Shown one piece after another: positions 1 through 64,000 of a DNA stretch of 64,000 bases. The stretch's first letter is position 1. Every line of letters starts with the position of its first letter. The stretch comes from a virus. Both the position numbers and the translations under genes were made by a program. The stretch is from the IMG/VR virus record IMGVR_UViG_3300030688_000015; one strand, written 5' to 3'. The notes beneath the pieces were generated by a model that ran no database searches, was not told the origin of the DNA, and worked only from the letters and a program-made list of their open reading frames with translations.

Positions 1-936
1 CATTTTTTATCTTTAAGAAATGAAGCTTTCAATTCAAGAGTAGAGTCTAGAGAAGTTGAAGAAAAATTTAAAGATTTGATATTAGAGAAGTATAAATTCT
101 GTAATGTAAAAAGAGAATTAGATAGAGTTTCTTTATACTTCATTGATAAAGTGATACTTAATCCAAAATTTTCTAAATTAGAAATTCTTTTAAATAGTTA
201 TATCTTAAGAATTTTTAACTTGGTAGAGTACTTAGATTATATTAAGTTTCCATTTTCTTTAGATGATTTATCAAATCCTACAGAGATTCTTTCTTTAAGT
301 CACAATTATAAGGGTTCTAGATTTAATATAGCCTACCATGTAGGCACTATAACTCCGAGTTCAGAGTATAGAACTAAGCACGAACAAGTATTTAAATATC
401 TTCAAAAATTATGCAACAGTAAGCAAGATTTAAAAAATCTAGAGGAAATTACTAACTCTGTAATTGAATTTATATCTGGAGTTTCTAAAATGCCTGGAAT
501 AGGTAAATTCATGTCCTATGAATTATTTTGCGATTGCTGTTACTCTAATTTGTTTACTTCTGATAAATTTAACATAAATTCTTATGTTAATTTAGGTCCT
601 GGAGCATTAGGAGGATTATATCATATTTATGGGAAAGAAAATTATGAAGATCTTTTTAAGAAATTATTGATTGAACTTAATTTGATTCAGAGAGATTTTA
701 ATCCTGTAAATATAAAGTATGGCAAAGTAGCATTCTCAGTTAGAGATTTAGAACATAGTCTTTGTGAATATAGAAAATACTGTCAAAAAATAGAAAACAG
801 AGGTAGAAAAATAAAATATAGACCTAAAAAAATATATGATATTTCTAGCTTAAAAAAATTCTATGATTACTGGAGAGAATACGAATTAAATTTGGATTCT
901 TTAGTACTTGATAGAAGTGGTAATATTATAATTTAA
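1..936 (+). CDS. hypothetical protein; reading frame is open to the window start, so the true start is probably upstream of position 1 (track ORF 76..936)
   Basis: ORF in frame 1 has no stop from nt 1 and continues the 76..936 track ORF. No recognisable motif. Confidence 0.45.
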   Translation, partial: HFLSLRNEAFNSRVESREVEEKFKDLILEKYKFCNVKRELDRVSLYFIDKVILNPKFSKLEILLNSYILRIFNLVEYLDYIKFPFSLDDLSNPTEILSLSHNYKGSRFNIAYHVGTITPSSEYRTKHEQVFKYLQKLCNSKQDLKNLEEITNSVIEFISGVSKMPGIGKFMSYELFCDCCYSNLFTSDKFNINSYVNLGPGALGGLYHIYGKENYEDLFKKLLIELNLIQRDFNPVNIKYGKVAFSVRDLEHSLCEYRKYCQKIENRGRKIKYRPKKIYDISSLKKFYDYWREYELNLDSLVLDRSGNIII

Positions 937-968
937 TTCATCAAATAGAAACTTTAAGGGAAATTAAT

Positions 969-2045
969 GTGAAAACTTTAAATAAAAAAATGCGTACTCC
1001 AATAGAAATTCTTAATATTGTTGGGGCAGGAGGAATAGATCCAGGTTCAGCAGTGGAGGCTTGGGGAGCTAATAGCGCAGGTAAATCTACATTTTGTTAC
1101 GAGACTATGGAAATGCACCTAGAAGACAAAGGTGAGAATGCAATGTGTCTAATTCTAGATAGCGAGTGTTCTTTTAACCCTTTGAGAGCTAGAAGTGTTT
1201 TTAATATTAGACCTTGTAACTTACCTGAAGGTATGGTAAAAGATCCAGATCCTAGAGTTTTTGTAGAACCAGCTATGACAATTGAAGCTGTTGCTAAAAC
1301 TATAGTAACTTATATAGCTAAAGCAAACTCTGAAAAGAAACAGCTTTTAGTAATTTGGGATTCAGTTTCTGTTACTGGTACGGAAAAAGATAATGCTGCA
1401 TTTATTGAAGCTATTGAAAAAAATAAGGAAGTGAATACTTTTAGTGCAGGTATGATGTTAAGACCACGTGTAATTAAAGAACAACTACGTAATGTAATGT
1501 TATCTCTTTACATGACTCCTCATGTTATTTTATTAATAAACCAAGCAGTGGTGAGTATTGGTCAGTTCATCTCTAAAGATGACTCTGCGGGAGGTCATAG
1601 TTTAAAACATAATATGCTTTATAGATTGTCTTTCAAAAAAGTAGGTACTATAGAAAGTGAATATAAGCAACCAATAGCTACTATAACTAATTTTGAGATA
1701 GTGAAAAGTAAAAACACTCCTACATTAAAGAAACAAGAGCAACTTATTTGGGATACTCTGGGTGGAAAATATGATAAAAGATGGGGAGTATTTATGGAAG
1801 CTGAGAAAATGGGAATTTATAAGAAAGATAGAACTTGTAAATTTTCAGATGAGGTCATAGCCAGATATTCTACTGTAAAAGATATAGGTGATAAAAAATT
1901 AGAAAAAACATTTATGAAAAATGATGAATTCTTTGAAATATGTAAAAAGGAAATTACAGATTACTACAGAAAAACATTCTTCATGGTTGAATGTGAATAT
2001 AAAGAATTAGAAGAAGATAAAGAAATACAGAACTTAAAGAAATAA
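969..2045 (+). CDS. RecA-superfamily recombinase (UvsX/RecA-like)
   Basis: N-terminal IVGAGGIDPGSAVEAWGANSAGKST matches the RecA-type Walker A/P-loop context (GAGG...G.ESSGKT). Size 358 aa; GTG start with AGGGA RBS. Confidence 0.6.
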   Translation: MKTLNKKMRTPIEILNIVGAGGIDPGSAVEAWGANSAGKSTFCYETMEMHLEDKGENAMCLILDSECSFNPLRARSVFNIRPCNLPEGMVKDPDPRVFVEPAMTIEAVAKTIVTYIAKANSEKKQLLVIWDSVSVTGTEKDNAAFIEAIEKNKEVNTFSAGMMLRPRVIKEQLRNVMLSLYMTPHVILLINQAVVSIGQFISKDDSAGGHSLKHNMLYRLSFKKVGTIESEYKQPIATITNFEIVKSKNTPTLKKQEQLIWDTLGGKYDKRWGVFMEAEKMGIYKKDRTCKFSDEVIARYSTVKDIGDKKLEKTFMKNDEFFEICKKEITDYYRKTFFMVECEYKELEEDKEIQNLKK

Positions 2046-2054
2046 AGGAAATAA

Positions 2055-3716
2055 ATGAAAACTTTTTCGCTAGGAAATATAAACCAACTGTATTCTGAAG
2101 TTGCACCATGGATAATGGAGAATGGTTTTGAAAAATCTGGAACTAAATCTGGAGGTTTAGTTTGTATAGAATTTACTAATCCCCAAAATAAATGGAGTCT
2201 TTCAGCTACTCGTAAAGCCAATCCTTTTGTACAAATATTTGAATATGTTTGGGTTATGGCAGGTTGCATCAACACAGATCTCTTAAAAAGGTATATACCT
2301 TCCGCTGATAATTTTGCTGATGAAATTGAAGGTGAAATGGTATGGAGAGCTGGTTATGGTAAAAGATTATTCAGTTATTCAGGTATAGATTCATTTGGAA
2401 ATGAAGTTAGAGATTTAGACCAGATACAAGCTATTATTCAAAGAATAAATAAAGATCCTTACACTAGAAGGGCTTGTGCTTCAATTTGGGACTCAGCTAA
2501 AGATTTAACTATAGAAAAAACTAAGGATACAGCTTGTAATAACTTCTTAGATTTCAAATACAGAAATGGGAAATTAGATTTAACTTTATTTGTAAGAAGT
2601 AATGACTGTTTCACTGGAGACACTAAAGTAAAGTTACTTTCTGGAAAATCAAAAACTTTAGAAGAATTAGAAAAAAATTATGAAAATGAGTATGTTTATT
2701 CTTGTAAAGAAAATGGAGAGATAATACCAGGAAAAATAAATAAAGTTTGGAAAACAAAAAAAGTTACTAAGTTAGTAAAAATAACTTTAGACAATGGAGA
2801 AACAATAAAATGTACTCCTGAACATAAGTTTATGCTTAGAGATGGCTCTTACTTAGAAGCCAAAAATTTAAATGAAACTATAAGTCTGATGCCTTTGTAT
2901 TCTGAAAGAAATAAAGATAACAGAATGACTTTTATTGATAATAAAACTGGTACTAGAAAAAAAACCTATACAATGGCAGCAAATTACTACAAAAATAATC
3001 ATTCAGAAGCTAAAGAAAGAATTGGAATCGAAGGTAATGAATATGTTATTATCCACCATCAAGATTTTGACAAAACTAACGATAATCCAGACAATCTAAT
3101 TTATATGGGAAATAATGACCATAAAATAATAAAAATTGAAGAGTTAGAGGTAGATCCTACTTGGGTTTATGATATAGAAATTAAAAATGAGGATAAAACT
3201 CATAACTTTGCTTTAGACTCTGGAATTTTTGTACACAACTGCATTTGGGGATTTTCTAATGCCAACATAGTTCTTTTTACTTCTTTATTAGAAATGGTGG
3301 CTAAGGAAACTAATTTACCTATTGGAAATTTTAATTATCTTGGTAATGATTTACATATTTATGAAAGACATTATTCAAAAATAAATTCTATGTCTTCTGA
3401 TGTTAGAAACTTAGAAGATTATCAGGATTCTTTTATTGAATATCCTTCTTATGGTGAGATTAGATCTTTATGTAAGAAAATAATGATTTTAGAAAGTTTT
3501 TTAAACAAAAAAAGTGAAGAAAGCCATGTAGAAGCTTTAGAAAATTTCTTAATTTGTAATTTATCTAGTTCGAATAAAAATTTCTTAGCTTATGCTCTAC
3601 TCCCTACATTTTGGAAGAGAGAATACTTAAATAGTATTTATCAGAAGAATTTTAAGAAAAGTTACCTTAAGTTACCTTTTACCTTACAACAATCTATAGA
3701 AATATTTGGGAAATAA
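2055..3716 (+). CDS. Thymidylate synthase (ThyA)-family enzyme interrupted by an intein (211 aa) carrying an HNH endonuclease domain
   Basis: ThyA fold motifs are DPYTRRA.ASIWD, ACNNF (catalytic Cys, PCH-like), and KLDLTLFVRSND followed, after the intein, by CIWGFSNANIVLFTSLL (equivalent to RSCD-VFLGLPFNIASYALL). The uracil-specifying Asn is retained. Extein total about 342 aa. Confidence 0.75.
   Translation: MKTFSLGNINQLYSEVAPWIMENGFEKSGTKSGGLVCIEFTNPQNKWSLSATRKANPFVQIFEYVWVMAGCINTDLLKRYIPSADNFADEIEGEMVWRAGYGKRLFSYSGIDSFGNEVRDLDQIQAIIQRINKDPYTRRACASIWDSAKDLTIEKTKDTACNNFLDFKYRNGKLDLTLFVRSNDCFTGDTKVKLLSGKSKTLEELEKNYENEYVYSCKENGEIIPGKINKVWKTKKVTKLVKITLDNGETIKCTPEHKFMLRDGSYLEAKNLNETISLMPLYSERNKDNRMTFIDNKTGTRKKTYTMAANYYKNNHSEAKERIGIEGNEYVIIHHQDFDKTNDNPDNLIYMGNNDHKIIKIEELEVDPTWVYDIEIKNEDKTHNFALDSGIFVHNCIWGFSNANIVLFTSLLEMVAKETNLPIGNFNYLGNDLHIYERHYSKINSMSSDVRNLEDYQDSFIEYPSYGEIRSLCKKIMILESFLNKKSEESHVEALENFLICNLSSSNKNFLAYALLPTFWKREYLNSIYQKNFKKSYLKLPFTLQQSIEIFGK
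2607..3239 (+). other. Intein (Hint domain with internal HNH homing-endonuclease module) inside the ThyA-family gene
   Basis: Starts with Cys immediately after RSND (CFTGDTKV... block A). Ends ...GIFVHN followed by the +1 Cys (CIWGF). Internal HHQDFDKTNDNPDNLIYMGNNDH is an HNH motif. Confidence 0.75.
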
Positions 3717-3717
3717 T

Positions 3718-6477
3718 ATGAAAATTTTAGCATGTTCTGATGTACATATTTTTGACTACAAGCAGAATGCCACATATGACTTGGATAATATTCCTAACCG
3801 ATTGAAACTTTATGAATCTTTAGCAATTGATATTATTCAATATGCAAAATATAATAACGTGGATGTTATTGTAGTAGCTGGAGATATTTCCCATTTTCCA
3901 GTAGTAAAACCTATGGTATTAAATTACTTAAGGAAATTCTTAACAATATTATCTTCTGAAAAAAATATTGATTTACTTTTAATACTCGGTCAGCATGATA
4001 TAAGCACAAAAAACAATACAGTTAATGCTGTTCATTCTGTTATAACTTCTATACTACCGGAGCAGGAAAATATTTTTTACTTTCCGGATAGTGGTTTTTA
4101 TGAATCTAAAGGTATAAAATTTTACTGTGAATCTTGGAAACCTGAACCTTCTTTTAAAGATAAAAGTGCAGATGTTTTTATAGGTCATGGTGGAGTTTTA
4201 GACTGTTTAGACTTAAGAGGAAATTTAATCAGACATGGTTTTGAAAAAAATGATCTTTTTTCAAGATATAAACTTTCCATAATAGGGGATATTCACAATT
4301 CCTCATATTTTGAACAGGAAAAAAAATTAATTCTACAACCTGGTAACTTACATTGTAACAACTATAATGACCAACCAGAATGTGGTTTTTGGACAATAGA
4401 AATAGATTCTACTGGTTTTCCAAAAAATCATAAATTTATTAATATTCACAACTTACCTCATAAAGATGAATATTATAAGTTTGTTATCTGCGATAAACCA
4501 GTAGAATCTAGTAATAAAAATCATTTTTTTACTGTAAAGAAAGTTAAAGAAAAGATTGAAACAAAGAATAAAATAGCTTATTCTAATGCTAACTTAAATG
4601 TATATGAAATGGCTTTGAATGAATTAGAGAAGCTTAAATTAAAAGACATAGAAATAGCAAAAGATATGATTTACAAATATCTTAAAAACTATATTGTAAG
4701 TTTCAAAAGCTGTTTTAAATCTAGCAAAGTTTTAAAAATAAAGGTTAGTGGTTTTATATCAATAAAAGAGTTAGAAATATCTTTTGAAGATTTAGGAAGT
4801 AACATACTAATTACAGGGATTAATGGTTCTGGGAAAACAACTCTATTGGAAGCTTTACTTTGGGGAATTACGGGAGAAGTAACAACTGACCTTCTAATAG
4901 GGGATTTAGTAAATGAAGATTATGAAACAGCTTCTGTAGAGGTTTTCTTAGAAATAGAAGGAGAACCTTATTATATTTATAGATCTACTGGTAAAAGCTC
5001 TGATTTAATCTCTAATAAAGGTTTTTCTGCTAATTTAGATACTGGCAGAGAAAATTCTAAAAGTGCAGGAAACAAAAAAATATTAGAGTATCTAGGTATT
5101 GAAAAAGAAGATATAAAAAAATATTGTTATTATTACACAAACAATTTAACATCTTTTTCAAAATTATCAGCTCCTAAGAAAGCTGAAGAAATCCTTAGAT
5201 TTTTAAATAAAGATGATCTACAGGAAATAAGAGACACCATTGATTCAGATTTAAAAGAATTAAATTTTAAAATAAAAGAATATAGCTCTAAAGTTTCTGA
5301 GCTAGAGTATAATTCTGTACGTAATAAAGACTCTATTAGGAAGTTTCAAAATTCTATTGGTTTAGATATTCCTGAAGTTCTTTCCAAAGTAAATAATATT
5401 ATTGGGAAAAATTTTGAAAATATTTTAGATCTTCAAGTTTGGTTAGAAAATCAAAGCTCAGAGTTAAATAAAAAAGATTCTGTTATTAAACAAATTAAAA
5501 GCTTAAATTCTGAAAAAACTAGAATGGAAAAAAGCCTTACTAGAAGTAAGAAAAATTTAGAAGAATTGCATTCTGAAATAAAAGAAAAAATTTCAGATTT
5601 ACAAAGAGTAGAAGAATCAGAAGTTTGTCCTACTTGTAATCGTGAGGGTTTTTCAGATATAATAGGTATTCAAAAATTAAAAAACACTATAGATTCTAAA
5701 AAAGACCAATTCAATAAATTAAAAGTTGAACACTCTTGCTTATTGAAGGAATTTTCTGAAATAAATAAAGATATTCAAATACAGGAGTTAAATTCTTCTA
5801 CAATAAATCCTAATATTGATCTTGAAACCCACGGAGTTATAATTTCTCTTTTGAATAATTGTGGAGTAGAAAATACTGATATTACTAGAGGAAAAATAGC
5901 TGTTCTGGAAGAGCAAAACCAGCAAATACAACTGGAAATTTCCCACTTAAATACTTTGCTTTTAGATGAAGAGAAAGTATTTGAGAGTTTAAAAGCTATA
6001 CATAAATTATTATCTAAAGATGGTATTGTGACTAAGCAAGTTTTAAAAACTTCAATTACAATGATAAATCAGGAACTAGAAAAGATATTAGTAAAAATAC
6101 CAGATATAGAAAGAATAGAGCTTTCCAAAGATTTAGAAATATTAATCAAATACAAGAATCAAAAAACTTTAAGAAAAATAGCAGCCTGTAGTATAGGTCA
6201 GAAGAGATTTATAGACTTAATTTTCTTAATAGTTTTTAGTAATATAGCTATTATCATAAATGGTTTAGAAGATATACCTTTAGGTTGTATAGCTTTAGAT
6301 GAAATATTTACATTCTTGGATGAAGATAAACTAGATGCTGGTTTTGATGTTTTAGAATGTAGTTTGTCTAAAAAAAGAATTGTTATAACTCACGAACCTA
6401 GAATCCAGAGTTACTTTGATACTACAATACAAGTTAGTAATAGTAAAGAAACTGGATCTGTTTATCAGGTGATTTAA
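3718..6477 (+). CDS. Single-chain Mre11/SbcD nuclease - Rad50/SbcC ATPase fusion (T4 gp47+gp46 equivalent)
   Basis: N-terminal calcineurin-like phosphoesterase motifs (ILACSDVHI, VVAGDISH, LILGQHD, GHGG, GDIHN). Downstream are Walker A (ITGINGSGKTTLLEAL), a long coiled coil with a CPTC zinc hook, ABC signature (CSIGQKRF), Walker B (IALDEIFTFLDED) and H-loop (ITHEP), all in one 920-aa frame. The ATG at 3718 directly follows the ThyA stop. Confidence 0.75.
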   Translation: MKILACSDVHIFDYKQNATYDLDNIPNRLKLYESLAIDIIQYAKYNNVDVIVVAGDISHFPVVKPMVLNYLRKFLTILSSEKNIDLLLILGQHDISTKNNTVNAVHSVITSILPEQENIFYFPDSGFYESKGIKFYCESWKPEPSFKDKSADVFIGHGGVLDCLDLRGNLIRHGFEKNDLFSRYKLSIIGDIHNSSYFEQEKKLILQPGNLHCNNYNDQPECGFWTIEIDSTGFPKNHKFINIHNLPHKDEYYKFVICDKPVESSNKNHFFTVKKVKEKIETKNKIAYSNANLNVYEMALNELEKLKLKDIEIAKDMIYKYLKNYIVSFKSCFKSSKVLKIKVSGFISIKELEISFEDLGSNILITGINGSGKTTLLEALLWGITGEVTTDLLIGDLVNEDYETASVEVFLEIEGEPYYIYRSTGKSSDLISNKGFSANLDTGRENSKSAGNKKILEYLGIEKEDIKKYCYYYTNNLTSFSKLSAPKKAEEILRFLNKDDLQEIRDTIDSDLKELNFKIKEYSSKVSELEYNSVRNKDSIRKFQNSIGLDIPEVLSKVNNIIGKNFENILDLQVWLENQSSELNKKDSVIKQIKSLNSEKTRMEKSLTRSKKNLEELHSEIKEKISDLQRVEESEVCPTCNREGFSDIIGIQKLKNTIDSKKDQFNKLKVEHSCLLKEFSEINKDIQIQELNSSTINPNIDLETHGVIISLLNNCGVENTDITRGKIAVLEEQNQQIQLEISHLNTLLLDEEKVFESLKAIHKLLSKDGIVTKQVLKTSITMINQELEKILVKIPDIERIELSKDLEILIKYKNQKTLRKIAACSIGQKRFIDLIFLIVFSNIAIIINGLEDIPLGCIALDEIFTFLDEDKLDAGFDVLECSLSKKRIVITHEPRIQSYFDTTIQVSNSKETGSVYQVI

Positions 6478-6978
6478 ATGCATAAAAATGAAGAAGTAGA
6501 TAATTTTGATAAATCTGAAGAAAAAATTACAGCTTCAGAAAGATATAAATTAGGTAAATTATACCCTGATCTTTACACTAGAGATGGTTTCCCTAGAAAA
6601 ATCTCAATTAGAAGACAACCTTTTTCATTAACTAAAGCTGAAAATCTTAATGAAAAAGAAAAGCCTAAAAGAAAATACACTAAAAATAGGAAGAAAAGAA
6701 ACTGTTTTACGATAGATAACCTTTACCTTACTAAAATGTTAGAGAAATTATATCCTTCTTTTAGAAAAGAGGATCTGTCCAGAATAATCTCAGATATCTT
6801 CTTCGAAATAAACAGCAAAGTTTCTACTGGAGAAAAAATATACTTTGAGCCTTTGGGGTTTTTTCATATTGTGCACTCTTTGAGGAGGTTTCCCAAGATA
6901 GGTTATTATAATTACTCTAGAGTATATTTCAAATCTAGTGAAGATCTTAAAAAGCAGATTAATAGAGGATTTAAATAA
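6478..6978 (+). CDS. hypothetical basic protein (possible DNA-binding)
   Basis: Lys/Arg-rich 166 aa; a segment EPLGFFHIVHSLRRFPKIG weakly resembles the HU/IHF arm. Start abuts the upstream stop (TAAATG). Confidence 0.4.
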   Translation: MHKNEEVDNFDKSEEKITASERYKLGKLYPDLYTRDGFPRKISIRRQPFSLTKAENLNEKEKPKRKYTKNRKKRNCFTIDNLYLTKMLEKLYPSFRKEDLSRIISDIFFEINSKVSTGEKIYFEPLGFFHIVHSLRRFPKIGYYNYSRVYFKSSEDLKKQINRGFK

Positions 6979-7940
6979 TGTCCTCATACAGAATAAATCC
7001 TGAAGATTTAAAGAATTTTTCTTTAAAGAAAAAAGGTTCTTCAGAAGAATCTATTTATTTTTGCCCTTATTGTGAACATGAAAAAGGTAGTAAAGATGTA
7101 AAGGGAAAATTGTACATTAATGAACTTGTGGGAAAAGGATATTGTTTTAGATGTAATTCATCTTTACATATTACTAAGATTAATGATCAAACAGAAACTA
7201 AATCCACGGATATTTTAGAAAATTCTTTAAATTTACTCCAAGATTATTTAAAATTTGAAATTTCTGAAAAAGAAAATGAAAATAAAAAGGAAAATTCCTT
7301 TGATTTATCTTTTTTTAAAGATTTAGAAAAAATTCATAAAGACTACATTTACAGCAGAGGTTTTACTGATTATCACATTCAAAAATATAATCTAAAGAGT
7401 TATATGAGTTCTATAGTAATTCCTTCATTTAATAAAGAAAAAAAAGTTAATTATGTACAACTCAGATCCGTACTTTTTAAAAGATATGAAAACACTATTT
7501 CTGAAAAACCTATATTTAACTTATATCGATCCTTAGAAGAAAATCAAGGGACTCTTTTCATAACTGAAGGAATTTTCTCTGCTATGACTATAGGAGGCTG
7601 TGCCATCTATGGTAAAAGCATTACAGACTACCAAATAAAATTACTTTCAGAATGTAGTAGAAATATAGATAGAATTGTTATCACTTTAGATGGTGGATTT
7701 TTTCTGGATACCTTTAAGTCTTATTCAAGGTTAAAAGTTTTAAATATTCCAATATACTATTGTGCTTTACCTTATGATAAAGATTTTAATGATATGGAAG
7801 CAGAAGAAATTATTTATTCTTTACAAAATAATATATTTTTGCTAGAGGATTATAAACTTAAGATACTAAGCTCCAGATTTAAAATGTATAATAAGAATTA
7901 TAAGAAATTTTATGAGGAAGTTATATTAAACTGTAAGTAA
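6978..7940 (+). CDS. DNA primase (zinc-finger + TOPRIM; T4 gp61/T7-type)
   Basis: N-terminal CPYC...CFRC zinc ribbon. TOPRIM Glu in LFITEGIFSAMTIGG and DxD-like ITLDGG. TAATG overlap with the upstream gene. Confidence 0.65.
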   Translation: MSSYRINPEDLKNFSLKKKGSSEESIYFCPYCEHEKGSKDVKGKLYINELVGKGYCFRCNSSLHITKINDQTETKSTDILENSLNLLQDYLKFEISEKENENKKENSFDLSFFKDLEKIHKDYIYSRGFTDYHIQKYNLKSYMSSIVIPSFNKEKKVNYVQLRSVLFKRYENTISEKPIFNLYRSLEENQGTLFITEGIFSAMTIGGCAIYGKSITDYQIKLLSECSRNIDRIVITLDGGFFLDTFKSYSRLKVLNIPIYYCALPYDKDFNDMEAEEIIYSLQNNIFLLEDYKLKILSSRFKMYNKNYKKFYEEVILNCK

Positions 7941-8021
7941 TATAACTGTAAATAAGAATAAACAAGTATAATTACTACTTGAATATTATACTTAAATAAG
8001 TTTTAAATTAAAAGGTTAATA

Positions 8022-8459
8022 ATGTATAAAATATCCTACACTTCAGAAGATAAGTCTTTTTTAGTTTACTCTTTAGTAAAAGATTCATACTATTATGGGG
8101 AAAAAAATTTAAGTAAGTTTATCTCAGAAGCAGAACTTATAAAAAAGGCATTGGATTTTCTTTACTGTAGTAAAGAAATAATGTATATTCCTAAAGGTAC
8201 TATTTTAAGTAACCCAGATGGAAGCACTTACGAGTTAGAAAGTTCCCAAGTTTTTGAGGAAATTCCAGAAAAGACCCCAGATGTAGGTAATTATGCTCTT
8301 AGTTTGGAAAAAGTTTCTGAGGACTTTATGGAGATAATGGACTCAGAAGGTTCTAATTACTCTTTAGATCAACTTAACTCTGCCTTTTTCTCACAGGACA
8401 CAAAATACATCTCAGAAAAAAATACTCCTTATTTTCAAAAAAGAGGCAGTTTTTTATAA
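8022..8459 (+). CDS. hypothetical protein
   Basis: 145-aa ORF with AAGG RBS-like sequence; no motif recognised. Confidence 0.45.
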   Translation: MYKISYTSEDKSFLVYSLVKDSYYYGEKNLSKFISEAELIKKALDFLYCSKEIMYIPKGTILSNPDGSTYELESSQVFEEIPEKTPDVGNYALSLEKVSEDFMEIMDSEGSNYSLDQLNSAFFSQDTKYISEKNTPYFQKRGSFL

Positions 8460-8495
8460 TATTAGAAACAAAAATTATTTTATAAAGAAGGTAAA

Positions 8496-9608
8496 ATGAA
8501 AGAAAAAATATGTTACTACCGTCAGAAAGAGTTTATGGAATATACAGGTCAGTTTAAGGAAGTAGAAAACTTATCTCTGCTCTATAGGAATTTAATTTTA
8601 GAGGAGAAAGAAGAACTTATAGATGCTATAAATAATAATAATATTGAGCTTATATTAGACTCTGTAGCGGATTTAGTTGTTGTAATATCTGGATTTTTAC
8701 TTTCTGAAGAAACAAAAAATAAATTTAGTGTAGAAAGAAGGATTAGCTCTATTCAACATAATACAGAACTAAGTAAAGTAAAAGTTATAGATTTTTTAAG
8801 CAGTAAAGTTACTTTAGAAGAAATAAACTTAGAATTTTGTTTTTTGGAATTAGAAAAGTTGCTGACTTTTTGCTATTTATTCAAAGTTAATGTTAAAAAT
8901 TTATTAAATGAAACTTATGACTCTAATTTTACTAAATTTTCTAAATTAGAAGATGGATCTTATTTAGTAAGTAGAAATTCTGAAGGTAAAATATTGAAAG
9001 ACAAGGGTTACACTCCCGCCGATTTTTGTAAATTTATAAACATAGATTTAATAGATTTCTTTCTACCTTTTCCTGATAGGACTGTAGACGTTTTTAATTT
9101 AAAATATGTTAACAGATTTTCTGGAAAATTTTCTAAAAATAGATCTACTGTGCTAGAACATACTTCAAGAGTTTCAGCATTTACAGATTTTCTTTTAGAA
9201 GTAGTTTTTAAGAACTTATCAGATAAAATTAAATTAGAATGCTATAGGTTTGCAATTTTTCATGATTCTATAGAAACTCATACAAATGATATCCCACATA
9301 CTGTAAAAGTACAGAATCCAGATTTTTACAAAGCAGTTAAAGATTTAGAAGAGAAGTTATGCCCTTATAAGATATCAAACATCGCAGCATTAATAGTTAA
9401 GTGTGCTGATGTTTTAGATTTTTGCTATGAATCAAAATTAGAAATTATTACAGGCAATATTTGTAAAGAATACTCTACAGTTTTCCCAAAAGCTTTAGTA
9501 GTTATGGAAAACTTAAAAGTTAAAAATGAAAAGTTTAAAAAAGAAATAGTTTTAGTAGAAAATATTATAAAAACCATTTTTAGCGATAAAGATTATTTAA
9601 AATTTTAA
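8496..9608 (+). CDS. HD-domain phosphohydrolase-like protein
   Basis: C-terminal half carries H...HD...D (LEHTSRV, RFAIFHDSIETH, CADVLDF), typical of HD metal-dependent phosphohydrolases. Confidence 0.45.
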   Translation: MKEKICYYRQKEFMEYTGQFKEVENLSLLYRNLILEEKEELIDAINNNNIELILDSVADLVVVISGFLLSEETKNKFSVERRISSIQHNTELSKVKVIDFLSSKVTLEEINLEFCFLELEKLLTFCYLFKVNVKNLLNETYDSNFTKFSKLEDGSYLVSRNSEGKILKDKGYTPADFCKFINIDLIDFFLPFPDRTVDVFNLKYVNRFSGKFSKNRSTVLEHTSRVSAFTDFLLEVVFKNLSDKIKLECYRFAIFHDSIETHTNDIPHTVKVQNPDFYKAVKDLEEKLCPYKISNIAALIVKCADVLDFCYESKLEIITGNICKEYSTVFPKALVVMENLKVKNEKFKKEIVLVENIIKTIFSDKDYLKF

Positions 9609-9708
9609 AACAAGAATTTAATTATAACTCTGGTTATAATAAATCGTTTTAATGGTTTTTCGAAATAAAACTGAAATTTATTAATTATTTTATGAAAGAG
9701 AAGATACA

Positions 9709-10542
9709 ATGAATTTAAATGCGATAAAAAATGCTATAGAAGAAGCTAAGAAGCTTACAAAGCCAGCATTCAATAAAGAGAATGAGATAGTTTATATAGA
9801 GAAACCAGGAAAATATGTTTTTAGAATGGTTAAAATCCCTAATAAAGATAACCCTGAAGAGTTTTCATTCTTTAGAAAAGTAGAAGTACATATGTATAAA
9901 GGTATAAGACCTGTACTTCACACTGGAGATGACTGTCCTATTTGTGCTATGAAAGATTTACTTGAATCAGCTGGGATGGAAACTTGGAGACTAAACCCAA
10001 TAGAAAAATTTGTAGCCCCAATTGTTGTGCACGATTACTTTGTTGCTACTGAAGAAGAAAAATCTTCTAAATTAAAATTCAAAATAGAAGGCAAATTATC
10101 TTTTGGTGTTTTCAGTAAGAAAGTTCATGATTGTTTAATAAATTATATTAGTGGTACTGACCCTGAAGAAGTAGCTAATCTCTTAGATGAAAAAGAATCT
10201 TACTCATCTTTTGAAGTTACAATTAGAGAAGATAAATCTGTGAATATTTCTGCTAGTTTAAAGCGTAGACCAATTATCTCTAGTACATTGCCAGAGATTC
10301 CTACTTTTGACATAAACGAACAATATATGAACTCAAATGACAAACCTAAAGATGAACAGATTTTAATAGTGAGGAAATCTCTACTTTCTAAAGCTGCAGA
10401 AAAATTAGGTAGACAAAATATAGTGGATCCAAAACCTACTGTAGCTGATTCTGAGAAATCTAGTACTTTGCAAAGTGCTAGAAGCTATGTATCTAATACT
10501 GAAGATGATGATTCAGAATTTGATGTTGATTTAGAAGTATAA
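9709..10542 (+). CDS. gp32-like single-stranded DNA-binding protein
   Basis: Basic N-terminus, His...His...CPIC zinc site in the core, strongly acidic C-terminal tail (EDDDSEFDVDLEV). This layout matches T4 gp32 (B/core/A domains). Confidence 0.55.
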   Translation: MNLNAIKNAIEEAKKLTKPAFNKENEIVYIEKPGKYVFRMVKIPNKDNPEEFSFFRKVEVHMYKGIRPVLHTGDDCPICAMKDLLESAGMETWRLNPIEKFVAPIVVHDYFVATEEEKSSKLKFKIEGKLSFGVFSKKVHDCLINYISGTDPEEVANLLDEKESYSSFEVTIREDKSVNISASLKRRPIISSTLPEIPTFDINEQYMNSNDKPKDEQILIVRKSLLSKAAEKLGRQNIVDPKPTVADSEKSSTLQSARSYVSNTEDDDSEFDVDLEV

Positions 10543-10557
10543 TTTTAAGACTATATT

Positions 10558-10590
10558 AGAACTCATTTTACAAATGAGTTCTTTTATTTA
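10558..10590 (+). terminator. Rho-independent terminator after the SSB gene
   Basis: Perfect 9-bp stem AGAACTCAT/ATGAGTTCT with 7-nt loop followed by TTTTATTTA. The track's ATG at 10574 lies inside the stem. Confidence 0.6.
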
Positions 10591-10609
10591 CAGTTTAGGA
10601 AGTAAAATA

Positions 10610-12814
10610 ATGATTAAAAAAATTAAAAAATCTGATGGCAGATTAGAAGACTTTGATCCTAATAAGCTCAACAAATGGGCTGAGTGGGCAGCTTTATATA
10701 AGAGAATAAGTTGGAGTAATATCACTTTGAAAGCTTATAGAGCTTGTTATGATAAGTGTTCAACTACAGATTTACATAAAGCTTTAATTACAGCTTGTAT
10801 AGAAGAGCAAGATGAAGACCATTTAAAAATGGCTGGAAGATTATTCATTAGTTCAATATACAAAGAGGTATATGGTGGCATAGATAAAATACCTTCTTTG
10901 ATTGACTTTTATAAGAAAATGGTAAAGCTAGATTTTTGGGTAAAAATGGACTACTCAGAAGAAGAACTTCATGCTATTGGGAAAATAATAGATCACAGTA
11001 AGGATATGACATACACTTATTCAGAATTAAAAGCTCTTAGAGATAAGAATATGATAGTGGATAAAACTGTAGATAAATGTTATGAGTCTCCTCAAATGAT
11101 GTACATTGGAGTTTCAATGGCTATCATGGAAAAAATGCCCAAGGAAAGAAGGATTAATGATATAATAGAATACTACAAACTTCTATCAGACAAAAAGTTA
11201 AATGCTCCAACTCCTTTTCTTTGTAATGCACGTACTAAGCACAGAGATTATGCCAGCTGTAACTTATACTCCACATTAGATACCTCACAGTCTTTAGCTG
11301 TTGGAGACCACATAGCATATTTAATGACCTGTGCTTCAGCTGGAATAGGTGCTCACTTAAAAACAAGATCCAAAGGGGATAAAGTAAGAAAAGGAACTAT
11401 TGAGCATCTAGGGAAAATTCCTTATTACAGATGCATAGAGTCTGCTGTCAGAGCTAATAAACAAAGCTCGAGAGGTGGCAGTGCTACAGTATATTATAAT
11501 GTTCTAGACCCAGAAGTTATGAGTTTATTAATGTTAAAGAGTATTGTTACTCCAGTTCAAGAGCAAGTAAGAGGATTAGACTATTCTTTCGGGTATAATA
11601 AAACTTTTGCTAGAAAAGTAGCGTTTAATGAAGATTGGATGCTTGTTTCTTATAAAGATGCTCCAGAATTACATGAGGCATTGTATTCAGATGATTTGCA
11701 AAATTTTGAAAAACTTTATGAAGAAGTTTTAAATAATAAAAATATTAAAAAAACTATTATTAAAGCAAGAGATATAGTTAAATTACAATTAGTTCAATCT
11801 TACGAAACTGGCAGAATATATTTACATGAAACTTATGAAATGAACCATCATACTCCTTTCAAAGAAAAAATCTACATGTCAAATTTATGTGTGGAGATTT
11901 GCCAACCCACTAAAGGTTTTAAAAATATGCAAGAGCTTTATTCTTCAGAATATGTAGAAGGGGAGATTAGTGTGTGTTCTCTCTCTGCAATAGTAGCAGG
12001 TAGAGTTAAACCAGAAGAGTACTACAATGTAGCTTATTATACTTTATTAGGCATAGATAATGTTATAGAATTAATGAACTATCCTTTTCCTAATCTTGAA
12101 ACTACTGCTAAAGCTAGAAGAAACGTAGGAGTAGGAATTACTAATTTAGCTTATGATTTAGCTAAAAGAGGTTTAACTTATAATTCAATTGAAGGTAAAA
12201 ACTACATTCATCAGCTAGCAGAGCTTCATAGCTATTCTTTAACTAAAGCTAGTTTGCAATTAGCTAAAGAAAGAGGAGTTTGTGATTGGATGCATAAAAC
12301 TAAGTATCCACAAGGTTGGTTACCTATTGATACATATAACAAAAATGTGGATAAAGTTCATACTCAAGAGTTATTATGTGATTGGGAATCTTTAAGAAAA
12401 GAAATAATAGAGAACGGAGGGATCCGTAATTCTGTATTAGAAGCTAATATGCCATGTGAATCATGTAATAAGTTTGATAATAAAATACAAACTGTAGACT
12501 ATGGTAACATTGATTTTCATGAAATTTGCGAAATTAATGGTATAGATTATAAAAAATTAGAATCTGAAGATACTCAAAAGTGGTTGGATTTAAAAAATCC
12601 TTTAAAAGTCTACACTAAAGAAGGAATTTTAGAGGCTGATAAACTGTACTACAATGGTAATTGTGAAGTTTTTGAAATAGAATTCGAAGATGGAAACATT
12701 TATTCTTTTACAGGGAATCATAAACTTTTAATCTCCATAGAAAATGAGGAAAAGTGGGTAAAAGTTTCTGAACTAACTGGTGATGAAGAGATACTTTGCT
12801 TAAATCATGAATAA
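10610..12814 (+). CDS. nrdA: Ribonucleotide reductase class I alpha subunit, N-terminal fragment fused to a split-intein N-part (IntN)
   Basis: ATP-cone (MIKKIKKSDGRLEDFD) and active-site NLCVEICQP (equivalent to E. coli NLCLEI). The frame follows NrdA up to ...RNSVLEANMPCES, then a Hint N-domain, then stop. The ATG at 10610 has an AGGAAG RBS. Confidence 0.8.
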   Translation: MIKKIKKSDGRLEDFDPNKLNKWAEWAALYKRISWSNITLKAYRACYDKCSTTDLHKALITACIEEQDEDHLKMAGRLFISSIYKEVYGGIDKIPSLIDFYKKMVKLDFWVKMDYSEEELHAIGKIIDHSKDMTYTYSELKALRDKNMIVDKTVDKCYESPQMMYIGVSMAIMEKMPKERRINDIIEYYKLLSDKKLNAPTPFLCNARTKHRDYASCNLYSTLDTSQSLAVGDHIAYLMTCASAGIGAHLKTRSKGDKVRKGTIEHLGKIPYYRCIESAVRANKQSSRGGSATVYYNVLDPEVMSLLMLKSIVTPVQEQVRGLDYSFGYNKTFARKVAFNEDWMLVSYKDAPELHEALYSDDLQNFEKLYEEVLNNKNIKKTIIKARDIVKLQLVQSYETGRIYLHETYEMNHHTPFKEKIYMSNLCVEICQPTKGFKNMQELYSSEYVEGEISVCSLSAIVAGRVKPEEYYNVAYYTLLGIDNVIELMNYPFPNLETTAKARRNVGVGITNLAYDLAKRGLTYNSIEGKNYIHQLAELHSYSLTKASLQLAKERGVCDWMHKTKYPQGWLPIDTYNKNVDKVHTQELLCDWESLRKEIIENGGIRNSVLEANMPCESCNKFDNKIQTVDYGNIDFHEICEINGIDYKKLESEDTQKWLDLKNPLKVYTKEGILEADKLYYNGNCEVFEIEFEDGNIYSFTGNHKLLISIENEEKWVKVSELTGDEEILCLNHE
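12464..12811 (+). other. IntN half of a naturally split intein (116 aa)
   Basis: CNKFDNKIQTVDYGNIDF (block A), GNCEVFEIEFEDGNIYSFTGNHKLL (block B TxxH), ...VSELTGDEEILCLNHE then a stop. Length and motifs parallel the DnaE split-intein N halves. Confidence 0.75.
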
Positions 12815-12863
12815 AAAAATTATAAAACAAATTTATAAAGAAATAAAAAAATTAGAAATAAGT

Positions 12864-12902
12864 GATTTAGAGGATTCTTTCTTTTTAGATTTTTCCTCTA
12901 AA
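12864..12902 (+). other. Perfect 10-bp stem-loop in the 147-bp spacer between the two nrdA halves
   Basis: ATTTAGAGGA ... 19 nt ... TCCTCTAAAT. Could be a terminator/attenuator or processing site. Confidence 0.4.
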
Positions 12903-12961
12903 TTAAATATAACTTTTTCTTCTCAAATAAATTTAAAAGTTAAATTAAAAGGCTGTAATTA

Positions 12962-13066
12962 ATGAAAATTAATAAAATAATAAAAAAAGATGCTGTACCT
13001 ACCTATGATATAAATGTTCCAGAGGTACATCATTATTTGATGGGAAATGGTATAATAAGCCATAAT
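12962..13066 (+). other. IntC half of split intein
   Basis: 35 aa with its own ATG and AAAGG RBS. Ends HN followed by Ser. Very close to the Npu DnaE IntC pattern (VYDIGVERDHNFALKNGFIASN vs TYDINVPEVHHYLMGNGIISHN). Confidence 0.75.
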
Positions 13067-13456
13067 TCTTCTGTAAATTCTAACACTACTAATGGTTTAT
13101 ATCCAGTTAGAGGAATTAAAATTTTAAAAGGTTCAGATAAAAACAAAACACTTTTCATTGCTCCTGAATCTGATAAACTAAAGTCTAATTACCAATTGGC
13201 TTGGGATTTAACTACTTTAGAAATGATTGATGTTTATTCTATAGTGCAGAAATTTACAGGACAATCCATATCTGCTGATTTTTACATTGATTATAATAAA
13301 TTACCTAATGGTAAAATTGATGACACTCAATTAGTTAAAGAATTTTTATACATGACTAAAATGGGAATGAAAACTAGGTATTACATTAACTCCAGAACAG
13401 ATGATGATACAGAACTTGAAAACGATGGTTGTGAAGGTGGAGTTTGCTCATTATGA
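12962..13456 (+). CDS. nrdA: Split-intein C-part (IntC, 35 aa) fused to the C-terminal fragment of RNR alpha subunit
   Basis: MKINKIIKKDAVPTYDINVPEVHHYLMGNGIISHN then S+1. The extein resumes SSVNSNTTNGLYPVRG, aligning with E. coli NrdA SETSSQISNATNGIEPPRG. C-terminal tail DDGCEGGVCSL is the NrdA CxxC thiol pair. Confidence 0.8.
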   Translation: MKINKIIKKDAVPTYDINVPEVHHYLMGNGIISHNSSVNSNTTNGLYPVRGIKILKGSDKNKTLFIAPESDKLKSNYQLAWDLTTLEMIDVYSIVQKFTGQSISADFYIDYNKLPNGKIDDTQLVKEFLYMTKMGMKTRYYINSRTDDDTELENDGCEGGVCSL

Positions 13457-14544
13457 CAGTATTTAATATAAACAACAATGCTTATAAAGACAAGAAATAT
13501 CCTTTATTTTTAGGTCAAGTTCCAGGTATTTATGATTCTATAAACGTAAATTATTCTAAGTTTTATGATCTTTTTGAGAAATTAAAATCTATTGATTGGA
13601 CTCATAATGAAATTAATTTATCTGGTAGCAGACTAGACCTTTTACACTGTTCTGAAAGTACCAAGCAAATTATGTTAAAGAATTTAGCCTTCCAATGGGA
13701 GTTAGATTCTATAGCCAGTAGAAGTATAGCTCCTTTATTGGCACCATTTGTTACTAATAGTGAACTTTGGTTACTTATTTCCAAGATAAGTGAAAATGAA
13801 AATCTGCATGCTTTAACCTATTCAGAGATTGTAAGACAATGTGTTCCGAATGTTGAAGATATTTTTAAAGAGATGATGCAAAATGAAAAGATTTTAAATC
13901 GAGGTACTAAAGTTTTAAATACTTTTGACAATCTTCAAAAAATAGGTGCAGAGTACACTTTAGGAATATTAAACACTGAAAGTGATTATAAGTACATGAT
14001 GAAGGCAATCTTCTTATTTTATGTGGCTTTATATTCAATGGAGCGTATTCAATTCATGGCTAGTTTTGCTTGTACTTTTGCACTAGCAGAACAAGGTTTA
14101 TTCTTAGGTATGTCAAAATATGTTCAGAAAATCATGAAAGATGAATTAACTGTACATGCAGAACATGATAAAAATGTTTTAAAAATACTTATGGATACCG
14201 TAGAAGATCACAACTTTTGGATGGATGAGTCTAAACAAATAATAGATGAAATAGTTAATACAGAACTCGCTTGGAATACTTATATATTTTCTGAGGATAG
14301 ATCAATAGTTGGACTAAACAAGGAGCTTTTAGATGAATGGGTTTTATACAATGCTAAAGAGGTTTATAAAACTTTAAAAATAAAATCTGATTTCAAATTT
14401 CCTAATTCTACTCCTTTAGTTTGGTTCACTAATAATTGGTTAGATTTAAATAAAGTTCAGAATGCGAATCAGGAAACTGACTCTACTAACTATAAGCTTT
14501 CATCTACTATATCCACTTTAGGTGATGATATTTTAGACTTTTAA
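13453..14544 (+). CDS. nrdB: Ribonucleotide reductase class I beta subunit
   Basis: Ferritin-like di-iron ligand context ERIQFMASFACTFALAEQGLF...HAEHD (ExxH). ATGA overlap with the nrdA stop. The track start 13444 is TTG. Confidence 0.7.
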   Translation: MTVFNINNNAYKDKKYPLFLGQVPGIYDSINVNYSKFYDLFEKLKSIDWTHNEINLSGSRLDLLHCSESTKQIMLKNLAFQWELDSIASRSIAPLLAPFVTNSELWLLISKISENENLHALTYSEIVRQCVPNVEDIFKEMMQNEKILNRGTKVLNTFDNLQKIGAEYTLGILNTESDYKYMMKAIFLFYVALYSMERIQFMASFACTFALAEQGLFLGMSKYVQKIMKDELTVHAEHDKNVLKILMDTVEDHNFWMDESKQIIDEIVNTELAWNTYIFSEDRSIVGLNKELLDEWVLYNAKEVYKTLKIKSDFKFPNSTPLVWFTNNWLDLNKVQNANQETDSTNYKLSSTISTLGDDILDF

Positions 14545-14589
14545 TAATAAATATTACCTTTAAGATTCTTGTGAGAGTATAATATTGAA

Positions 14590-15120
14590 ATGAGTAAATT
14601 TATAGTAATTTTGTATTTTTTAAAGAATTTTTTTAAGAATGTTTCATATGATTTGAATCATATTTATATGGAATATTTTTTTATAATGTTTGTTTTAAAT
14701 AAACATATAGAGTCTAAAGTTTTCGAAGATACAATTTTTGATATTAATTTGCATGAATTGAAAACTAAGTTTCTTGAAGGCAATGTTTTAACAACCATCT
14801 ATTTTCCCTCTCAAGTTTCAATAGATGGTTGCTTTAAAAAATTATTAAAGAATTACAAAAAAAGAATAAAGACTAAAGATTCTTATGTTCTTAGTATTAC
14901 AGAGAAAAAATATAATAAACTTTATGAAAATTCTTCTTTATCTTTAAAAACTTTAGAAGAATTTGTAAAGGCTAGAGATTCTAAGAAAATACTAATAATT
15001 TCTAGAAAAGAAAAACACTTTTTTAAAGCTGTAGATTTTTCTAGGAAATTAAAATTAGAAACATCTATTCTTTCTAATGTTTTAATTGTAAACTTTAGCG
15101 GAATGAAAAATAAAATTTAA
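14590..15120 (+). CDS. hypothetical protein with hydrophobic N-terminus
   Basis: 176-aa ORF; no motif recognised. Confidence 0.45.
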   Translation: MSKFIVILYFLKNFFKNVSYDLNHIYMEYFFIMFVLNKHIESKVFEDTIFDINLHELKTKFLEGNVLTTIYFPSQVSIDGCFKKLLKNYKKRIKTKDSYVLSITEKKYNKLYENSSLSLKTLEEFVKARDSKKILIISRKEKHFFKAVDFSRKLKLETSILSNVLIVNFSGMKNKI

Positions 15121-15176
15121 CCTTAAATACTTTGAGAGAAGTATAATATCTAAATTAATTATGAAAGGAAATAGAA

Positions 15177-15608
15177 ATGAAAATAGAAACTTTAATACAA
15201 AATTCTCTTGTTGTCTTACCTGGTGTTGATAAAAGAGCAGAGGCTAGACTAGCAAGACCTTCTACAGAAACAGAAGATTATTCTAGGTTTGACTTTGAAT
15301 CTCAAAGTAGTAAACCCGGACAACTTTATACTGGTGCTATTCTTTACTCAAGATTTCAATCTGAAGTAAAACCCAGAGTTTCTCGTTGCAATGTAAAAGT
15401 TCACTGTAATTGTGATGCTTATAAATTTTATTTTTCAGAATATAATTGGAAGGCTGGTTGTGGTTTAGAAGCCCCAGAACCTTACACTCCAGTGGCTAAT
15501 CCTAAGAGAATTAGAAAACCTAATAATCCAAGTAAACTTCCTGGTTTATGTAAACATTTACTTTCTTTCCAAAACTTTCTTCAAGAATTTAATTATGTTT
15601 GGAAGTAG
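15177..15608 (+). CDS. hypothetical protein with SWIM-type zinc finger (CxCx(n)CxH)
   Basis: HCNCDAYKF...LCKHLL. Confidence 0.45.
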   Translation: MKIETLIQNSLVVLPGVDKRAEARLARPSTETEDYSRFDFESQSSKPGQLYTGAILYSRFQSEVKPRVSRCNVKVHCNCDAYKFYFSEYNWKAGCGLEAPEPYTPVANPKRIRKPNNPSKLPGLCKHLLSFQNFLQEFNYVWK

Positions 15609-15618
15609 GAGTGTATAA

Positions 15619-16041
15619 ATGGACTGTATTTTAGAAAAAATTAAGAAGCAAAAATTAGAAGCCCAAATATCCAGAAACTCTCACAAGAACTCATTCTTAG
15701 GTTTAGTTCTAGGGGAAATATTAAAATTACGTTCAGCTAAAAATCCTGTGGATTTGATTACTGATTCTCATGTATTTCCAATTTTAGAGAGAATGTTAAA
15801 AGATATTAAAACTACTCTTGGTCTTTTGCCTCCAAGTGATTCCAGAGTAGAAAACTTACTTATAGAAAAAGAAATACTCGAAAGTTATCTTCCTAAAAAG
15901 ATGTCTTTAAAGGAAATAGAAGAAATACTTGAGAAGAATAATTTTCAAGATTTAAAATCAGTCATGATGTACTTTAAAGAAAATTATTCTGGAAAATATG
16001 ATGGTAAGGTTCTTCAAGGAGTTTTTAATGCAGGAAAATAA
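15619..16041 (+). CDS. GatB/YqeY-domain protein
   Basis: ILESYLPKKMSLKEIEEIL...DLKSVMMYFKENYSGKYDGKVLQGVF matches the YqeY pattern (EYLPKQLSEEEL...MGKVMG...GRADGSLVSKLV). Confidence 0.5.
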   Translation: MDCILEKIKKQKLEAQISRNSHKNSFLGLVLGEILKLRSAKNPVDLITDSHVFPILERMLKDIKTTLGLLPPSDSRVENLLIEKEILESYLPKKMSLKEIEEILEKNNFQDLKSVMMYFKENYSGKYDGKVLQGVFNAGK

Positions 16042-16321
16042 AACACAAGATAAAGATATAGCTCAAAAGTATTTTGAGTGTAGCTATTTCATGTATAAAA
16101 ATGCTGGAGATAAAGAAACTCAAGATTACTTGATAAAAAATTTAGGAGAAAAATTCTATTGGGATTGTTGTACTCTAGGTAAGATAGTAAATTCTACTCT
16201 TAAAACTTTTGAAAATCCTTATGTTTTCATAGAGTGGGATAATAAAGTTGAGAGTTTTAATTTAGATTTTGTAATAGAAACATTTAAAAGTAATATAGAA
16301 AGAAGAAACAATGTTCAATAG
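15998..16321 (+). CDS. hypothetical protein
   Basis: 107-aa ORF. Confidence 0.4.
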   Translation: MMVRFFKEFLMQENKTQDKDIAQKYFECSYFMYKNAGDKETQDYLIKNLGEKFYWDCCTLGKIVNSTLKTFENPYVFIEWDNKVESFNLDFVIETFKSNIERRNNVQ

Positions 16322-16541
16322 TAAATATAATGAGAGTAACAAACCTAGAGTTCTAGAAACAGAACAAAGAAGAGAAGGTGATAGAATGATTGCTACACAA
16401 ATGGCGGAATCAATACATTTTGTAGAATTAAAATTAAACTACATGATGGAATTGTTAACTAAGGTTTGTGCTAATCAGCAAATTCCTATCAGAAGTTATA
16501 AAGAATATGTAGATCAAGTTAAAAATAATCATAATAAATAA
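16311..16541 (+). CDS. hypothetical protein
   Basis: 76-aa ORF. Confidence 0.35.
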   Translation: MFNSKYNESNKPRVLETEQRREGDRMIATQMAESIHFVELKLNYMMELLTKVCANQQIPIRSYKEYVDQVKNNHNK

Positions 16542-16561
16542 GTATCTTAAAGGTTCATTTC

Positions 16562-16987
16562 ATGAATTTAGAACGTAAGTCTTTAGAAGAAATTTTATCT
16601 ATATATTTATTATCTGGAGAACTAAGTACTATTGCAAGAGTTAAAGAACTGCTTTTACTAGCTATACCAGATAGAGAACATCTAACTCAATTAGTAGCTT
16701 ATACTAAAAATCTAAACTTAGTTCAGGAAGAATTTCTTTCATTAATTGGAAGTTTAAAGAATTACTTAGGAAAATTAAGAGTTAAACAAAAATCTATTAT
16801 TTCTAATGAATTAGAATCTTTAGTTCAAGAAAAAGGTTACACTAAGTCGGAGAGAGAGCTTCTGCTATATAGGGAAAATTCTATTATAGATATTTCTAAT
16901 AAAGTAAATGATTTTGAATCTATAGTTTATTATTGCGAGAATTTACAGTGGAATCTTATAAATTTAAGTAAGTTTGTGATTAAGTAG
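16562..16987 (+). CDS. hypothetical protein
   Basis: 141-aa ORF. Confidence 0.45.
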   Translation: MNLERKSLEEILSIYLLSGELSTIARVKELLLLAIPDREHLTQLVAYTKNLNLVQEEFLSLIGSLKNYLGKLRVKQKSIISNELESLVQEKGYTKSERELLLYRENSIIDISNKVNDFESIVYYCENLQWNLINLSKFVIK

Positions 16988-16993
16988 AAAATA

Positions 16994-17608
16994 ATGTTAA
17001 AAATAGGAATTTTAGGAGCTATAGGAGCTGGAAAAAGTACAGCAGTGGAGCTTCTTTCTAAGAAATTTAAATCACTCAATATTAGTTTAGAGAATGTTGA
17101 TGAAAATATATTACTCTCAAAATATTATAAAGAACCCAAGAAGTACTGTTTTCAGTTACAAAAGAATTTTTTAGAAGAAAAAGTTAATGAATACTCAACT
17201 TTATTTTCTAAAAATAAAAATTTTATAATAGATAGTCCATTTTATTCTGGAGCATCTTTTGTTGAAATGAATTATTCTGAAGGTAACTTGACTCCAGATG
17301 AATATAACTTGTATAAAATGCTAAATAAATACTACTTAAAAGTTTGTGAACCTTTAGATTTATTAATTTATTTAGATTGTCCTTCGTCTATTTTATTAAA
17401 GAGAATAAAAAAGAGGGGCAGGTGCTGTGAGAGTTCAATAAATTTAGAATATTTAAATAGACTTTCAGAAGAACACTACAAAATTTTAGATGAAGCCCTT
17501 TGGAGAGACAAAACTTTAGTTAGAATAATAGACTATTCTAACTTGACAAAAGGTTACAAATATTTAGAAAAATTAATTGATAATTTTCTTAGTAAAAATC
17601 AGATATAA
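16994..17608 (+). CDS. deoxynucleoside kinase (dNK family)
   Basis: P-loop IGILGAIGAGKST. LIYLDCPSSILLKRIKKRGRCCE matches the dNK RIxxRGRxxE motif. Confidence 0.65.
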   Translation: MLKIGILGAIGAGKSTAVELLSKKFKSLNISLENVDENILLSKYYKEPKKYCFQLQKNFLEEKVNEYSTLFSKNKNFIIDSPFYSGASFVEMNYSEGNLTPDEYNLYKMLNKYYLKVCEPLDLLIYLDCPSSILLKRIKKRGRCCESSINLEYLNRLSEEHYKILDEALWRDKTLVRIIDYSNLTKGYKYLEKLIDNFLSKNQI

Positions 17609-17640
17609 TATGTTGATTTCAAATTTTTAAGGAGTATAAA

Positions 17641-18000
17641 ATGTCAGGTCTTTTTTATAATGAAGGAGATTTTTCAGAAAAGAAATTTTCTGAAAAAGAA
17701 TTAAAAGATATTAAAAAATTATGTAACTTAGACATAGAGTTAGCATATAGAGTTAAAAAATATTCTAAAGGAGAGTTCAAAAGCTCTGGAGGAGGAATGG
17801 ATATGTTAGTAATAGTAGATCGCCAAGTAGGTTATTCCTCTGAATCAGGAAATTGGTCAGCTAGTATCGACTTGAATGGAAACTTTTGGTGGTCTGATAG
17901 AAATACTTCCGAAGTTCCTGAAAATTTAAATTCCTCTATTCTAAGAGCTTTGAAGGAGTTAAACTTAACTTTGATAGATTCTCCTAAAAAAGATTTTTAA
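17641..18000 (+). CDS. hypothetical protein
   Basis: 119-aa ORF with GGAG RBS. Confidence 0.45.
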   Translation: MSGLFYNEGDFSEKKFSEKELKDIKKLCNLDIELAYRVKKYSKGEFKSSGGGMDMLVIVDRQVGYSSESGNWSASIDLNGNFWWSDRNTSEVPENLNSSILRALKELNLTLIDSPKKDF

Positions 18001-18059
18001 AGTGCAGGAAGCTACTTTTTGTACTAGTAAACTGTATTTCTTCAAAAAGGTGAATCATA

Positions 18060-19124
18060 TTGAATATTTATAAAGTAGGAGGAGTTTGCAGAGATGAACT
18101 TCTTGGAAAGAAACCAAAAGATATTGATTACCTTGTACTCGGAAGTAATGAAAAAGATCTACTAGATCTAGGATATAAGAAAGTGGGTAAATTTTTCGCA
18201 ACTTATCTTGATCCTAAAAACAATAATCAGTACTCTTTGCCTAGAATTGAAAATATAAAAGAAGATCTTTCAGAATTAGAAATACTGAAAGAAGATTTAG
18301 CCCGTAGAGACTTAACTATTAACTCCATGGCGGAAAATTCAGATGGGAAAATTTTTGATTTCTTTGGAGGGATTCAAGATTTACAAAATAGAGTTTTGAG
18401 GCACACTTCCACTGAGCACTTTAAATCTGACCCAATCAGGATTCTCAGAATAGCTAGATTTATGTCTGTGCTGAATAATTTTTCCATAGCAGAAGAAACT
18501 TTAGATTTAGTTAGAAAATTAGTTAATGAGAATTTTCTTGAAAGTTTAGAACCTGATAGAGTTCGTAATGAGTTTAATTTAGCTTTTAAATCTTCTAACC
18601 CTTATAGGTTTATTCATACTCTACACCTATTTGGAGCTTTGAGTTGGATATGTAAGTTTTTTGATTTCAAGCAGGTTATAGATAGAAACTTGGAATTATC
18701 TTTTAGTTTGCTTCTAAATACAGAAAAGGATTATGATTCCAGAATATTAATGTCTTCTATATTAGCCACTTCTTTAGGTATTGATTTATATTTAGATAAA
18801 CTTTTAATAGGCAATGATCTATATTCTAGTATTCAAGCATTTAAAAAGCTATATAACTTAAGGATACCTATTTATCAGAGTATATTCTCTAAAGACTGTG
18901 AGAAACTCCTTAGCAAAATTTTAAAGTTTGATAGTATATCCAGAATAGAATTTTATATAAGAGAATCTAAGATCATGGGTAACGAAGCTAGATGGAAAGA
19001 AATTTTACAATACTTAATTACCTTGAAAAATCTTATGTCTGAAGTTTCTAATCAGGATTTTTCTGAAATGAATGTTGAAGAAATAAGACTAAAAAAATTG
19101 GAAATAGCAAATAAATATTTTTAG
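18060..19124 (+). CDS. tRNA nucleotidyltransferase (CCA-adding)/polyA polymerase family head-domain protein
   Basis: YKVGGVCRDELLGKKPKDIDYLV equals the GGxVRDxLLGxxxxDxD motif of class II CCA enzymes. Also RRDLTINSMA. TTG start after AGGAGG. Confidence 0.55.
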   Translation: MNIYKVGGVCRDELLGKKPKDIDYLVLGSNEKDLLDLGYKKVGKFFATYLDPKNNNQYSLPRIENIKEDLSELEILKEDLARRDLTINSMAENSDGKIFDFFGGIQDLQNRVLRHTSTEHFKSDPIRILRIARFMSVLNNFSIAEETLDLVRKLVNENFLESLEPDRVRNEFNLAFKSSNPYRFIHTLHLFGALSWICKFFDFKQVIDRNLELSFSLLLNTEKDYDSRILMSSILATSLGIDLYLDKLLIGNDLYSSIQAFKKLYNLRIPIYQSIFSKDCEKLLSKILKFDSISRIEFYIRESKIMGNEARWKEILQYLITLKNLMSEVSNQDFSEMNVEEIRLKKLEIANKYF

Positions 19125-19136
19125 AAAGAAAACTTT

Positions 19137-19349
19137 GTGAGTATAATTAAACTGACTATTTGTAAAAATGTTTTAGAATACTTAGAGAAAGAAGAAATTA
19201 TATTTTCCATAGAAGATAATCATGTTGTACTGCATAAGAAAAACCTAAACAGAGAAAGTATATTTAAACTATTAGACTGTAGTTTAAACAGTATAGAGCA
19301 GAATGTAAAAAGCCAGTTGATTTCTCATTTTTTAGTAAATAATAAATGA
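19137..19349 (+). CDS. hypothetical protein
   Basis: 70-aa ORF. Confidence 0.35.
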   Translation: MSIIKLTICKNVLEYLEKEEIIFSIEDNHVVLHKKNLNRESIFKLLDCSLNSIEQNVKSQLISHFLVNNK

Positions 19350-20233
19350 ATAAACATATAAAATATATATTAGATAATGTAGAACATCCTAAGTGGATAG
19401 ACTCCAACCTTCAGTATGTAGTAATAACAGGAAGCTACGCTTATAATGTAAATAATTCTAATAGTGACATGGATTTGTATGCTTATGCTATTCCAGAGAA
19501 GAAGATACTATTTCCACATACTCAAGGATATATTAAAGGTTTTGGTAAAGAACCAGAAATCTTTGATCAGTTTCAGAAACATCACATACAAAACCCAAGT
19601 TGGGGTAAAGAATATGACATTCAAATATTTAATATAGTTAAATTCTTTAATTTAACTATGTTGGGAAATCCCAATATGATAGATTGTTTGTATGTTCCCT
19701 CTAATTGTATCTTACATATGACTGAGTTAGGTACACTAGTAAGGGAAAATAGAAATTTATTTCTTTCAAAAATTTGTAAAGTTAAGATGTCTTCATACGC
19801 TTATTCAGAATTGAGAAAAATAGAAAGTAAGGCTCATTCAGGTTCTGAAAAGAGAAAAGAATTAATAGATAAATATGGGTATGATTGTAAACATGCTTAC
19901 CATGTTATTAGATTAATTTTTGAAGCAGAACAGATCTTAGAGGAACATGATTTAGATTTAACAAGAAATTCTGAAATGTTAAAAAGTATAAGATCTGGAA
20001 ATTGGACTCTAGAACAAATTAAGGCTAAATTTTATGAGAAAGAAAAACATCTAGAAGAATTATATTCTAGAAGTACCTTGAGAACTCTACCTGCTGAAGA
20101 AGAAATTAAAAACTTACTTTTTAAGTGCTTAGAATCTCATTATGGGAGTTTATCTAAATTGGAAGTAGAGATACCTAATGCAAAAAATAATTTAATTACA
20201 GAGTTGGAAAAAGTTTTACAAAAGTATAGATAA
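19346..20233 (+). CDS. Pol-beta superfamily nucleotidyltransferase, RlaP/YcgL-like (RNA-repair associated)
   Basis: VVITGSYAYNVNNSNSDMDLYAY (GS...DxD) and CKHAYHVIRLIFEAEQIL, a pattern typical of RlaP-family NTases. Confidence 0.45.
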   Translation: MNKHIKYILDNVEHPKWIDSNLQYVVITGSYAYNVNNSNSDMDLYAYAIPEKKILFPHTQGYIKGFGKEPEIFDQFQKHHIQNPSWGKEYDIQIFNIVKFFNLTMLGNPNMIDCLYVPSNCILHMTELGTLVRENRNLFLSKICKVKMSSYAYSELRKIESKAHSGSEKRKELIDKYGYDCKHAYHVIRLIFEAEQILEEHDLDLTRNSEMLKSIRSGNWTLEQIKAKFYEKEKHLEELYSRSTLRTLPAEEEIKNLLFKCLESHYGSLSKLEVEIPNAKNNLITELEKVLQKYR

Positions 20234-20347
20234 AAATAAGTATTTATGTCTCAAATTTAGAATAATAGAGTTACTATTAAACGGAAGTATAGAGAAATAC
20301 GTAAATAAATATATAATATTTAATAAATTTAAAACAAAAGGATAATT

Positions 20348-20815
20348 ATGGAATTAAAACTTAACGAAAAAGTTCGCATAAAAATAAATTGTGAAGAACT
20401 CTATTCAGATTATTCTGATTTATTCGGAACTATTACTTCTATAAATGAAATTACTCAAGAATGCTTTGTAGTTTTTAACCATAAACCAGCTCTTAATAGT
20501 TATAAAGTTAAAAGTTGTTTTATTCCTAGTTATTTGATTACTTCTCTTTCTGAGTATATTATTTGGGAACATAAACCTTATTGGGAATTACTAGGAGAAA
20601 AAATATATTTACAAAATTGTATATCTAAAGAAAAAGAAGTTTATTATCTTTCAGATGAAATACAAAAGATTTTAAAAATTCCTTACTTTAACTTTTATTT
20701 CGCACCTGATCAGTCTGTTGGGCATGAATCTTCTTTTACAATTCTAATTAAAGAAGATGGGAAAACTATACCTGTGAAATATTACGCAGAAGATCCAGAA
20801 AATTTTTGCATATAG
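20348..20815 (+). CDS. hypothetical protein
   Basis: 155-aa ORF. Confidence 0.45.
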   Translation: MELKLNEKVRIKINCEELYSDYSDLFGTITSINEITQECFVVFNHKPALNSYKVKSCFIPSYLITSLSEYIIWEHKPYWELLGEKIYLQNCISKEKEVYYLSDEIQKILKIPYFNFYFAPDQSVGHESSFTILIKEDGKTIPVKYYAEDPENFCI

Positions 20816-20976
20816 AATCCTCGAGCATTTTGATTTAATTTATTTAAGTATATTAGAATATAAGGATAATAAAAAGAAATTAAGAGCTAAGTGCTTAGAA
20901 GAATGTATAAAAGTATATTTCTTCTAGAATAAAGTTGCTTATATAAAGAATAATTTATTTATAGATTTGGAAATTT

Positions 20977-21234
20977 ATGGAAAACAAAAAGTATTTAAAA
21001 TTAATAAACTTCTTACATCAAGCTGAAAGAGCTATCTCCATCACTTTAGAATTTTCTAGAGAACAAGAAAATATACAAGAAGAGCAAGAAGATTTAGTGT
21101 ATTTAATAGGAATGAGTAATAATACTTATGAAATTAAAGAAGTTTATAATGAAGATAATAATACTATAGCTTCTTTTATTGTAAAAATATATGTAAATAA
21201 TTTAATCCACAAAGTAATTTTTACTTGGGAGTAA
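20977..21234 (+). CDS. hypothetical protein
   Basis: 85-aa ORF. Confidence 0.35.
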   Translation: MENKKYLKLINFLHQAERAISITLEFSREQENIQEEQEDLVYLIGMSNNTYEIKEVYNEDNNTIASFIVKIYVNNLIHKVIFTWE

Positions 21235-21253
21235 TTTTTAGAGGTGAATACAA

Positions 21254-21538
21254 ATGAAAATTAGATATTTGTCTGGGGATTTAGAATATAACTTTGATTT
21301 ACTTTTTTCTGATCATTTTTTAAAGTTTAAAGACACAATCTTAGAAAAGGAAGAATTTAAAGATTACAAAGGAAAAATTTTTAGGATAGATCATATACTG
21401 ATAGATGAGGCTACTTTAGTGTGTGATCATGTTAGCATTATGTGTGTTTCTGATCCATCATTTATTGTACTGGGATATGTACATTTGTGGGATTTAGAAA
21501 AACTAAAAAATTTTGAAGAAAGTTATCAAAATGGTTAA
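21254..21538 (+). CDS. hypothetical protein
   Basis: 94-aa ORF with GAGGTG RBS. Confidence 0.4.
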   Translation: MKIRYLSGDLEYNFDLLFSDHFLKFKDTILEKEEFKDYKGKIFRIDHILIDEATLVCDHVSIMCVSDPSFIVLGYVHLWDLEKLKNFEESYQNG

Positions 21539-21863
21539 AATAGAGGAACTATATGATAAAGTGGTAAGAGAAATACAAAAAGTAATTCCTAAAAATTCTT
21601 TAATAGCAGATGCATGCTTTGTTTACAACACTTATAAAACATATAGGATTGGTAAAGCTTATTTTAAATTATCTTTAACTAAAAATTTTTTAGAATTTTG
21701 CCTGTATCATGATGATATCATAAATACTTTCAATGAGGGTGATTTAGAAGAAGTTCTATATTCTATACTTATTCATAAAGAATCTGTTTTTAACTTCAAT
21801 TCTAACCAATTTCTTCAAGATGTATTATCTTGTATATTAAACTTATTAGAAGAAAATTCATAA
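21513..21863 (+). CDS. hypothetical protein
   Basis: 116-aa ORF. Confidence 0.4.
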   Translation: MKKVIKMVKIEELYDKVVREIQKVIPKNSLIADACFVYNTYKTYRIGKAYFKLSLTKNFLEFCLYHDDIINTFNEGDLEEVLYSILIHKESVFNFNSNQFLQDVLSCILNLLEENS

Positions 21864-22504
21864 TGAAATCTTTAGATGAAAAAATACAAGATTTACAAGT
21901 TCTTATATCTAACTTAGAAATACCAGATCAGTGGTATAAAGAAGAAGAAGTTATTGATTCCTTAGTAAGTAGATGTAACTCAATATCTAGAGAAATTATA
22001 GACAATAGTAGAGTCCCAACAATACCTGCTCATGAGATTATAGAAATATGTATTGTAAATAAGAAATTATTTTTTAAAAATAATCAATTGAACGGTTGGG
22101 ATTTAACTTGGTTAAAAGAATCTAATTCAGATTCTTTAAAAATATCCTTAGTTGAATCTTGTACTTCATTCGCTCTAAAACGTAATTGGGAATCAGCTTT
22201 TAGAGTAGTAATACTTTTATTTAATCTAGAAGTTATAGACTTTATACTTTTAAAGAGTATATTGTCAAAGTATTCAAGAAAATTAAACTTATCTGATTTA
22301 CTAGAACTAGAAGGATTCGTTAAAACTTCAGTATTTTCTGAGGATAGAATTACATATGAGACTGATGAAGTTAAATTTGAATGGAGTAATTCTCGACCTA
22401 GCTATTGGATTCATAGTAAAATTTACGAAGAAGCGATAGTTTTAAGTAAATCAAGAGGAGAACAAGAAGTTTTTAAAATAGCTAAAAATATTCTAGGTTT
22501 CTAA
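21830..22504 (+). CDS. hypothetical protein
   Basis: 224-aa ORF; last gene of the + block. Confidence 0.45.
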   Translation: MYIKLIRRKFIMKSLDEKIQDLQVLISNLEIPDQWYKEEEVIDSLVSRCNSISREIIDNSRVPTIPAHEIIEICIVNKKLFFKNNQLNGWDLTWLKESNSDSLKISLVESCTSFALKRNWESAFRVVILLFNLEVIDFILLKSILSKYSRKLNLSDLLELEGFVKTSVFSEDRITYETDEVKFEWSNSRPSYWIHSKIYEEAIVLSKSRGEQEVFKIAKNILGF

Positions 22505-22540
22505 AGATTAAATACATTTCTTTTTTCGTACTTTAATAAA

Positions 22541-24895
<2,355 letters not shown>

Positions 24896-24896
<1 letters not shown>

Positions 24897-25351
24897 TAAT
24901 TTACACTTTCATAAATTCCAGTTGAAGGATTATGAGATACTTTTTTCTTCTCTTCAAGAGACAGATCTTCCTCATCTTCACAATGCTCGGAAAAATACTC
25001 AAAAAAATTTTTTACACTCTCATCTATCTCTTGAATTTTCTGAGAGTAGAGTCTTTTACAAATTATCTCTAAACTATTTTCTTTAAAGCATTCTTGAAAG
25101 TAAATTTCGGAACAAACTTCAAAACTTTTCATCTGTTCCTGAAGGTTCCGAGTCAAATCAAAAGTAAATATTTTAAGATCAGTAGAATCCTGTAAAAAAG
25201 GAACAGAATAAATTTCCAAATAAGAGTTTTCAAATTTAAAGCACATCCAGAGGTTTTCTGGTAATTTACTGTTTTTTTCTAATATTATTTTTATTGCTGC
25301 AGATACTACTTTATTTTGTTGCTTGTTTTCTTTTTTAGTAATCTTTTTCAA
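24896..25351 (-). CDS. hypothetical protein
   Basis: 151-aa ORF. Confidence 0.45.
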
Positions 25352-25533
25352 AAATTTTTCCTTGTAAAATTTTTATAATGATTTATATAAATTGAAATCT
25401 TATAATTAGCTAGTATTATACTTTAATTACAACATTTCAAGTTATATTTATCATAAAATTTTTAAACTTTAATATCAAAATTTTCTGTAGGGTAAGTAGC
25501 TTTTAAACCATTATCAGATATAATTGTTATATG

Positions 25534-25743
25534 TTATTTTTTATAAAAGTCAAGTTTACAATCGCCTAAAGTTGTGTAAACTTTACCTTCTGTAATATTT
25601 TTTAATCTTATTTTTTTCATCATAAAATCTTTTGTAAGTACACTTTTACAAATAACCTCAGTATTTGGATTAAATCTACGACATTTTGCAACAGAAGAAT
25701 CTGCAATTGAAGATAATAAGCTATTATTTTCACATTTTTTCAT
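25534..25743 (-). CDS. hypothetical protein
   Basis: 69-aa ORF. Confidence 0.35.
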   Translation of the reverse strand: MKKCENNSLLSSIADSSVAKCRRFNPNTEVICKSVLTKDFMMKKIRLKNITEGKVYTTLGDCKLDFYKK

Positions 25744-25795
25744 TTAATTTCCTTTAATTAGCATTTAGTTCACATATAATTAAGTCCCAAAATCT

Positions 25796-26110
25796 TTAAA
25801 AAGAAATTCTCTTATTTGAAATAGCTAATCTATAAAAAATAAAACTACTATTTGTTTCTAAAATATTCTTATTATCTTCTAATAATTTACACTGAGCATG
25901 TTTTAAAATAGTTCTCAAATCCTTTTCTGTGGTTTTCAATCTTACACGAAGAACGTTTTTAGACACAGAGAAATGATCTTTAGAGTTTAATACTTCTTTC
26001 ACTTCAGAAATTAATCCTGAAGTTTTATTATAGTTTAAATTTTGAGGTACAATTTTATTATATAGTGCTCTTATCAATTTTGTTACTTTTTTCATTTCTA
26101 TTCCTTTCAA
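25796..26110 (-). CDS. hypothetical protein
   Basis: 104-aa ORF. Confidence 0.4.
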   Translation of the reverse strand: MKGIEMKKVTKLIRALYNKIVPQNLNYNKTSGLISEVKEVLNSKDHFSVSKNVLRVRLKTTEKDLRTILKHAQCKLLEDNKNILETNSSFIFYRLAISNKRISF

Positions 26111-26150
26111 TATTAGGAGGTATTACTCAAAATACCTCCTATTTAATTTT

Positions 26151-26507
26151 TTATCCTAGTAATAATTTACTAGTTTTACTTTCATCAGACTCCGAAACCT
26201 CTTGAGCTTCTAAGTTTTGACTTTCTATACCAAGTAATTGTTTGAACTGTTCTCCAGCGCTTAAATCGCTTACTTTCATTATAGCAGATACACTAGCTTG
26301 AGCTTTCTTTATAACTGCTACTAATTTTTCTTGGTTAATGTTTTCTTTATCTAAGAGTAATTCTAAAATTGCTTGTTGATAAATAGAATTACTAGAAATC
26401 AAAGCTTTAGTTTCAAGTAGTATCTGAATGGTTACTTTTTGTAATTCAAAATTTAGACCTTCCAAATTTGTATCTAAGCTACTTTTGTTTGAGTTTTTAT
26501 TTGTCAT
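26151..26507 (-). CDS. hypothetical protein
   Basis: 118-aa ORF. Confidence 0.4.
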   Translation of the reverse strand: MTNKNSNKSSLDTNLEGLNFELQKVTIQILLETKALISSNSIYQQAILELLLDKENINQEKLVAVIKKAQASVSAIMKVSDLSAGEQFKQLLGIESQNLEAQEVSESDESKTSKLLLG

Positions 26508-26535
26508 GTTTTTCTTTCAAAAAATTCTTATAAAT

Positions 26536-26757
26536 CTAACCTATAGGAGAAGTATAAGTGTTAGGTAACTGCACATTGTTCACAAAAACAGATGTGTTAG
26601 GTTTGTAAGAAGAATTTGAGATCCAATTTTTCCAAATTCTTCTTAGAGAAAGACCATCTAAGTTTATTCCTCCTTGTTCCAAATTACAGGATACCTCTTT
26701 AAAAGTTAAGCCTTTTTCAAAAAGAGATTCTATGAAATAAACAAGTTTCTTATCCAT
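26536..26757 (-). CDS. small hypothetical protein, paralog of 27496..27735
   Basis: Shares the layout M-D-...F.KGL(T/S)...V...L...LPNT...(S/P)PIG with the other copy. Confidence 0.45.
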   Translation of the reverse strand: MDKKLVYFIESLFEKGLTFKEVSCNLEQGGINLDGLSLRRIWKNWISNSSYKPNTSVFVNNVQLPNTYTSPIG

Positions 26758-26774
26758 TAGATGCCTTTCTGTAT

Positions 26775-27413
26775 TTATTTAACTCTTTTCAATTCTACTT
26801 TTTTATTTGTAACTGGGTGTAAAATTTCTTTAAACTTACAGCCTAAAGCACTGCTTGTTACATTTAAAAAATTAGAAGCTTCCTTAAGGCTTAAAAATTT
26901 CTCACCTGAGCTAAGTTTAATAACTTCAGCATTTCTAGAAATCTTTATTACTTTACCTGTGACAGGATGTTTTATTTCTTTTATTTTATTAAAAATTATA
27001 GAGGGATTATGTTTTAGAAATCTAGCAGCTTCATTCATGCTGTAAAATTTTTCTCCAGAACTAAGCTTAACTCCCACTATTTCTGAGTAGAAAGAATCTT
27101 TAATTTGATTTGGGTGAGATCCTGGTTTATCATAAAAAAGATTTTCAGCAACATTGCCTGCTTTGATATTTTTTCTATATAGAACTTGACCTTTTTTCAT
27201 TTTAGGTAAGAAGCAAGCTGCCACAACTCTAGCTAGATTAACCTTAACTGATTTACCATTACTGTTAGTAAGACTTAAATTATTTCCTTTGAAATTTCTA
27301 AAAGCATCACTTTTTTCCGAGAAAACTTGTCCTTTTTGAGAAACATAAATGCCTTTATAACCTTTAATTTGTTTAAAGATATCTCCATTTATTTTAATTT
27401 CTTTTTGACTCAT
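26775..27413 (-). CDS. free-standing HNH-family (NUMOD4/HNH_3-like) homing endonuclease-like protein with two NUMOD1 DNA-binding repeats
   Basis: N-terminal KGYKGIYVSQKGQVFS equals the NUMOD4 GYEGLYEVSNLGRV pattern. VKVNLARVVAACF...VAENLFY resembles the HNH_3 core, but the catalytic His position reads Y. Two C-terminal repeats ...SSGEKF(Y/L)S..EAA.FL... equal NUMOD1. Confidence 0.5.
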   Translation of the reverse strand: MSQKEIKINGDIFKQIKGYKGIYVSQKGQVFSEKSDAFRNFKGNNLSLTNSNGKSVKVNLARVVAACFLPKMKKGQVLYRKNIKAGNVAENLFYDKPGSHPNQIKDSFYSEIVGVKLSSGEKFYSMNEAARFLKHNPSIIFNKIKEIKHPVTGKVIKISRNAEVIKLSSGEKFLSLKEASNFLNVTSSALGCKFKEILHPVTNKKVELKRVK

Positions 27414-27495
27414 TATACTTTCTCCTTAAGAAGTTTATATTATTTATCACGAGGTAATATTATACTTCAAATTTAAAATTGTAAGTTATATTTTA

Positions 27496-27735
27496 TTATT
27501 GCATGAATCCATTACCAATTGGAGGACAATAGCTAGAAGGAAATTTTACTAAATCTGTTGCACAATTTTTAGTATTTGGTAAGTATCCTCCACTATGAAG
27601 ATATTGTTGATAGAATTGGTATACTTCTATTCCTGAGACTGTTATTTTTAAATTAAGGAGTTCTTGCTTTACATCTTCAATAGATAGTCCTTTACGAAAA
27701 AGATTTAACATAATAATTCTCGTTCTCTCATCCAC
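27496..27735 (-). CDS. small hypothetical protein, paralog of 26536..26757
   Basis: See 26536..26757. Confidence 0.45.
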   Translation of the reverse strand: MDERTRIIMLNLFRKGLSIEDVKQELLNLKITVSGIEVYQFYQQYLHSGGYLPNTKNCATDLVKFPSSYCPPIGNGFMQ

Positions 27736-27745
27736 CTATACTCTC

Positions 27746-28141
27746 CTAATTTTTACTTCTATTTAATTTATTTTCTTGAATTTTATTGTATATAAACTCT
27801 ATGTGCTTTTCCATTAAGTGTATCACACCTACTTTAAGATCTGGGGGTTGGTTAGATACAGTCTCAATAGTTATATATTTTGGAGGATACTCTTCGGGAA
27901 TAATAATGGAAATTCCTGTTATTAGAAATTCATCTCCTTCAAACATAGGGCTTTGTGGGTATTCTTCTATAAAACGCATCTCTGTATTCCCACAATCATC
28001 TTGCTTTACTCTAAAACCTATTTTATCCTCTTCTTCTACAACACCACACATTTGAGTTATTTTTATTGCATTAGATCTTGCAATTTCTTCATCCCAGTTA
28101 TTTACAGCTATGGATTCAAAGTTTTGTTTAGTTTTTACCAT
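27746..28141 (-). CDS. hypothetical protein immediately downstream of groEL
   Basis: 131 aa; no GroES motif recognisable. Confidence 0.45.
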   Translation of the reverse strand: MVKTKQNFESIAVNNWDEEIARSNAIKITQMCGVVEEEDKIGFRVKQDDCGNTEMRFIEEYPQSPMFEGDEFLITGISIIIPEEYPPKYITIETVSNQPPDLKVGVIHLMEKHIEFIYNKIQENKLNRSKN

Positions 28142-28215
28142 TACTAGTTACTCCTCTTAAATGATTAAATGTGCTTAAATATTACTCTAAGCACAACCAT
28201 TAATCAAAATTAACT

Positions 28216-29859
<1,644 letters not shown>

Positions 29860-30081
29860 TTACAAAAATTAAATTAATTAAACTTCTAGTATAGTAGGTG
29901 AGGTAACCTTACATTTTTGAATCAACATTACCTCCTTTTGATTTGTGGTTGTAGCTTATCACTACCATTCTACCCTAATTTAAGTTTTAGAGAATTACAT
30001 CAAAATTAATTACTTTTCAGTATATTTCTAGGAATCTAAAACTTAGAATGTTCTTCATTTCTCTTCAAATAAACAACACTT

Positions 30082-30105
30082 GAGACTAGAAAAATAACTA
30101 GTCTC
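30082..30105 (-). terminator. inverted repeat (8-bp stems, 8-nt spacer) between the 30186 gene and groEL; probable terminator or operator. Not a CIRCE sequence.
   Basis: GAGACTAG-aaaaataa-CTAGTCTC. Confidence 0.35.
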
Positions 30106-30185
30106 TTATGTTGCAAGGAAGTAGAAGTTTTAACTGTTATATCAATAACGATATTATATCATATTTCAAGAATTAAAAAGTATAT

Positions 30186-30614
30186 TTAATCTTTATATTC
30201 TAACATTAATGCCTCTAGTTTAAGTTCGTCTTTCTTATTTTGTGAAAGTAGCTTACTTAAAGTATTCTCATCTTCTATTAATTTCTGTTTTAATAGATTC
30301 ATTTTAATATTCTCTGCTACTATCTTAAAATCGTTTAACCAATCCTCAAAGTAATAACCTTGAATTTTCTCTTCAGACTTAATTCCTAAAAGATCATAAG
30401 ATTTCTTATAACTTTCATTAACTTGAACAATTTGTGAAAATATTTCTACACATTTATCTGTACTTGTAATAGTTTTTAAATTAGTTGTATTTCCAGAAAT
30501 ATTAAGTGTGCAATTAGTTTTCCAATGTATTTTAGGGGAATTTAAAATCTCAATCTTTTTATTCTTGATTTTTTCCATAAGTTTTAAAACTAGATCGTCT
30601 TTATTCATTTTCAC
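30186..30614 (-). CDS. hypothetical protein
   Basis: 142-aa ORF. Confidence 0.45.
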   Translation of the reverse strand: MKMNKDDLVLKLMEKIKNKKIEILNSPKIHWKTNCTLNISGNTTNLKTITSTDKCVEIFSQIVQVNESYKKSYDLLGIKSEEKIQGYYFEDWLNDFKIVAENIKMNLLKQKLIEDENTLSKLLSQNKKDELKLEALMLEYKD

Positions 30615-30633
30615 TCGCTTTCTTATTAATTTT

Positions 30634-31794
30634 TTAGATATTTACAGTTTCACCAGAACTTAAAACAAAATTAAGTTGTAGTAAATCTTTTTCGAAAGAT
30701 TCAAAATCTATTTCAAAATAATCTGCAGATGCATGAATCCCTTTTAAACTTATGAAATTCTTGTAAATACTCTCAAATTCAGGATAATATCTATAGAATT
30801 CATTCCAAACATTATTCTTAAATATGTAACCTCTACTAAAGAAAACCTGGTTTCTGTTTAAATTATTTCCATGTACATACATTTTTAAATAAGTTTTTTC
30901 ATCTATTTTCACAAAGAAATCGAAATTCTCCCAAGACTCGTTACCTTTACAAAAAATTATAAAATTTTCTTTAATTGCTACAGGTAATGAACTATATTTA
31001 CTTTTAAGAAAAATATCTAATTGTTCTGAATAATTATCATCAATTTCCTGAGATACTATTTGTCCTATATTAGTGAAACCTTTTTCTATTCTATATTCAC
31101 TTTTATTTATGTCCTCAATTTTTATAAAGATATGTTTCATCTCTGTTGTAAAGTACTTATGGCTCTTAGCTAATATTTCCTGTGAACTCCAGGCTTGTAC
31201 TTTTCTTCTAACTTTGACTGTTTCTATCTTTTCAACTACATGGGGTTGCCTTCCTAAATACATATAAATGTCATTGTCCTTAAACTTGTATAATCTTCCC
31301 GCAACCATCATCTCTTTAGTTACTTTTAAAGATTGTAACTTAGTGAAATCATTAGATTTTTGGTAATCTTGACTAGTAACTGGTAATAAGATTAAATCCT
31401 TACCATCCCAAGAGTATACAAATTCTCCCTCTAACCCTTTACCTTTAGTAGCTGTACATTCTTGTAAAATAAATAACAGATTAGTAACATCTATTTCAAA
31501 TTCGAAACCTCTAGGGTCAAATATTCTGACATAAGTATCTCTGTGATTCCAACCTGTATTGTATCCTCCTACTTTTTTATTTATTACAAAACCAGAAGTA
31601 GGCACATTTTCAAATTCTAAGGGTTCAACGGATTTATCTCTCCAATTTTGCCAAGATGTTTCTTTTCTCAAAACACCTTTAGAATCCCAGTAGATTATAT
31701 AAGCTAAATTTCCTGTATAAGTACCTTTTCTTTTTCGAAGTCCTACTTTAATTTTCTGAGGAATTATAAGTTTATCTTGAATTTCCAATTTCAT
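30634..31794 (-). CDS. hypothetical protein
   Basis: 386-aa ORF. Confidence 0.5.
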   Translation of the reverse strand: MKLEIQDKLIIPQKIKVGLRKRKGTYTGNLAYIIYWDSKGVLRKETSWQNWRDKSVEPLEFENVPTSGFVINKKVGGYNTGWNHRDTYVRIFDPRGFEFEIDVTNLLFILQECTATKGKGLEGEFVYSWDGKDLILLPVTSQDYQKSNDFTKLQSLKVTKEMMVAGRLYKFKDNDIYMYLGRQPHVVEKIETVKVRRKVQAWSSQEILAKSHKYFTTEMKHIFIKIEDINKSEYRIEKGFTNIGQIVSQEIDDNYSEQLDIFLKSKYSSLPVAIKENFIIFCKGNESWENFDFFVKIDEKTYLKMYVHGNNLNRNQVFFSRGYIFKNNVWNEFYRYYPEFESIYKNFISLKGIHASADYFEIDFESFEKDLLQLNFVLSSGETVNI

Positions 31795-32089
31795 TTCCTT
31801 TCTATTAACTTACAATATTATACCATAAAAATTTAATAAAAGGTAATCTTTTTATTTTCTAGTTATTAAGTCAGAAAGATCTTTAAATTTTTGTTCTAAC
31901 TTATCTATTAGAGAAACAGCCATATTTCTTTTTTCTGAATCTTCAAAATATCTTTCTCCACCAGAAAAGTATTTTGCAGTATAAATTACTTCTTTTAACT
32001 TTTTAATATCTTCTTCCATTGATTAATCTCCTTATTCTAATTAAATCTATTTTATTTAAATATTTTAGACTTTTAAGAAATTTGAATTA

Positions 32090-32425
32090 TTATTTAGAAC
32101 CCAATATAGTCAATTTGTTAATATGGCTTCCTGAAATTCCTGGATAAGTAATTTTTCTAAAATAAAAACCAATTTCTGGAGTTATATCTCCATTCCAAGT
32201 TACCTCAAAGGATTCCTCTAACCAATTATATTCTGTTACTTCTCCAGTGTATTCTCTGTATGAAACAATAGTTCCTAGTTTAAAATCTTCAAACTTATTC
32301 AACATTATTTTAAACCTCATCAAAATTATTGGAATTTTTCTTCCAATAAGAGCAACTAAATTTCTCAGGCTTTTCAATGTAAAAATCCTTAGAAATATCT
32401 TTAAAATGTAAAGGTTTAAAAGCAT
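32090..32425 (-). CDS. hypothetical protein (5' end uncertain; overlaps 32310..32534 in another frame)
   Basis: 111-aa ORF. Confidence 0.3.
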   Translation of the reverse strand: MLLNLYILKIFLRIFTLKSLRNLVALIGRKIPIILMRFKIMLNKFEDFKLGTIVSYREYTGEVTEYNWLEESFEVTWNGDITPEIGFYFRKITYPGISGSHINKLTILGSK

Positions 32426-32534
32426 CCTGAACTTCAGAATTGCAACAGATAGTAATGTACTCTATGTCTAACAAATCTACATTAGCAGTAGTCTTAGAAT
32501 ATTTACAATTGTTACAATTTTTAAACATTTCCAT
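32310..32534 (-). CDS. small Cys-rich protein (CNNCKY...CC), paralog of 63277..63474
   Basis: MEMFKNCNNCKYSK vs MKQIDKCNNCKYLQ. Confidence 0.45.
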   Translation of the reverse strand: MEMFKNCNNCKYSKTTANVDLLDIEYITICCNSEVQDAFKPLHFKDISKDFYIEKPEKFSCSYWKKNSNNFDEV

Positions 32535-32538
32535 AAGT

Positions 32539-41611: not shown

Positions 41612-42247
41612 TTACTTATAAATATTAGTTAAAATATTTTTTGCTGCATCTAGCATTTTATTTAAATCTTTATTCAAGATAAAAAGCTTTTCTTTTTTCA
41701 TTATGGCAAAGCTTGAAGAAATTCCCTCTAGAGTTTCTTTTAAGTTTTGTATTAAATCAGAAGGTGCAGGTCTAGCTATTAGAGTTAAATCTTTCTCTTT
41801 TAACAAAATTTTTTCTTTATTATATGTAAAGTCATCAACGCAGATACTTCTATTTTTATACTCATCTTCTAGGATTTCAATTACTGGTAGAACAATTTTA
41901 GAATCTTTTAACCTAACTAAGTCTCCTGTCTTTATTTTTATCTTGGAAATTTGATCTTTACCTACAATTTCTCCATTAGATAATAAGTAAGTGTTATCAA
42001 TTCTATATACTTGATCAATTCTAGCAGACTGGTTGCTATACTCTATTAGCTCTCCAATTTCATAATTTAGAACTAAACTAGAATCTATACATTTTTTATA
42101 TTTACAAACATAAGTTTTCACAGTTAGTTCATTAATGTTAGGTTCAATCTCTCTTATTATTCTTAAGATAGAATTTGCTTCCTTTTCACCTTGTTGTAAC
42201 AGAGATATAACTGTATCTTTAAGACTAAATTTACTTTTATTTTGCAT
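41612..42247 (-). CDS. hypothetical protein with repeated small beta (KOW/SH3-like) segments; paralog of 42329..42823
   Basis: Repeated GDLVR(L/I)... and GE(L/I)(V/I)... segments in both proteins. Confidence 0.45.
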   Translation of the reverse strand: MQNKSKFSLKDTVISLLQQGEKEANSILRIIREIEPNINELTVKTYVCKYKKCIDSSLVLNYEIGELIEYSNQSARIDQVYRIDNTYLLSNGEIVGKDQISKIKIKTGDLVRLKDSKIVLPVIEILEDEYKNRSICVDDFTYNKEKILLKEKDLTLIARPAPSDLIQNLKETLEGISSSFAIMKKEKLFILNKDLNKMLDAAKNILTNIYK

Positions 42248-42328
42248 TTATTGACTTTCTTAAATTAAAAATTTTTAGCTTATATAACTAGTCTTAATAA
42301 TAAAGAGAAGAAACTTTTATTTTTTACT

Positions 42329-42823
42329 TTATTTACTTTCTTCTCTATCTACCAAAGTTAATTGAGATATTAGGTAAGGAATTTTGCTACCAAGAACCAT
42401 AGCAGTTTCGTATTCATTGTCTACAGAAATTACCCTTAACTCTCTATCTCCAGACATTATTCTAACTAAATCCCCAATTCTTAAATTTAATTTTTCTAAT
42501 TGCTTTGTAGTTGTTATTTGTCTGCTAGAAAGTCTACAGAAAGCTACTCCATTCTTTTCTGGTTGTATTGAGACTATTCTGACTATTTGTTTTGAAATGC
42601 TGAATTTAACCAACTCTCCTACTTTAAATGAAGGTATAGCTTTAATTTCAGCTTCTTCCAATTTTTGAATTTTTTGATCTCTTTTTTTAATTAAAGAAGT
42701 GTAAGTTCTGATGGTAGGTAAGTGTACATCTTGTTTTTTATGAATTCTTATGTATTCTTGAATTTCTTTAGAATTATAGATTCCTTGCTTAATTGCAAAT
42801 TCAACTAATTTTTTAATATTCAC
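42329..42823 (-). CDS. hypothetical protein, paralog of 41612..42247
   Basis: See 41612..42247. Confidence 0.45.
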   Translation of the reverse strand: MNIKKLVEFAIKQGIYNSKEIQEYIRIHKKQDVHLPTIRTYTSLIKKRDQKIQKLEEAEIKAIPSFKVGELVKFSISKQIVRIVSIQPEKNGVAFCRLSSRQITTTKQLEKLNLRIGDLVRIMSGDRELRVISVDNEYETAMVLGSKIPYLISQLTLVDREESK

Positions 42824-42988
42824 TTTTCTTTTCCTTTTTATAAACTAAAAGAGTAAGTAATTTTACTTTATAAAATTTCTTTTAAGTGTAATTATTATTT
42901 CTAATAGAAATCTAATATCAATAATCAATATTTAGTTGCTTTGGATACTTCCTCCTTTTAGTTGATAAAACTTATCTTATTTTTATTC

Positions 42989-43360
42989 TTATAAAGTAAA
43001 AACATTTTGTTTATTATCCATGTATTGTGTCCAAATATAATCTCTTTCACAAATTACTTCAAATGATCTATTTTTAGCTACAATTTCAATTTTTAAATAA
43101 TCTGAATAACTGGATTTATAATTTTCTTGTAAAATATCTTTAAATATTTTTTTAATACTTAACAACAAACTATCAACAATTGCTAGATCTGAATTATCTT
43201 TATCCACAAACATTGTAAAATGTGCATGACATTTATATTTTTTATATATTTTATTTATTAATTCGTCTACTAACTCAATTAATTCTTTATTAGTCATAAT
43301 TGCAAGTTTTTGTTCGTAAGTTATATCAGAATTTATAAAATCTCCTATAACTATTTTCAT
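42989..43360 (-). CDS. hypothetical protein
   Basis: 123-aa ORF. Confidence 0.4.
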   Translation of the reverse strand: MKIVIGDFINSDITYEQKLAIMTNKELIELVDELINKIYKKYKCHAHFTMFVDKDNSDLAIVDSLLLSIKKIFKDILQENYKSSYSDYLKIEIVAKNRSFEVICERDYIWTQYMDNKQNVFTL

Positions 43361-43372
43361 ATTTTTACTCCT

Positions 43373-43594
43373 TCATTCAAATATAAATCCAACAGGTAAA
43401 TCTTTAATAGTTACTAAAAATAACTTTTGATTTATACTTTTATCTTTCCCACAATATTGAATTTTAATGTCTTTTACATAACATTCACCATTATCTTCCC
43501 AAAGTGTAAAAAATAAATCCCACATATTATCAAACTCTATAACTGTAGCCATACTTTCTTCTAAAGTGTCTTTATTCCATCTAAATTTAATCAT
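43373..43594 (-). CDS. hypothetical protein, paralog of the partial gene at 63807..64000
   Basis: MIKFRWNKDTLEESMATVIEFD vs MIKFRWHRGTLEESMATAMEFD. Confidence 0.5.
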   Translation of the reverse strand: MIKFRWNKDTLEESMATVIEFDNMWDLFFTLWEDNGECYVKDIKIQYCGKDKSINQKLFLVTIKDLPVGFIFE

Positions 43595-43598
43595 TTAA

Positions 43599-43844
43599 TT
43601 ACTTTCTAAAAAATAACACATAAATATTCAAAGGCATTGATAAAATAGCTATAAAAAGTAATATTTTATCAATTAAAGTTAATCTACTTTTAGATTTTCC
43701 ATATGTCTTTTCATAATCTTCAATAGACATTGTAACTGAATGTTTTGTAATTTCTTGATTATTAGTATTAGAATCTCTTAACTTATTTATTGTGCCAACA
43801 ACTATTCTTTTATTCATAATTTCAGATTTAATCATTCTCTTCAC
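43599..43844 (-). CDS. small membrane protein; start region identical to that of 63475..63810
   Basis: MKRMIKS... start. 30-nt identical junction ctaaatggataggtgaagagaatgattaaatc at both loci. Confidence 0.45.
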   Translation of the reverse strand: MKRMIKSEIMNKRIVVGTINKLRDSNTNNQEITKHSVTMSIEDYEKTYGKSKSRLTLIDKILLFIAILSMPLNIYVLFFRK

Positions 43845-44307
43845 CTATCCATTTAGCCCACATATGACCGCCATCTTTAAATAATATACCAAAATCACAT
43901 TCTTTGTTTTTACATTGAGAAGGGCAATATTTATCAAGATCATATAAATGTCCATTTAACGGAACTAACAAAGAATATTGGTCATCGTTACCAAAACAAT
44001 ATGTTTCATCTGCATATATTTTAGTACCATTATCCAATAACCAATGCGGACGAAATGGAGGTATTAGTGAATAAGAATTTTCAAGGATATCAATTAATTC
44101 ATCTTTAGAAGCTGTCCAATATACGTTTACATTTAAACTTAAACATTCATAATAAATTCTACCGTCAAAATCAATTGTATTTGTTATTTTTGTTATCCAA
44201 TTAGGAGGTGTATGTCGCTTCCACTTTTGACCTACTTTAATTTCCATTATCAAACTCCTCTTCTGAAAAATAATGTTGAAATCCATCAATATGACGGTTA
44301 GCAGCAT
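43828..44307 (-). CDS. hypothetical protein; C-terminus (HMWAKWIGEEND) resembles C-terminus of 63277..63474
   Basis: 159-aa ORF. Confidence 0.45.
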   Translation of the reverse strand: MLLTVILMDFNIIFQKRSLIMEIKVGQKWKRHTPPNWITKITNTIDFDGRIYYECLSLNVNVYWTASKDELIDILENSYSLIPPFRPHWLLDNGTKIYADETYCFGNDDQYSLLVPLNGHLYDLDKYCPSQCKNKECDFGILFKDGGHMWAKWIGEEND

Positions 44308-44428
44308 CTATATATGCACTAGCATCCGCTTCATTTTTAAATACTTTCACAATTTGCGTTGTTACGTCACTAATACCTTTATGATTATATGTAATTATAT
44401 CTTTACAAACCACATAACATTTATCCAT
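44237..44428 (-). CDS. small hypothetical protein, paralog of 45080..45258
   Basis: MDKCYVVCKD...IVKVF vs MEVCYVVWRE...IVKVF; the DNA is also similar. Confidence 0.4.
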   Translation of the reverse strand: MDKCYVVCKDIITYNHKGISDVTTQIVKVFKNEADASAYIDAANRHIDGFQHYFSEEEFDNGN

Positions 44429-44940
44429 TATTTATCCTTTTCTATTATTTCTTTTTCTATTTTTTTATAATTTAATTTAATAATTTCTAAGGCTTCTTTT
44501 TGAAGTCGTAGGTCTGCTAAATCATAATCATCACTTTCAATTAAATATTTTTGTATAAATTCATACAGTGTGCCGCTCCAAATCCAATCTTTTCTAATTA
44601 TTTTCAACCCGCATTTCCCTGTAACAGGATGATAAATTATAATTTTTATTTTCCAAAAATTACTATAGTCTCTATAATCTAAATTTATATGATATTCATA
44701 ATCGAGATAAGTATGTGTATATTTAAAAGGCTCAATATTATAATTGTGTGTTCGAAGCATTAATTCTAAAAAAGTATCACCACCTGTTAAATTTACTCTA
44801 TTATGTTCCCATAAAGTTATACCTTCCGCAAATCTACGAGCTACTCCAGAAGGATAATTGTCGTGAGAAGCAAATAATGTAGTCGTATATTTTATATCTC
44901 TTCTATGTTTTTTTATTTTAAATATTGCTCGTGTTCCCAT
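44428..44940 (-). CDS. hypothetical protein
   Basis: 170-aa ORF. Confidence 0.45.
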   Translation of the reverse strand: MGTRAIFKIKKHRRDIKYTTTLFASHDNYPSGVARRFAEGITLWEHNRVNLTGGDTFLELMLRTHNYNIEPFKYTHTYLDYEYHINLDYRDYSNFWKIKIIIYHPVTGKCGLKIIRKDWIWSGTLYEFIQKYLIESDDYDLADLRLQKEALEIIKLNYKKIEKEIIEKDK

Positions 44941-45079
44941 TTTCTTTCCCTTCTAATTCTGCTTCAGCTAATTCAATCATTTTATTAATTGTTACTATTG
45001 ACTCATAATGTCTAAGTGATGCTGTATACTCATCATGCAATGGCATCCCAAATAAAGGTTGTGCATTTTTATAATCCAT

Positions 45080-45258
45080 TATATTAACTCTTCTTCTGTT
45101 ATAAAATAATCAAAATAACTATCTAGTGTTAATGTATCTACAAATCCAATTGCTTCGTTTTTGTGATGGAATACTTTTACAATATCTCTTTTTATCTCAC
45201 TAATGAGATGACAATTGTAACAATATCTTTCACGCCACACTACATAACATACTTCCAT
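45080..45258 (-). CDS. small hypothetical protein (59 aa) not in the ORF track; paralog of 44237..44428
   Basis: Reverse-complement reading gives MEVCYVVWRERYCYNCHLISEIKRDIVKVFHHKNEAIGFVDTLTLDSYFDYFITEEELI. Confidence 0.35.
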
Positions 45259-45388
45259 TATTTATCCCTCTCTGCTAACATAGCAAACCTATCTCTAAGT
45301 TCTACTTTACCATCAATTATGTCAAATCTACGCTTAAAATCTTCTTGTGCTTGTTCAGTTGTTAATTCAATATACTTTGTATCATTCA

Positions 45389-45739
45389 TTATTTTTTTAA
45401 TTCAACTAATATTTTATCAAGACCTAAATCAATTACTTGACGTGCTTTGCTAGCTTCTGGAGTTGCTGCTAACATTTCAGTAGCTTTAGCCCCAGCCACT
45501 AAATACATTGTTTCTTTATTGGGCGATAATACTGTTATGATTATAAAAACTATATAAATTGGAATGCAAATTTTTAATAATTTTTTTATAATTTTATTAA
45601 TTTTTTCATCATTTCTATCATCTAAAGTCATAAAAAACGCAACTAAAGTCATTATTAAAGCAAACCCAACAAAAACATCAAAACAAGCACAAAACACATT
45701 TAAATTTTCAATCACGTTTATTAAATAAAAATACCACAT
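45389..45739 (-). CDS. membrane protein (3 TM)
   Basis: Hydrophobic segments VFVGFALIMTLVAFFM, IYIVFIIITVL. Confidence 0.45.
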   Translation of the reverse strand: MWYFYLINVIENLNVFCACFDVFVGFALIMTLVAFFMTLDDRNDEKINKIIKKLLKICIPIYIVFIIITVLSPNKETMYLVAGAKATEMLAATPEASKARQVIDLGLDKILVELKK

Positions 45740-46797
45740 TATTTTAATCCCTCTAATAATTTAGCAGCTGCTATTAATATATCTGCATTTTCTTTAGTTT
45801 TAGCAAATGTTGTTGTATCTGCTAATAATTCAAAATGATTAAAAAATCCAAAATGTAATTTATGATTTTTTATTATTACCCATGTACTTTCTTCTTTTGT
45901 TACAAAACCATTCTCTAACAAATACTGCTCAAAATCAAACTCAGACTTTTTAGGTAAAGGTTTTAGCTCTACGTACTCTTGCATAATCTTAATAAATTTA
46001 TCAAAGTTTATTATACAAATAACTTCTGGACGTTTATCAGATGTAAGGTTTTTTATATATGAATATTTTCCATCTATAAATGTAAAAGAATCATCATTTT
46101 TATCAAATGAAATATAAGGGCATTGAGTTTCTAATACTTTTTTATTTTGTATCCACCCGTTATACTCTAATACTTCGTTAATATTCTCTTTAGTTATCGG
46201 CTCAAATTCTTGCATAGTTTCCTCTTCCGTTGTTTTAGGAATTGGTTTTAGCTCAATGCGTTTTTGTACAAATGTTAGGAATTCATCAAAATCATCAGTG
46301 TGAATGTTTCCGTACTCACTTCGTAAATAATAATTAAATTTAAATTTAACATCGGCTAATAAAATAGTATAATCAACTACAAAACCATCTTTTGTTGATT
46401 GATAATGATTATAATTTTCCCCATCATACTTCCACCCGTTATACTCTAATACTTCGTTAATATTCTCTTTAGTTATCGGCTTGCATAGTTTTTCTTCAGT
46501 TGTTTCCATTTTGGAAATAGGTTCTTTAAATTCTAATGTTCTGCCACTAAAATTTTGTAATGCTTCTTCTCTAGCTTGTTTCATAGATACAATAGGTTTG
46601 TCAATTATTGTTAGTTCTGATATATTATGTTCATAACAATCTGGATTAATATAAAATAATCTATAAAATCCCCAATTATCAAAACCTACTTCTACTGCGC
46701 TATTTGCTGGATTTTTGTCATGAACTTCACCTTCACCATATTCTTCATGTTTTACTTTCATTCCTATTTTAAAATCATCTATAGTCATTATTACCAC
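45739..46797 (-). CDS. protein with N-terminal Tudor-like (DUF3553/UvrD-C-like) motif and an internal tandem duplication
   Basis: N-terminal MTIDDFKIGMKVKHEEYGEGEV. Repeated PITKENINEVLEYNGW blocks. A 48-nt identical DNA repeat at about 46146..46200 and 46430..46480. Confidence 0.5.
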   Translation of the reverse strand: MVIMTIDDFKIGMKVKHEEYGEGEVHDKNPANSAVEVGFDNWGFYRLFYINPDCYEHNISELTIIDKPIVSMKQAREEALQNFSGRTLEFKEPISKMETTEEKLCKPITKENINEVLEYNGWKYDGENYNHYQSTKDGFVVDYTILLADVKFKFNYYLRSEYGNIHTDDFDEFLTFVQKRIELKPIPKTTEEETMQEFEPITKENINEVLEYNGWIQNKKVLETQCPYISFDKNDDSFTFIDGKYSYIKNLTSDKRPEVICIINFDKFIKIMQEYVELKPLPKKSEFDFEQYLLENGFVTKEESTWVIIKNHKLHFGFFNHFELLADTTTFAKTKENADILIAAAKLLEGLK

Positions 46798-47026
46798 TTT
46801 CTAAATTGGTGATTTTTTCTTCTAATACATTTATTTTATTTAATAAATTTTTATTAATATCATATTGACTTAAAATTTCTAATTCATCTAGATTTTCTAA
46901 ATAAAAGTGTATTGTATAATAGTTAAAAACAACATTTATTCCATGAAGAAAAATATTTTCTACAAACCCATCACCATGATCATCATGATGAACAAACATA
47001 TTTATTTCAAAATCATTTATTGTCAT
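46775..47026 (-). CDS. small Tudor-like (DUF3553-like) protein
   Basis: MTINDFEINMFVHHDDHGDGFV. Confidence 0.4.
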   Translation of the reverse strand: MTINDFEINMFVHHDDHGDGFVENIFLHGINVVFNYYTIHFYLENLDELEILSQYDINKNLLNKINVLEEKITNLESGNNDYR

Positions 47027-47256
47027 TACCTACAAACCTTTTTAAAATCATCAGAATTCATTATTATTTTTTTAACTAATGATAATTCTGATACCGTTTT
47101 ATTATTAAATTTTATATATTTATCTTTTACATTAGTCCACCGAAAATTATTTAAAAATGCAACTTCAATTTCTGTTTCTAAAATACAAGTAACATTCCCC
47201 ATCCCGTATTCTTTATGACTAACTAATGCACCTATTTTAAATTCATCTATTGTCAT
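47026..47256 (-). CDS. small Tudor-like (DUF3553-like) protein
   Basis: MTIDEFKIGALVSHKEYGMGNV. Confidence 0.4.
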   Translation of the reverse strand: MTIDEFKIGALVSHKEYGMGNVTCILETEIEVAFLNNFRWTNVKDKYIKFNNKTVSELSLVKKIIMNSDDFKKVCR

Positions 47257-47494
47257 TATTAAACTCCAGTTCTTTTATTTTAGCTTCTAATTCTTCAATA
47301 TAATCGTCTTTTTCTTCTAATGCCTGCTCACATTTTAGAATATGATTATCTGCAATTTCTAAACAAAGCTTCAGTTCTTGAATGTAAACTTTTAATTCTG
47401 TTTCGTTCTTTTCAAGTCCCCAATCTAGTCTTCTTGCTAATCTGTAATCTGGATCTTCAACATAGCTAGATAAGAAGTTACTATTAAATTGCAT
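47243..47494 (-). CDS. hypothetical coiled-coil protein
   Basis: 83-aa ORF. Confidence 0.35.
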   Translation of the reverse strand: MQFNSNFLSSYVEDPDYRLARRLDWGLEKNETELKVYIQELKLCLEIADNHILKCEQALEEKDDYIEELEAKIKELEFNNDNR

Positions 47495-47556
47495 TTATTT
47501 ATTCCTTTAAGATTAAAAAGTTATCTCATATTAATTGTTATTGTATTATAAATATA

Positions 47557-48117
47557 TTATCCCATAAAATCATAACAATGTTCAATTGCATATTTTAATT
47601 GATTATAATCTCGATTTTTAAATTCTATTTCATTATTTTGATTAATGTAAACCTCAATCTGTACACCTTGATCCGAAGTATTCTGGTCACTAAATGCTAT
47701 AACACAATCTCTAGAATGAGTAGTTGCAAATATTTGTACATTTTGATTAAAAGACCAAGTAAATAAATTCTCCCACATCTCTTCTAATTTTGAATAATGA
47801 ATACTATCTCCTAGATTCTTTAGCACGCAAACACTATTATAATTTTCAGGATTATAATAAGTATTCTCTCCAGTATAGAAGAACATATTTTGTACATCTG
47901 GCACAATATATCCATACTTTACTGAAATAGCTTCCACGGGATCTAAAAAAGTATTATGTTTAATAGCTTCAAATAACTTTGTATCTATAATATCATTAGA
48001 GCAGATTAAGTTAATTCTTTTTAAATTTTCAATTTTTATATTTTGGTTTTTATGAACAACAGTAAGTTCATTTAACCATTTAGATTGATCCACTACAAAT
48101 TCTCTCAATAATTGCAA
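47557..48117 (-). pseudogene. C-terminal fragment of an AAA_21/ABC-type ATPase (ATTHS motif); no Walker-A half upstream
   Basis: ...QIFATTHSRDCVIAFSD. The N-terminal ATP-binding half is absent from 48118 onwards. Confidence 0.35.
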
Positions 48118-48401
48118 CTATTTACTTTGTTATCTAATACCCAAACATTACCATGCTCATCCATAAATCCTTCAGTAATTAAGACTCCACTTTCTTCTAT
48201 ATCTTTCTGAATATACTGAGTGTGATCTTTACATAAATAAATTACTGTCCTTGAATTTTTTGGAGTTCTATTGTGCATATCCACCAAAGCTCCAACTGTG
48301 AAAATAAATTCTACTACACCAAAAGAAAAAGCTAGAAGTGCAAATATTACTAGAAAAGAATCTCTAATAGCAGGACTAAAAAATTTTTTTAACTTTAACA
48401 T
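48105..48401 (-). CDS. hypothetical membrane protein
   Basis: 98 aa with TM FLVIFALLAFSFGVVEFIFTVGAL. Confidence 0.4.
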   Translation of the reverse strand: MLKLKKFFSPAIRDSFLVIFALLAFSFGVVEFIFTVGALVDMHNRTPKNSRTVIYLCKDHTQYIQKDIEESGVLITEGFMDEHGNVWVLDNKVNSCNY

Positions 48402-48568
48402 ATATTAAGCTTTACAAAAAACATTTTCATTTCCTTTCAAGTTAAGTAATAATTCCAATTTCATAACAATATTATACCACTAATTCTTCTTTACAAGTGA
48501 TATTTAAACTTAATATTTTGTTACTACCCAGAGGGTCTACTCCTAAAACACTGATTTTTAAGTCAGCA

Positions 48569-48832
48569 CTATATTATAAAATCATTTGGATTTATCAGTA
48601 CACGTCTAATGCTATCCAGTAAATCCAATCCTTGCTTTTTCATAGTCGAAATAAAACCACGTATTTTCACAAAATATTTAGCATATTGTGCATTTCTAAA
48701 ACATCCTGATATTTTCTGTCGCAGTTTTATCATCCGAATGTCTCTTTCGACTTGATTATTGGTAAATTCAAGCTTAAAATCATACATAAAACCTAGATAT
48801 TCTTTATATCGTTCATGTAATCTATTTAACAA
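48569..48832 (-). pseudogene. IS66 transposase C-terminal fragment
   Basis: See the mobile_element entry 48569..49600. Confidence 0.5.
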
Positions 48833-49600
48833 GGCTTCAAGTTGTCCCTGACGATTTTCATCAGTCAGCTCCTTTACTTGTGATTTCTACCAGCTTTCAA
48901 CACGTCAAACCATGCTTTTTTGTGCATAGAATGTACCCATTTACTTAAAGCATTAATACTTATTAATTTTGCATACTTCACATCAGCATGAATCTTATTT
49001 AATAGCTTATATAATTCATTAGCAAATTCAAGCTTATCATACTCTGACACAGCTTTTAATTCACGTAATAAATGTGCATTACATAACCCATGTATCGCAT
49101 TCGTACCAACAGTAAAACTCTTAAAGTTACTACGGTACAGTTACACAACCACAAGTACATTGACCATTATATATATATATATTATGGTTAACTATTACTT
49201 TTTTATTTCTACATCTTGCGTTTGTCTAGTTTCTATATACGAAAAATTAGATAATAATAACCCACAGCTACAACAAGATTATAATCAACCTCTGTATCCA
49301 CAACTTCACTGAACTTTAAATTACTTCCACTATGTCCAGATTGACTATTATCTGTTTTACCTCGTCCATTTGTGGTATTTCGCTTCTTACCTTCTACTTA
49401 ATTCATTAATTATCTCAGCTTGCTTAGAAATTATACCCATATACTCTTTATTTTGAGCTTCCAAAACTGATATACGCTTATCTTGTTCTATAATACGATA
49501 ACGCAAACTCTCATTCTCAGATAATGCCTTATTTAGCTTACCTTTAAGATTTACTATCTCTTTTAAAGCATAAAATAAATTTAATTAATAAAAACCTTAG
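48569..49600 (-). mobile_element. decayed IS66-family transposase (tnpC) remnant with frameshifts/stops
   Basis: C-terminal 87-aa ORF FTNNQVERDIRMIKLRQKISGCF. Upstream, in other frames, are HGLCNAHLLRELKAVSEYDKLEFA (IS66 CNAH zinc motif) and an N-terminal leucine-zipper segment. Locally higher GC. Confidence 0.55.
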
Positions 49601-50156
49601 ACCTTATTATCTCATTTGCTAGGGGCTGTGTAGTAACGATTAATCAACTTATTTTGATTTCATTGAAAATTCTAGTAAGTTGTTTTAATATATTTTATGA
49701 GCTTGTGAAGCTTGCCTAAATTGCACAAATCAGTCGTTTAATAAGGTGGATTATAAGTCACTGATTTAAAAGACTTATTAATTGTTATTGTATAAATCCT
49801 CGTTATTTTAATAAAGAGAGGTATCAAAACATCATTAAGATCACCACTGGTTTATTTAAGTTTACACTTGACTCCAGTGGTAGGATTAATTAGATAGATA
49901 AGGTCTTTAATAGATAACTTCTATCTAAAGCTTGTTATGTATTATGTAATAGAATCCTACTAACCAACATACTAAAATCACAACTACCACTTACTTGTTG
50001 TAATCCTATTAAGCTCCTTAGCTCTATGATTTGCATATAACTTAAGCCATATGATGTCTATAAGAGTGCATATAATGAAGGTTATAGAAAAACTTATTAC
50101 AGCAATCCATAAAAAATGTACAATATTCATAAGAGTTATCCTTCTTTAGTCTAGTG

Positions 50157-50465
50157 TTAATACTTTTTAGTTGATCTTCTCTTGCGAGGAGTAGCTTGTT
50201 CATTGTCTACTTTACTACACTCTACCTCAATCCAACCCTCTTTATCTGAAGTAGGTTTGTTTTCAATAGATACTGTTTGAGCATAATTTGCACCATATCC
50301 AACATTATCTTTTTCCATAAGCTTTTTCAATTCAGCCTCAACTTCCTTTAGTTTATATTTCATATCTCGACAATTCTCTCTTACTACAGCCATTTTGTCT
50401 TCTAGACTATGTAGTTCATAAGCTACAAGAGCTAAGGATATTAAAACTAATACTGCTAAAAACAT
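50157..50465 (-). CDS. membrane-anchored coiled-coil protein
   Basis: N-terminal TM then coiled coil; 102 aa. Confidence 0.4.
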   Translation of the reverse strand: MFLAVLVLISLALVAYELHSLEDKMAVVRENCRDMKYKLKEVEAELKKLMEKDNVGYGANYAQTVSIENKPTSDKEGWIEVECSKVDNEQATPRKRRSTKKY

Positions 50466-50539
50466 ATTACATCTTTCTTAAAATAAATTTATTAAAACCA
50501 TTATAGCAACTAACACAGAGATTATTATCCAAACTAACA

Positions 50540-50860
50540 TTATTCAATATTTCCTTTAACTACTTCATTGAGGGATGAATCTATTGTAGTATATACTAAA
50601 AGGTCTACATAGGCTTTTAAATTTGCTACTTGTTGTTCTAAAGATTCAATCTTGTCATATAGGTAAGTAATACCATCTTCATTTACAAGATTTAATTCAC
50701 AGAATTCAAAGTCTTGGAAAGTTAAGGTGCTGCTGAGTCCATAAAACTGAACTACTACATTACGCTCGTGTACCTCTAAGATAACACCTTTACCATATTC
50801 AGTATTTGTAACTACTCTACCTACCTCAAAGTCATTGATTGTTAAATCATGCTCTTCCAA
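50540..50860 (-). CDS. small Tudor-like (DUF3553-like) protein
   Basis: LTINDFEVGRVVTNTEYGKGVILEV. TTG start after AAGGAAAT. Confidence 0.45.
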   Translation of the reverse strand: MEEHDLTINDFEVGRVVTNTEYGKGVILEVHERNVVVQFYGLSSTLTFQDFEFCELNLVNEDGITYLYDKIESLEQQVANLKAYVDLLVYTTIDSSLNEVVKGNIE

Positions 50861-50945
50861 TTTTATTTCCTTTTACTTCTTAACATTACTAACAGTATTA
50901 TACCTTACAGCTTTAATCTAAAGTTATATTTTTTGAGTTATCCTT
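50861..50945 (-). promoter_or_regulatory. promoter/RBS unit (TATAAT) upstream of 50540..50860; about 70-bp near-identical copy at 51805..51875
   Basis: gctgtaaggTATAATactgttagtaatgttaagaagtaaaAGGAAAT; the second copy is about 90% identical. Confidence 0.45.
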
Positions 50946-50962
50946 AATACTTGTATTACTCT

Positions 50963-51253
50963 TTATGAATTAATATATTCTCTAATAGCAGAATCTATGT
51001 CTGGTATCATCTTACCCTCTACATATTTAAGAGCAAACCTGTATCCTTCTTTAGTGGCATTAACTGACAATCTTCCACTACCTCCAGCTTCTAATATTCT
51101 TATTAGTCCTATATTTTCTAGGAAGTAAATCTCATCTCTAGGTGGGACAATTATGTTTGTTTCTAAAAGTAAGAAATTTTCCATCAACTTAAGTAAGAAA
51201 TCTTCATCAAAAGTTAGAGTACTATATCTACTGTAAGTTTCTTTAACTTGCAT
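50963..51253 (-). CDS. hypothetical protein
   Basis: 96-aa ORF. Confidence 0.4.
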   Translation of the reverse strand: MQVKETYSRYSTLTFDEDFLLKLMENFLLLETNIIVPPRDEIYFLENIGLIRILEAGGSGRLSVNATKEGYRFALKYVEGKMIPDIDSAIREYINS

Positions 51254-51354
51254 ACTTACCTTCCTTAAATGTAAGAATCTATTTATTAATTTAAGTTATT
51301 ATTTTCATTTTACCAAGTAATAGATTATACTTTATTAAGTTAATCTTGAGTCAT

Positions 51355-52035
51355 ATTTTTTGAGTTATTACTTTAGTGGATGATCCATAAAAAATAATTT
51401 ATCAATTCTTTTATGTTATATTTTTTGTTTGATGTAGGTAAATTCACTTTAAATTTGTAAATTAACGTCTGTTTTAATCAAAATATACATTAAAATAATG
51501 GGAAAAACCTAGGGTAAGATTTCAATGGAAAATCTCTAATCCATGTAAACTATTGTTATTACTAGGTTTTTACTAATTCTAATTTTTGTCATTTTTCAGA
51601 AACTCGTGATTATAGAAAATCAAGATAATCACCCTCTTACAATTAATTCTCTTAAACTCCTACCTCTGGAAAGATTTTAGGAGAATTGCTTACATTTTCA
51701 ACTTGAGAAATAATGGGAAAAACCTAGGGTAAGATTCTAAATATCTCATTTTACTTTAGTGGATAATCCATAAAAATAAATTCAATGGATGATTCAATAT
51801 TTCCCTTTACTTCTTAACATTACTAACAATATTATACCTTATAGCTTTAATCTAAAGTTATATTTTTCAGTTATTACTTTACACTTCACCTTATAGATAT
51901 TAAAGTTATCTTTTAACTGTTTATACATAATATCTAAATAAACCCCCTTAAGGGGGGTTTATTTAGATAAATTTAATTCTCTTATTCAAGATAGTAAATG
52001 ATCCATAAAAATAAATTCAATGGATGATTCACGAA
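51355..52035. repeat. about 830-bp non-coding region with three interspersed repeat families
   Basis: aataatgggaaaaacctagggtaagatt occurs twice (51494, 51709). (a)gtggatgatccataaaaa(t)aaatt(caatggatgattca) occurs three times (51374, 51751, 51993). The 70-bp promoter-like repeat occurs at 51805..51875. Confidence 0.6.
51932..51968. terminator. bidirectional intrinsic terminator (near-perfect 36-bp palindrome)
   Basis: tctaaataaaCCCCCttaaGGGGGGtttatttaga: GC stem flanked by A-run and T-run on both sides. Confidence 0.6.
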
Positions 52036-52085
52036 AAATATTTTACCACTGATTGATGGCATTTATTTAGATCAATATTAAACTA

Positions 52086-52406
52086 TTATCCTCTCTTAGC
52101 TAAATCAACTAGATAAGCTTGTAAACCTAGTCTTATTATTTCCAGTTTCTCCTCTTTTGGCATATTTGTGTCATAATTAGACATATAGACTTGCATAAGG
52201 ATAAAACCTTCTTTAGAAAAAGCGAAGAATTTTGCTGGAGGTAAGTGACTCCCTGAACCTCTTAAGTTTCGTACCTCTGAATAGGTCTCAAAAATACCTA
52301 ACTTGATTGCAAGATTACTTTTAACTCCTCCATTATACGATGCATCTCCTTGTATAATAGAATCTATTATTCTCATTATGCCTTCGTAGTTGACTCCAAT
52401 TTTCAT
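52086..52406 (-). CDS. hypothetical protein
   Basis: 106-aa ORF. Confidence 0.4.
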   Translation of the reverse strand: MKIGVNYEGIMRIIDSIIQGDASYNGGVKSNLAIKLGIFETYSEVRNLRGSGSHLPPAKFFAFSKEGFILMQVYMSNYDTNMPKEEKLEIIRLGLQAYLVDLAKRG

Positions 52407-52541
52407 TTTCTCTCCTTTAGGGTATATTTTTATTAAAATCTCAAATAGGAGTTTTAAGCACTTTAATACTCTCTTTGAGTAGATTATCTCAAAAGTTATT
52501 TTAAAACCTCCAGAGCTCCTTTATTCTTGATTAATGATCAT

Positions 52542-53240
52542 TTATAAGTCTATTGTTGTTACGAGATATTCAACATCATAGTCTTCGTTTAAAATTGATA
52601 CATTATAAGCTGTTGTGTACTCATTGTATCTTACGCTCCCATGTGAACTGTGGATATGTCCAGATATAAAGACTTTAGGCTTACATTTATCTACTAAGAT
52701 ATTAAACTCTCGAGAACCATAATTTTTACTTATCTTAATCCCTCTGTTATCCTTCGACCAATCTAGCACATCTAGCATAGGTGAGTGGGAGATAATTATG
52801 TCATACTCTGTTTCTACTGAGTTTACGAATCTTTCTATTGTAGAGTCTTCTGCATAAAAAGCCCAACCTAGTAACTGAGGTATCATAGAGATTCCTAAGA
52901 TTGAGAATCCATTAATGTTACACTCATCATTTATTAATACTTTTACACCAGATTCCTCAGCTTTATCTATGAAATCAAATAAGTATCCTTCAGATCTAAG
53001 TTTATTTCCCATGTATTTATCCATACCTAGATCATGGTTACCTGGAACAAGAATCTTGTTTTCAGCCTTAAAGTCACTAAACCATTCTAGAAATTCAAAA
53101 GATTCCTTTCTTGTTCCAGTTATAGTAGCATCTCCAGCATGAACAAGAATAGCTTTTGGATTTTCTTTTACGAGTAGCTCTACTTCTTGAGTTATTTCTC
53201 TATGCTTACAATGAGTATCACTTAAAGCTATAATTCTCAA
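52542..53240 (-). CDS. calcineurin-like metallophosphoesterase
   Basis: IIALSDTH, HAGDAT, VPGNHD, ISGHIH motifs. Confidence 0.6.
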   Translation of the reverse strand: MRIIALSDTHCKHREITQEVELLVKENPKAILVHAGDATITGTRKESFEFLEWFSDFKAENKILVPGNHDLGMDKYMGNKLRSEGYLFDFIDKAEESGVKVLINDECNINGFSILGISMIPQLLGWAFYAEDSTIERFVNSVETEYDIIISHSPMLDVLDWSKDNRGIKISKNYGSREFNILVDKCKPKVFISGHIHSSHGSVRYNEYTTAYNVSILNEDYDVEYLVTTIDL

Positions 53241-53951
53241 TCAGTACATCCTTCTTTTGATGGTGGCTATAGACTTGGAGTTGAATGTATCTGTAAATTT
53301 TTTCCAACCAGAATATAAGTTTCTTTCAGGCATACTTAGGGAATTAATAAATTCTTTCGTATCAAAAAGATTCTCTGCATAATTAATCATAGGATTCCAG
53401 GATGTTGGGATATTAATTTCATAATAATCCAATCTCCAAATTAGAGGTAGAATTTTAATGTCTAAGATAGAGAGATCATCATTAAATAAGAACTCAATTT
53501 TATTTTTCTTGCTTTCTAATAGGAAAATTTTAGAAAGTTTATCCAAGTTTCCCCTTATATTCTCTTTCAGCACTAAAGCTCTACTTTTCTTTCGAGTTTC
53601 GTTTTCAACTTTGATATTGTGCATTTCTCGTAGAGGAGTAAAAATTTCTCTATCAAAACTATACACGAGAGATCTTAATCTAGCTTTTTCTATCGCTTCT
53701 ATAGGTAAAACTTGAGGATATGGAAAATGTTCTTCTAAGAATTCAAACATAATCTGCATTTCTGTTAATATTAAATTCTCTTTTTTCTTATCCGCTGAAG
53801 TTTCTACTAAGACAGGAGTTTCATTCTGAGGATTAATTAACAGTAAATCTTCTCTATTATCTTGAGTTTTATAATTTAAATCCTTTATGCTTAAAATCAA
53901 TCTGGCTTGGTGCGAGAAAGGACACAAAGGATCATTGTGCAAGTGTATCAA
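53241..53951 (-). CDS. GST-fold/glutaredoxin-2-like protein
   Basis: N-terminal thioredoxin-fold CPFS (CPxC-like) in MIHLHNDPLCPFSHQARLIL. About 236 aa, like Grx2/GST. Confidence 0.4.
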   Translation of the reverse strand: MIHLHNDPLCPFSHQARLILSIKDLNYKTQDNREDLLLINPQNETPVLVETSADKKKENLILTEMQIMFEFLEEHFPYPQVLPIEAIEKARLRSLVYSFDREIFTPLREMHNIKVENETRKKSRALVLKENIRGNLDKLSKIFLLESKKNKIEFLFNDDLSILDIKILPLIWRLDYYEINIPTSWNPMINYAENLFDTKEFINSLSMPERNLYSGWKKFTDTFNSKSIATIKRRMY

Positions 53952-53980
53952 TTTTATTTCCTTAATATTTTGTTGTTTTA

Positions 53981-54130
53981 TTAGATTCTGGATTCATTCC
54001 AAACATCTAAAGGTTTCTCCAAGGGTATTGGCTTTGTTACTGAGTAAGTTCCTAAGATAGCTGTTATTACTGCAATTACTCCTATAAGGAATAATCCACC
54101 TAACAATCTTCTATACATTCTTACATTCAT
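53981..54130 (-). CDS. small membrane protein (start taken at the ATG of AAGGAAATGAAATG, MNVRMY...)
   Basis: TM LLGGLFLIGVIAVITAILG. The track ORF begins 42 nt further upstream, inside leader sequence. Confidence 0.4.
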   Translation of the reverse strand: MNVRMYRRLLGGLFLIGVIAVITAILGTYSVTKPIPLEKPLDVWNESRI

Positions 54131-54200
54131 TTCATTTCCTTTCAACTTTGGTTCAGTTAATAATTTTACCATAAAAAATTATTTTTGAGGGATCTTATTT

Positions 54201-54347
54201 TAATTCTGAATAAGCTATCATCCTCTCTTGTTCTCTTTCTTTGGAGAGTTCTAAGAAATCTCCCATTTTTTGAAATAAAGCTTCAAAAGAGAGTCTAGAT
54301 TCCATCATGTCTTTATATAAACTTTCAAGTTCTATTCTCTCTTTCAT
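54201..54347 (-). CDS. small hypothetical protein (48 aa) not in the ORF track, with AAGGAAATGAAATG start context
   Basis: MKERIELESLYKDMMESRLSFEALFQKMGDFLELSKEREQERMIAYSELK. Confidence 0.35.
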
Positions 54348-54366
54348 TTCATTTCCTTAGTAGCTT

Positions 54367-55293
54367 TTAGTAATTTTTTTCAAGGTATTCTTTAAAAGTT
54401 TCTAAAGCTTTTTTACCAAACTTAGACTCAGGATTTAAAAAAGCTTTGAATAATTCTTTAGAAGTTTTACCACTCATCAAGTCTAAATAACCTTCCATGT
54501 TTTCAGGAGCAATTACATAACCAGAAGTCATTGAACCTTGAACTTTCCAGTCTACACTGTATATTTTCTCTATAACATCTAAGTCTAAAATTTTCTTTCT
54601 ATCCTTTTTAGAGAAATTAGCATACTCTTCTGATTTCTCTGCAAGATGTTTCTTGTAACTTTGTAACTCCCAATCGGAATTCCCGTGAGATTTCTCCTTA
54701 TAGCATTCAGCAGTTATTTTGTCTTCACACTTTGAAGGCTCTGGTTGGAAATCCGATTCTGGTTGATTTGCGACTTCTTGTGAGTTTTCTTTCAACCAAT
54801 TTCTCATGTAAACATAAACAGAAGATTTTTTAAATTGAGAAGCACCATCTTTAGAAAGCAACTCCATAAGTTCATCTAGGCTTACTTGAGGATTTGTATT
54901 CATGATGATATTAACTCGATCTCTTAAAGAGAATTTTTTATTGTTAATTTTTTTCCATTTAGAAATATATCTTTTTATGCTTAAATGATTAGGAGAAGGA
55001 ATTACTTTCCTTAATTCATATAAAACATCTCTAAAAACGGGAATAACTCCAGAATCTAGTAGTAGGAAAACTTTAGCTTCAAGAGTTTCGAATTTCTTAT
55101 TTTTAATCTCAAATCTAGAAATTTTGAAAAGACCTGGTATACCCTTAAGACTAAGCAAGCCTCTTTCTTTGTTAGTAGAAAACATATCTTGGCTAACACG
55201 ATTAACAGTGTATTCTTTGCCTTTAACTAATCCTAGTGATCCTGAAGAATCTTTGCAGATTACAACATCACCTTCAACAATTTTTTTAACCAT
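54367..55293 (-). CDS. hypothetical protein
   Basis: 308-aa ORF. Confidence 0.5.
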   Translation of the reverse strand: MVKKIVEGDVVICKDSSGSLGLVKGKEYTVNRVSQDMFSTNKERGLLSLKGIPGLFKISRFEIKNKKFETLEAKVFLLLDSGVIPVFRDVLYELRKVIPSPNHLSIKRYISKWKKINNKKFSLRDRVNIIMNTNPQVSLDELMELLSKDGASQFKKSSVYVYMRNWLKENSQEVANQPESDFQPEPSKCEDKITAECYKEKSHGNSDWELQSYKKHLAEKSEEYANFSKKDRKKILDLDVIEKIYSVDWKVQGSMTSGYVIAPENMEGYLDLMSGKTSKELFKAFLNPESKFGKKALETFKEYLEKNY

Positions 55294-55358
55294 TTCTATT
55301 CCTCAAAAATTTATTAGTAACAATATTATACTGCAGTTAAGATCCACTGAGTGATATT

Positions 55359-55841
55359 TTAATGTGCTAAAGTATATTTTCCATAAAATTTAGTTTTGTT
55401 TTTTAAAACTAACTCAAAAGTATTAAGTTTTTTCCAAGTAAATCTGTGCAAACTTTCCATAGGTTCTTTAAGTAACTCTACACACTTTAAAGATAAAGCT
55501 GCTGCAGCATGATCTTGAGATACATACCTTCCAACAAATTCCTGTCCATTGAAATTTACGAGTATGTCTTTGTCTATTAAATCTGGGACTCTAATTGGTT
55601 TCAGCTTAGATTCTTCTAAGATCTTTTTATCCATTTCAATTAATTCATCTCTTGAATTCAAAAGACCAGAAGATTCTATAGCTAGTTGAATTGGTGACTT
55701 CTCTTTCTGATTTTCTATAAACTTATTAATAACCTCAGTTATTTCTTCCTGAGTGCAATCTTCTTTGTATTTATCTCTAATTAGATCAGGTCTATTTCCT
55801 TCCGCTAATTCTCTAAATATTTTTTCTTGTGGTTGATTCAT
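55359..55841 (-). CDS. hypothetical protein
   Basis: 160-aa ORF. Confidence 0.45.
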   Translation of the reverse strand: MNQPQEKIFRELAEGNRPDLIRDKYKEDCTQEEITEVINKFIENQKEKSPIQLAIESSGLLNSRDELIEMDKKILEESKLKPIRVPDLIDKDILVNFNGQEFVGRYVSQDHAAAALSLKCVELLKEPMESLHRFTWKKLNTFELVLKNKTKFYGKYTLAH

Positions 55842-55882
55842 TAAATTTTTCCTTATGGTAAATTCACTAAAATTTTTACGGA

Positions 55883-56122
55883 TTATAAAATTTCTTTAAT
55901 ACTCTCTTGGTTATTAACTATAAATTTCAAAATATAGATTTCCTCTTCTTTTGATACACTAAGACCATAATCATTAACACGATCTAGTATAGGATAGATA
56001 ATTCCAGAACCTAAAGGTTCTTCCACAAAGCAAGTTTGTACAATTCTACCATCATGTAGAGTGATTATGAATCCGTTTATTTCTTGACTAAACTCGATTG
56101 TTTTAATTAATTTATCTTTCAT
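55883..56122 (-). CDS. small hypothetical protein, paralog of 61227..61571 (start trimmed to the cassette ATG)
   Basis: MKDKLIKTIEFSQEINGFIITLHDGRIV vs MINELIDSMEFSKDFRGYILKLYDGRKV. Confidence 0.5.
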   Translation of the reverse strand: MKDKLIKTIEFSQEINGFIITLHDGRIVQTCFVEEPLGSGIIYPILDRVNDYGLSVSKEEEIYILKFIVNNQESIKEIL

Positions 56123-56205
56123 TTCATTTCCTTTCAAGTTCTAAGTTGAACCACTCAACTCCATAACAATATTATACTACAATGGAATTCCATTGAGGGA
56201 TATTT
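56123..56205 (-). promoter_or_regulatory. conserved promoter/5'UTR cassette (copy 1): 16-bp palindrome CAATGGAATTCCATTG, -10 TATAAT, UTR hairpin AGTTGA/TCAACT, RBS AAAGGAAATGAAATG
   Basis: Reverse complement: aaaatatccctCAATGGAATTCCATTGtagTATAATattgttatggAGTTGAgtggTTCAACTtagaacttgAAAGGAAatgaaATG. Confidence 0.6.
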
Positions 56206-56211
56206 TAAAAG

Positions 56212-56673
56212 TTAATTTATCTTGTTGATGAACTTTATTATATAATAAAGTAAAATAAAGAATCCTAAAGGAGGACAAAGCAAACTGAAGATTATTAAAA
56301 GGAATCTTAATAAAAAGTAATAAAATTTATCAGGATCCATATTTATTTTAAAAGATTTTTCAGTTGTTTCGTGATCGTCTAATAATTTTTCCTGATAAAA
56401 TTTTGATTCTACAATTTCTTCATTTACATTAAAAATCTTCTGTCTTTCAAGTAAGTACTTCCAATAACATTCTGTTACAGCTTCAGACAAGAGGTTACCT
56501 TCAGATTGACCTTTCAAAGGCTGAAGTATTTTAGTGTAATTTCCTTTAGGATTATAAACTGCAATTGCACCTACCCCACCGTAATAACAATGAGCTTTGT
56601 TGCCTTCTACATACCCTATCATTTTCTGATCTGAATATATGTAATCTCTATCCATTTTATTCACCTTTGGCAT
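56212..56673 (-). CDS. hypothetical C-tail-anchored membrane protein, paralog of 57252..57776
   Basis: IGYVEGNKAHCYYGGVGAIAVY vs IGYVDGDKAYANCRGGGHVATY; both end with a TM helix. Confidence 0.5.
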   Translation of the reverse strand: MPKVNKMDRDYIYSDQKMIGYVEGNKAHCYYGGVGAIAVYNPKGNYTKILQPLKGQSEGNLLSEAVTECYWKYLLERQKIFNVNEEIVESKFYQEKLLDDHETTEKSFKINMDPDKFYYFLLRFLLIIFSLLCPPLGFFILLYYIIKFINKIN

Positions 56674-56677
56674 CCAC

Positions 56678-56947
56678 TTAGTTACACCATTTTGAGACTA
56701 ATAAGCCTGGATAAGTCCCACCACATTTATTACTTACCTCTGTGACAAAATCAAAATAATCTGTCATTATGTCTGAATTATTCTGAAACCCTGCTATCTC
56801 CTGAATTTTACCTGTCAAAGTAGATAAAAGTTCTCCTTCAGCTTCCAACTTTACAATTATCCATCTATTAGAAGTTACAGAACACTTAACTCCATTTTCT
56901 TTAGTTAAACTTTTAACTTTTCTCTTAAATTCTTGCAAGGTGATCAT
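56678..56947 (-). CDS. hypothetical protein
   Basis: 89-aa ORF. Confidence 0.4.
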   Translation of the reverse strand: MITLQEFKRKVKSLTKENGVKCSVTSNRWIIVKLEAEGELLSTLTGKIQEIAGFQNNSDIMTDYFDFVTEVSNKCGGTYPGLLVSKWCN

Positions 56948-57167
56948 TTGAATTCCTAACAGTTACATAAATAATTAAATAAATCTAGCATACTTGGACT
57001 AAGTTTTATTGCTACTGCTAGCATGGTTACATCAAACATAACCCACCAATTGATTTTCTTTTTCAAATGTTTCATGATTAATCCTCAATTGGAAAATATT
57101 TAGAATAAAATCCCACAGGACTAGTAATTTTAATTTTTCTTTTTGTGATTCTCTTATTGGTTTTCAT

Positions 57168-57250
57168 TTCATTTCCTTTCAAGTTCTAAGTTGAATAACT
57201 CAACTCCATAACAATATTATACTACAAAGGAATTCCATTTAGTAATATTA
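57168..57250 (-). promoter_or_regulatory. promoter/5'UTR cassette (copy 2) driving two tiny ORFs (29 and 39 aa; the latter a hydrophobic peptide) at about 56956..57167
   Basis: Same architecture; palindrome variant aaaGGAATTCCattt. Confidence 0.5.
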
Positions 57251-57251
57251 T

Positions 57252-57776
57252 TTAGTTATTTGATTTAGATAAATGGATAAAGAACTTAATTACACAGTAC
57301 CAAAATAAACCTACTCCAAAAGAATAAGGATAGATAAAAGATAGAATAATCACTATTAATAAAATAGTCATTTTTATCTTTTCAAATGTAGTAGCTTTAG
57401 AATTAGACTTAGAATTGGAAGAATATTTCTTTTCCAATTCTTTCATTTTAGATTTATATGCTTTCTCGTCTTTAATCTTTTTAGCTAGATCCTCCGCAGC
57501 TTTCCTCTTATCATCTTGAGCCTTATGAATATCTTCTTGCCATTTTTTAGCTTCCCTCTCAACATCTTGAGATTTATAGTAAGATGCAAATACAGCAGCC
57601 TGTAAGCAATTTCCTCTGTAGCTACCTCCAATATTTCCCATGTAGTCAGTACGATCCATGTTAGCGAAGTAAGTAGCTACATGACCTCCACCTCTACAAT
57701 TAGCATAAGCCTTATCTCCATCTACGTACCCAATACATTTTGCACCAATACATATATCATTTCTAGCCATAATCAA
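57252..57776 (-). CDS. hypothetical C-tail-anchored membrane protein, paralog of 56212..56673
   Basis: See 56212..56673. Confidence 0.5.
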   Translation of the reverse strand: MIMARNDICIGAKCIGYVDGDKAYANCRGGGHVATYFANMDRTDYMGNIGGSYRGNCLQAAVFASYYKSQDVEREAKKWQEDIHKAQDDKRKAAEDLAKKIKDEKAYKSKMKELEKKYSSNSKSNSKATTFEKIKMTILLIVIILSFIYPYSFGVGLFWYCVIKFFIHLSKSNN

Positions 57777-57793
57777 TTCTCCTTATAGTAATC

Positions 57794-58033
57794 CTAGTTG
57801 TGCCTAATTTCTACTGCTGCATAGCCTCCGTGATAATGGCTTCTGTATCCAAAAACTTCTGCGGGAATTCCTTCCTCAAGATACCTATTGACTATCTCTG
57901 AAGCTCTCATTCTTGTATGTATTTCAGCATTCAATATGTTCTCTTCTGTTAATTTAGTTTTTATAACTTTTTTATATCTGTAATTTCTAATATTAGGTTT
58001 CATTTCTTTTATTCTTGTACTTTTGTTTGACAA
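57794..58033 (-). CDS. hypothetical protein
   Basis: 79-aa ORF. Confidence 0.4.
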   Translation of the reverse strand: MSNKSTRIKEMKPNIRNYRYKKVIKTKLTEENILNAEIHTRMRASEIVNRYLEEGIPAEVFGYRSHYHGGYAAVEIRHN

Positions 58034-58605
58034 TTTTTAATAAGTTCAATGAGTTTTTCTTGATATTTCTTTCCTGAAGATTCCAACTCTTTATATAATT
58101 CTGAAACATCCCATTTTAAACCTTTCTCCTCAAGTCTATCTTTTACACTAGTCAAAATAGCAGAATATATTACGTTGCCTATTCTATTATCTCCACTATA
58201 AATAGCATTAGATGTACTAAAAACTTCAAATACTCCTTCAACGCCGTAAAGATATCCAAGTTTTCTTTTAACTTTCTTCTCCTCCTTTTCATTTTGGAAT
58301 TTAGTTTTAAGGTAGGAAATAGCTGCTTTAATCCCCTCTCTTTTTTCAGGAAGCACATTTAAATTTTCAAAAATATAACAAAGAAATGGTGCTTTAATCT
58401 TTTCTAAATCCATATTTGGTTTGCAATTAGACAATATTTCTTTAAATACAGGATTAGAATAATCTACTTTACCTTCATAAGTATAAAGAGTATATTTTAA
58501 ATCAAAAGTTTCTACAGCTCTAAGTAACCAAGAAGGTACATAACTTACATCTATCCCAACTTTTTCGTAACCAGATTTTCTAAATTCATCAACAAATTTT
58601 CCCAT
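58009..58605 (-). CDS. hypothetical protein (start trimmed to the cassette ATG, MGKFVDE...)
   Basis: The track ORF's first 14 aa (MKLRNFNLELKGNE) are translated from the UTR hairpin and RBS. Confidence 0.5.
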   Translation of the reverse strand: MGKFVDEFRKSGYEKVGIDVSYVPSWLLRAVETFDLKYTLYTYEGKVDYSNPVFKEILSNCKPNMDLEKIKAPFLCYIFENLNVLPEKREGIKAAISYLKTKFQNEKEEKKVKRKLGYLYGVEGVFEVFSTSNAIYSGDNRIGNVIYSAILTSVKDRLEEKGLKWDVSELYKELESSGKKYQEKLIELIKNCQTKVQE

Positions 58606-58690
58606 TTCATTTCCTTTCAATTCTAAGTTGAAATTCCTCAACTTCATAACAATATTATACTACAATGGAATTACATTGAGTGATATTGTT
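58606..58690 (-). promoter_or_regulatory. promoter/5'UTR cassette (copy 3)
   Basis: caatggaattacattg / tataat / aagttgaGGAATTtcaactt / aaggaaatgaaatg. Confidence 0.55.
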
Positions 58691-58699
58691 TAACTTTAT

Positions 58700-59311
58700 T
58701 TATGCTATGAGTAATTCTAATTCTGGAGGTAGTGATTCATCTAGATGCCTCTTAGCATTGATGAACATTTGTTTACAATTATCATAACCTAAGGTAGTTT
58801 CACTAATGTCTTCAACAAATTCACCTTCAGGGTCCATAACTTCACAAGAATATACTTCACCTCTAACATAAAAGTCATAGTTTTTAACTTCCATCTGTAA
58901 TACTTTGTGGGCTTTTTCTAAGATTTTCTTAGTTATTCTTTTACAACCATATTCTTTACGCAAATCATCTTTAGTTATGAAAACAAAACCAAGTTGTCCA
59001 GAATCAAATTTACATCCTCCAGTGCCTAAATAAATTGTAATCCCAGAATGTTCATACATTGATAGAGGTTCAATTATGGCTATATCTTGTAATTTTTGCA
59101 GTTCCTTAGAAACTTCATCCCAAGAGTTAAAATCTCTAATATCTAGAGAATCATTAATTATTTCATCACCTAGAGTATAATTTTTATGGTGACAATACAT
59201 CTTAGTTAGTTTATGCCAATTTCTTGGATTCATATACTCTTCTAAGTCTTCAGAGTGAGTTAGTATTATCTTGTGATTTTTATATTCCATAGACTCTAAT
59301 ATGTTGTACAT
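58700..59311 (-). CDS. hypothetical protein (start trimmed to the cassette ATG, MYNILES...)
   Basis: 203-aa ORF. Confidence 0.5.
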   Translation of the reverse strand: MYNILESMEYKNHKIILTHSEDLEEYMNPRNWHKLTKMYCHHKNYTLGDEIINDSLDIRDFNSWDEVSKELQKLQDIAIIEPLSMYEHSGITIYLGTGGCKFDSGQLGFVFITKDDLRKEYGCKRITKKILEKAHKVLQMEVKNYDFYVRGEVYSCEVMDPEGEFVEDISETTLGYDNCKQMFINAKRHLDESLPPELELLIA

Positions 59312-59395
59312 TTCATTTCCTTTCAATTATTAAGCTGAATAACTCAACTCCATAACAATATTATACTATAATGGAATTTCATTTAGGGATATTGT
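59312..59395 (-). promoter_or_regulatory. promoter/5'UTR cassette (copy 4); the hairpin has a compensatory variant AGTTGA/TCAGCT
   Basis: ataatggaatttcatttag / tataat / hairpin / aaggaaatgaaatg. Confidence 0.55.
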
Positions 59396-59421
59396 TTAAA
59401 TTTTCATTTTAAATCCTAAAA

Positions 59422-59697
59422 TTAGTTACTTTCTAAATCGCATTCAATCCATTCTCCGTGAGCGTAATAATGGGTGCTAATTATCTCTTCAATATAACCA
59501 TCTCTCCCCATATTATTACCAAAAATATCAACAAACTGGACGTTACGCTCAAAATCTCCAACTTTAATTGGTTTACTATCAGGACAAGGAAAACATTCAA
59601 TTGTACCTTCATTTAATGTTGAAGTTTTAACAGTATATAATACAGTATGATTTCCAGGATTTATAATTGGTTTTGTTGTTTTATTTAATTTTTTCAT
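59422..59697 (-). CDS. hypothetical protein
   Basis: 91-aa ORF. Confidence 0.45.
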   Translation of the reverse strand: MKKLNKTTKPIINPGNHTVLYTVKTSTLNEGTIECFPCPDSKPIKVGDFERNVQFVDIFGNNMGRDGYIEEIISTHYYAHGEWIECDLESN

Positions 59698-59812
59698 TTT
59701 TAACTTCTAAAAATTGTTATTAATTAGTTATTTTCTATTAATTCCTAAGTTGAACAACTCAACTCACTAACAATATTATACCATAATGGAATTTCATTGA
59801 GGAATATTTTAT
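59698..59812 (-). promoter_or_regulatory. promoter/5'UTR cassette (copy 5, variant with longer UTR and different RBS)
   Basis: ataatggaatttcattgag / tataat / gagttgttcaact hairpin retained. Confidence 0.45.
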
Positions 59813-59824
59813 AAGATTTTAAAA

Positions 59825-60325
59825 TCAGCCATACCATCTTTCAATATTAAACTCATCCTCCTCAACTTCATCTTTAAGCCTAGGATCGTATAGTTCACCT
59901 AAAAGCACGTATGTAGCAAATGAGTTTATAAATACCTCTCCATTCACACCAACCCAATCCATAGTAGACAGAGTTATTGTAGGTACTTTATTTTTGTAAT
60001 CAACATTTCTACTATCCCAAAGATTCTCATATGTGTCTTCGAAAAATAGATCATATTTACATCTTATACTTACTCTCACGTTTTCTAAGTCTAAAGCATT
60101 TACAATGTCTATAGCTTTGAGAGTATCATTCTCTGTAAATCCACTAGTTATTATTGAATAGATTTCTCCACCTAAGAAATCTCCTAAGAATTGGGCTTTC
60201 TCGTATCCAAAACACTTATATTTAGAATCGTAATCTCTTGGATATTGACTCATTACTATTTCTTCTAAATTTTTCCAATTAGATAACTCTCTCATAACAT
60301 CTAAGTTTATATCTGCTATTTCCAT
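59825..60325 (-). CDS. hypothetical protein (start trimmed to MEIADIN...)
   Basis: 167-aa ORF. Confidence 0.5.
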   Translation of the reverse strand: MEIADINLDVMRELSNWKNLEEIVMSQYPRDYDSKYKCFGYEKAQFLGDFLGGEIYSIITSGFTENDTLKAIDIVNALDLENVRVSIRCKYDLFFEDTYENLWDSRNVDYKNKVPTITLSTMDWVGVNGEVFINSFATYVLLGELYDPRLKDEVEEDEFNIERWYG

Positions 60326-60405
60326 GATTTCATTTCCTATCAATTATTAAGTTAAAACTCAAACCACTAACAATATAATACTTTAGTGGTTTGGGGATAT
60401 TGATT
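60326..60405 (-). promoter_or_regulatory. promoter/5'UTR cassette (copy 6, degenerate)
   Basis: RBS ggaaatgaaatcatg retained; -10 and palindrome diverged. Confidence 0.35.
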
Positions 60406-60435
60406 TCAAAAACTTATCATTTTTAATCCCAATGT

Positions 60436-60842
60436 TTAATCATCAAATTCTATGTCATTTGGGCTATAAGAATCACCATTTGTATCGTAGAATATTGTTG
60501 AAGGTAGAATCGCAAGTAGTCTTTCATAATCTTTGGCAAGAAATAAGTAAGTTCCTTGGTTTCTAAAATCATCAACATGTACATAAATTCTAAAAGACTC
60601 ATCATCTAAGTTTAGAGTTGCTTCTGCATTATTAACAGAAGGATGCACACCAAATAAAGTATTTTGAGTATCATAGTCTTCTTGATGCTCCTGGGGTACC
60701 ACTAATATACTTGTATTATACCAAAAGCTAGAAGGGTCTATACTCCAACCATCTGCGGCAAAATATTTTTGCCAATCTTTACCATTTATTGAAACCCCGA
60801 AACTTGGAAAGTCTTTAAAACTACATTTTCTTTTTTACTCAT
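60436..60842 (-). pseudogene. gene interrupted by a -1 frame change: cassette ATG gives MSKKENVVLKTFQVSGFQ-stop, and the rest continues in the -1 frame to 60436
   Basis: Frame change near the A6G run (agtAAAAAAGaa) 6 nt after the start. The downstream frame is open upstream to the cassette without its own ATG (the track uses a GTG at 60702). Confidence 0.4.
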
Positions 60843-60930
60843 TTCATTTCCTTTCAATTATTAATTAAGTTGAAATTCCTCAACTCACTAACGATATTAT
60901 ACTACAATAGAATTACACTGGGGAATATTC
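60843..60930 (-). promoter_or_regulatory. promoter/5'UTR cassette (copy 7); first minus-strand promoter next to the strand-switch
   Basis: caatagaattacactg / tataat (atcgttagtgag) / gagttgaGGAATTtcaact / aaggaaatgaaatg. Confidence 0.5.
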
Positions 60931-60997
60931 TTTTGCAAAAATTAAGTTATCTATTTCGAGAGCTCTACTTTAATTAAATATTTAAATATAATTTATT

Positions 60998-61075
60998 AAA
61001 GGAGTTTTAAAGAGGTTTAAATAAGTTTTAATAAAATCCTAACTAAATACCTTTAAACCTCTTTAAAGCTCCTTT
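60998..61075. repeat. large inverted repeat (about 24-bp arms, 22/24 match, 27-nt spacer) at the divergence point between the - and + transcription blocks
   Basis: AAAGGAGTTTTAAAGAGGTTTAAAT ... CTTTAAACCTCTTTAAAGCTCCTTT. Confidence 0.55.
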
Positions 61076-61226
61076 TTACTTTATTAATCCACATATTCTG
61101 ACTTATTCTGATTAAAACTCTCTTTCTGGTAAATTCAACACAGTAAATAAGTATTTAAATACCCCTCAGTAAAAATTAATTAATGTATAATTATGAACTG
61201 ATTCAAAATAATTAAAAGGAAATGAA

Positions 61227-61571
61227 GTGATAAATGAATTAATTGATTCAATGGAGTTTAGTAAAGACTTCAGAGGGTATATTTTAAAATTATATGATGG
61301 GCGTAAAGTATGCATAACTTTTGAGAGAGATTCAGATTCATACCCATATGGCTATTTTCCCCACTATTGTGCCCACCAGCCTGTAATTGAATCCATAAGT
61401 AATTACAACTTAAAAATTAGTCAAGCTGAAAAGGATAAAATTAATGATTTTTTATCATCAAATAAAGAAGTTATGGAAAAAGCTAATCTTTTAGATACTC
61501 TTTGGGAGGAATTTGAAGATACTGGAGGTGATTGGAATGAAACTCTAAGAAAAGAAGGATTTATTGTATAA
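61227..61571 (+). CDS. hypothetical protein, paralog of 55883..56122 (GTG start in AAGGAAATGAAGTG context)
   Basis: See 55883..56122. Confidence 0.5.
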   Translation: MINELIDSMEFSKDFRGYILKLYDGRKVCITFERDSDSYPYGYFPHYCAHQPVIESISNYNLKISQAEKDKINDFLSSNKEVMEKANLLDTLWEEFEDTGGDWNETLRKEGFIV

Positions 61572-61602
61572 GGAGCAACTAAGAAATAAATTATTAACTT
61601 TT

Positions 61603-61687
61603 AAAATATCACCTAATGTGATTCAATTATAATATAATATTGTTGTGGAGTTTGAGTTATTCAGCTTAATAATTGAAAGGAAATGAA
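61603..61687 (+). promoter_or_regulatory. promoter/5'UTR cassette (copy 8)
   Basis: aaaatatcacctaatgtgattcaattaTAATATAATattgttgtggagtttgagttattcagcttaataattgAAAGGAAATGAAATG. Confidence 0.5.
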
Positions 61688-61834
61688 ATGAGCTTACAAG
61701 AGATTAAAGAGTGTTTAACTTATTGGAAACTTACTAATACTTATAATGAGAATACAGACCTAATTGAGTTCTATGAAGAAAAGCAAAGCAGATTATTAGA
61801 TAGAGATACAGAAAATAAATTAAAATTATACTAA
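61688..61834 (+). CDS. small hypothetical protein (48 aa) not in the ORF track
   Basis: MSLQEIKECLTYWKLTNTYNENTDLIEFYEEKQSRLLDRDTENKLKLY; directly after cassette 8. Confidence 0.4.
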   Translation: MSLQEIKECLTYWKLTNTYNENTDLIEFYEEKQSRLLDRDTENKLKLY

Positions 61835-61835
61835 A

Positions 61836-61918
61836 GAATATTCCTCATTGTAATTCTATTGTAGTATAATATCGTTAGTGAGTTGAGGAATTTCAACTTA
61901 AAATTGAAAGGAAATGAA
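61836..61918 (+). promoter_or_regulatory. promoter/5'UTR cassette (copy 9)
   Basis: cattgtaattctattgtagTATAATatcgttagtgAGTTGAggaattTCAACTtaaaattgAAAGGAAATGAAATG. Confidence 0.55.
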
Positions 61919-62530
61919 ATGAGCAATGTAGACAATTCTATAAACTTACCATTTAGTGGCTTTTATAATACAGAATGGGAAGACCTAGTAACTTCATCAA
62001 TTGAATCTGCACGTGAGGTTGAAATAGGAGAAGACTATACTTTAGATGTGAGCTTGCTAAGTAAAGTGAATGGAATAAAAGTATATACAAATACTTCTAA
62101 AATTTTAGTGGATATGTTTAATCATTACATACAGGACGAAGTAAGCTTTGATAATCACGAGATTTTTAAAGATATTAAATTCAATTTTATTAAACTTAAA
62201 TCTCCGAAGTATTATAATTGGTCTAGTGATGAAATTGAAATGGCTTGTGATAATTTAGATTTATTGAAATCTCGTGTCTACCAATATATGCAAGATAATT
62301 TTGAAGAGTTTCAAAACTATATACAAGAAGAGTTCTCCAATAAGAGTGGTTTCTCAAGTTTTTATTCTAATTCTATACAAGATTCAGACTGGCAGCTTGA
62401 AAACTTAAAAAATATACAAATAAGTTATTTATTAAGTAAAATAATCCCCGAAGAGGAATTTTTAGAATACTGTATCAATAAGCAGTATTTGCATGAAAAA
62501 ATTCAACAAGAGATTGAACTAACTCCCTGA
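61919..62530 (+). CDS. hypothetical acidic protein (start trimmed to MSNVDNS...)
   Basis: 204-aa ORF. Confidence 0.5.
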   Translation: MSNVDNSINLPFSGFYNTEWEDLVTSSIESAREVEIGEDYTLDVSLLSKVNGIKVYTNTSKILVDMFNHYIQDEVSFDNHEIFKDIKFNFIKLKSPKYYNWSSDEIEMACDNLDLLKSRVYQYMQDNFEEFQNYIQEEFSNKSGFSSFYSNSIQDSDWQLENLKNIQISYLLSKIIPEEEFLEYCINKQYLHEKIQQEIELTP

Positions 62531-62769
62531 TACTTGAGAACTTATATCAACTATTATACTAAGGAAAATTATGCATTACTATTATGAGTTTTATTATTTT
62601 TTATGTGATACTATAGGTGTGTTTTTAAGCAAACATTTACTTGCAGCAGGTATCTTCCTCGTTTTTTGTTTCATAGCAACTTTTATAGGCATGTTTTGTG
62701 CAGTTGAAAACATCAAAATTTAATATCTTATAAAGTTATTAACAAATTTTTAAAAAGGAGTTTCAGTAG

Positions 62770-63171
62770 ATGAACTTGTTTAAATACTTATTTAATCCAC
62801 ACCTGAGAAAATTTAACAGAGATTTCATTTATCTTAAGAATCTAGATGAATCTGGTATTTTTGCACAAACTTTAACTAATACTGTTATAGATAAACTTAA
62901 AGAATTAGAGTTTACTCTAACCTTATCTTACTTAGAAGCAGGTGAAGAAACATCCTACTTAGAACATACTAAGTACAAAGGATTAAAAGTTAAGATATCC
63001 AGATCTATTGCTTTCAATCACCACCCATATTATATTTTATATGTTACTTATATGTCTAGAAGATCTTTTACTCAAGATTTAAGATCAGAAAAAGACATAA
63101 CCAGATTTAGTAAAATAATAAAAAATTTTCTCAATTACTTAGATGAAGAGAAATCTGAAAAGAGGAGTTGA
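62770..63171 (+). CDS. hypothetical protein
   Basis: 133 aa with AAGGAG RBS. Confidence 0.5.
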   Translation: MNLFKYLFNPHLRKFNRDFIYLKNLDESGIFAQTLTNTVIDKLKELEFTLTLSYLEAGEETSYLEHTKYKGLKVKISRSIAFNHHPYYILYVTYMSRRSFTQDLRSEKDITRFSKIIKNFLNYLDEEKSEKRS

Positions 63172-63191
63172 GACTCTAAAATCAACAAATA

Positions 63192-63276
63192 AAAAATATC
63201 ACCTAATGGAATTCTACTAAAGTATAATATTGTTATGGAGTTGAGTTGTTCAACTTAAGAATTGAAAGGAAGTGAA
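63192..63276 (+). promoter_or_regulatory. promoter/5'UTR cassette (copy 10)
   Basis: aaaatatcacctaATGGAATTCtactaaagTATAATattgttatggAGTTGAgttgTTCAACTtaagaattgAAAGGAAGTGAAATG. Confidence 0.55.
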
Positions 63277-63474
63277 ATGAAACAAATTGACAAATGCAAT
63301 AACTGTAAATATTTACAAAAATTAACAAACAACTGTAATGATACATACTATGTCTGTGATGAATTAAAAGACTTTTTATGGGTTGAAACTGATACTTATG
63401 GATACATAAGAATCGACTATCCAGATACGTTTGGATGTATTGCATGGGAAGCTAAAGAAGAGCTAAATGGATAG
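63277..63474 (+). CDS. small Cys-rich protein, paralog of 32310..32534
   Basis: MKQIDKCNNCKYLQKLTNNCNDTYYVCDE... Confidence 0.5.
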   Translation: MKQIDKCNNCKYLQKLTNNCNDTYYVCDELKDFLWVETDTYGYIRIDYPDTFGCIAWEAKEELNG

Positions 63475-63810
63475 GTGAAGAGAATGATTAAATCAAAAGA
63501 AACATCCTTTAAAGAATTTAGTAAGAAATTAATTAAACTTGGGTTTAAAAAGAAATGTCTAATAAATAGAAATTATAAAAACATGCCTCAAGATTACCTC
63601 ATATACCATAACTTAGCTTTTTATTTAGACTATCAACATAGCTATTTTACTGTAGGAATGATTACTCCTAATTCAGAAAAAGATCTGGTATATTCGTGGA
63701 GTGATATGTTTTCTTATTATAAAAAAAGTTTAGAAATTATTAAAAATTGGGTTAATGGCGATTGTGAAAAATTAATGCACTCATTATATTTTTTGGAAAT
63801 TGGGTTATGA
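63475..63810 (+). CDS. hypothetical protein; start region duplicated at 43844 (minus strand)
   Basis: MKRMIKS...; a 30-nt identical junction with the 43.8-kb locus. Confidence 0.45.
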   Translation: MKRMIKSKETSFKEFSKKLIKLGFKKKCLINRNYKNMPQDYLIYHNLAFYLDYQHSYFTVGMITPNSEKDLVYSWSDMFSYYKKSLEIIKNWVNGDCEKLMHSLYFLEIGL

Positions 63811-64000
63811 TTAAATTTAGATGGCACAGAGGCACTTTAGAAGAAAGTATGGCTACAGCTATGGAGTTTGATAGTTTACAAGCAATGGTTGATTATCTGA
63901 ACATTTACTACAGTCAAACACATAAATTTCCTTATATTTATACTACTTCACCTTATGGATACAATAGCCGTGTAAATCAATATTTAACGGGTGTAAAACT
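63807..64000 (+). CDS. hypothetical protein, 3'-truncated by the window end; paralog of 43373..43594
   Basis: MIKFRWHRGTLEESMATAMEFD; ATGA overlap with the upstream stop. Confidence 0.45.
   Translation, partial: MIKFRWHRGTLEESMATAMEFDSLQAMVDYLNIYYSQTHKFPYIYTTSPYGYNSRVNQYLTGVK

Follow-up and report, generated by a model that had tools for sequence, protein, structure and literature searches.

Described split inteins and divided nrdA genes

Dassa et al. (2009) described "fractured genes" in phage-like metagenomic loci (NrdA-1 to -7, NrdJ-1/-2, gp41-1 to -8, and IMPDH-1), in which an essential phage gene for nucleotide or DNA metabolism is cut into adjacent ORFs on the same strand, with an N-terminal intein half (IntN) of about 100–120 aa, a C-terminal half (IntC) of about 35–40 aa, and a hairpin between the halves. 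Analysis of the window, that is, the whole 64,000-nt stretch of DNA studied here, which comes from an uncultured, AT-rich phage (28% GC), indicated the same arrangement in nrdA, and, as in gp41-7, no endonuclease gene accompanies it. The Dassa NrdA inteins are inserted directly N-terminal to the thiyl-radical Cys (C439 in Escherichia coli), whereas the intein in the window lies approximately 185 residues downstream; membership of the NrdA-2 group is ruled out by this insertion site. The intein lineage also differs from that of NrdJ-1, whose structure (8ubs) is only a remote fold match at 20% identity (E 7.8e-6) and is absent from the profile matches.

The split DnaE inteins of Ssp and Npu resemble the intein in the window in their canonical split site, the Cys1/TxxH/His-Asn residues, the acidic IntN, and the basic N-terminus of IntC. 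Comparison with Npu DnaE gave a profile E value of 5e-8 and a fold TM score of 0.75–0.80, with an identity of about 20%. However, the DnaE intein interrupts dnaE, its halves lie far apart, and its +1 residue is Cys, whereas in the window a 147-nt gap within one operon separates the halves and the +1 residue is Ser. The original prediction had placed IntC close to that of Npu DnaE, but the relationship is distant, with single-sequence E values of 0.045–1.4 against DnaE-intein chains; the Pho RadA intein gave the best single-sequence match (E 0.018). A further comparison is provided by the nrdA-a/mobE/nrdA-b locus of Aeromonas phage Aeh1, in which nrdA also occupies two ORFs of one operon, with a mobile endonuclease and a hairpin that regulates it. 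The Aeh1 locus has no intein, and its two halves remain unjoined and come together through short tails, whereas the window encodes a complete IntN and IntC.

The closest relatives among cultured phages are found in Klebsiella phages phiKp_21 and KP13-7 and in Campylobacter phages CP21, CP220, CPt10, NCTC12673, and others, which carry inteins of the same family in the same nrdA loop, with IntN 31–47% identical to that of the window. These inteins are split, with Ser or Thr after an IntC that ends in ...NG(I/V)(I/V)SHN; in phiKp_21, the insertion is located one residue upstream (MPGE/TSSQ, the slash marking the insertion point here and below). GenBank labels the pieces as nrdA and hypothetical proteins, or just as "intein". 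In the two loci inspected, phiKp_21 and CP21, a 272–323-aa endonuclease-type ORF lies between the halves, whereas the window has none. No near-identical cultured phage was found in INPHARED, where the best nrdA match has a nucleotide identity of 63–67%. Contiguous mini-inteins of 151–155 aa, among them P0015, L036, and L044, occupy the same site, MP(C/V)ES/C...HN/SSV, with all blocks conserved, and P0015 is 45% identical to the intein in the window. Each is made as one polypeptide and splices in cis, whereas the intein in the window is cut in a variable loop.

As a word-indexed search with the fused intein returned two matches, an exhaustive HMMER search was used instead, and further loci were sought with a degenerate DNA pattern for FTGNHKLL. 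The phmmer search of 1.84 billion representatives yielded 279 relatives (clusters) of IntN, and the split is seen in 119 of the best 150 representatives and in 13 of the 15 at the same NrdA site, indicating an intein family that is large, specific to RNR, and for the most part split. The "fractured gene" arrangement, which a handful of ocean reads had revealed in 2009, thus extends to a large family that reaches cultured Klebsiella and Campylobacter phages, where annotation treats the pieces as hypothetical proteins. The split-intein nrdA in the window is a further member of this large and already known kind; it gives class I RNR a second site with a well-supported natural split intein and leaves the general understanding of inteins and RNRs unchanged.

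Organization of the nrdA locus and the intein halves

The nrdA gene consists of two ORFs on the plus strand, 10610 (or 10574)..12814 and 12962..13456, separated by a gap of 147 nt (12815..12961). The first ORF ends with ...RNSVLEANMPCES/CNKFDNKIQTVDYG...SFTGNHKLL...EEILCLNHE and a stop codon at 12812–12814, while the second opens with MKINKIIKKDAVPTYDINVPEVHHYLMGNGIISHN/SSVNSNTTNGLYPVRG and terminates with CEGGVC. Of the two possible starts, ATG 10610 is preceded by the Shine-Dalgarno sequence TAGGAAG and is accompanied by existing 734-aa gene calls; ATG 10574 has no Shine-Dalgarno sequence and is located inside a terminator-like hairpin (10558–10582). The second ORF was predicted to start with its own ribosome-binding site and ATG, and a Shine-Dalgarno-like AAAAGG was indeed found at 12947..12952 on the plus strand, 9 nt upstream of the IntC ATG at 12962. 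AAAGG/AAGGA motifs occur at a similar spacing before other genes of the same phage, suggesting that the IntC half has a translation signal of its own that is typical of this phage.

The N-extein (10610..12463, plus strand, 618 aa) matches Pfam Ribonuc_red_lgN and positions 1–395 of the 523 positions of Ribonuc_red_lgC and aligns to E. coli R1. It comprises a weak ATP-cone, the all-alpha domain, and the barrel domain as far as the MPCES loop, with an uninterrupted NLCVEI motif that contains the equivalents of E. coli N437, C439, and E441. The C-extein (13067..13456, plus strand, 129 aa plus the stop, counted from Ser+1) starts with SSVNSN, matches Ribonuc_red_lgC positions 456–523 and PHROG 84 (E 1e-34), and carries both the radical-transfer pair YY and, at its C-terminus, CxxxxC. 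Its predicted alignment with E. coli NrdA was reproduced, covering R1 residues 625–760. The small-subunit gene nrdB (13453..14544, plus strand; Pfam Ribonuc_red_sm, E 3e-28) overlaps the end of the C half, and its intact ORF is represented by 363-aa gene calls on public contigs. The thiyl-radical Cys and its partners are thus located on the N half, while the C half supplies the Tyr-Tyr pair for radical transfer and the redox cysteines at the C-terminus, and activity should therefore need ligation or tight assembly of the two halves.

Between the exteins, IntN (12464..12814, plus strand) has 116 aa and a TAA stop, starts with Cys1 directly after MPCES, proceeds through T83-G-N-H86 to LNHE, and matches the A1 profile with an E value of 1e-41. 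IntC (12962..13066, plus strand) has 35 aa that begin with a Lys-rich segment, include block F as T-Y-D, and finish at Asn35 with block G (S-H-N); it matches positions 117–151 of the same profile (E 1.7e-12). These ORFs reproduce the predicted half sizes, stop position, Ser+1, and spacer length. When fused in silico, the halves give a complete mini-intein of 151 aa, comparable to contiguous relatives of 150–155 aa, with the full catalytic set of C1, TxxH, block-F Asp, His-Asn, and Ser+1. Blocks A, B, F, and G are all intact, and the catalytic columns are invariant in an alignment of 20 family members. The invariant residues are C1, N85, H86, and W98 in IntN and T130, D132, G146, H150, and N151 in IntC, while T83 in block B is at least 90% conserved. 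The break falls in a variable loop between alignment columns ~116 and 124, the canonical split position between blocks B and F, with nothing missing from the two halves (116 + 35 aa). Judged by its sequence, the element is well supported as a class-1 intein, each sequence feature of that class being present.

The original prediction proposed a comparison with Hint profiles and known inteins. The family profile matched PDB inteins, including Mxe GyrA, Pho RadA, Ssp DnaB, Npu DnaE, and gp41-1, with E values of 1.2e-9 to 1e-7; single-sequence matches to Pfam Intein_splicing were weak (E 1.7e-4 and 0.019, both under the gathering score). The AlphaFold2 model of the fused halves showed a HINT domain (pLDDT 97.4, pTM 0.90), in which the split point is located in the turn preceding the long IntC strand. 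A Foldseek search of the PDB with this model returned inteins or related bacterial intein-like (BIL) HINT domains as all 50 of the top 50 matches, with TM scores of 0.64–0.82 except for one domain-swapped entry. IntN carries a net charge of -14, with -5 in its last 30 aa, while the first 12 aa of IntC carry +3. These complementary charges and the confident fused model across the junction are indirect support for an association of the halves in trans.

Proposed trans-splicing and competing explanations

The ORFs, junctions, catalytic blocks, and fold all agree with the original prediction that nrdA is encoded as two genes joined by a naturally split intein. Taken together, the sequence features make it very probable that a naturally split mini-intein interrupts the class Ia RNR large-subunit gene and that NrdA is ligated post-translationally. 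The insertion point corresponds to E. coli T624/S625, within the barrel, in the conserved loop MPxE(T/S)S, which we take to contact the substrate phosphates. Two intein-less orthologues (L001 and L002) read MPCES/SSV across the junction, identical to the predicted ligated sequence. The spliced NrdA, originally estimated at about 630 aa, would in fact have 747 aa (618 + 129, from ATG 10610) or 759 aa (from 10574). Residues 5–746 of the ligated sequence align to E. coli R1 residues 7–760 with an E value of 3e-136, and the junction is gap-free.

In the proposed mechanism, both nrdA pieces, located on one strand, would probably be co-transcribed with nrdB and separately translated; co-transcription of the nrdA halves is assumed on the basis of the absence of a terminator-like site. 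The acidic IntN and the IntC with its Lys-rich N-terminus would then associate and fold as one HINT domain. Cys1 would undergo an N-S acyl shift, Ser+1 would attack the thioester, Asn35 of IntC would cyclise, and an O-N shift would create the peptide bond Ser618-Ser619, giving the junction peptide ...NMPCESSSVNSNTTNGLYPVR. We infer the association of the halves, the splicing chemistry, and the co-transcription from these features; no splicing experiment on family members at this NrdA site was found in the searchable literature.

An alternative explanation is that the NrdA fragments assemble non-covalently, with the intein halves acting as interaction tags like the mobE-derived tails of Aeh1. 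Functional NrdA genes-in-pieces held together by such tails are a precedent (PMC3045599; PMC2677866), but the Aeh1 tails are short non-intein sequences. In the window, all residues of the splicing chemistry are kept, and they are invariant in the family, including the contiguous members, for which splicing is necessarily in cis. In addition, an unspliced 151-aa HINT domain would occupy the conserved barrel loop. Tag-mediated assembly is therefore quite improbable.

Similarly improbable is that the locus is a decaying pseudogene in which the intein or the interrupted nrdA is nonfunctional. Dwivedi et al. (2013) considered that the intein-interrupted nrdA of Campylobacter phages may be degenerating, and the C half in CP21 is broken into two ORFs (4427..4639 and 4623..4928). 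Against such decay in the window, each extein is complete and can be aligned to E. coli R1 over its whole length, none of the catalytic residues (Cys, Asn, Glu, Tyr-Tyr, and the C-terminal Cys residues) is missing, the intein has likewise lost no catalytic residue, and the nrdB overlapping the C half is intact. Comparison of the window with a strain variant of about 1% divergence (L027) revealed 23 nucleotide but only 3 amino acid changes in the N-extein, so that substitutions are overwhelmingly synonymous, and 3 nucleotide changes with 1 conservative amino acid change in IntN.

The two ORFs share one frame (offset 2388 nt; stop-to-ATG interval 150 nt, a multiple of 3), as they would if the stop and spacer were a sequencing or assembly artefact or were bypassed at the RNA or ribosome level, leaving the intein contiguous, but this reading is effectively refuted: five independent contigs from five samples (L020–L024; three JGI and two ENA) match the window with 0 mismatches across the split, L027 retains the stop, spacer, and IntC, the protein stops where IntN does in 119 of the best 150 representatives of the family, IntC has its own Shine-Dalgarno and ATG, and six in-frame stops between the ORFs, together with the lack of an intron or any other Rfam family in the spacer, exclude readthrough, frameshifting, and RNA splicing. 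The assembly error that the original prediction had named for checking is thereby ruled out, and trans-splicing remains the preferred explanation.

If the halves splice as proposed, the compact 116/35-aa pair, with Cys1, Ser+1, and a native Ser at -1, would be a candidate orthogonal trans-splicing tool that is only about 20% identical to DnaE, gp41-1, or NrdJ-1. A weaker suggestion is that trans-splicing of this aerobic RNR might be gated by a "redox trap", a disulfide between Cys-3 of the N-extein and Cys1 of the intein (C-E-S-C). Inspection by eye indicated that Cys-3 is present in about 6–7 of the 15 same-site representatives, and the intein-less L001 and L002 also carry it; enrichment of Cys-3 among intein-bearing hosts gave the redox trap no support beyond the motif itself.

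A putative endonuclease-bearing allele and the inter-half spacer

The original prediction found no endonuclease ORF between the halves, and a free-standing homing-endonuclease gene, which the fractured genes of Dassa et al. (2009) carry between their intein halves, is indeed absent from the window; the same does not hold for a sister contig, L028. This contig is identical to the window through 12951 and then enters an endonuclease-family ORF of at least 285 aa, with the breakpoint (12951/12952) inside the Shine-Dalgarno-like AAAAGG. Homologues of this ORF lie between the halves in phiKp_21 (E 2e-10) and CP21 (E 8e-7) and between the RNR halves in L029–L031, and inter-half endonuclease ORFs are present in the related loci L019, L025, L026, L029, and L031. 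The L028 contig is 1.5 kb long and ends before the 3' end of the ORF, so that the right-hand junction and the nuclease domain lie beyond it. Its junction pattern, used to search for the full endonuclease-bearing allele, had 0 matches in JGI metagenome contigs, and the ORF had 0 matches in IMG/VR; a chimeric contig is formally possible.

Comparison of these contigs suggested that the window represents a "fractured gene" without its endonuclease. We tentatively consider, at somewhat less than even odds, that the phage population is polymorphic for a homing-endonuclease gene in the split-intein gap, which would be empty in the window, L020–L024, and L027 and occupied in L028; for the direction, gain or loss of the endonuclease, we rely on inference. 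If the polymorphism is true, the 147-nt spacer would be an empty (or vacated) homing site, and the population would offer a natural system to follow the cycle of invasion and loss proposed to create and maintain split inteins. Endonuclease-free and endonuclease-bearing alleles in closely related phages, together with the contiguous mini-inteins at the same site, represent all three states of the proposed pathway of split-intein origin.

The spacer itself (12815..12961, plus strand) contains no Rfam family and no terminator-like site, and its positions 12815–12951 are shared base for base with L028, giving the two a common 137-nt leader. It was originally described as holding only a stem-loop; the hairpin exists, but a 51-codon orphan ORF (12807..12962, plus strand) fills the spacer exactly, its ATG overlapping the IntN stop and its own stop overlapping the IntC ATG. 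This ORF appears in public gene calls as a hypothetical protein. It has no homologue among 5.8 billion proteins, no match at E ≤ 10 among all ORFs of the related loci, only a chance-level PHROG match (E 0.027), and no Shine-Dalgarno sequence, and an A7-to-A6 change destroys it in L027. A real gene or an endonuclease relic is doubtful; we left its coding status at doubtful because 51 stop-free codons at this composition are unlikely by chance (0.002 per frame).

The hairpin is located at 12863..12905 on the plus strand. A perfect 10-bp stem at 12864..12902 had been predicted, and analysis of the RNA fold gave instead a 12-bp stem with one G·U pair (12863–12874/12894–12905), with a dG of -16.1 kcal/mol and a z score of -3.6, and none of 200 shuffled sequences folded equally well. 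An intrinsic terminator was rejected, as no U-tract follows the stem and the terminator scan does not call it. Hairpins were reported in 15 of 16 endonuclease 5' UTRs (Dassa et al. 2009), and the structure in the window, whose sequence is identical in L027 and L028, is possibly a leftover regulatory hairpin of an endonuclease leader.

Layout of the nrdA locus and the ligated product

The first nrdA ORF (10574..12814, + strand) encodes an NrdA-like sequence up to ...RNSVLEANMPCES, followed in translation by the N-terminal intein half IntN (CNKFDNKIQTVDYG...SFTGNHKLL...EEILCLNHE), and terminates with a TAA at 12812-12814. The second ORF (12962..13456, + strand), which starts after a gap of 147 nt, opens with the C-terminal intein half IntC (MKINKIIKKDAVPTYDINVPEVHHYLMGNGIISHN), resumes NrdA at SSVNSNTTNGLYPVRG... 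and carries a C-terminal CEGGVC, with nrdB downstream and overlapping its end. Pfam assigned Ribonuc_red_lgN and Ribonuc_red_lgC (positions 1-395) to the first ORF and Ribonuc_red_lgC (positions 456-523) to the second; Intein_splicing matches, both sub-threshold, cover the C-terminal part of the first ORF (E 1.7e-4, profile 17-93) and the N-terminal part of the other (E 0.019, profile 123-155). The ORFs and the Pfam matches thus confirm the layout in the original prediction, namely nrdA as two ORFs with an IntN end, a stop at 12812 and an IntC start. Both ORFs are in the same frame, with six in-frame stops between them by our own count. The true nrdA start is likely ATG 10610, which is preceded by the Shine-Dalgarno sequence TAGGAAG and at which the public 734-aa gene calls begin; ATG 10574 has no Shine-Dalgarno sequence and lies inside a terminator-like hairpin closing the upstream gene.

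In the nearest intein-less relatives (L001 and L002, 58% and 50% identical in the C-extein), the sequence across the junction reads ...SVLEAHMPCESSSV(G/A)G... The NrdA ligated from ATG 10610 comprises 618+129 = 747 aa, not the ~630 aa predicted originally, and its residues 5-746 align to residues 7-760 of E. coli R1 (E 3e-136) with a gap-free junction at the equivalent of T624|S625 in the MPSETSS loop, suggesting that splicing would restore native NrdA. The NLCVEI motif (equivalents of N437/C439/E441) is located on the N half, while the Tyr-Tyr pair and the C-terminal cysteines are located on the C half; therefore, both halves are needed. The N-extein Cys-3 and the intein Cys1 form a C-x-x-C across the splice junction (12449..12466, MPCES|C), which resembles engineered or natural intein "redox traps" such as PDB 3nzm, an entry among the profile/fold matches, and which may be coincidental because intein-less relatives have the same Cys.

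A scan for terminator-like sites between the nrdA ORFs found none, and the Shine-Dalgarno sequence of IntC (AAAAGG) lies at the spacing seen for other genes of the same phage. IntN is strongly acidic (net -14, with -5 in the last 30 aa) and the start of IntC is Lys-rich (+3 in 12 aa), charges that fit the electrostatic pairing known for other split inteins (Dassa et al. 2009). From these three features, we infer that the two ORFs would be co-expressed, that IntN and IntC would associate, and that standard class-1 splicing would proceed through a Cys1 acyl shift, Ser+1 transesterification and Asn35 cyclisation.

Completeness and family of the intein

An exhaustive phmmer search against 1.84 billion cluster representatives retrieved 279 relatives of IntN at E<=1e-3, including 101 at E<=1e-10. 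Of the best 150, 119 are split, their proteins terminating no more than 12 residues from the IntN end, and 31 read on past IntN; at least 17 of these 31 are contiguous mini-inteins, 143-158 aa long and in most cases 150-155 aa. Fused IntN and IntC (151 aa) align end to end with the contiguous relatives at 33-48% identity, and the split point coincides with the sole length-variable loop of the family alignment. In this alignment C1, N64, N85, H86, W98, T130, D132, G146, H150 and N151 are invariant and T83 is near-invariant, indicating an intact set of catalytic residues in blocks A (Cys), B (TxxH), F (Asp) and G (His-Asn).

The family profile matches the window pieces with E values of 1e-41 (IntN) and 1.7e-12 (IntC). 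The proposed Hint-domain similarity was borne out, with profile matches to the solved inteins Mxe GyrA (1.2e-9), Pho RadA (1.2e-8), Ssp DnaB (3e-8), Npu DnaE (5e-8) and gp41-1 (1e-7); the 36-aa Npu IntC chain matched at 6.8e-3, and the proposed closeness of IntC to Npu DnaE IntC was not upheld. AlphaFold2 modelling of the fused halves with 15 relatives gave a pLDDT of 97.4 and a pTM of 0.90, with the split position in the turn preceding the long IntC strand. All 50 best Foldseek PDB matches of this model are inteins or related BIL HINT domains (TM 0.64-0.82, minus one domain-swapped entry). Judged from sequence and model, IntN and IntC are a complete intein cut in two.

A census by N-extein motif found the family in several types of RNR, at one and the same loop. 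The numbers of split members and of members continuing past IntN are 13 and 2 at NrdA MPxES|C (the window site), 6 and 2 at NrdA MPxE|C (one residue upstream), 13 and 2 at MPTA(S)|C, 41 and 13 at APTA/APNA/APTG-type sites, 8 and 1 at APN|C, and 18 and 3 at the NrdJ-like KPSG|C, respectively. The two NrdA insertion points, exemplified by phiKp_21 (L025; MPGE|C..HN|TSSQ, +1 Thr) and the window (MPCES|C..HN|SSV, +1 Ser), are thus one residue apart, much as Dassa et al. remarked on a one-residue offset between NrdA and NrdJ. The family also occurs in cultured phages, among them Klebsiella phages phiKp_21 and KP13-7 (47% identity) and ~20 Campylobacter phage records.

Across the fetched loci, the IntN-IntC distance is zero in the contiguous L036 and L044, 96-147 nt where an endonuclease gene is lacking (the window and L018), and 0.7-1.4 kb in the remaining split loci. 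At least five of the latter, counted among loci other than L014-16, L039 and L042, carry an endonuclease-type inter-half ORF: GIY-YIG in L019b (Pfam), endonuclease-VII/HNH-like in L025 (PHROG), HNH-like in L031 and Vsr-like in L029 (both by eye), and a homologue of untyped class in L026 (by similarity). Some related phage RNR genes contain two inteins. The L044 NrdA (- strand; strand-oriented nt 12140..13402) has a thiyl-radical-site intein (SNL|CVTGDTL...VHN|CQE) and a contiguous one at MPCES|C, and both inteins of the L019 NrdJ (16..4017) are split, with a separate endonuclease gene for each. In phage CP21 (L026, 4427..4928), the nrdA C half after IntC is divided between overlapping ORFs of 70 and 101 aa, which suggests decay or a frameshift, in contrast to the intact C half in the window.

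Reality of the split, the spacer and a probable sister allele

The N half, a 51-aa spacer ORF and the C half occur as exact proteins on 14-29 public contigs. The split recurs in five contigs retrieved from JGI (three samples) and ENA (two samples), which equal the window at every compared base, and in the ~1% divergent strain L027, which keeps the stop, the spacer and IntC; this answers the concern about an assembly error. The spacer gave no match to any Rfam family, introns included. With the identical independent contigs, L027, the six in-frame stops and the lack of an Rfam match, an artefactual split is ruled out. L027 differs from the window by 23 nucleotides but only 3 amino acids in the N-extein, by 3 nucleotides and one conservative change (I to V) in IntN, and not at all in IntC, a pattern consistent with purifying selection, with too few changes for proof on the intein itself.

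The 51-codon ORF (12807..12962, + strand) spans the spacer exactly, its ATG overlapping the IntN stop and its stop overlapping the IntC ATG. In favor of coding, a stop-free run of 51 codons has a probability of ~0.002 per frame at the local composition. However, a protein search found no homologue anywhere and no Shine-Dalgarno sequence was found upstream; in L027 (5205..5351), the A7 tract that immediately follows the IntN stop (window 12813), after codon 2, is shortened to A6, which cuts the ORF to 5 codons (MNKKL, then a stop) and leaves the rest of the spacer unchanged. The ORF is probably non-functional. The predicted stem-loop is real (12863-12905; dG -16.1, z -3.6) and lacks a U-tract, but the spacer is not otherwise empty, given the 51-codon ORF and a match to an endonuclease leader.

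This match comes from L028 (ENA ERZ19028352; 446..1511), a contig sharing its project with L027, which is identical through IntN and the spacer to window 12951, beyond which its sequence departs from the window and enters an ORF of 285 aa or more that is cut off by the contig end. This ORF is homologous to the inter-half ORFs of nrdA in Klebsiella phage phiKp_21 (E 2e-10) and Campylobacter phage CP21 (8e-7), and its homologues P0162 and P0160 lie between RNR halves bearing the same split intein; translations read by eye suggest Vsr-like (L029) and HNH-like (L031) C-terminal regions in these homologues. L028 is therefore probably this locus in its endonuclease-bearing form, and the window probably the endonuclease-free allele of the fractured gene. 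The window spacer with its hairpin matches the initial 137 nt of the endonuclease leader. Dassa et al. (2009) reported hairpins in such leaders and one locus, gp41-7, that has no endonuclease. A deletion that removed the endonuclease is tentatively preferred over a gain as the more parsimonious history.

Comparison with known systems and other genes of the phage

Overall, the split-intein reading is supported, with corrections to the size of the product, the content of the spacer and the degree to which IntC resembles that of Npu. This kind of element is well known and the family is abundant in public data; the locus is of interest chiefly as a candidate orthogonal split intein and for a putative natural polymorphism in which an endonuclease is present or absent within a split intein. 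Dassa et al. (2009) reported seven NrdA split inteins, all inserted immediately before the thiyl-radical Cys, whereas the window locus differs from them in both insertion site and intein lineage, with NrdJ-1 (8ubs) matching its fold only distantly. Intein-interrupted nrdA was described in Campylobacter phages without the term split intein (Dwivedi et al. 2013), and Aeh1 nrdA is split by mobE with no intein and assembles via tails (PMC3045599). The literature searched contained no description of split inteins at T624|S625, which is absence of evidence only.

The window has a GC content of 24-35%, and no tRNA or Rfam family was found across its 64 kb. It also encodes a 923-aa SbcD(Mre11)-SbcC(Rad50)-like single fusion (3706..6477, +), a CCA-adding/poly(A) polymerase-like enzyme (18060..19124, +), an NAD-dependent DNA ligase (22541..24586, -), a GroEL-type chaperonin (28216..29850, -) and an RtcB RNA ligase (32539..33729, -). 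A thymidylate-synthase-like gene (2055..3716, +; 553 aa) contains a contiguous intein of ~215 aa (...FVRSND|CFTGDTKV ... SGIFVHN|CIWGF; Pfam Intein_splicing E 1.6e-17), a second intein in a dNTP-synthesis gene of this phage, with an apparent HNH-like motif, IHHQDFDKTNDNPDNLIYMGNNDH, read by eye from the translation with no tool match.

Follow-up and report, generated by a model that had tools for sequence, protein, structure and literature searches.

The small genes between 55.3 and 64 kb of IMG/VR virus record IMGVR_UViG_3300030688_000015 (64,000 nucleotides, here called the window as a whole) are headed by repeated cassettes that are expression-and-recombination modules like the PeSLs (promoter-early stem-loops) of T4-type phages, with a different architecture. 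Each cassette is, quite probably, a self-contained expression signal (promoter, leader, and translation signal) and at the same time a portable stretch of homology for recombination. The setting is an uncultured large phage with 28% G+C and no close relative, so that the PeSL principle of one repeated unit that both expresses and shuffles accessory genes extends outside the cultured T4-type phages, with the shuffling directly visible in natural metagenome populations.

A repeated cassette family heading small genes on both strands

Read 5' to 3', a cassette is composed of an AATATyhCy box, a palindrome-like 16-bp spacer, TAG, the -10 core TATAATATTGTTA, a 7–9-bp hairpin, an unpaired GAAAGGA Shine-Dalgarno sequence, and ATG. 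Ten full copies lie in the window, seven on the minus strand (56.1–60.9 kb) and three on the plus strand (61.6–63.3 kb), the same numbers as counted in a first-pass annotation of this DNA and recovered by us with a repeat search and a profile HMM. The repeat search returned 6–8 direct copies for the minus strand and inverted matches (82–112 nt, 75–87%) to the three plus-strand copies, while the HMM, trained on eight cassette copies, found all ten with E-values of 1e-9 to 1e-26. A promoter-only copy (C0) and a degenerate copy are also present in the window, and the HMM detected at least three more cassettes directly past the window end on an identical metagenome contig. Chance is ruled out as the source of this family by 17 sites matching TATAATATTGTTA with at most one mismatch (1.38 expected) and by 20 exact sites of AATATNNC-N20-TATAAT (0.07 expected). 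Our MAFFT alignment of 11 copies agrees nearly letter for letter with the consensus of the first-pass annotation, and the family lies where it had been placed, but calling its members near-identical ~85-bp copies was too strong because they are 75–90% alike. Invariant blocks (AATAT, TATAATAT.GTT, TTGAG, and the Shine-Dalgarno sequence with ATG) alternate with a variable spacer, loop, and linker.

On the minus strand, C1 (56120–56204; HMM E 4.6e-26) shows the box, the perfect palindrome CAATGGAATTCCATTG, TATAATATTGTTA, the hairpin, the Shine-Dalgarno sequence, and the ATG of a 79-aa ORF that is followed by one of 160 aa. C2 (57165–57249) heads small ORFs of 29, 39, 89, and 153 aa, C3 (58603–58687) heads ORFs of 198, 79, and 174 aa, and C4 (59309–59393) heads a 203-aa ORF. 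C5 (59695–59808; E 3e-16) has kept promoter and hairpin and carries a longer, different leader before a 91-aa ORF. The degenerate C6 (60323–60401; E 3e-9), heading a 166-aa ORF, has lost 7 bp of its spacer, reads TATTAT at the -10, and forms a weak hairpin. C7 (60840–60929) is the first unit of the minus-strand arm, and its downstream gene is frameshifted. Between the two arms lies a divergent intergenic region (60937–61156) with a conserved hairpin of 24-bp stem length (60997–61078), followed by the degenerate promoter and Shine-Dalgarno sequence (AAATACCCC...TATAAT...AAAAGGAAATGAAGTG; 61157–61229, plus strand) of the first plus-strand gene, a 114-aa paralogue of the C1-driven 79-aa gene. The full plus-strand copies are C8 (61605–61690) before a 48-aa ORF, C9 (61837–61921) before ORFs of 203, 50, and 133 aa, and C10 (63195–63279) before a 65-aa ORF and further downstream genes. 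On the minus strand, C0 (55291–55358; E 1.4e-5, HMM match at 55316–55362) has the AATAT box, a degenerate palindrome, the -10 core, and a different short leader, and heads a conserved 308-aa gene.

The ~45-nt leader folds in most copies with z-scores of -2 to -4, starting 3–4 nt past the predicted +1 and leaving the Shine-Dalgarno sequence unpaired; nucleotides ~3 to ~25 are predicted to form the hairpin at -6 to -8 kcal/mol. Its G.U pairs form in the sense RNA only (as with the U.G wobble of C4), and in C12 and C13 the same place is taken by hairpins that differ in sequence. A few copies have lost theirs. RNAalifold predicted no consensus structure for the leader, and no compensatory in-register covariation was found in the hairpin. 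The UTR hairpin proposed earlier is real and conserved by sequence, without compensatory in-register changes. Most likely it shields the 5' end of the mRNA as a putative stabilizer, and the unpaired extended Shine-Dalgarno sequence 8 nt before the ATG would provide strong translation. The 3' end of the unit, GAAAGGAAATGAAATG with Shine-Dalgarno sequence and start codon, is exact in eight window cassettes and occurs in gene orientation only.

Around 25 ORFs of 29–215 aa with extended Shine-Dalgarno sequences stand behind 11 promoters at 55.3–64 kb. None of the cassette-driven proteins has a match in Pfam, and their PHROG matches are limited to families of unknown function; the regulon of host-takeover or anti-defence genes suggested in the first-pass annotation is hypothetical. 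Paralogue pairs suspected in the first-pass annotation do occur (26–36% identity), and its view of promoter/leader/RBS modules heading a hyperplastic block of small ORFans on both sides of a strand switch is supported. This gene content resembles the host-takeover module of phage SPO1, which comprises ~25 small early genes on ~12 kb, divided among numerous short operons. Its promoters and ribosome-binding sites are of the kind seen at highly expressed genes, and its products mostly lack known relatives (Stewart et al. 1998, as summarized in part of PMC6873191). Shared are the cluster length of ~12 kb, the number of small genes, the short operons, the strong-type promoters and ribosome-binding sites, and the mostly relative-less products. 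However, the SPO1 module is located in the terminal redundancy and its products have been demonstrated to shut down the host, a role that would be hypothetical here, and a repeated leader cassette is not mentioned in that portion of the SPO1 account (PMC6873191).

An AATAT box shared with a wider promoter class

The putative cassette promoter is bipartite: a perfect TATAAT, extended to TATAATATTGTTA, is preceded by the AATATyhCy box at a distance of exactly 23 nt. The fixed 23-nt distance holds at all 20 box-plus-TATAAT sites of the window, and every one of them is intergenic and in the orientation of the next gene. Ten of the 20 are without palindrome and hairpin, such as the site at 48471–48504 on the minus strand (AATAT box, 23 nt, TATAAT) and those at 7939+, 14550+, 25415-, 27459-, 38748-, 40685-, 50897-, 51324-, and 51831-. 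The class also heads genes of nucleotide metabolism and replication, and its sites offer a convenient basis for marking out transcription units in genomes of this phage lineage. The AATAT box as the defining element of a phage-wide promoter type had been missed in the earlier annotation.

The box (AATATnnC) lies at about -40 to -33, ~3–6 bp farther upstream than a normal -35, and is unlike TTGACA. In agreement with the earlier remark that no -35 is obvious, a standard sigma-70 scan (at least 4/6 matches, 16–18 bp spacing) finds none for any cassette -10. The proposal that the palindrome replaces the -35 in the manner of a MotA box did not hold up, however, because the AATATnnC box is what all 20 promoters have in common, and ten of them as well as C11 of the window phage have a non-palindromic spacer. 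The palindrome is therefore an accessory element and not a -35 substitute. The canonical -10 implies a sigma-70/sigma-A-type holoenzyme, and from the sequence we infer promoter activity with a start site ~7 nt past the -10 and presumably early timing. Neither unrelated phages with 28% G+C from comparable samples (L011–L016) nor the loci of distant protein relatives carry the box motif, and it thus seems to be specific to this lineage rather than a general host promoter type.

This lineage specificity, together with the dissimilarity to TTGACA, the non-canonical distance, and the presence of the class at nucleotide-metabolism and replication genes, would fit middle-type promoters whose AATAT box is bound by a phage activator or sigma-appropriation factor (following a MotA/AsiA-like logic) and which fire after an immediate-early class elsewhere. 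We regard this as rather doubtful. A scan of 70 window proteins (Pfam and/or PHROGs) revealed neither a MotA/AsiA-like family nor a sigma factor, and no alternative canonical promoter class is visible at 54–64 kb (62 sites versus 59 expected). A phage-specific extended consensus is frequent in strong early phage promoters that host polymerase reads unaided, as for the early promoters of T4, and a perfect TATAAT with its conserved flanking G and ATTGTTA could suffice. The Mot box of T4 is centered at about -30, some 12 bp upstream of the -10. The literature on MotA-dependent middle promoters and their PmSL variants in vibriophage nt-1 places it only "at the appropriate distance" (PMC4122927). 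These promoters and ours share a good -10 and a non-sigma-70 upstream box in place of the -35, but the Mot box contains TGCTT and lies nearer to the -10, and TGCTT was not found in any cassette spacer.

The palindromic spacer

Just as first described, the 16-mer is a perfect palindrome in C1 only (8/8 complementary pairs), with 5–7 of eight pairs in the other copies. Its consensus CAATGGAATTCCATTG is palindromic, cassette spacers have a mean of 6.0/8 complementary pairs versus 2.96 for the other promoters of the class, and conservation is mirror-symmetric, with positions 2, 4, 7, and 8 high and positions 1, 3, and 6 low in both halves. It could therefore be an operator (centered near -23.5) for a dimeric phage or host regulator, either a repressor that silences the accessory genes together or a MerR-like activator acting on the over-long spacer, and it sits where repressors and MerR-type activators bind. 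An operator-controlled regulon of one form or the other is possible, if tentative, and it is compatible with the cassettes being expression-and-recombination modules. The predicted folding energy of 0 to -2.6 kcal/mol in most copies also speaks for such a site, being too weak for a structural role of an RNA or DNA hairpin. However, no other block of the promoter varies as much as the palindrome, which differs at several positions between orthologous copies and shows no covariation beyond column composition (6.0 pairs observed versus 5.85 after shuffling; P 0.23). In C11 it is absent from the window phage yet present in variant L015, and no stand-alone sites were found elsewhere in the window. 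A search of 40 nearby proteins revealed no DNA-binding domain, a model of the 114-aa first plus-strand gene gave no match, and the symmetry could also be explained by common descent and gene conversion.

Operator sets of temperate phages, such as the C1 operators of P1 and the stoperators of cluster A mycobacteriophages, similarly consist of many intergenic copies of one short site through which one regulator reaches many transcription units. Those sites are asymmetric, stand outside any repeated promoter-leader-RBS unit, and have known repressors, whereas here the copies belong to such a unit and binding is hypothetical. More far-reaching, and in our view unlikely, is a combination in which a new phage polymerase-retargeting factor reads the AATATnnC box at -40 to -33 and one regulator switches the entire mobile accessory set via the symmetric spacer; a gene would then enter a timed regulon automatically once a cassette has captured it.

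Alternatively, the palindrome might be a promoter-terminator stem-loop of the PeSL type that halts read-through from the upstream gene. In PeSLs an early promoter is indeed accompanied by a short stem-loop (PMC4122927), and the C1 palindrome reaches -5.4 kcal/mol with U-rich sequence after it. Yet we consider this reading very unlikely given the weak folding of most copies, the location of the palindrome inside the promoter instead of upstream, and a terminator scan with two sites in the region (3.4 expected) and none at the cassettes.

Cassette-bounded gene shuffling among natural variants

PeSL cassettes are known from T4-type phages (Arbiol et al. 2010, PMC2839356; Comeau et al. 2014, PMC4122927). 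Like them, the cassettes studied here are short repeated units with promoter, Shine-Dalgarno sequence, and start codon that crowd in hyperplastic regions of small ORFans, where indels and replacements between close relatives begin and finish in the units and inter-unit recombination accounts for the shuffling. PeSLs differ in having a sigma-70-like -35/-10 pair (~17 bp apart) and a terminator stem-loop just upstream of the promoter (PMC2839356, PMC4122927). Our cassettes have neither; the box is at its fixed distance from the -10, the palindrome-like spacer is inside the promoter, and a stable hairpin follows downstream in the 5' leader. This non-canonical box, palindromic spacer, and leader hairpin in place of -35 and terminator suggest convergent evolution. 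The hosts of PeSLs are T4-type phages, while the phage studied here has no close cultured relative and may or may not belong to the T4 type (best SbcC match 26%). Excised mini-circles with one unit plus one or more genes are a further PeSL characteristic.

The PeSL parallel of the first-pass annotation is borne out by gene gains, losses, and swaps that start and end in cassettes when the window phage is compared with three metagenomic variants (L015, L017, and L019; 92–97% identical), from all of which it differs in gene content; no more distant relative with the cassette was found. These genomes show 14 structural differences (gene insertions, deletions, and replacements). For 13 of these, an end lies within a cassette, and cassettes account for 20 of the 26 breakpoints versus 11% expected (P about 1e-14). 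In L015, for instance, C10 bounds a gene replacement on its left. Every inserted gene (for a PcfJ-like protein of 387 aa and for ORFs of 125, 65, 137, and 64 aa) brings a cassette of its own. The enrichment may partly reflect selection because whole-gene indels survive only in intergenic DNA, which here is mostly cassettes. Hybrid cassettes, however, argue against selection as the full account: L015 has a C12/C13 hybrid in which the crossover lies inside the shared -10 core TATAATATTGTTA and the gene between the two is gone, and variants differ by an exchange of the upstream half of C11. Mosaic cassettes are found on orthologous genes.

Several paralogue pairs in the block and the sharp delimitation of the units from AATAT box to start codon (sequence 5' of the box is not conserved) could also mean that the pattern arose as a side effect of recent tandem duplication, or of a transposable or site-specific element (integron-like or MITE-like), and is not a regulatory family. 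This explanation is hardly credible to us. The downstream genes are for the most part unrelated, cassettes are used on both strands and always co-oriented with a gene, and neither terminal inverted repeats nor target duplications were found. No integrase or transposase adjoins the block, the sole transposase being a decayed IS66 remnant 7 kb away. Integron-like cassettes have one fixed recombination point and an adjacent integrase, but crossovers here vary in position between the AATAT box, the -10 core, the Shine-Dalgarno sequence, and the first codons, which fits homologous rather than site-specific exchange.

For cassettes that act as expression-and-recombination modules, the ~85 bp that recur before numerous small, mutually unrelated genes on either arm of the divergent region would serve as portable homology, and recombination between copies would insert, delete, or exchange modules of cassette plus ORF and homogenize the cassettes. 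The cassette is also a candidate compact expression part for AT-rich hosts. Genes for a UvsX-like recombinase and an SbcCD/gp46-47-like nuclease lie in the window, and these enzymes may have a role in the shuffling.

A family of promoter/leader cassettes in a large uncultured phage

The window comes from a large, uncultured phage of 28% G+C that encodes a UvsX-like recombinase, an SbcCD/gp46-47-like nuclease, primase, class I ribonucleotide reductase and thymidylate synthase as well as NAD ligase, RNA ligase, RtcB, tRNA nucleotidyltransferase and GroEL. Its genes are on the plus strand as far as 22.5 kb; minus-strand genes then extend to 60.9 kb, and plus-strand genes resume at 61.2 kb. The cassette block straddles this last divergent strand switch. 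Each cassette consists of an AATAT box, a 16-bp palindrome-like spacer, a TATAAT -10 element, a leader hairpin and a GAAAGGA Shine-Dalgarno sequence ahead of the ATG. The repeat family reported in the first-pass annotation is real, with ten full copies in the window recovered by repeat finding, MAFFT and a profile HMM: C1 (56120-56204), C2 (57165-57249), C3 (58603-58687), C4 (59309-59393), C5 (59695-59808), C6 (60323-60401) and C7 (60840-60929) on the minus strand and C8 (61605-61690), C9 (61837-61921) and C10 (63195-63279) on the plus strand. They are accompanied by C0 (55291-55358), which consists of the promoter alone, and by a degenerate copy at 61157-61229; three additional copies (C11-C13) follow within 5.3 kb past the end of the window on an identical contig, with still more farther out in a variant contig. 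The original consensus sequence was accurate, while the copies described there as near-identical are really 75-90% alike, with invariant blocks interleaved with variable spacer, loop and linker. Anchored on TATAAT, the repeated unit has a sharp upstream edge at the AATAT box and runs as far as the start codon.

The cassette block has no Megablast match in 50,697 phage records, and the closest match of SbcC has 26% identity. Many metagenome assemblies hold contigs identical to the phage over the regions retrieved; scanning IMG/VR with two cassette patterns gave no hits, and in a metagenome scan the cassette turned up solely in a 97% variant of this phage. Neither IMG/VR nor a set of 5.8 billion proteins contains a relative of the 308-aa anchor protein, homologues of the 203-aa protein are located in unrelated phages, and the NAMPT homologues, 85% and 66% identical, come from unrelated cassette-free phages. 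IMG/VR relatives of the 386-aa protein include C. difficile phiCD211-like phages (L102), one further locus (L101) lacks a phage match, and the cassette motif occurs at none of 16 such loci. Scanning the window for Rfam families and tRNAs gave no hits.

The large subunit of ribonucleotide reductase (10574-13456, plus strand) is split into ORFs of 746 and 164 aa with a small ORF between them and may be interrupted by an intein or mobile element; HNH endonuclease ORFs are present at 26775-27413 and 34478-35671. Variant L017 lacks a decayed IS66-family transposase remnant (48520-49640), whose top genome match (Burkholderiales and Pseudomonadota MAGs) reaches just 69%, too weak for assigning a host.

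Promoter, palindrome and leader hairpin

The arrangement AATATNNC-N20-TATAAT occurs at 20 sites in the window versus 0.07 expected, all of them intergenic and oriented toward the next gene. Ten are cassettes and ten precede other genes, nucleotide-metabolism genes among them. The latter have no leader hairpin, and their spacers are unrelated and non-palindromic (2.96 of 8 complementary pairs versus 6.0 in cassette spacers). Since these ten sites do without palindromic spacer or hairpin, the AATAT box together with the extended -10 TATAATATTGTTA (17 sites versus 1.38 expected) is by its sequence the promoter proper, and palindrome, hairpin and optimal Shine-Dalgarno mark a promoter subclass. 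The cassettes very likely function as promoters. As noted initially, there is no obvious -35: none of the cassettes has a -35-like hexamer at 16-18 bp, and sigma-70-type matches in the region are as frequent as after shuffling (62 versus 59 expected). A Bacteroidetes-type -33/-7 promoter was ruled out by wrong spacing and the strong Shine-Dalgarno. The bipartite motif is missing from unrelated phages of equal G+C and from the loci of distant protein relatives and is therefore lineage-specific.

The first-pass annotation had interpreted the palindrome as an operator in place of the -35. It is perfect in C1 only, with 5-7 of 8 complementary pairs in the others, and complementarity over the cassette spacers of four genomes (18 distinct sequences) is not above the level set by column composition (6.0 versus 5.85, P 0.23). 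Its two halves show mirror-symmetric conservation; the element is dispensable at C11 of the window phage and differs between orthologous copies. Most spacers fold at only 0 to -2.6 kcal/mol, which makes a role as hairpin or terminator unlikely. No DNA-binding protein was identified among the genes near the block, and an AlphaFold model of the 114-aa product of its first gene, a candidate regulator, had pLDDT 67 and no Foldseek match at E < 0.001. We know of no convincing resemblance to CRP, Fur or CodY sites. A putative operator is a possible reading of the palindrome.

Assuming a transcription start around 7 nt past the -10, the cassette leader is ~45 nt long and carries a hairpin of 7-9 bp (nt ~3 to ~25; -6 to -8 kcal/mol) that leaves the Shine-Dalgarno unpaired. 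Among 25 distinct leaders, 92% of cells at the five outer pairs are paired, and there are no double (compensatory) changes that would point to selection at the level of structure; RNAalifold found no consensus structure for these leaders. An RNA role is tentatively suggested by the hairpins of C12 and C13, which differ in sequence at the same location, by a constant stem with a variable loop and by G.U pairs confined to the sense strand. Stem-loops close to the 5' end protect mRNAs from RNase E or RNase J, and we prefer to view the leader hairpin as a plausible mRNA stabiliser. Early timing of the cassette promoters is likewise plausible.

In the AATAT-box promoter at 14550-14592 (plus strand), the extended -10 continues straight into the ATG of ORF 14590-15120 (TATAATATTGAAATG), and this merger suggests a leaderless or near-leaderless mRNA. 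A non-coding stretch of 830 bp (51254-52085, minus strand) contains two AATAT-box promoters, with a third just downstream (50897-50930), a G+C-rich terminator-like hairpin (AAACCCCCCTTAAGGGGGTTT) and a ~40-nt unit in 3-4 copies (..ATCCATTGAATTTATTTTTATGGAT..). It may hold small RNA genes or iterons, and its segment 51796-51992 is missing from the variants. On L006 (1-5321), from an unrelated phage, a homologue (49%) of the 203-aa protein driven by C4 occurs together with tRNA-like sequences. This phage has a different repeated motif (TCCTTTTTTTTATTTTCATGCCATATAA) ahead of nearly every small gene, which looks like an independent instance of one repeated promoter for each small gene.

Cassettes as probable sites of gene exchange

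Three variant contigs of the phage lineage, 92-97% identical, were recovered via a NAMPT homologue (L015) and via 90%-cluster members of block proteins (L017 and L019) and compared to the window extended with the identical contig L001. Fourteen structural events in 55-69 kb separate them from this reference. Inserted at C0 is a gene of 125 aa, and at C1 a PcfJ-like gene of 387 aa, accompanied in L017 by one of 59 aa; further insertions are 65-aa and 137-aa genes at C2, three genes at C9 and a 64-aa gene at C11. Losses affect a 91-aa gene between C4 and C5, a frameshifted gene between C6 and C7 and one gene that lies between C12 and C13. Other genes stand behind C9 in L017 and behind C10 in L015, and one deletion starts at the -10 core of C3 and extends into a gene. 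All events but one, a 625-bp NAMPT deletion, have at least one end in a cassette (13 of 14). Breakpoints lie inside cassettes in 20 of 26 cases, with cassettes and a 10-bp margin making up 11% of the region (P about 1e-14), an enrichment that overstates mechanistic preference since viable whole-gene indels are confined to intergenic DNA, here mostly cassette.

Evidence from hybrid cassettes is independent of this caveat. One in L015 joins the upstream half of C12 via TATAATATTGTTA to the downstream half of C13, the upstream half of C11 differs between the window phage and L015, and the C10 junction lies ten bases inside the ORF. Inserted genes arrive with their own cassette, and mosaic cassettes sit on orthologous genes. 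Because crossovers occur at several positions within the unit, these sequences indicate homologous exchange and gene conversion rather than site-specific recombination, and a role of the cassettes as recombination modules is well supported by this comparison.

The nearest known system are the PeSL cassettes of T4-type phages (PMC2839356, PMC4122927), to which the first-pass annotation had compared the repeats. The likeness holds for logic, location and consequences. It does not extend to architecture, as the cassettes have neither the -35/-10 promoter nor the upstream stem-loop terminator, two features that define PeSLs (terminators are not enriched in the region, with 2 versus 3.4 expected), and the cassettes are therefore PeSL-like rather than PeSLs. 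Mot-box middle promoters share merely a non-sigma-70 upstream box, and the gene organisation resembles the SPO1 host-takeover module (PMC6873191).

The NAMPT gene itself (L001 2194-3418, about 66.0-67.1 kb and thus beyond the window end) encodes 286 aa after the deletion in the window lineage and is intact in L015 (497 aa). An unrelated phage (52 kb, 28% G+C; L011-L014) carries a NAMPT with 85% identity, which points to gene exchange among co-occurring phages.

Cassette-driven genes and the divergent region

Around 25 ORFs of 29-215 aa lie downstream of cassettes, with no Pfam matches and PHROG matches to families of unknown function only, and the host-takeover or anti-defence roles proposed initially are conjecture. 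Paralogue pairs were correctly noted: there are four, some across both arms or between the block and 43-46 kb. The gene behind C7 (60436-60842, minus strand) has a frameshift at an A-run right after ATG AGT AAA AAA, with the alternative frame open for ~135 aa. The sequence is the same in all four identical contigs covering it (L001, L002, L004, L005), and the segment 60388-60841 is absent in L017 and L019; the frameshift marks a gene in decay or else a site of slippage. Within the 220-bp region separating the divergent arms, a hairpin with a 24-bp stem (60997-61078; -30.5 kcal/mol, z -6.8) precedes a plus-strand T-run and may represent an origin, small RNA or terminator; its stem is kept and its loop changed in L017 and L019.
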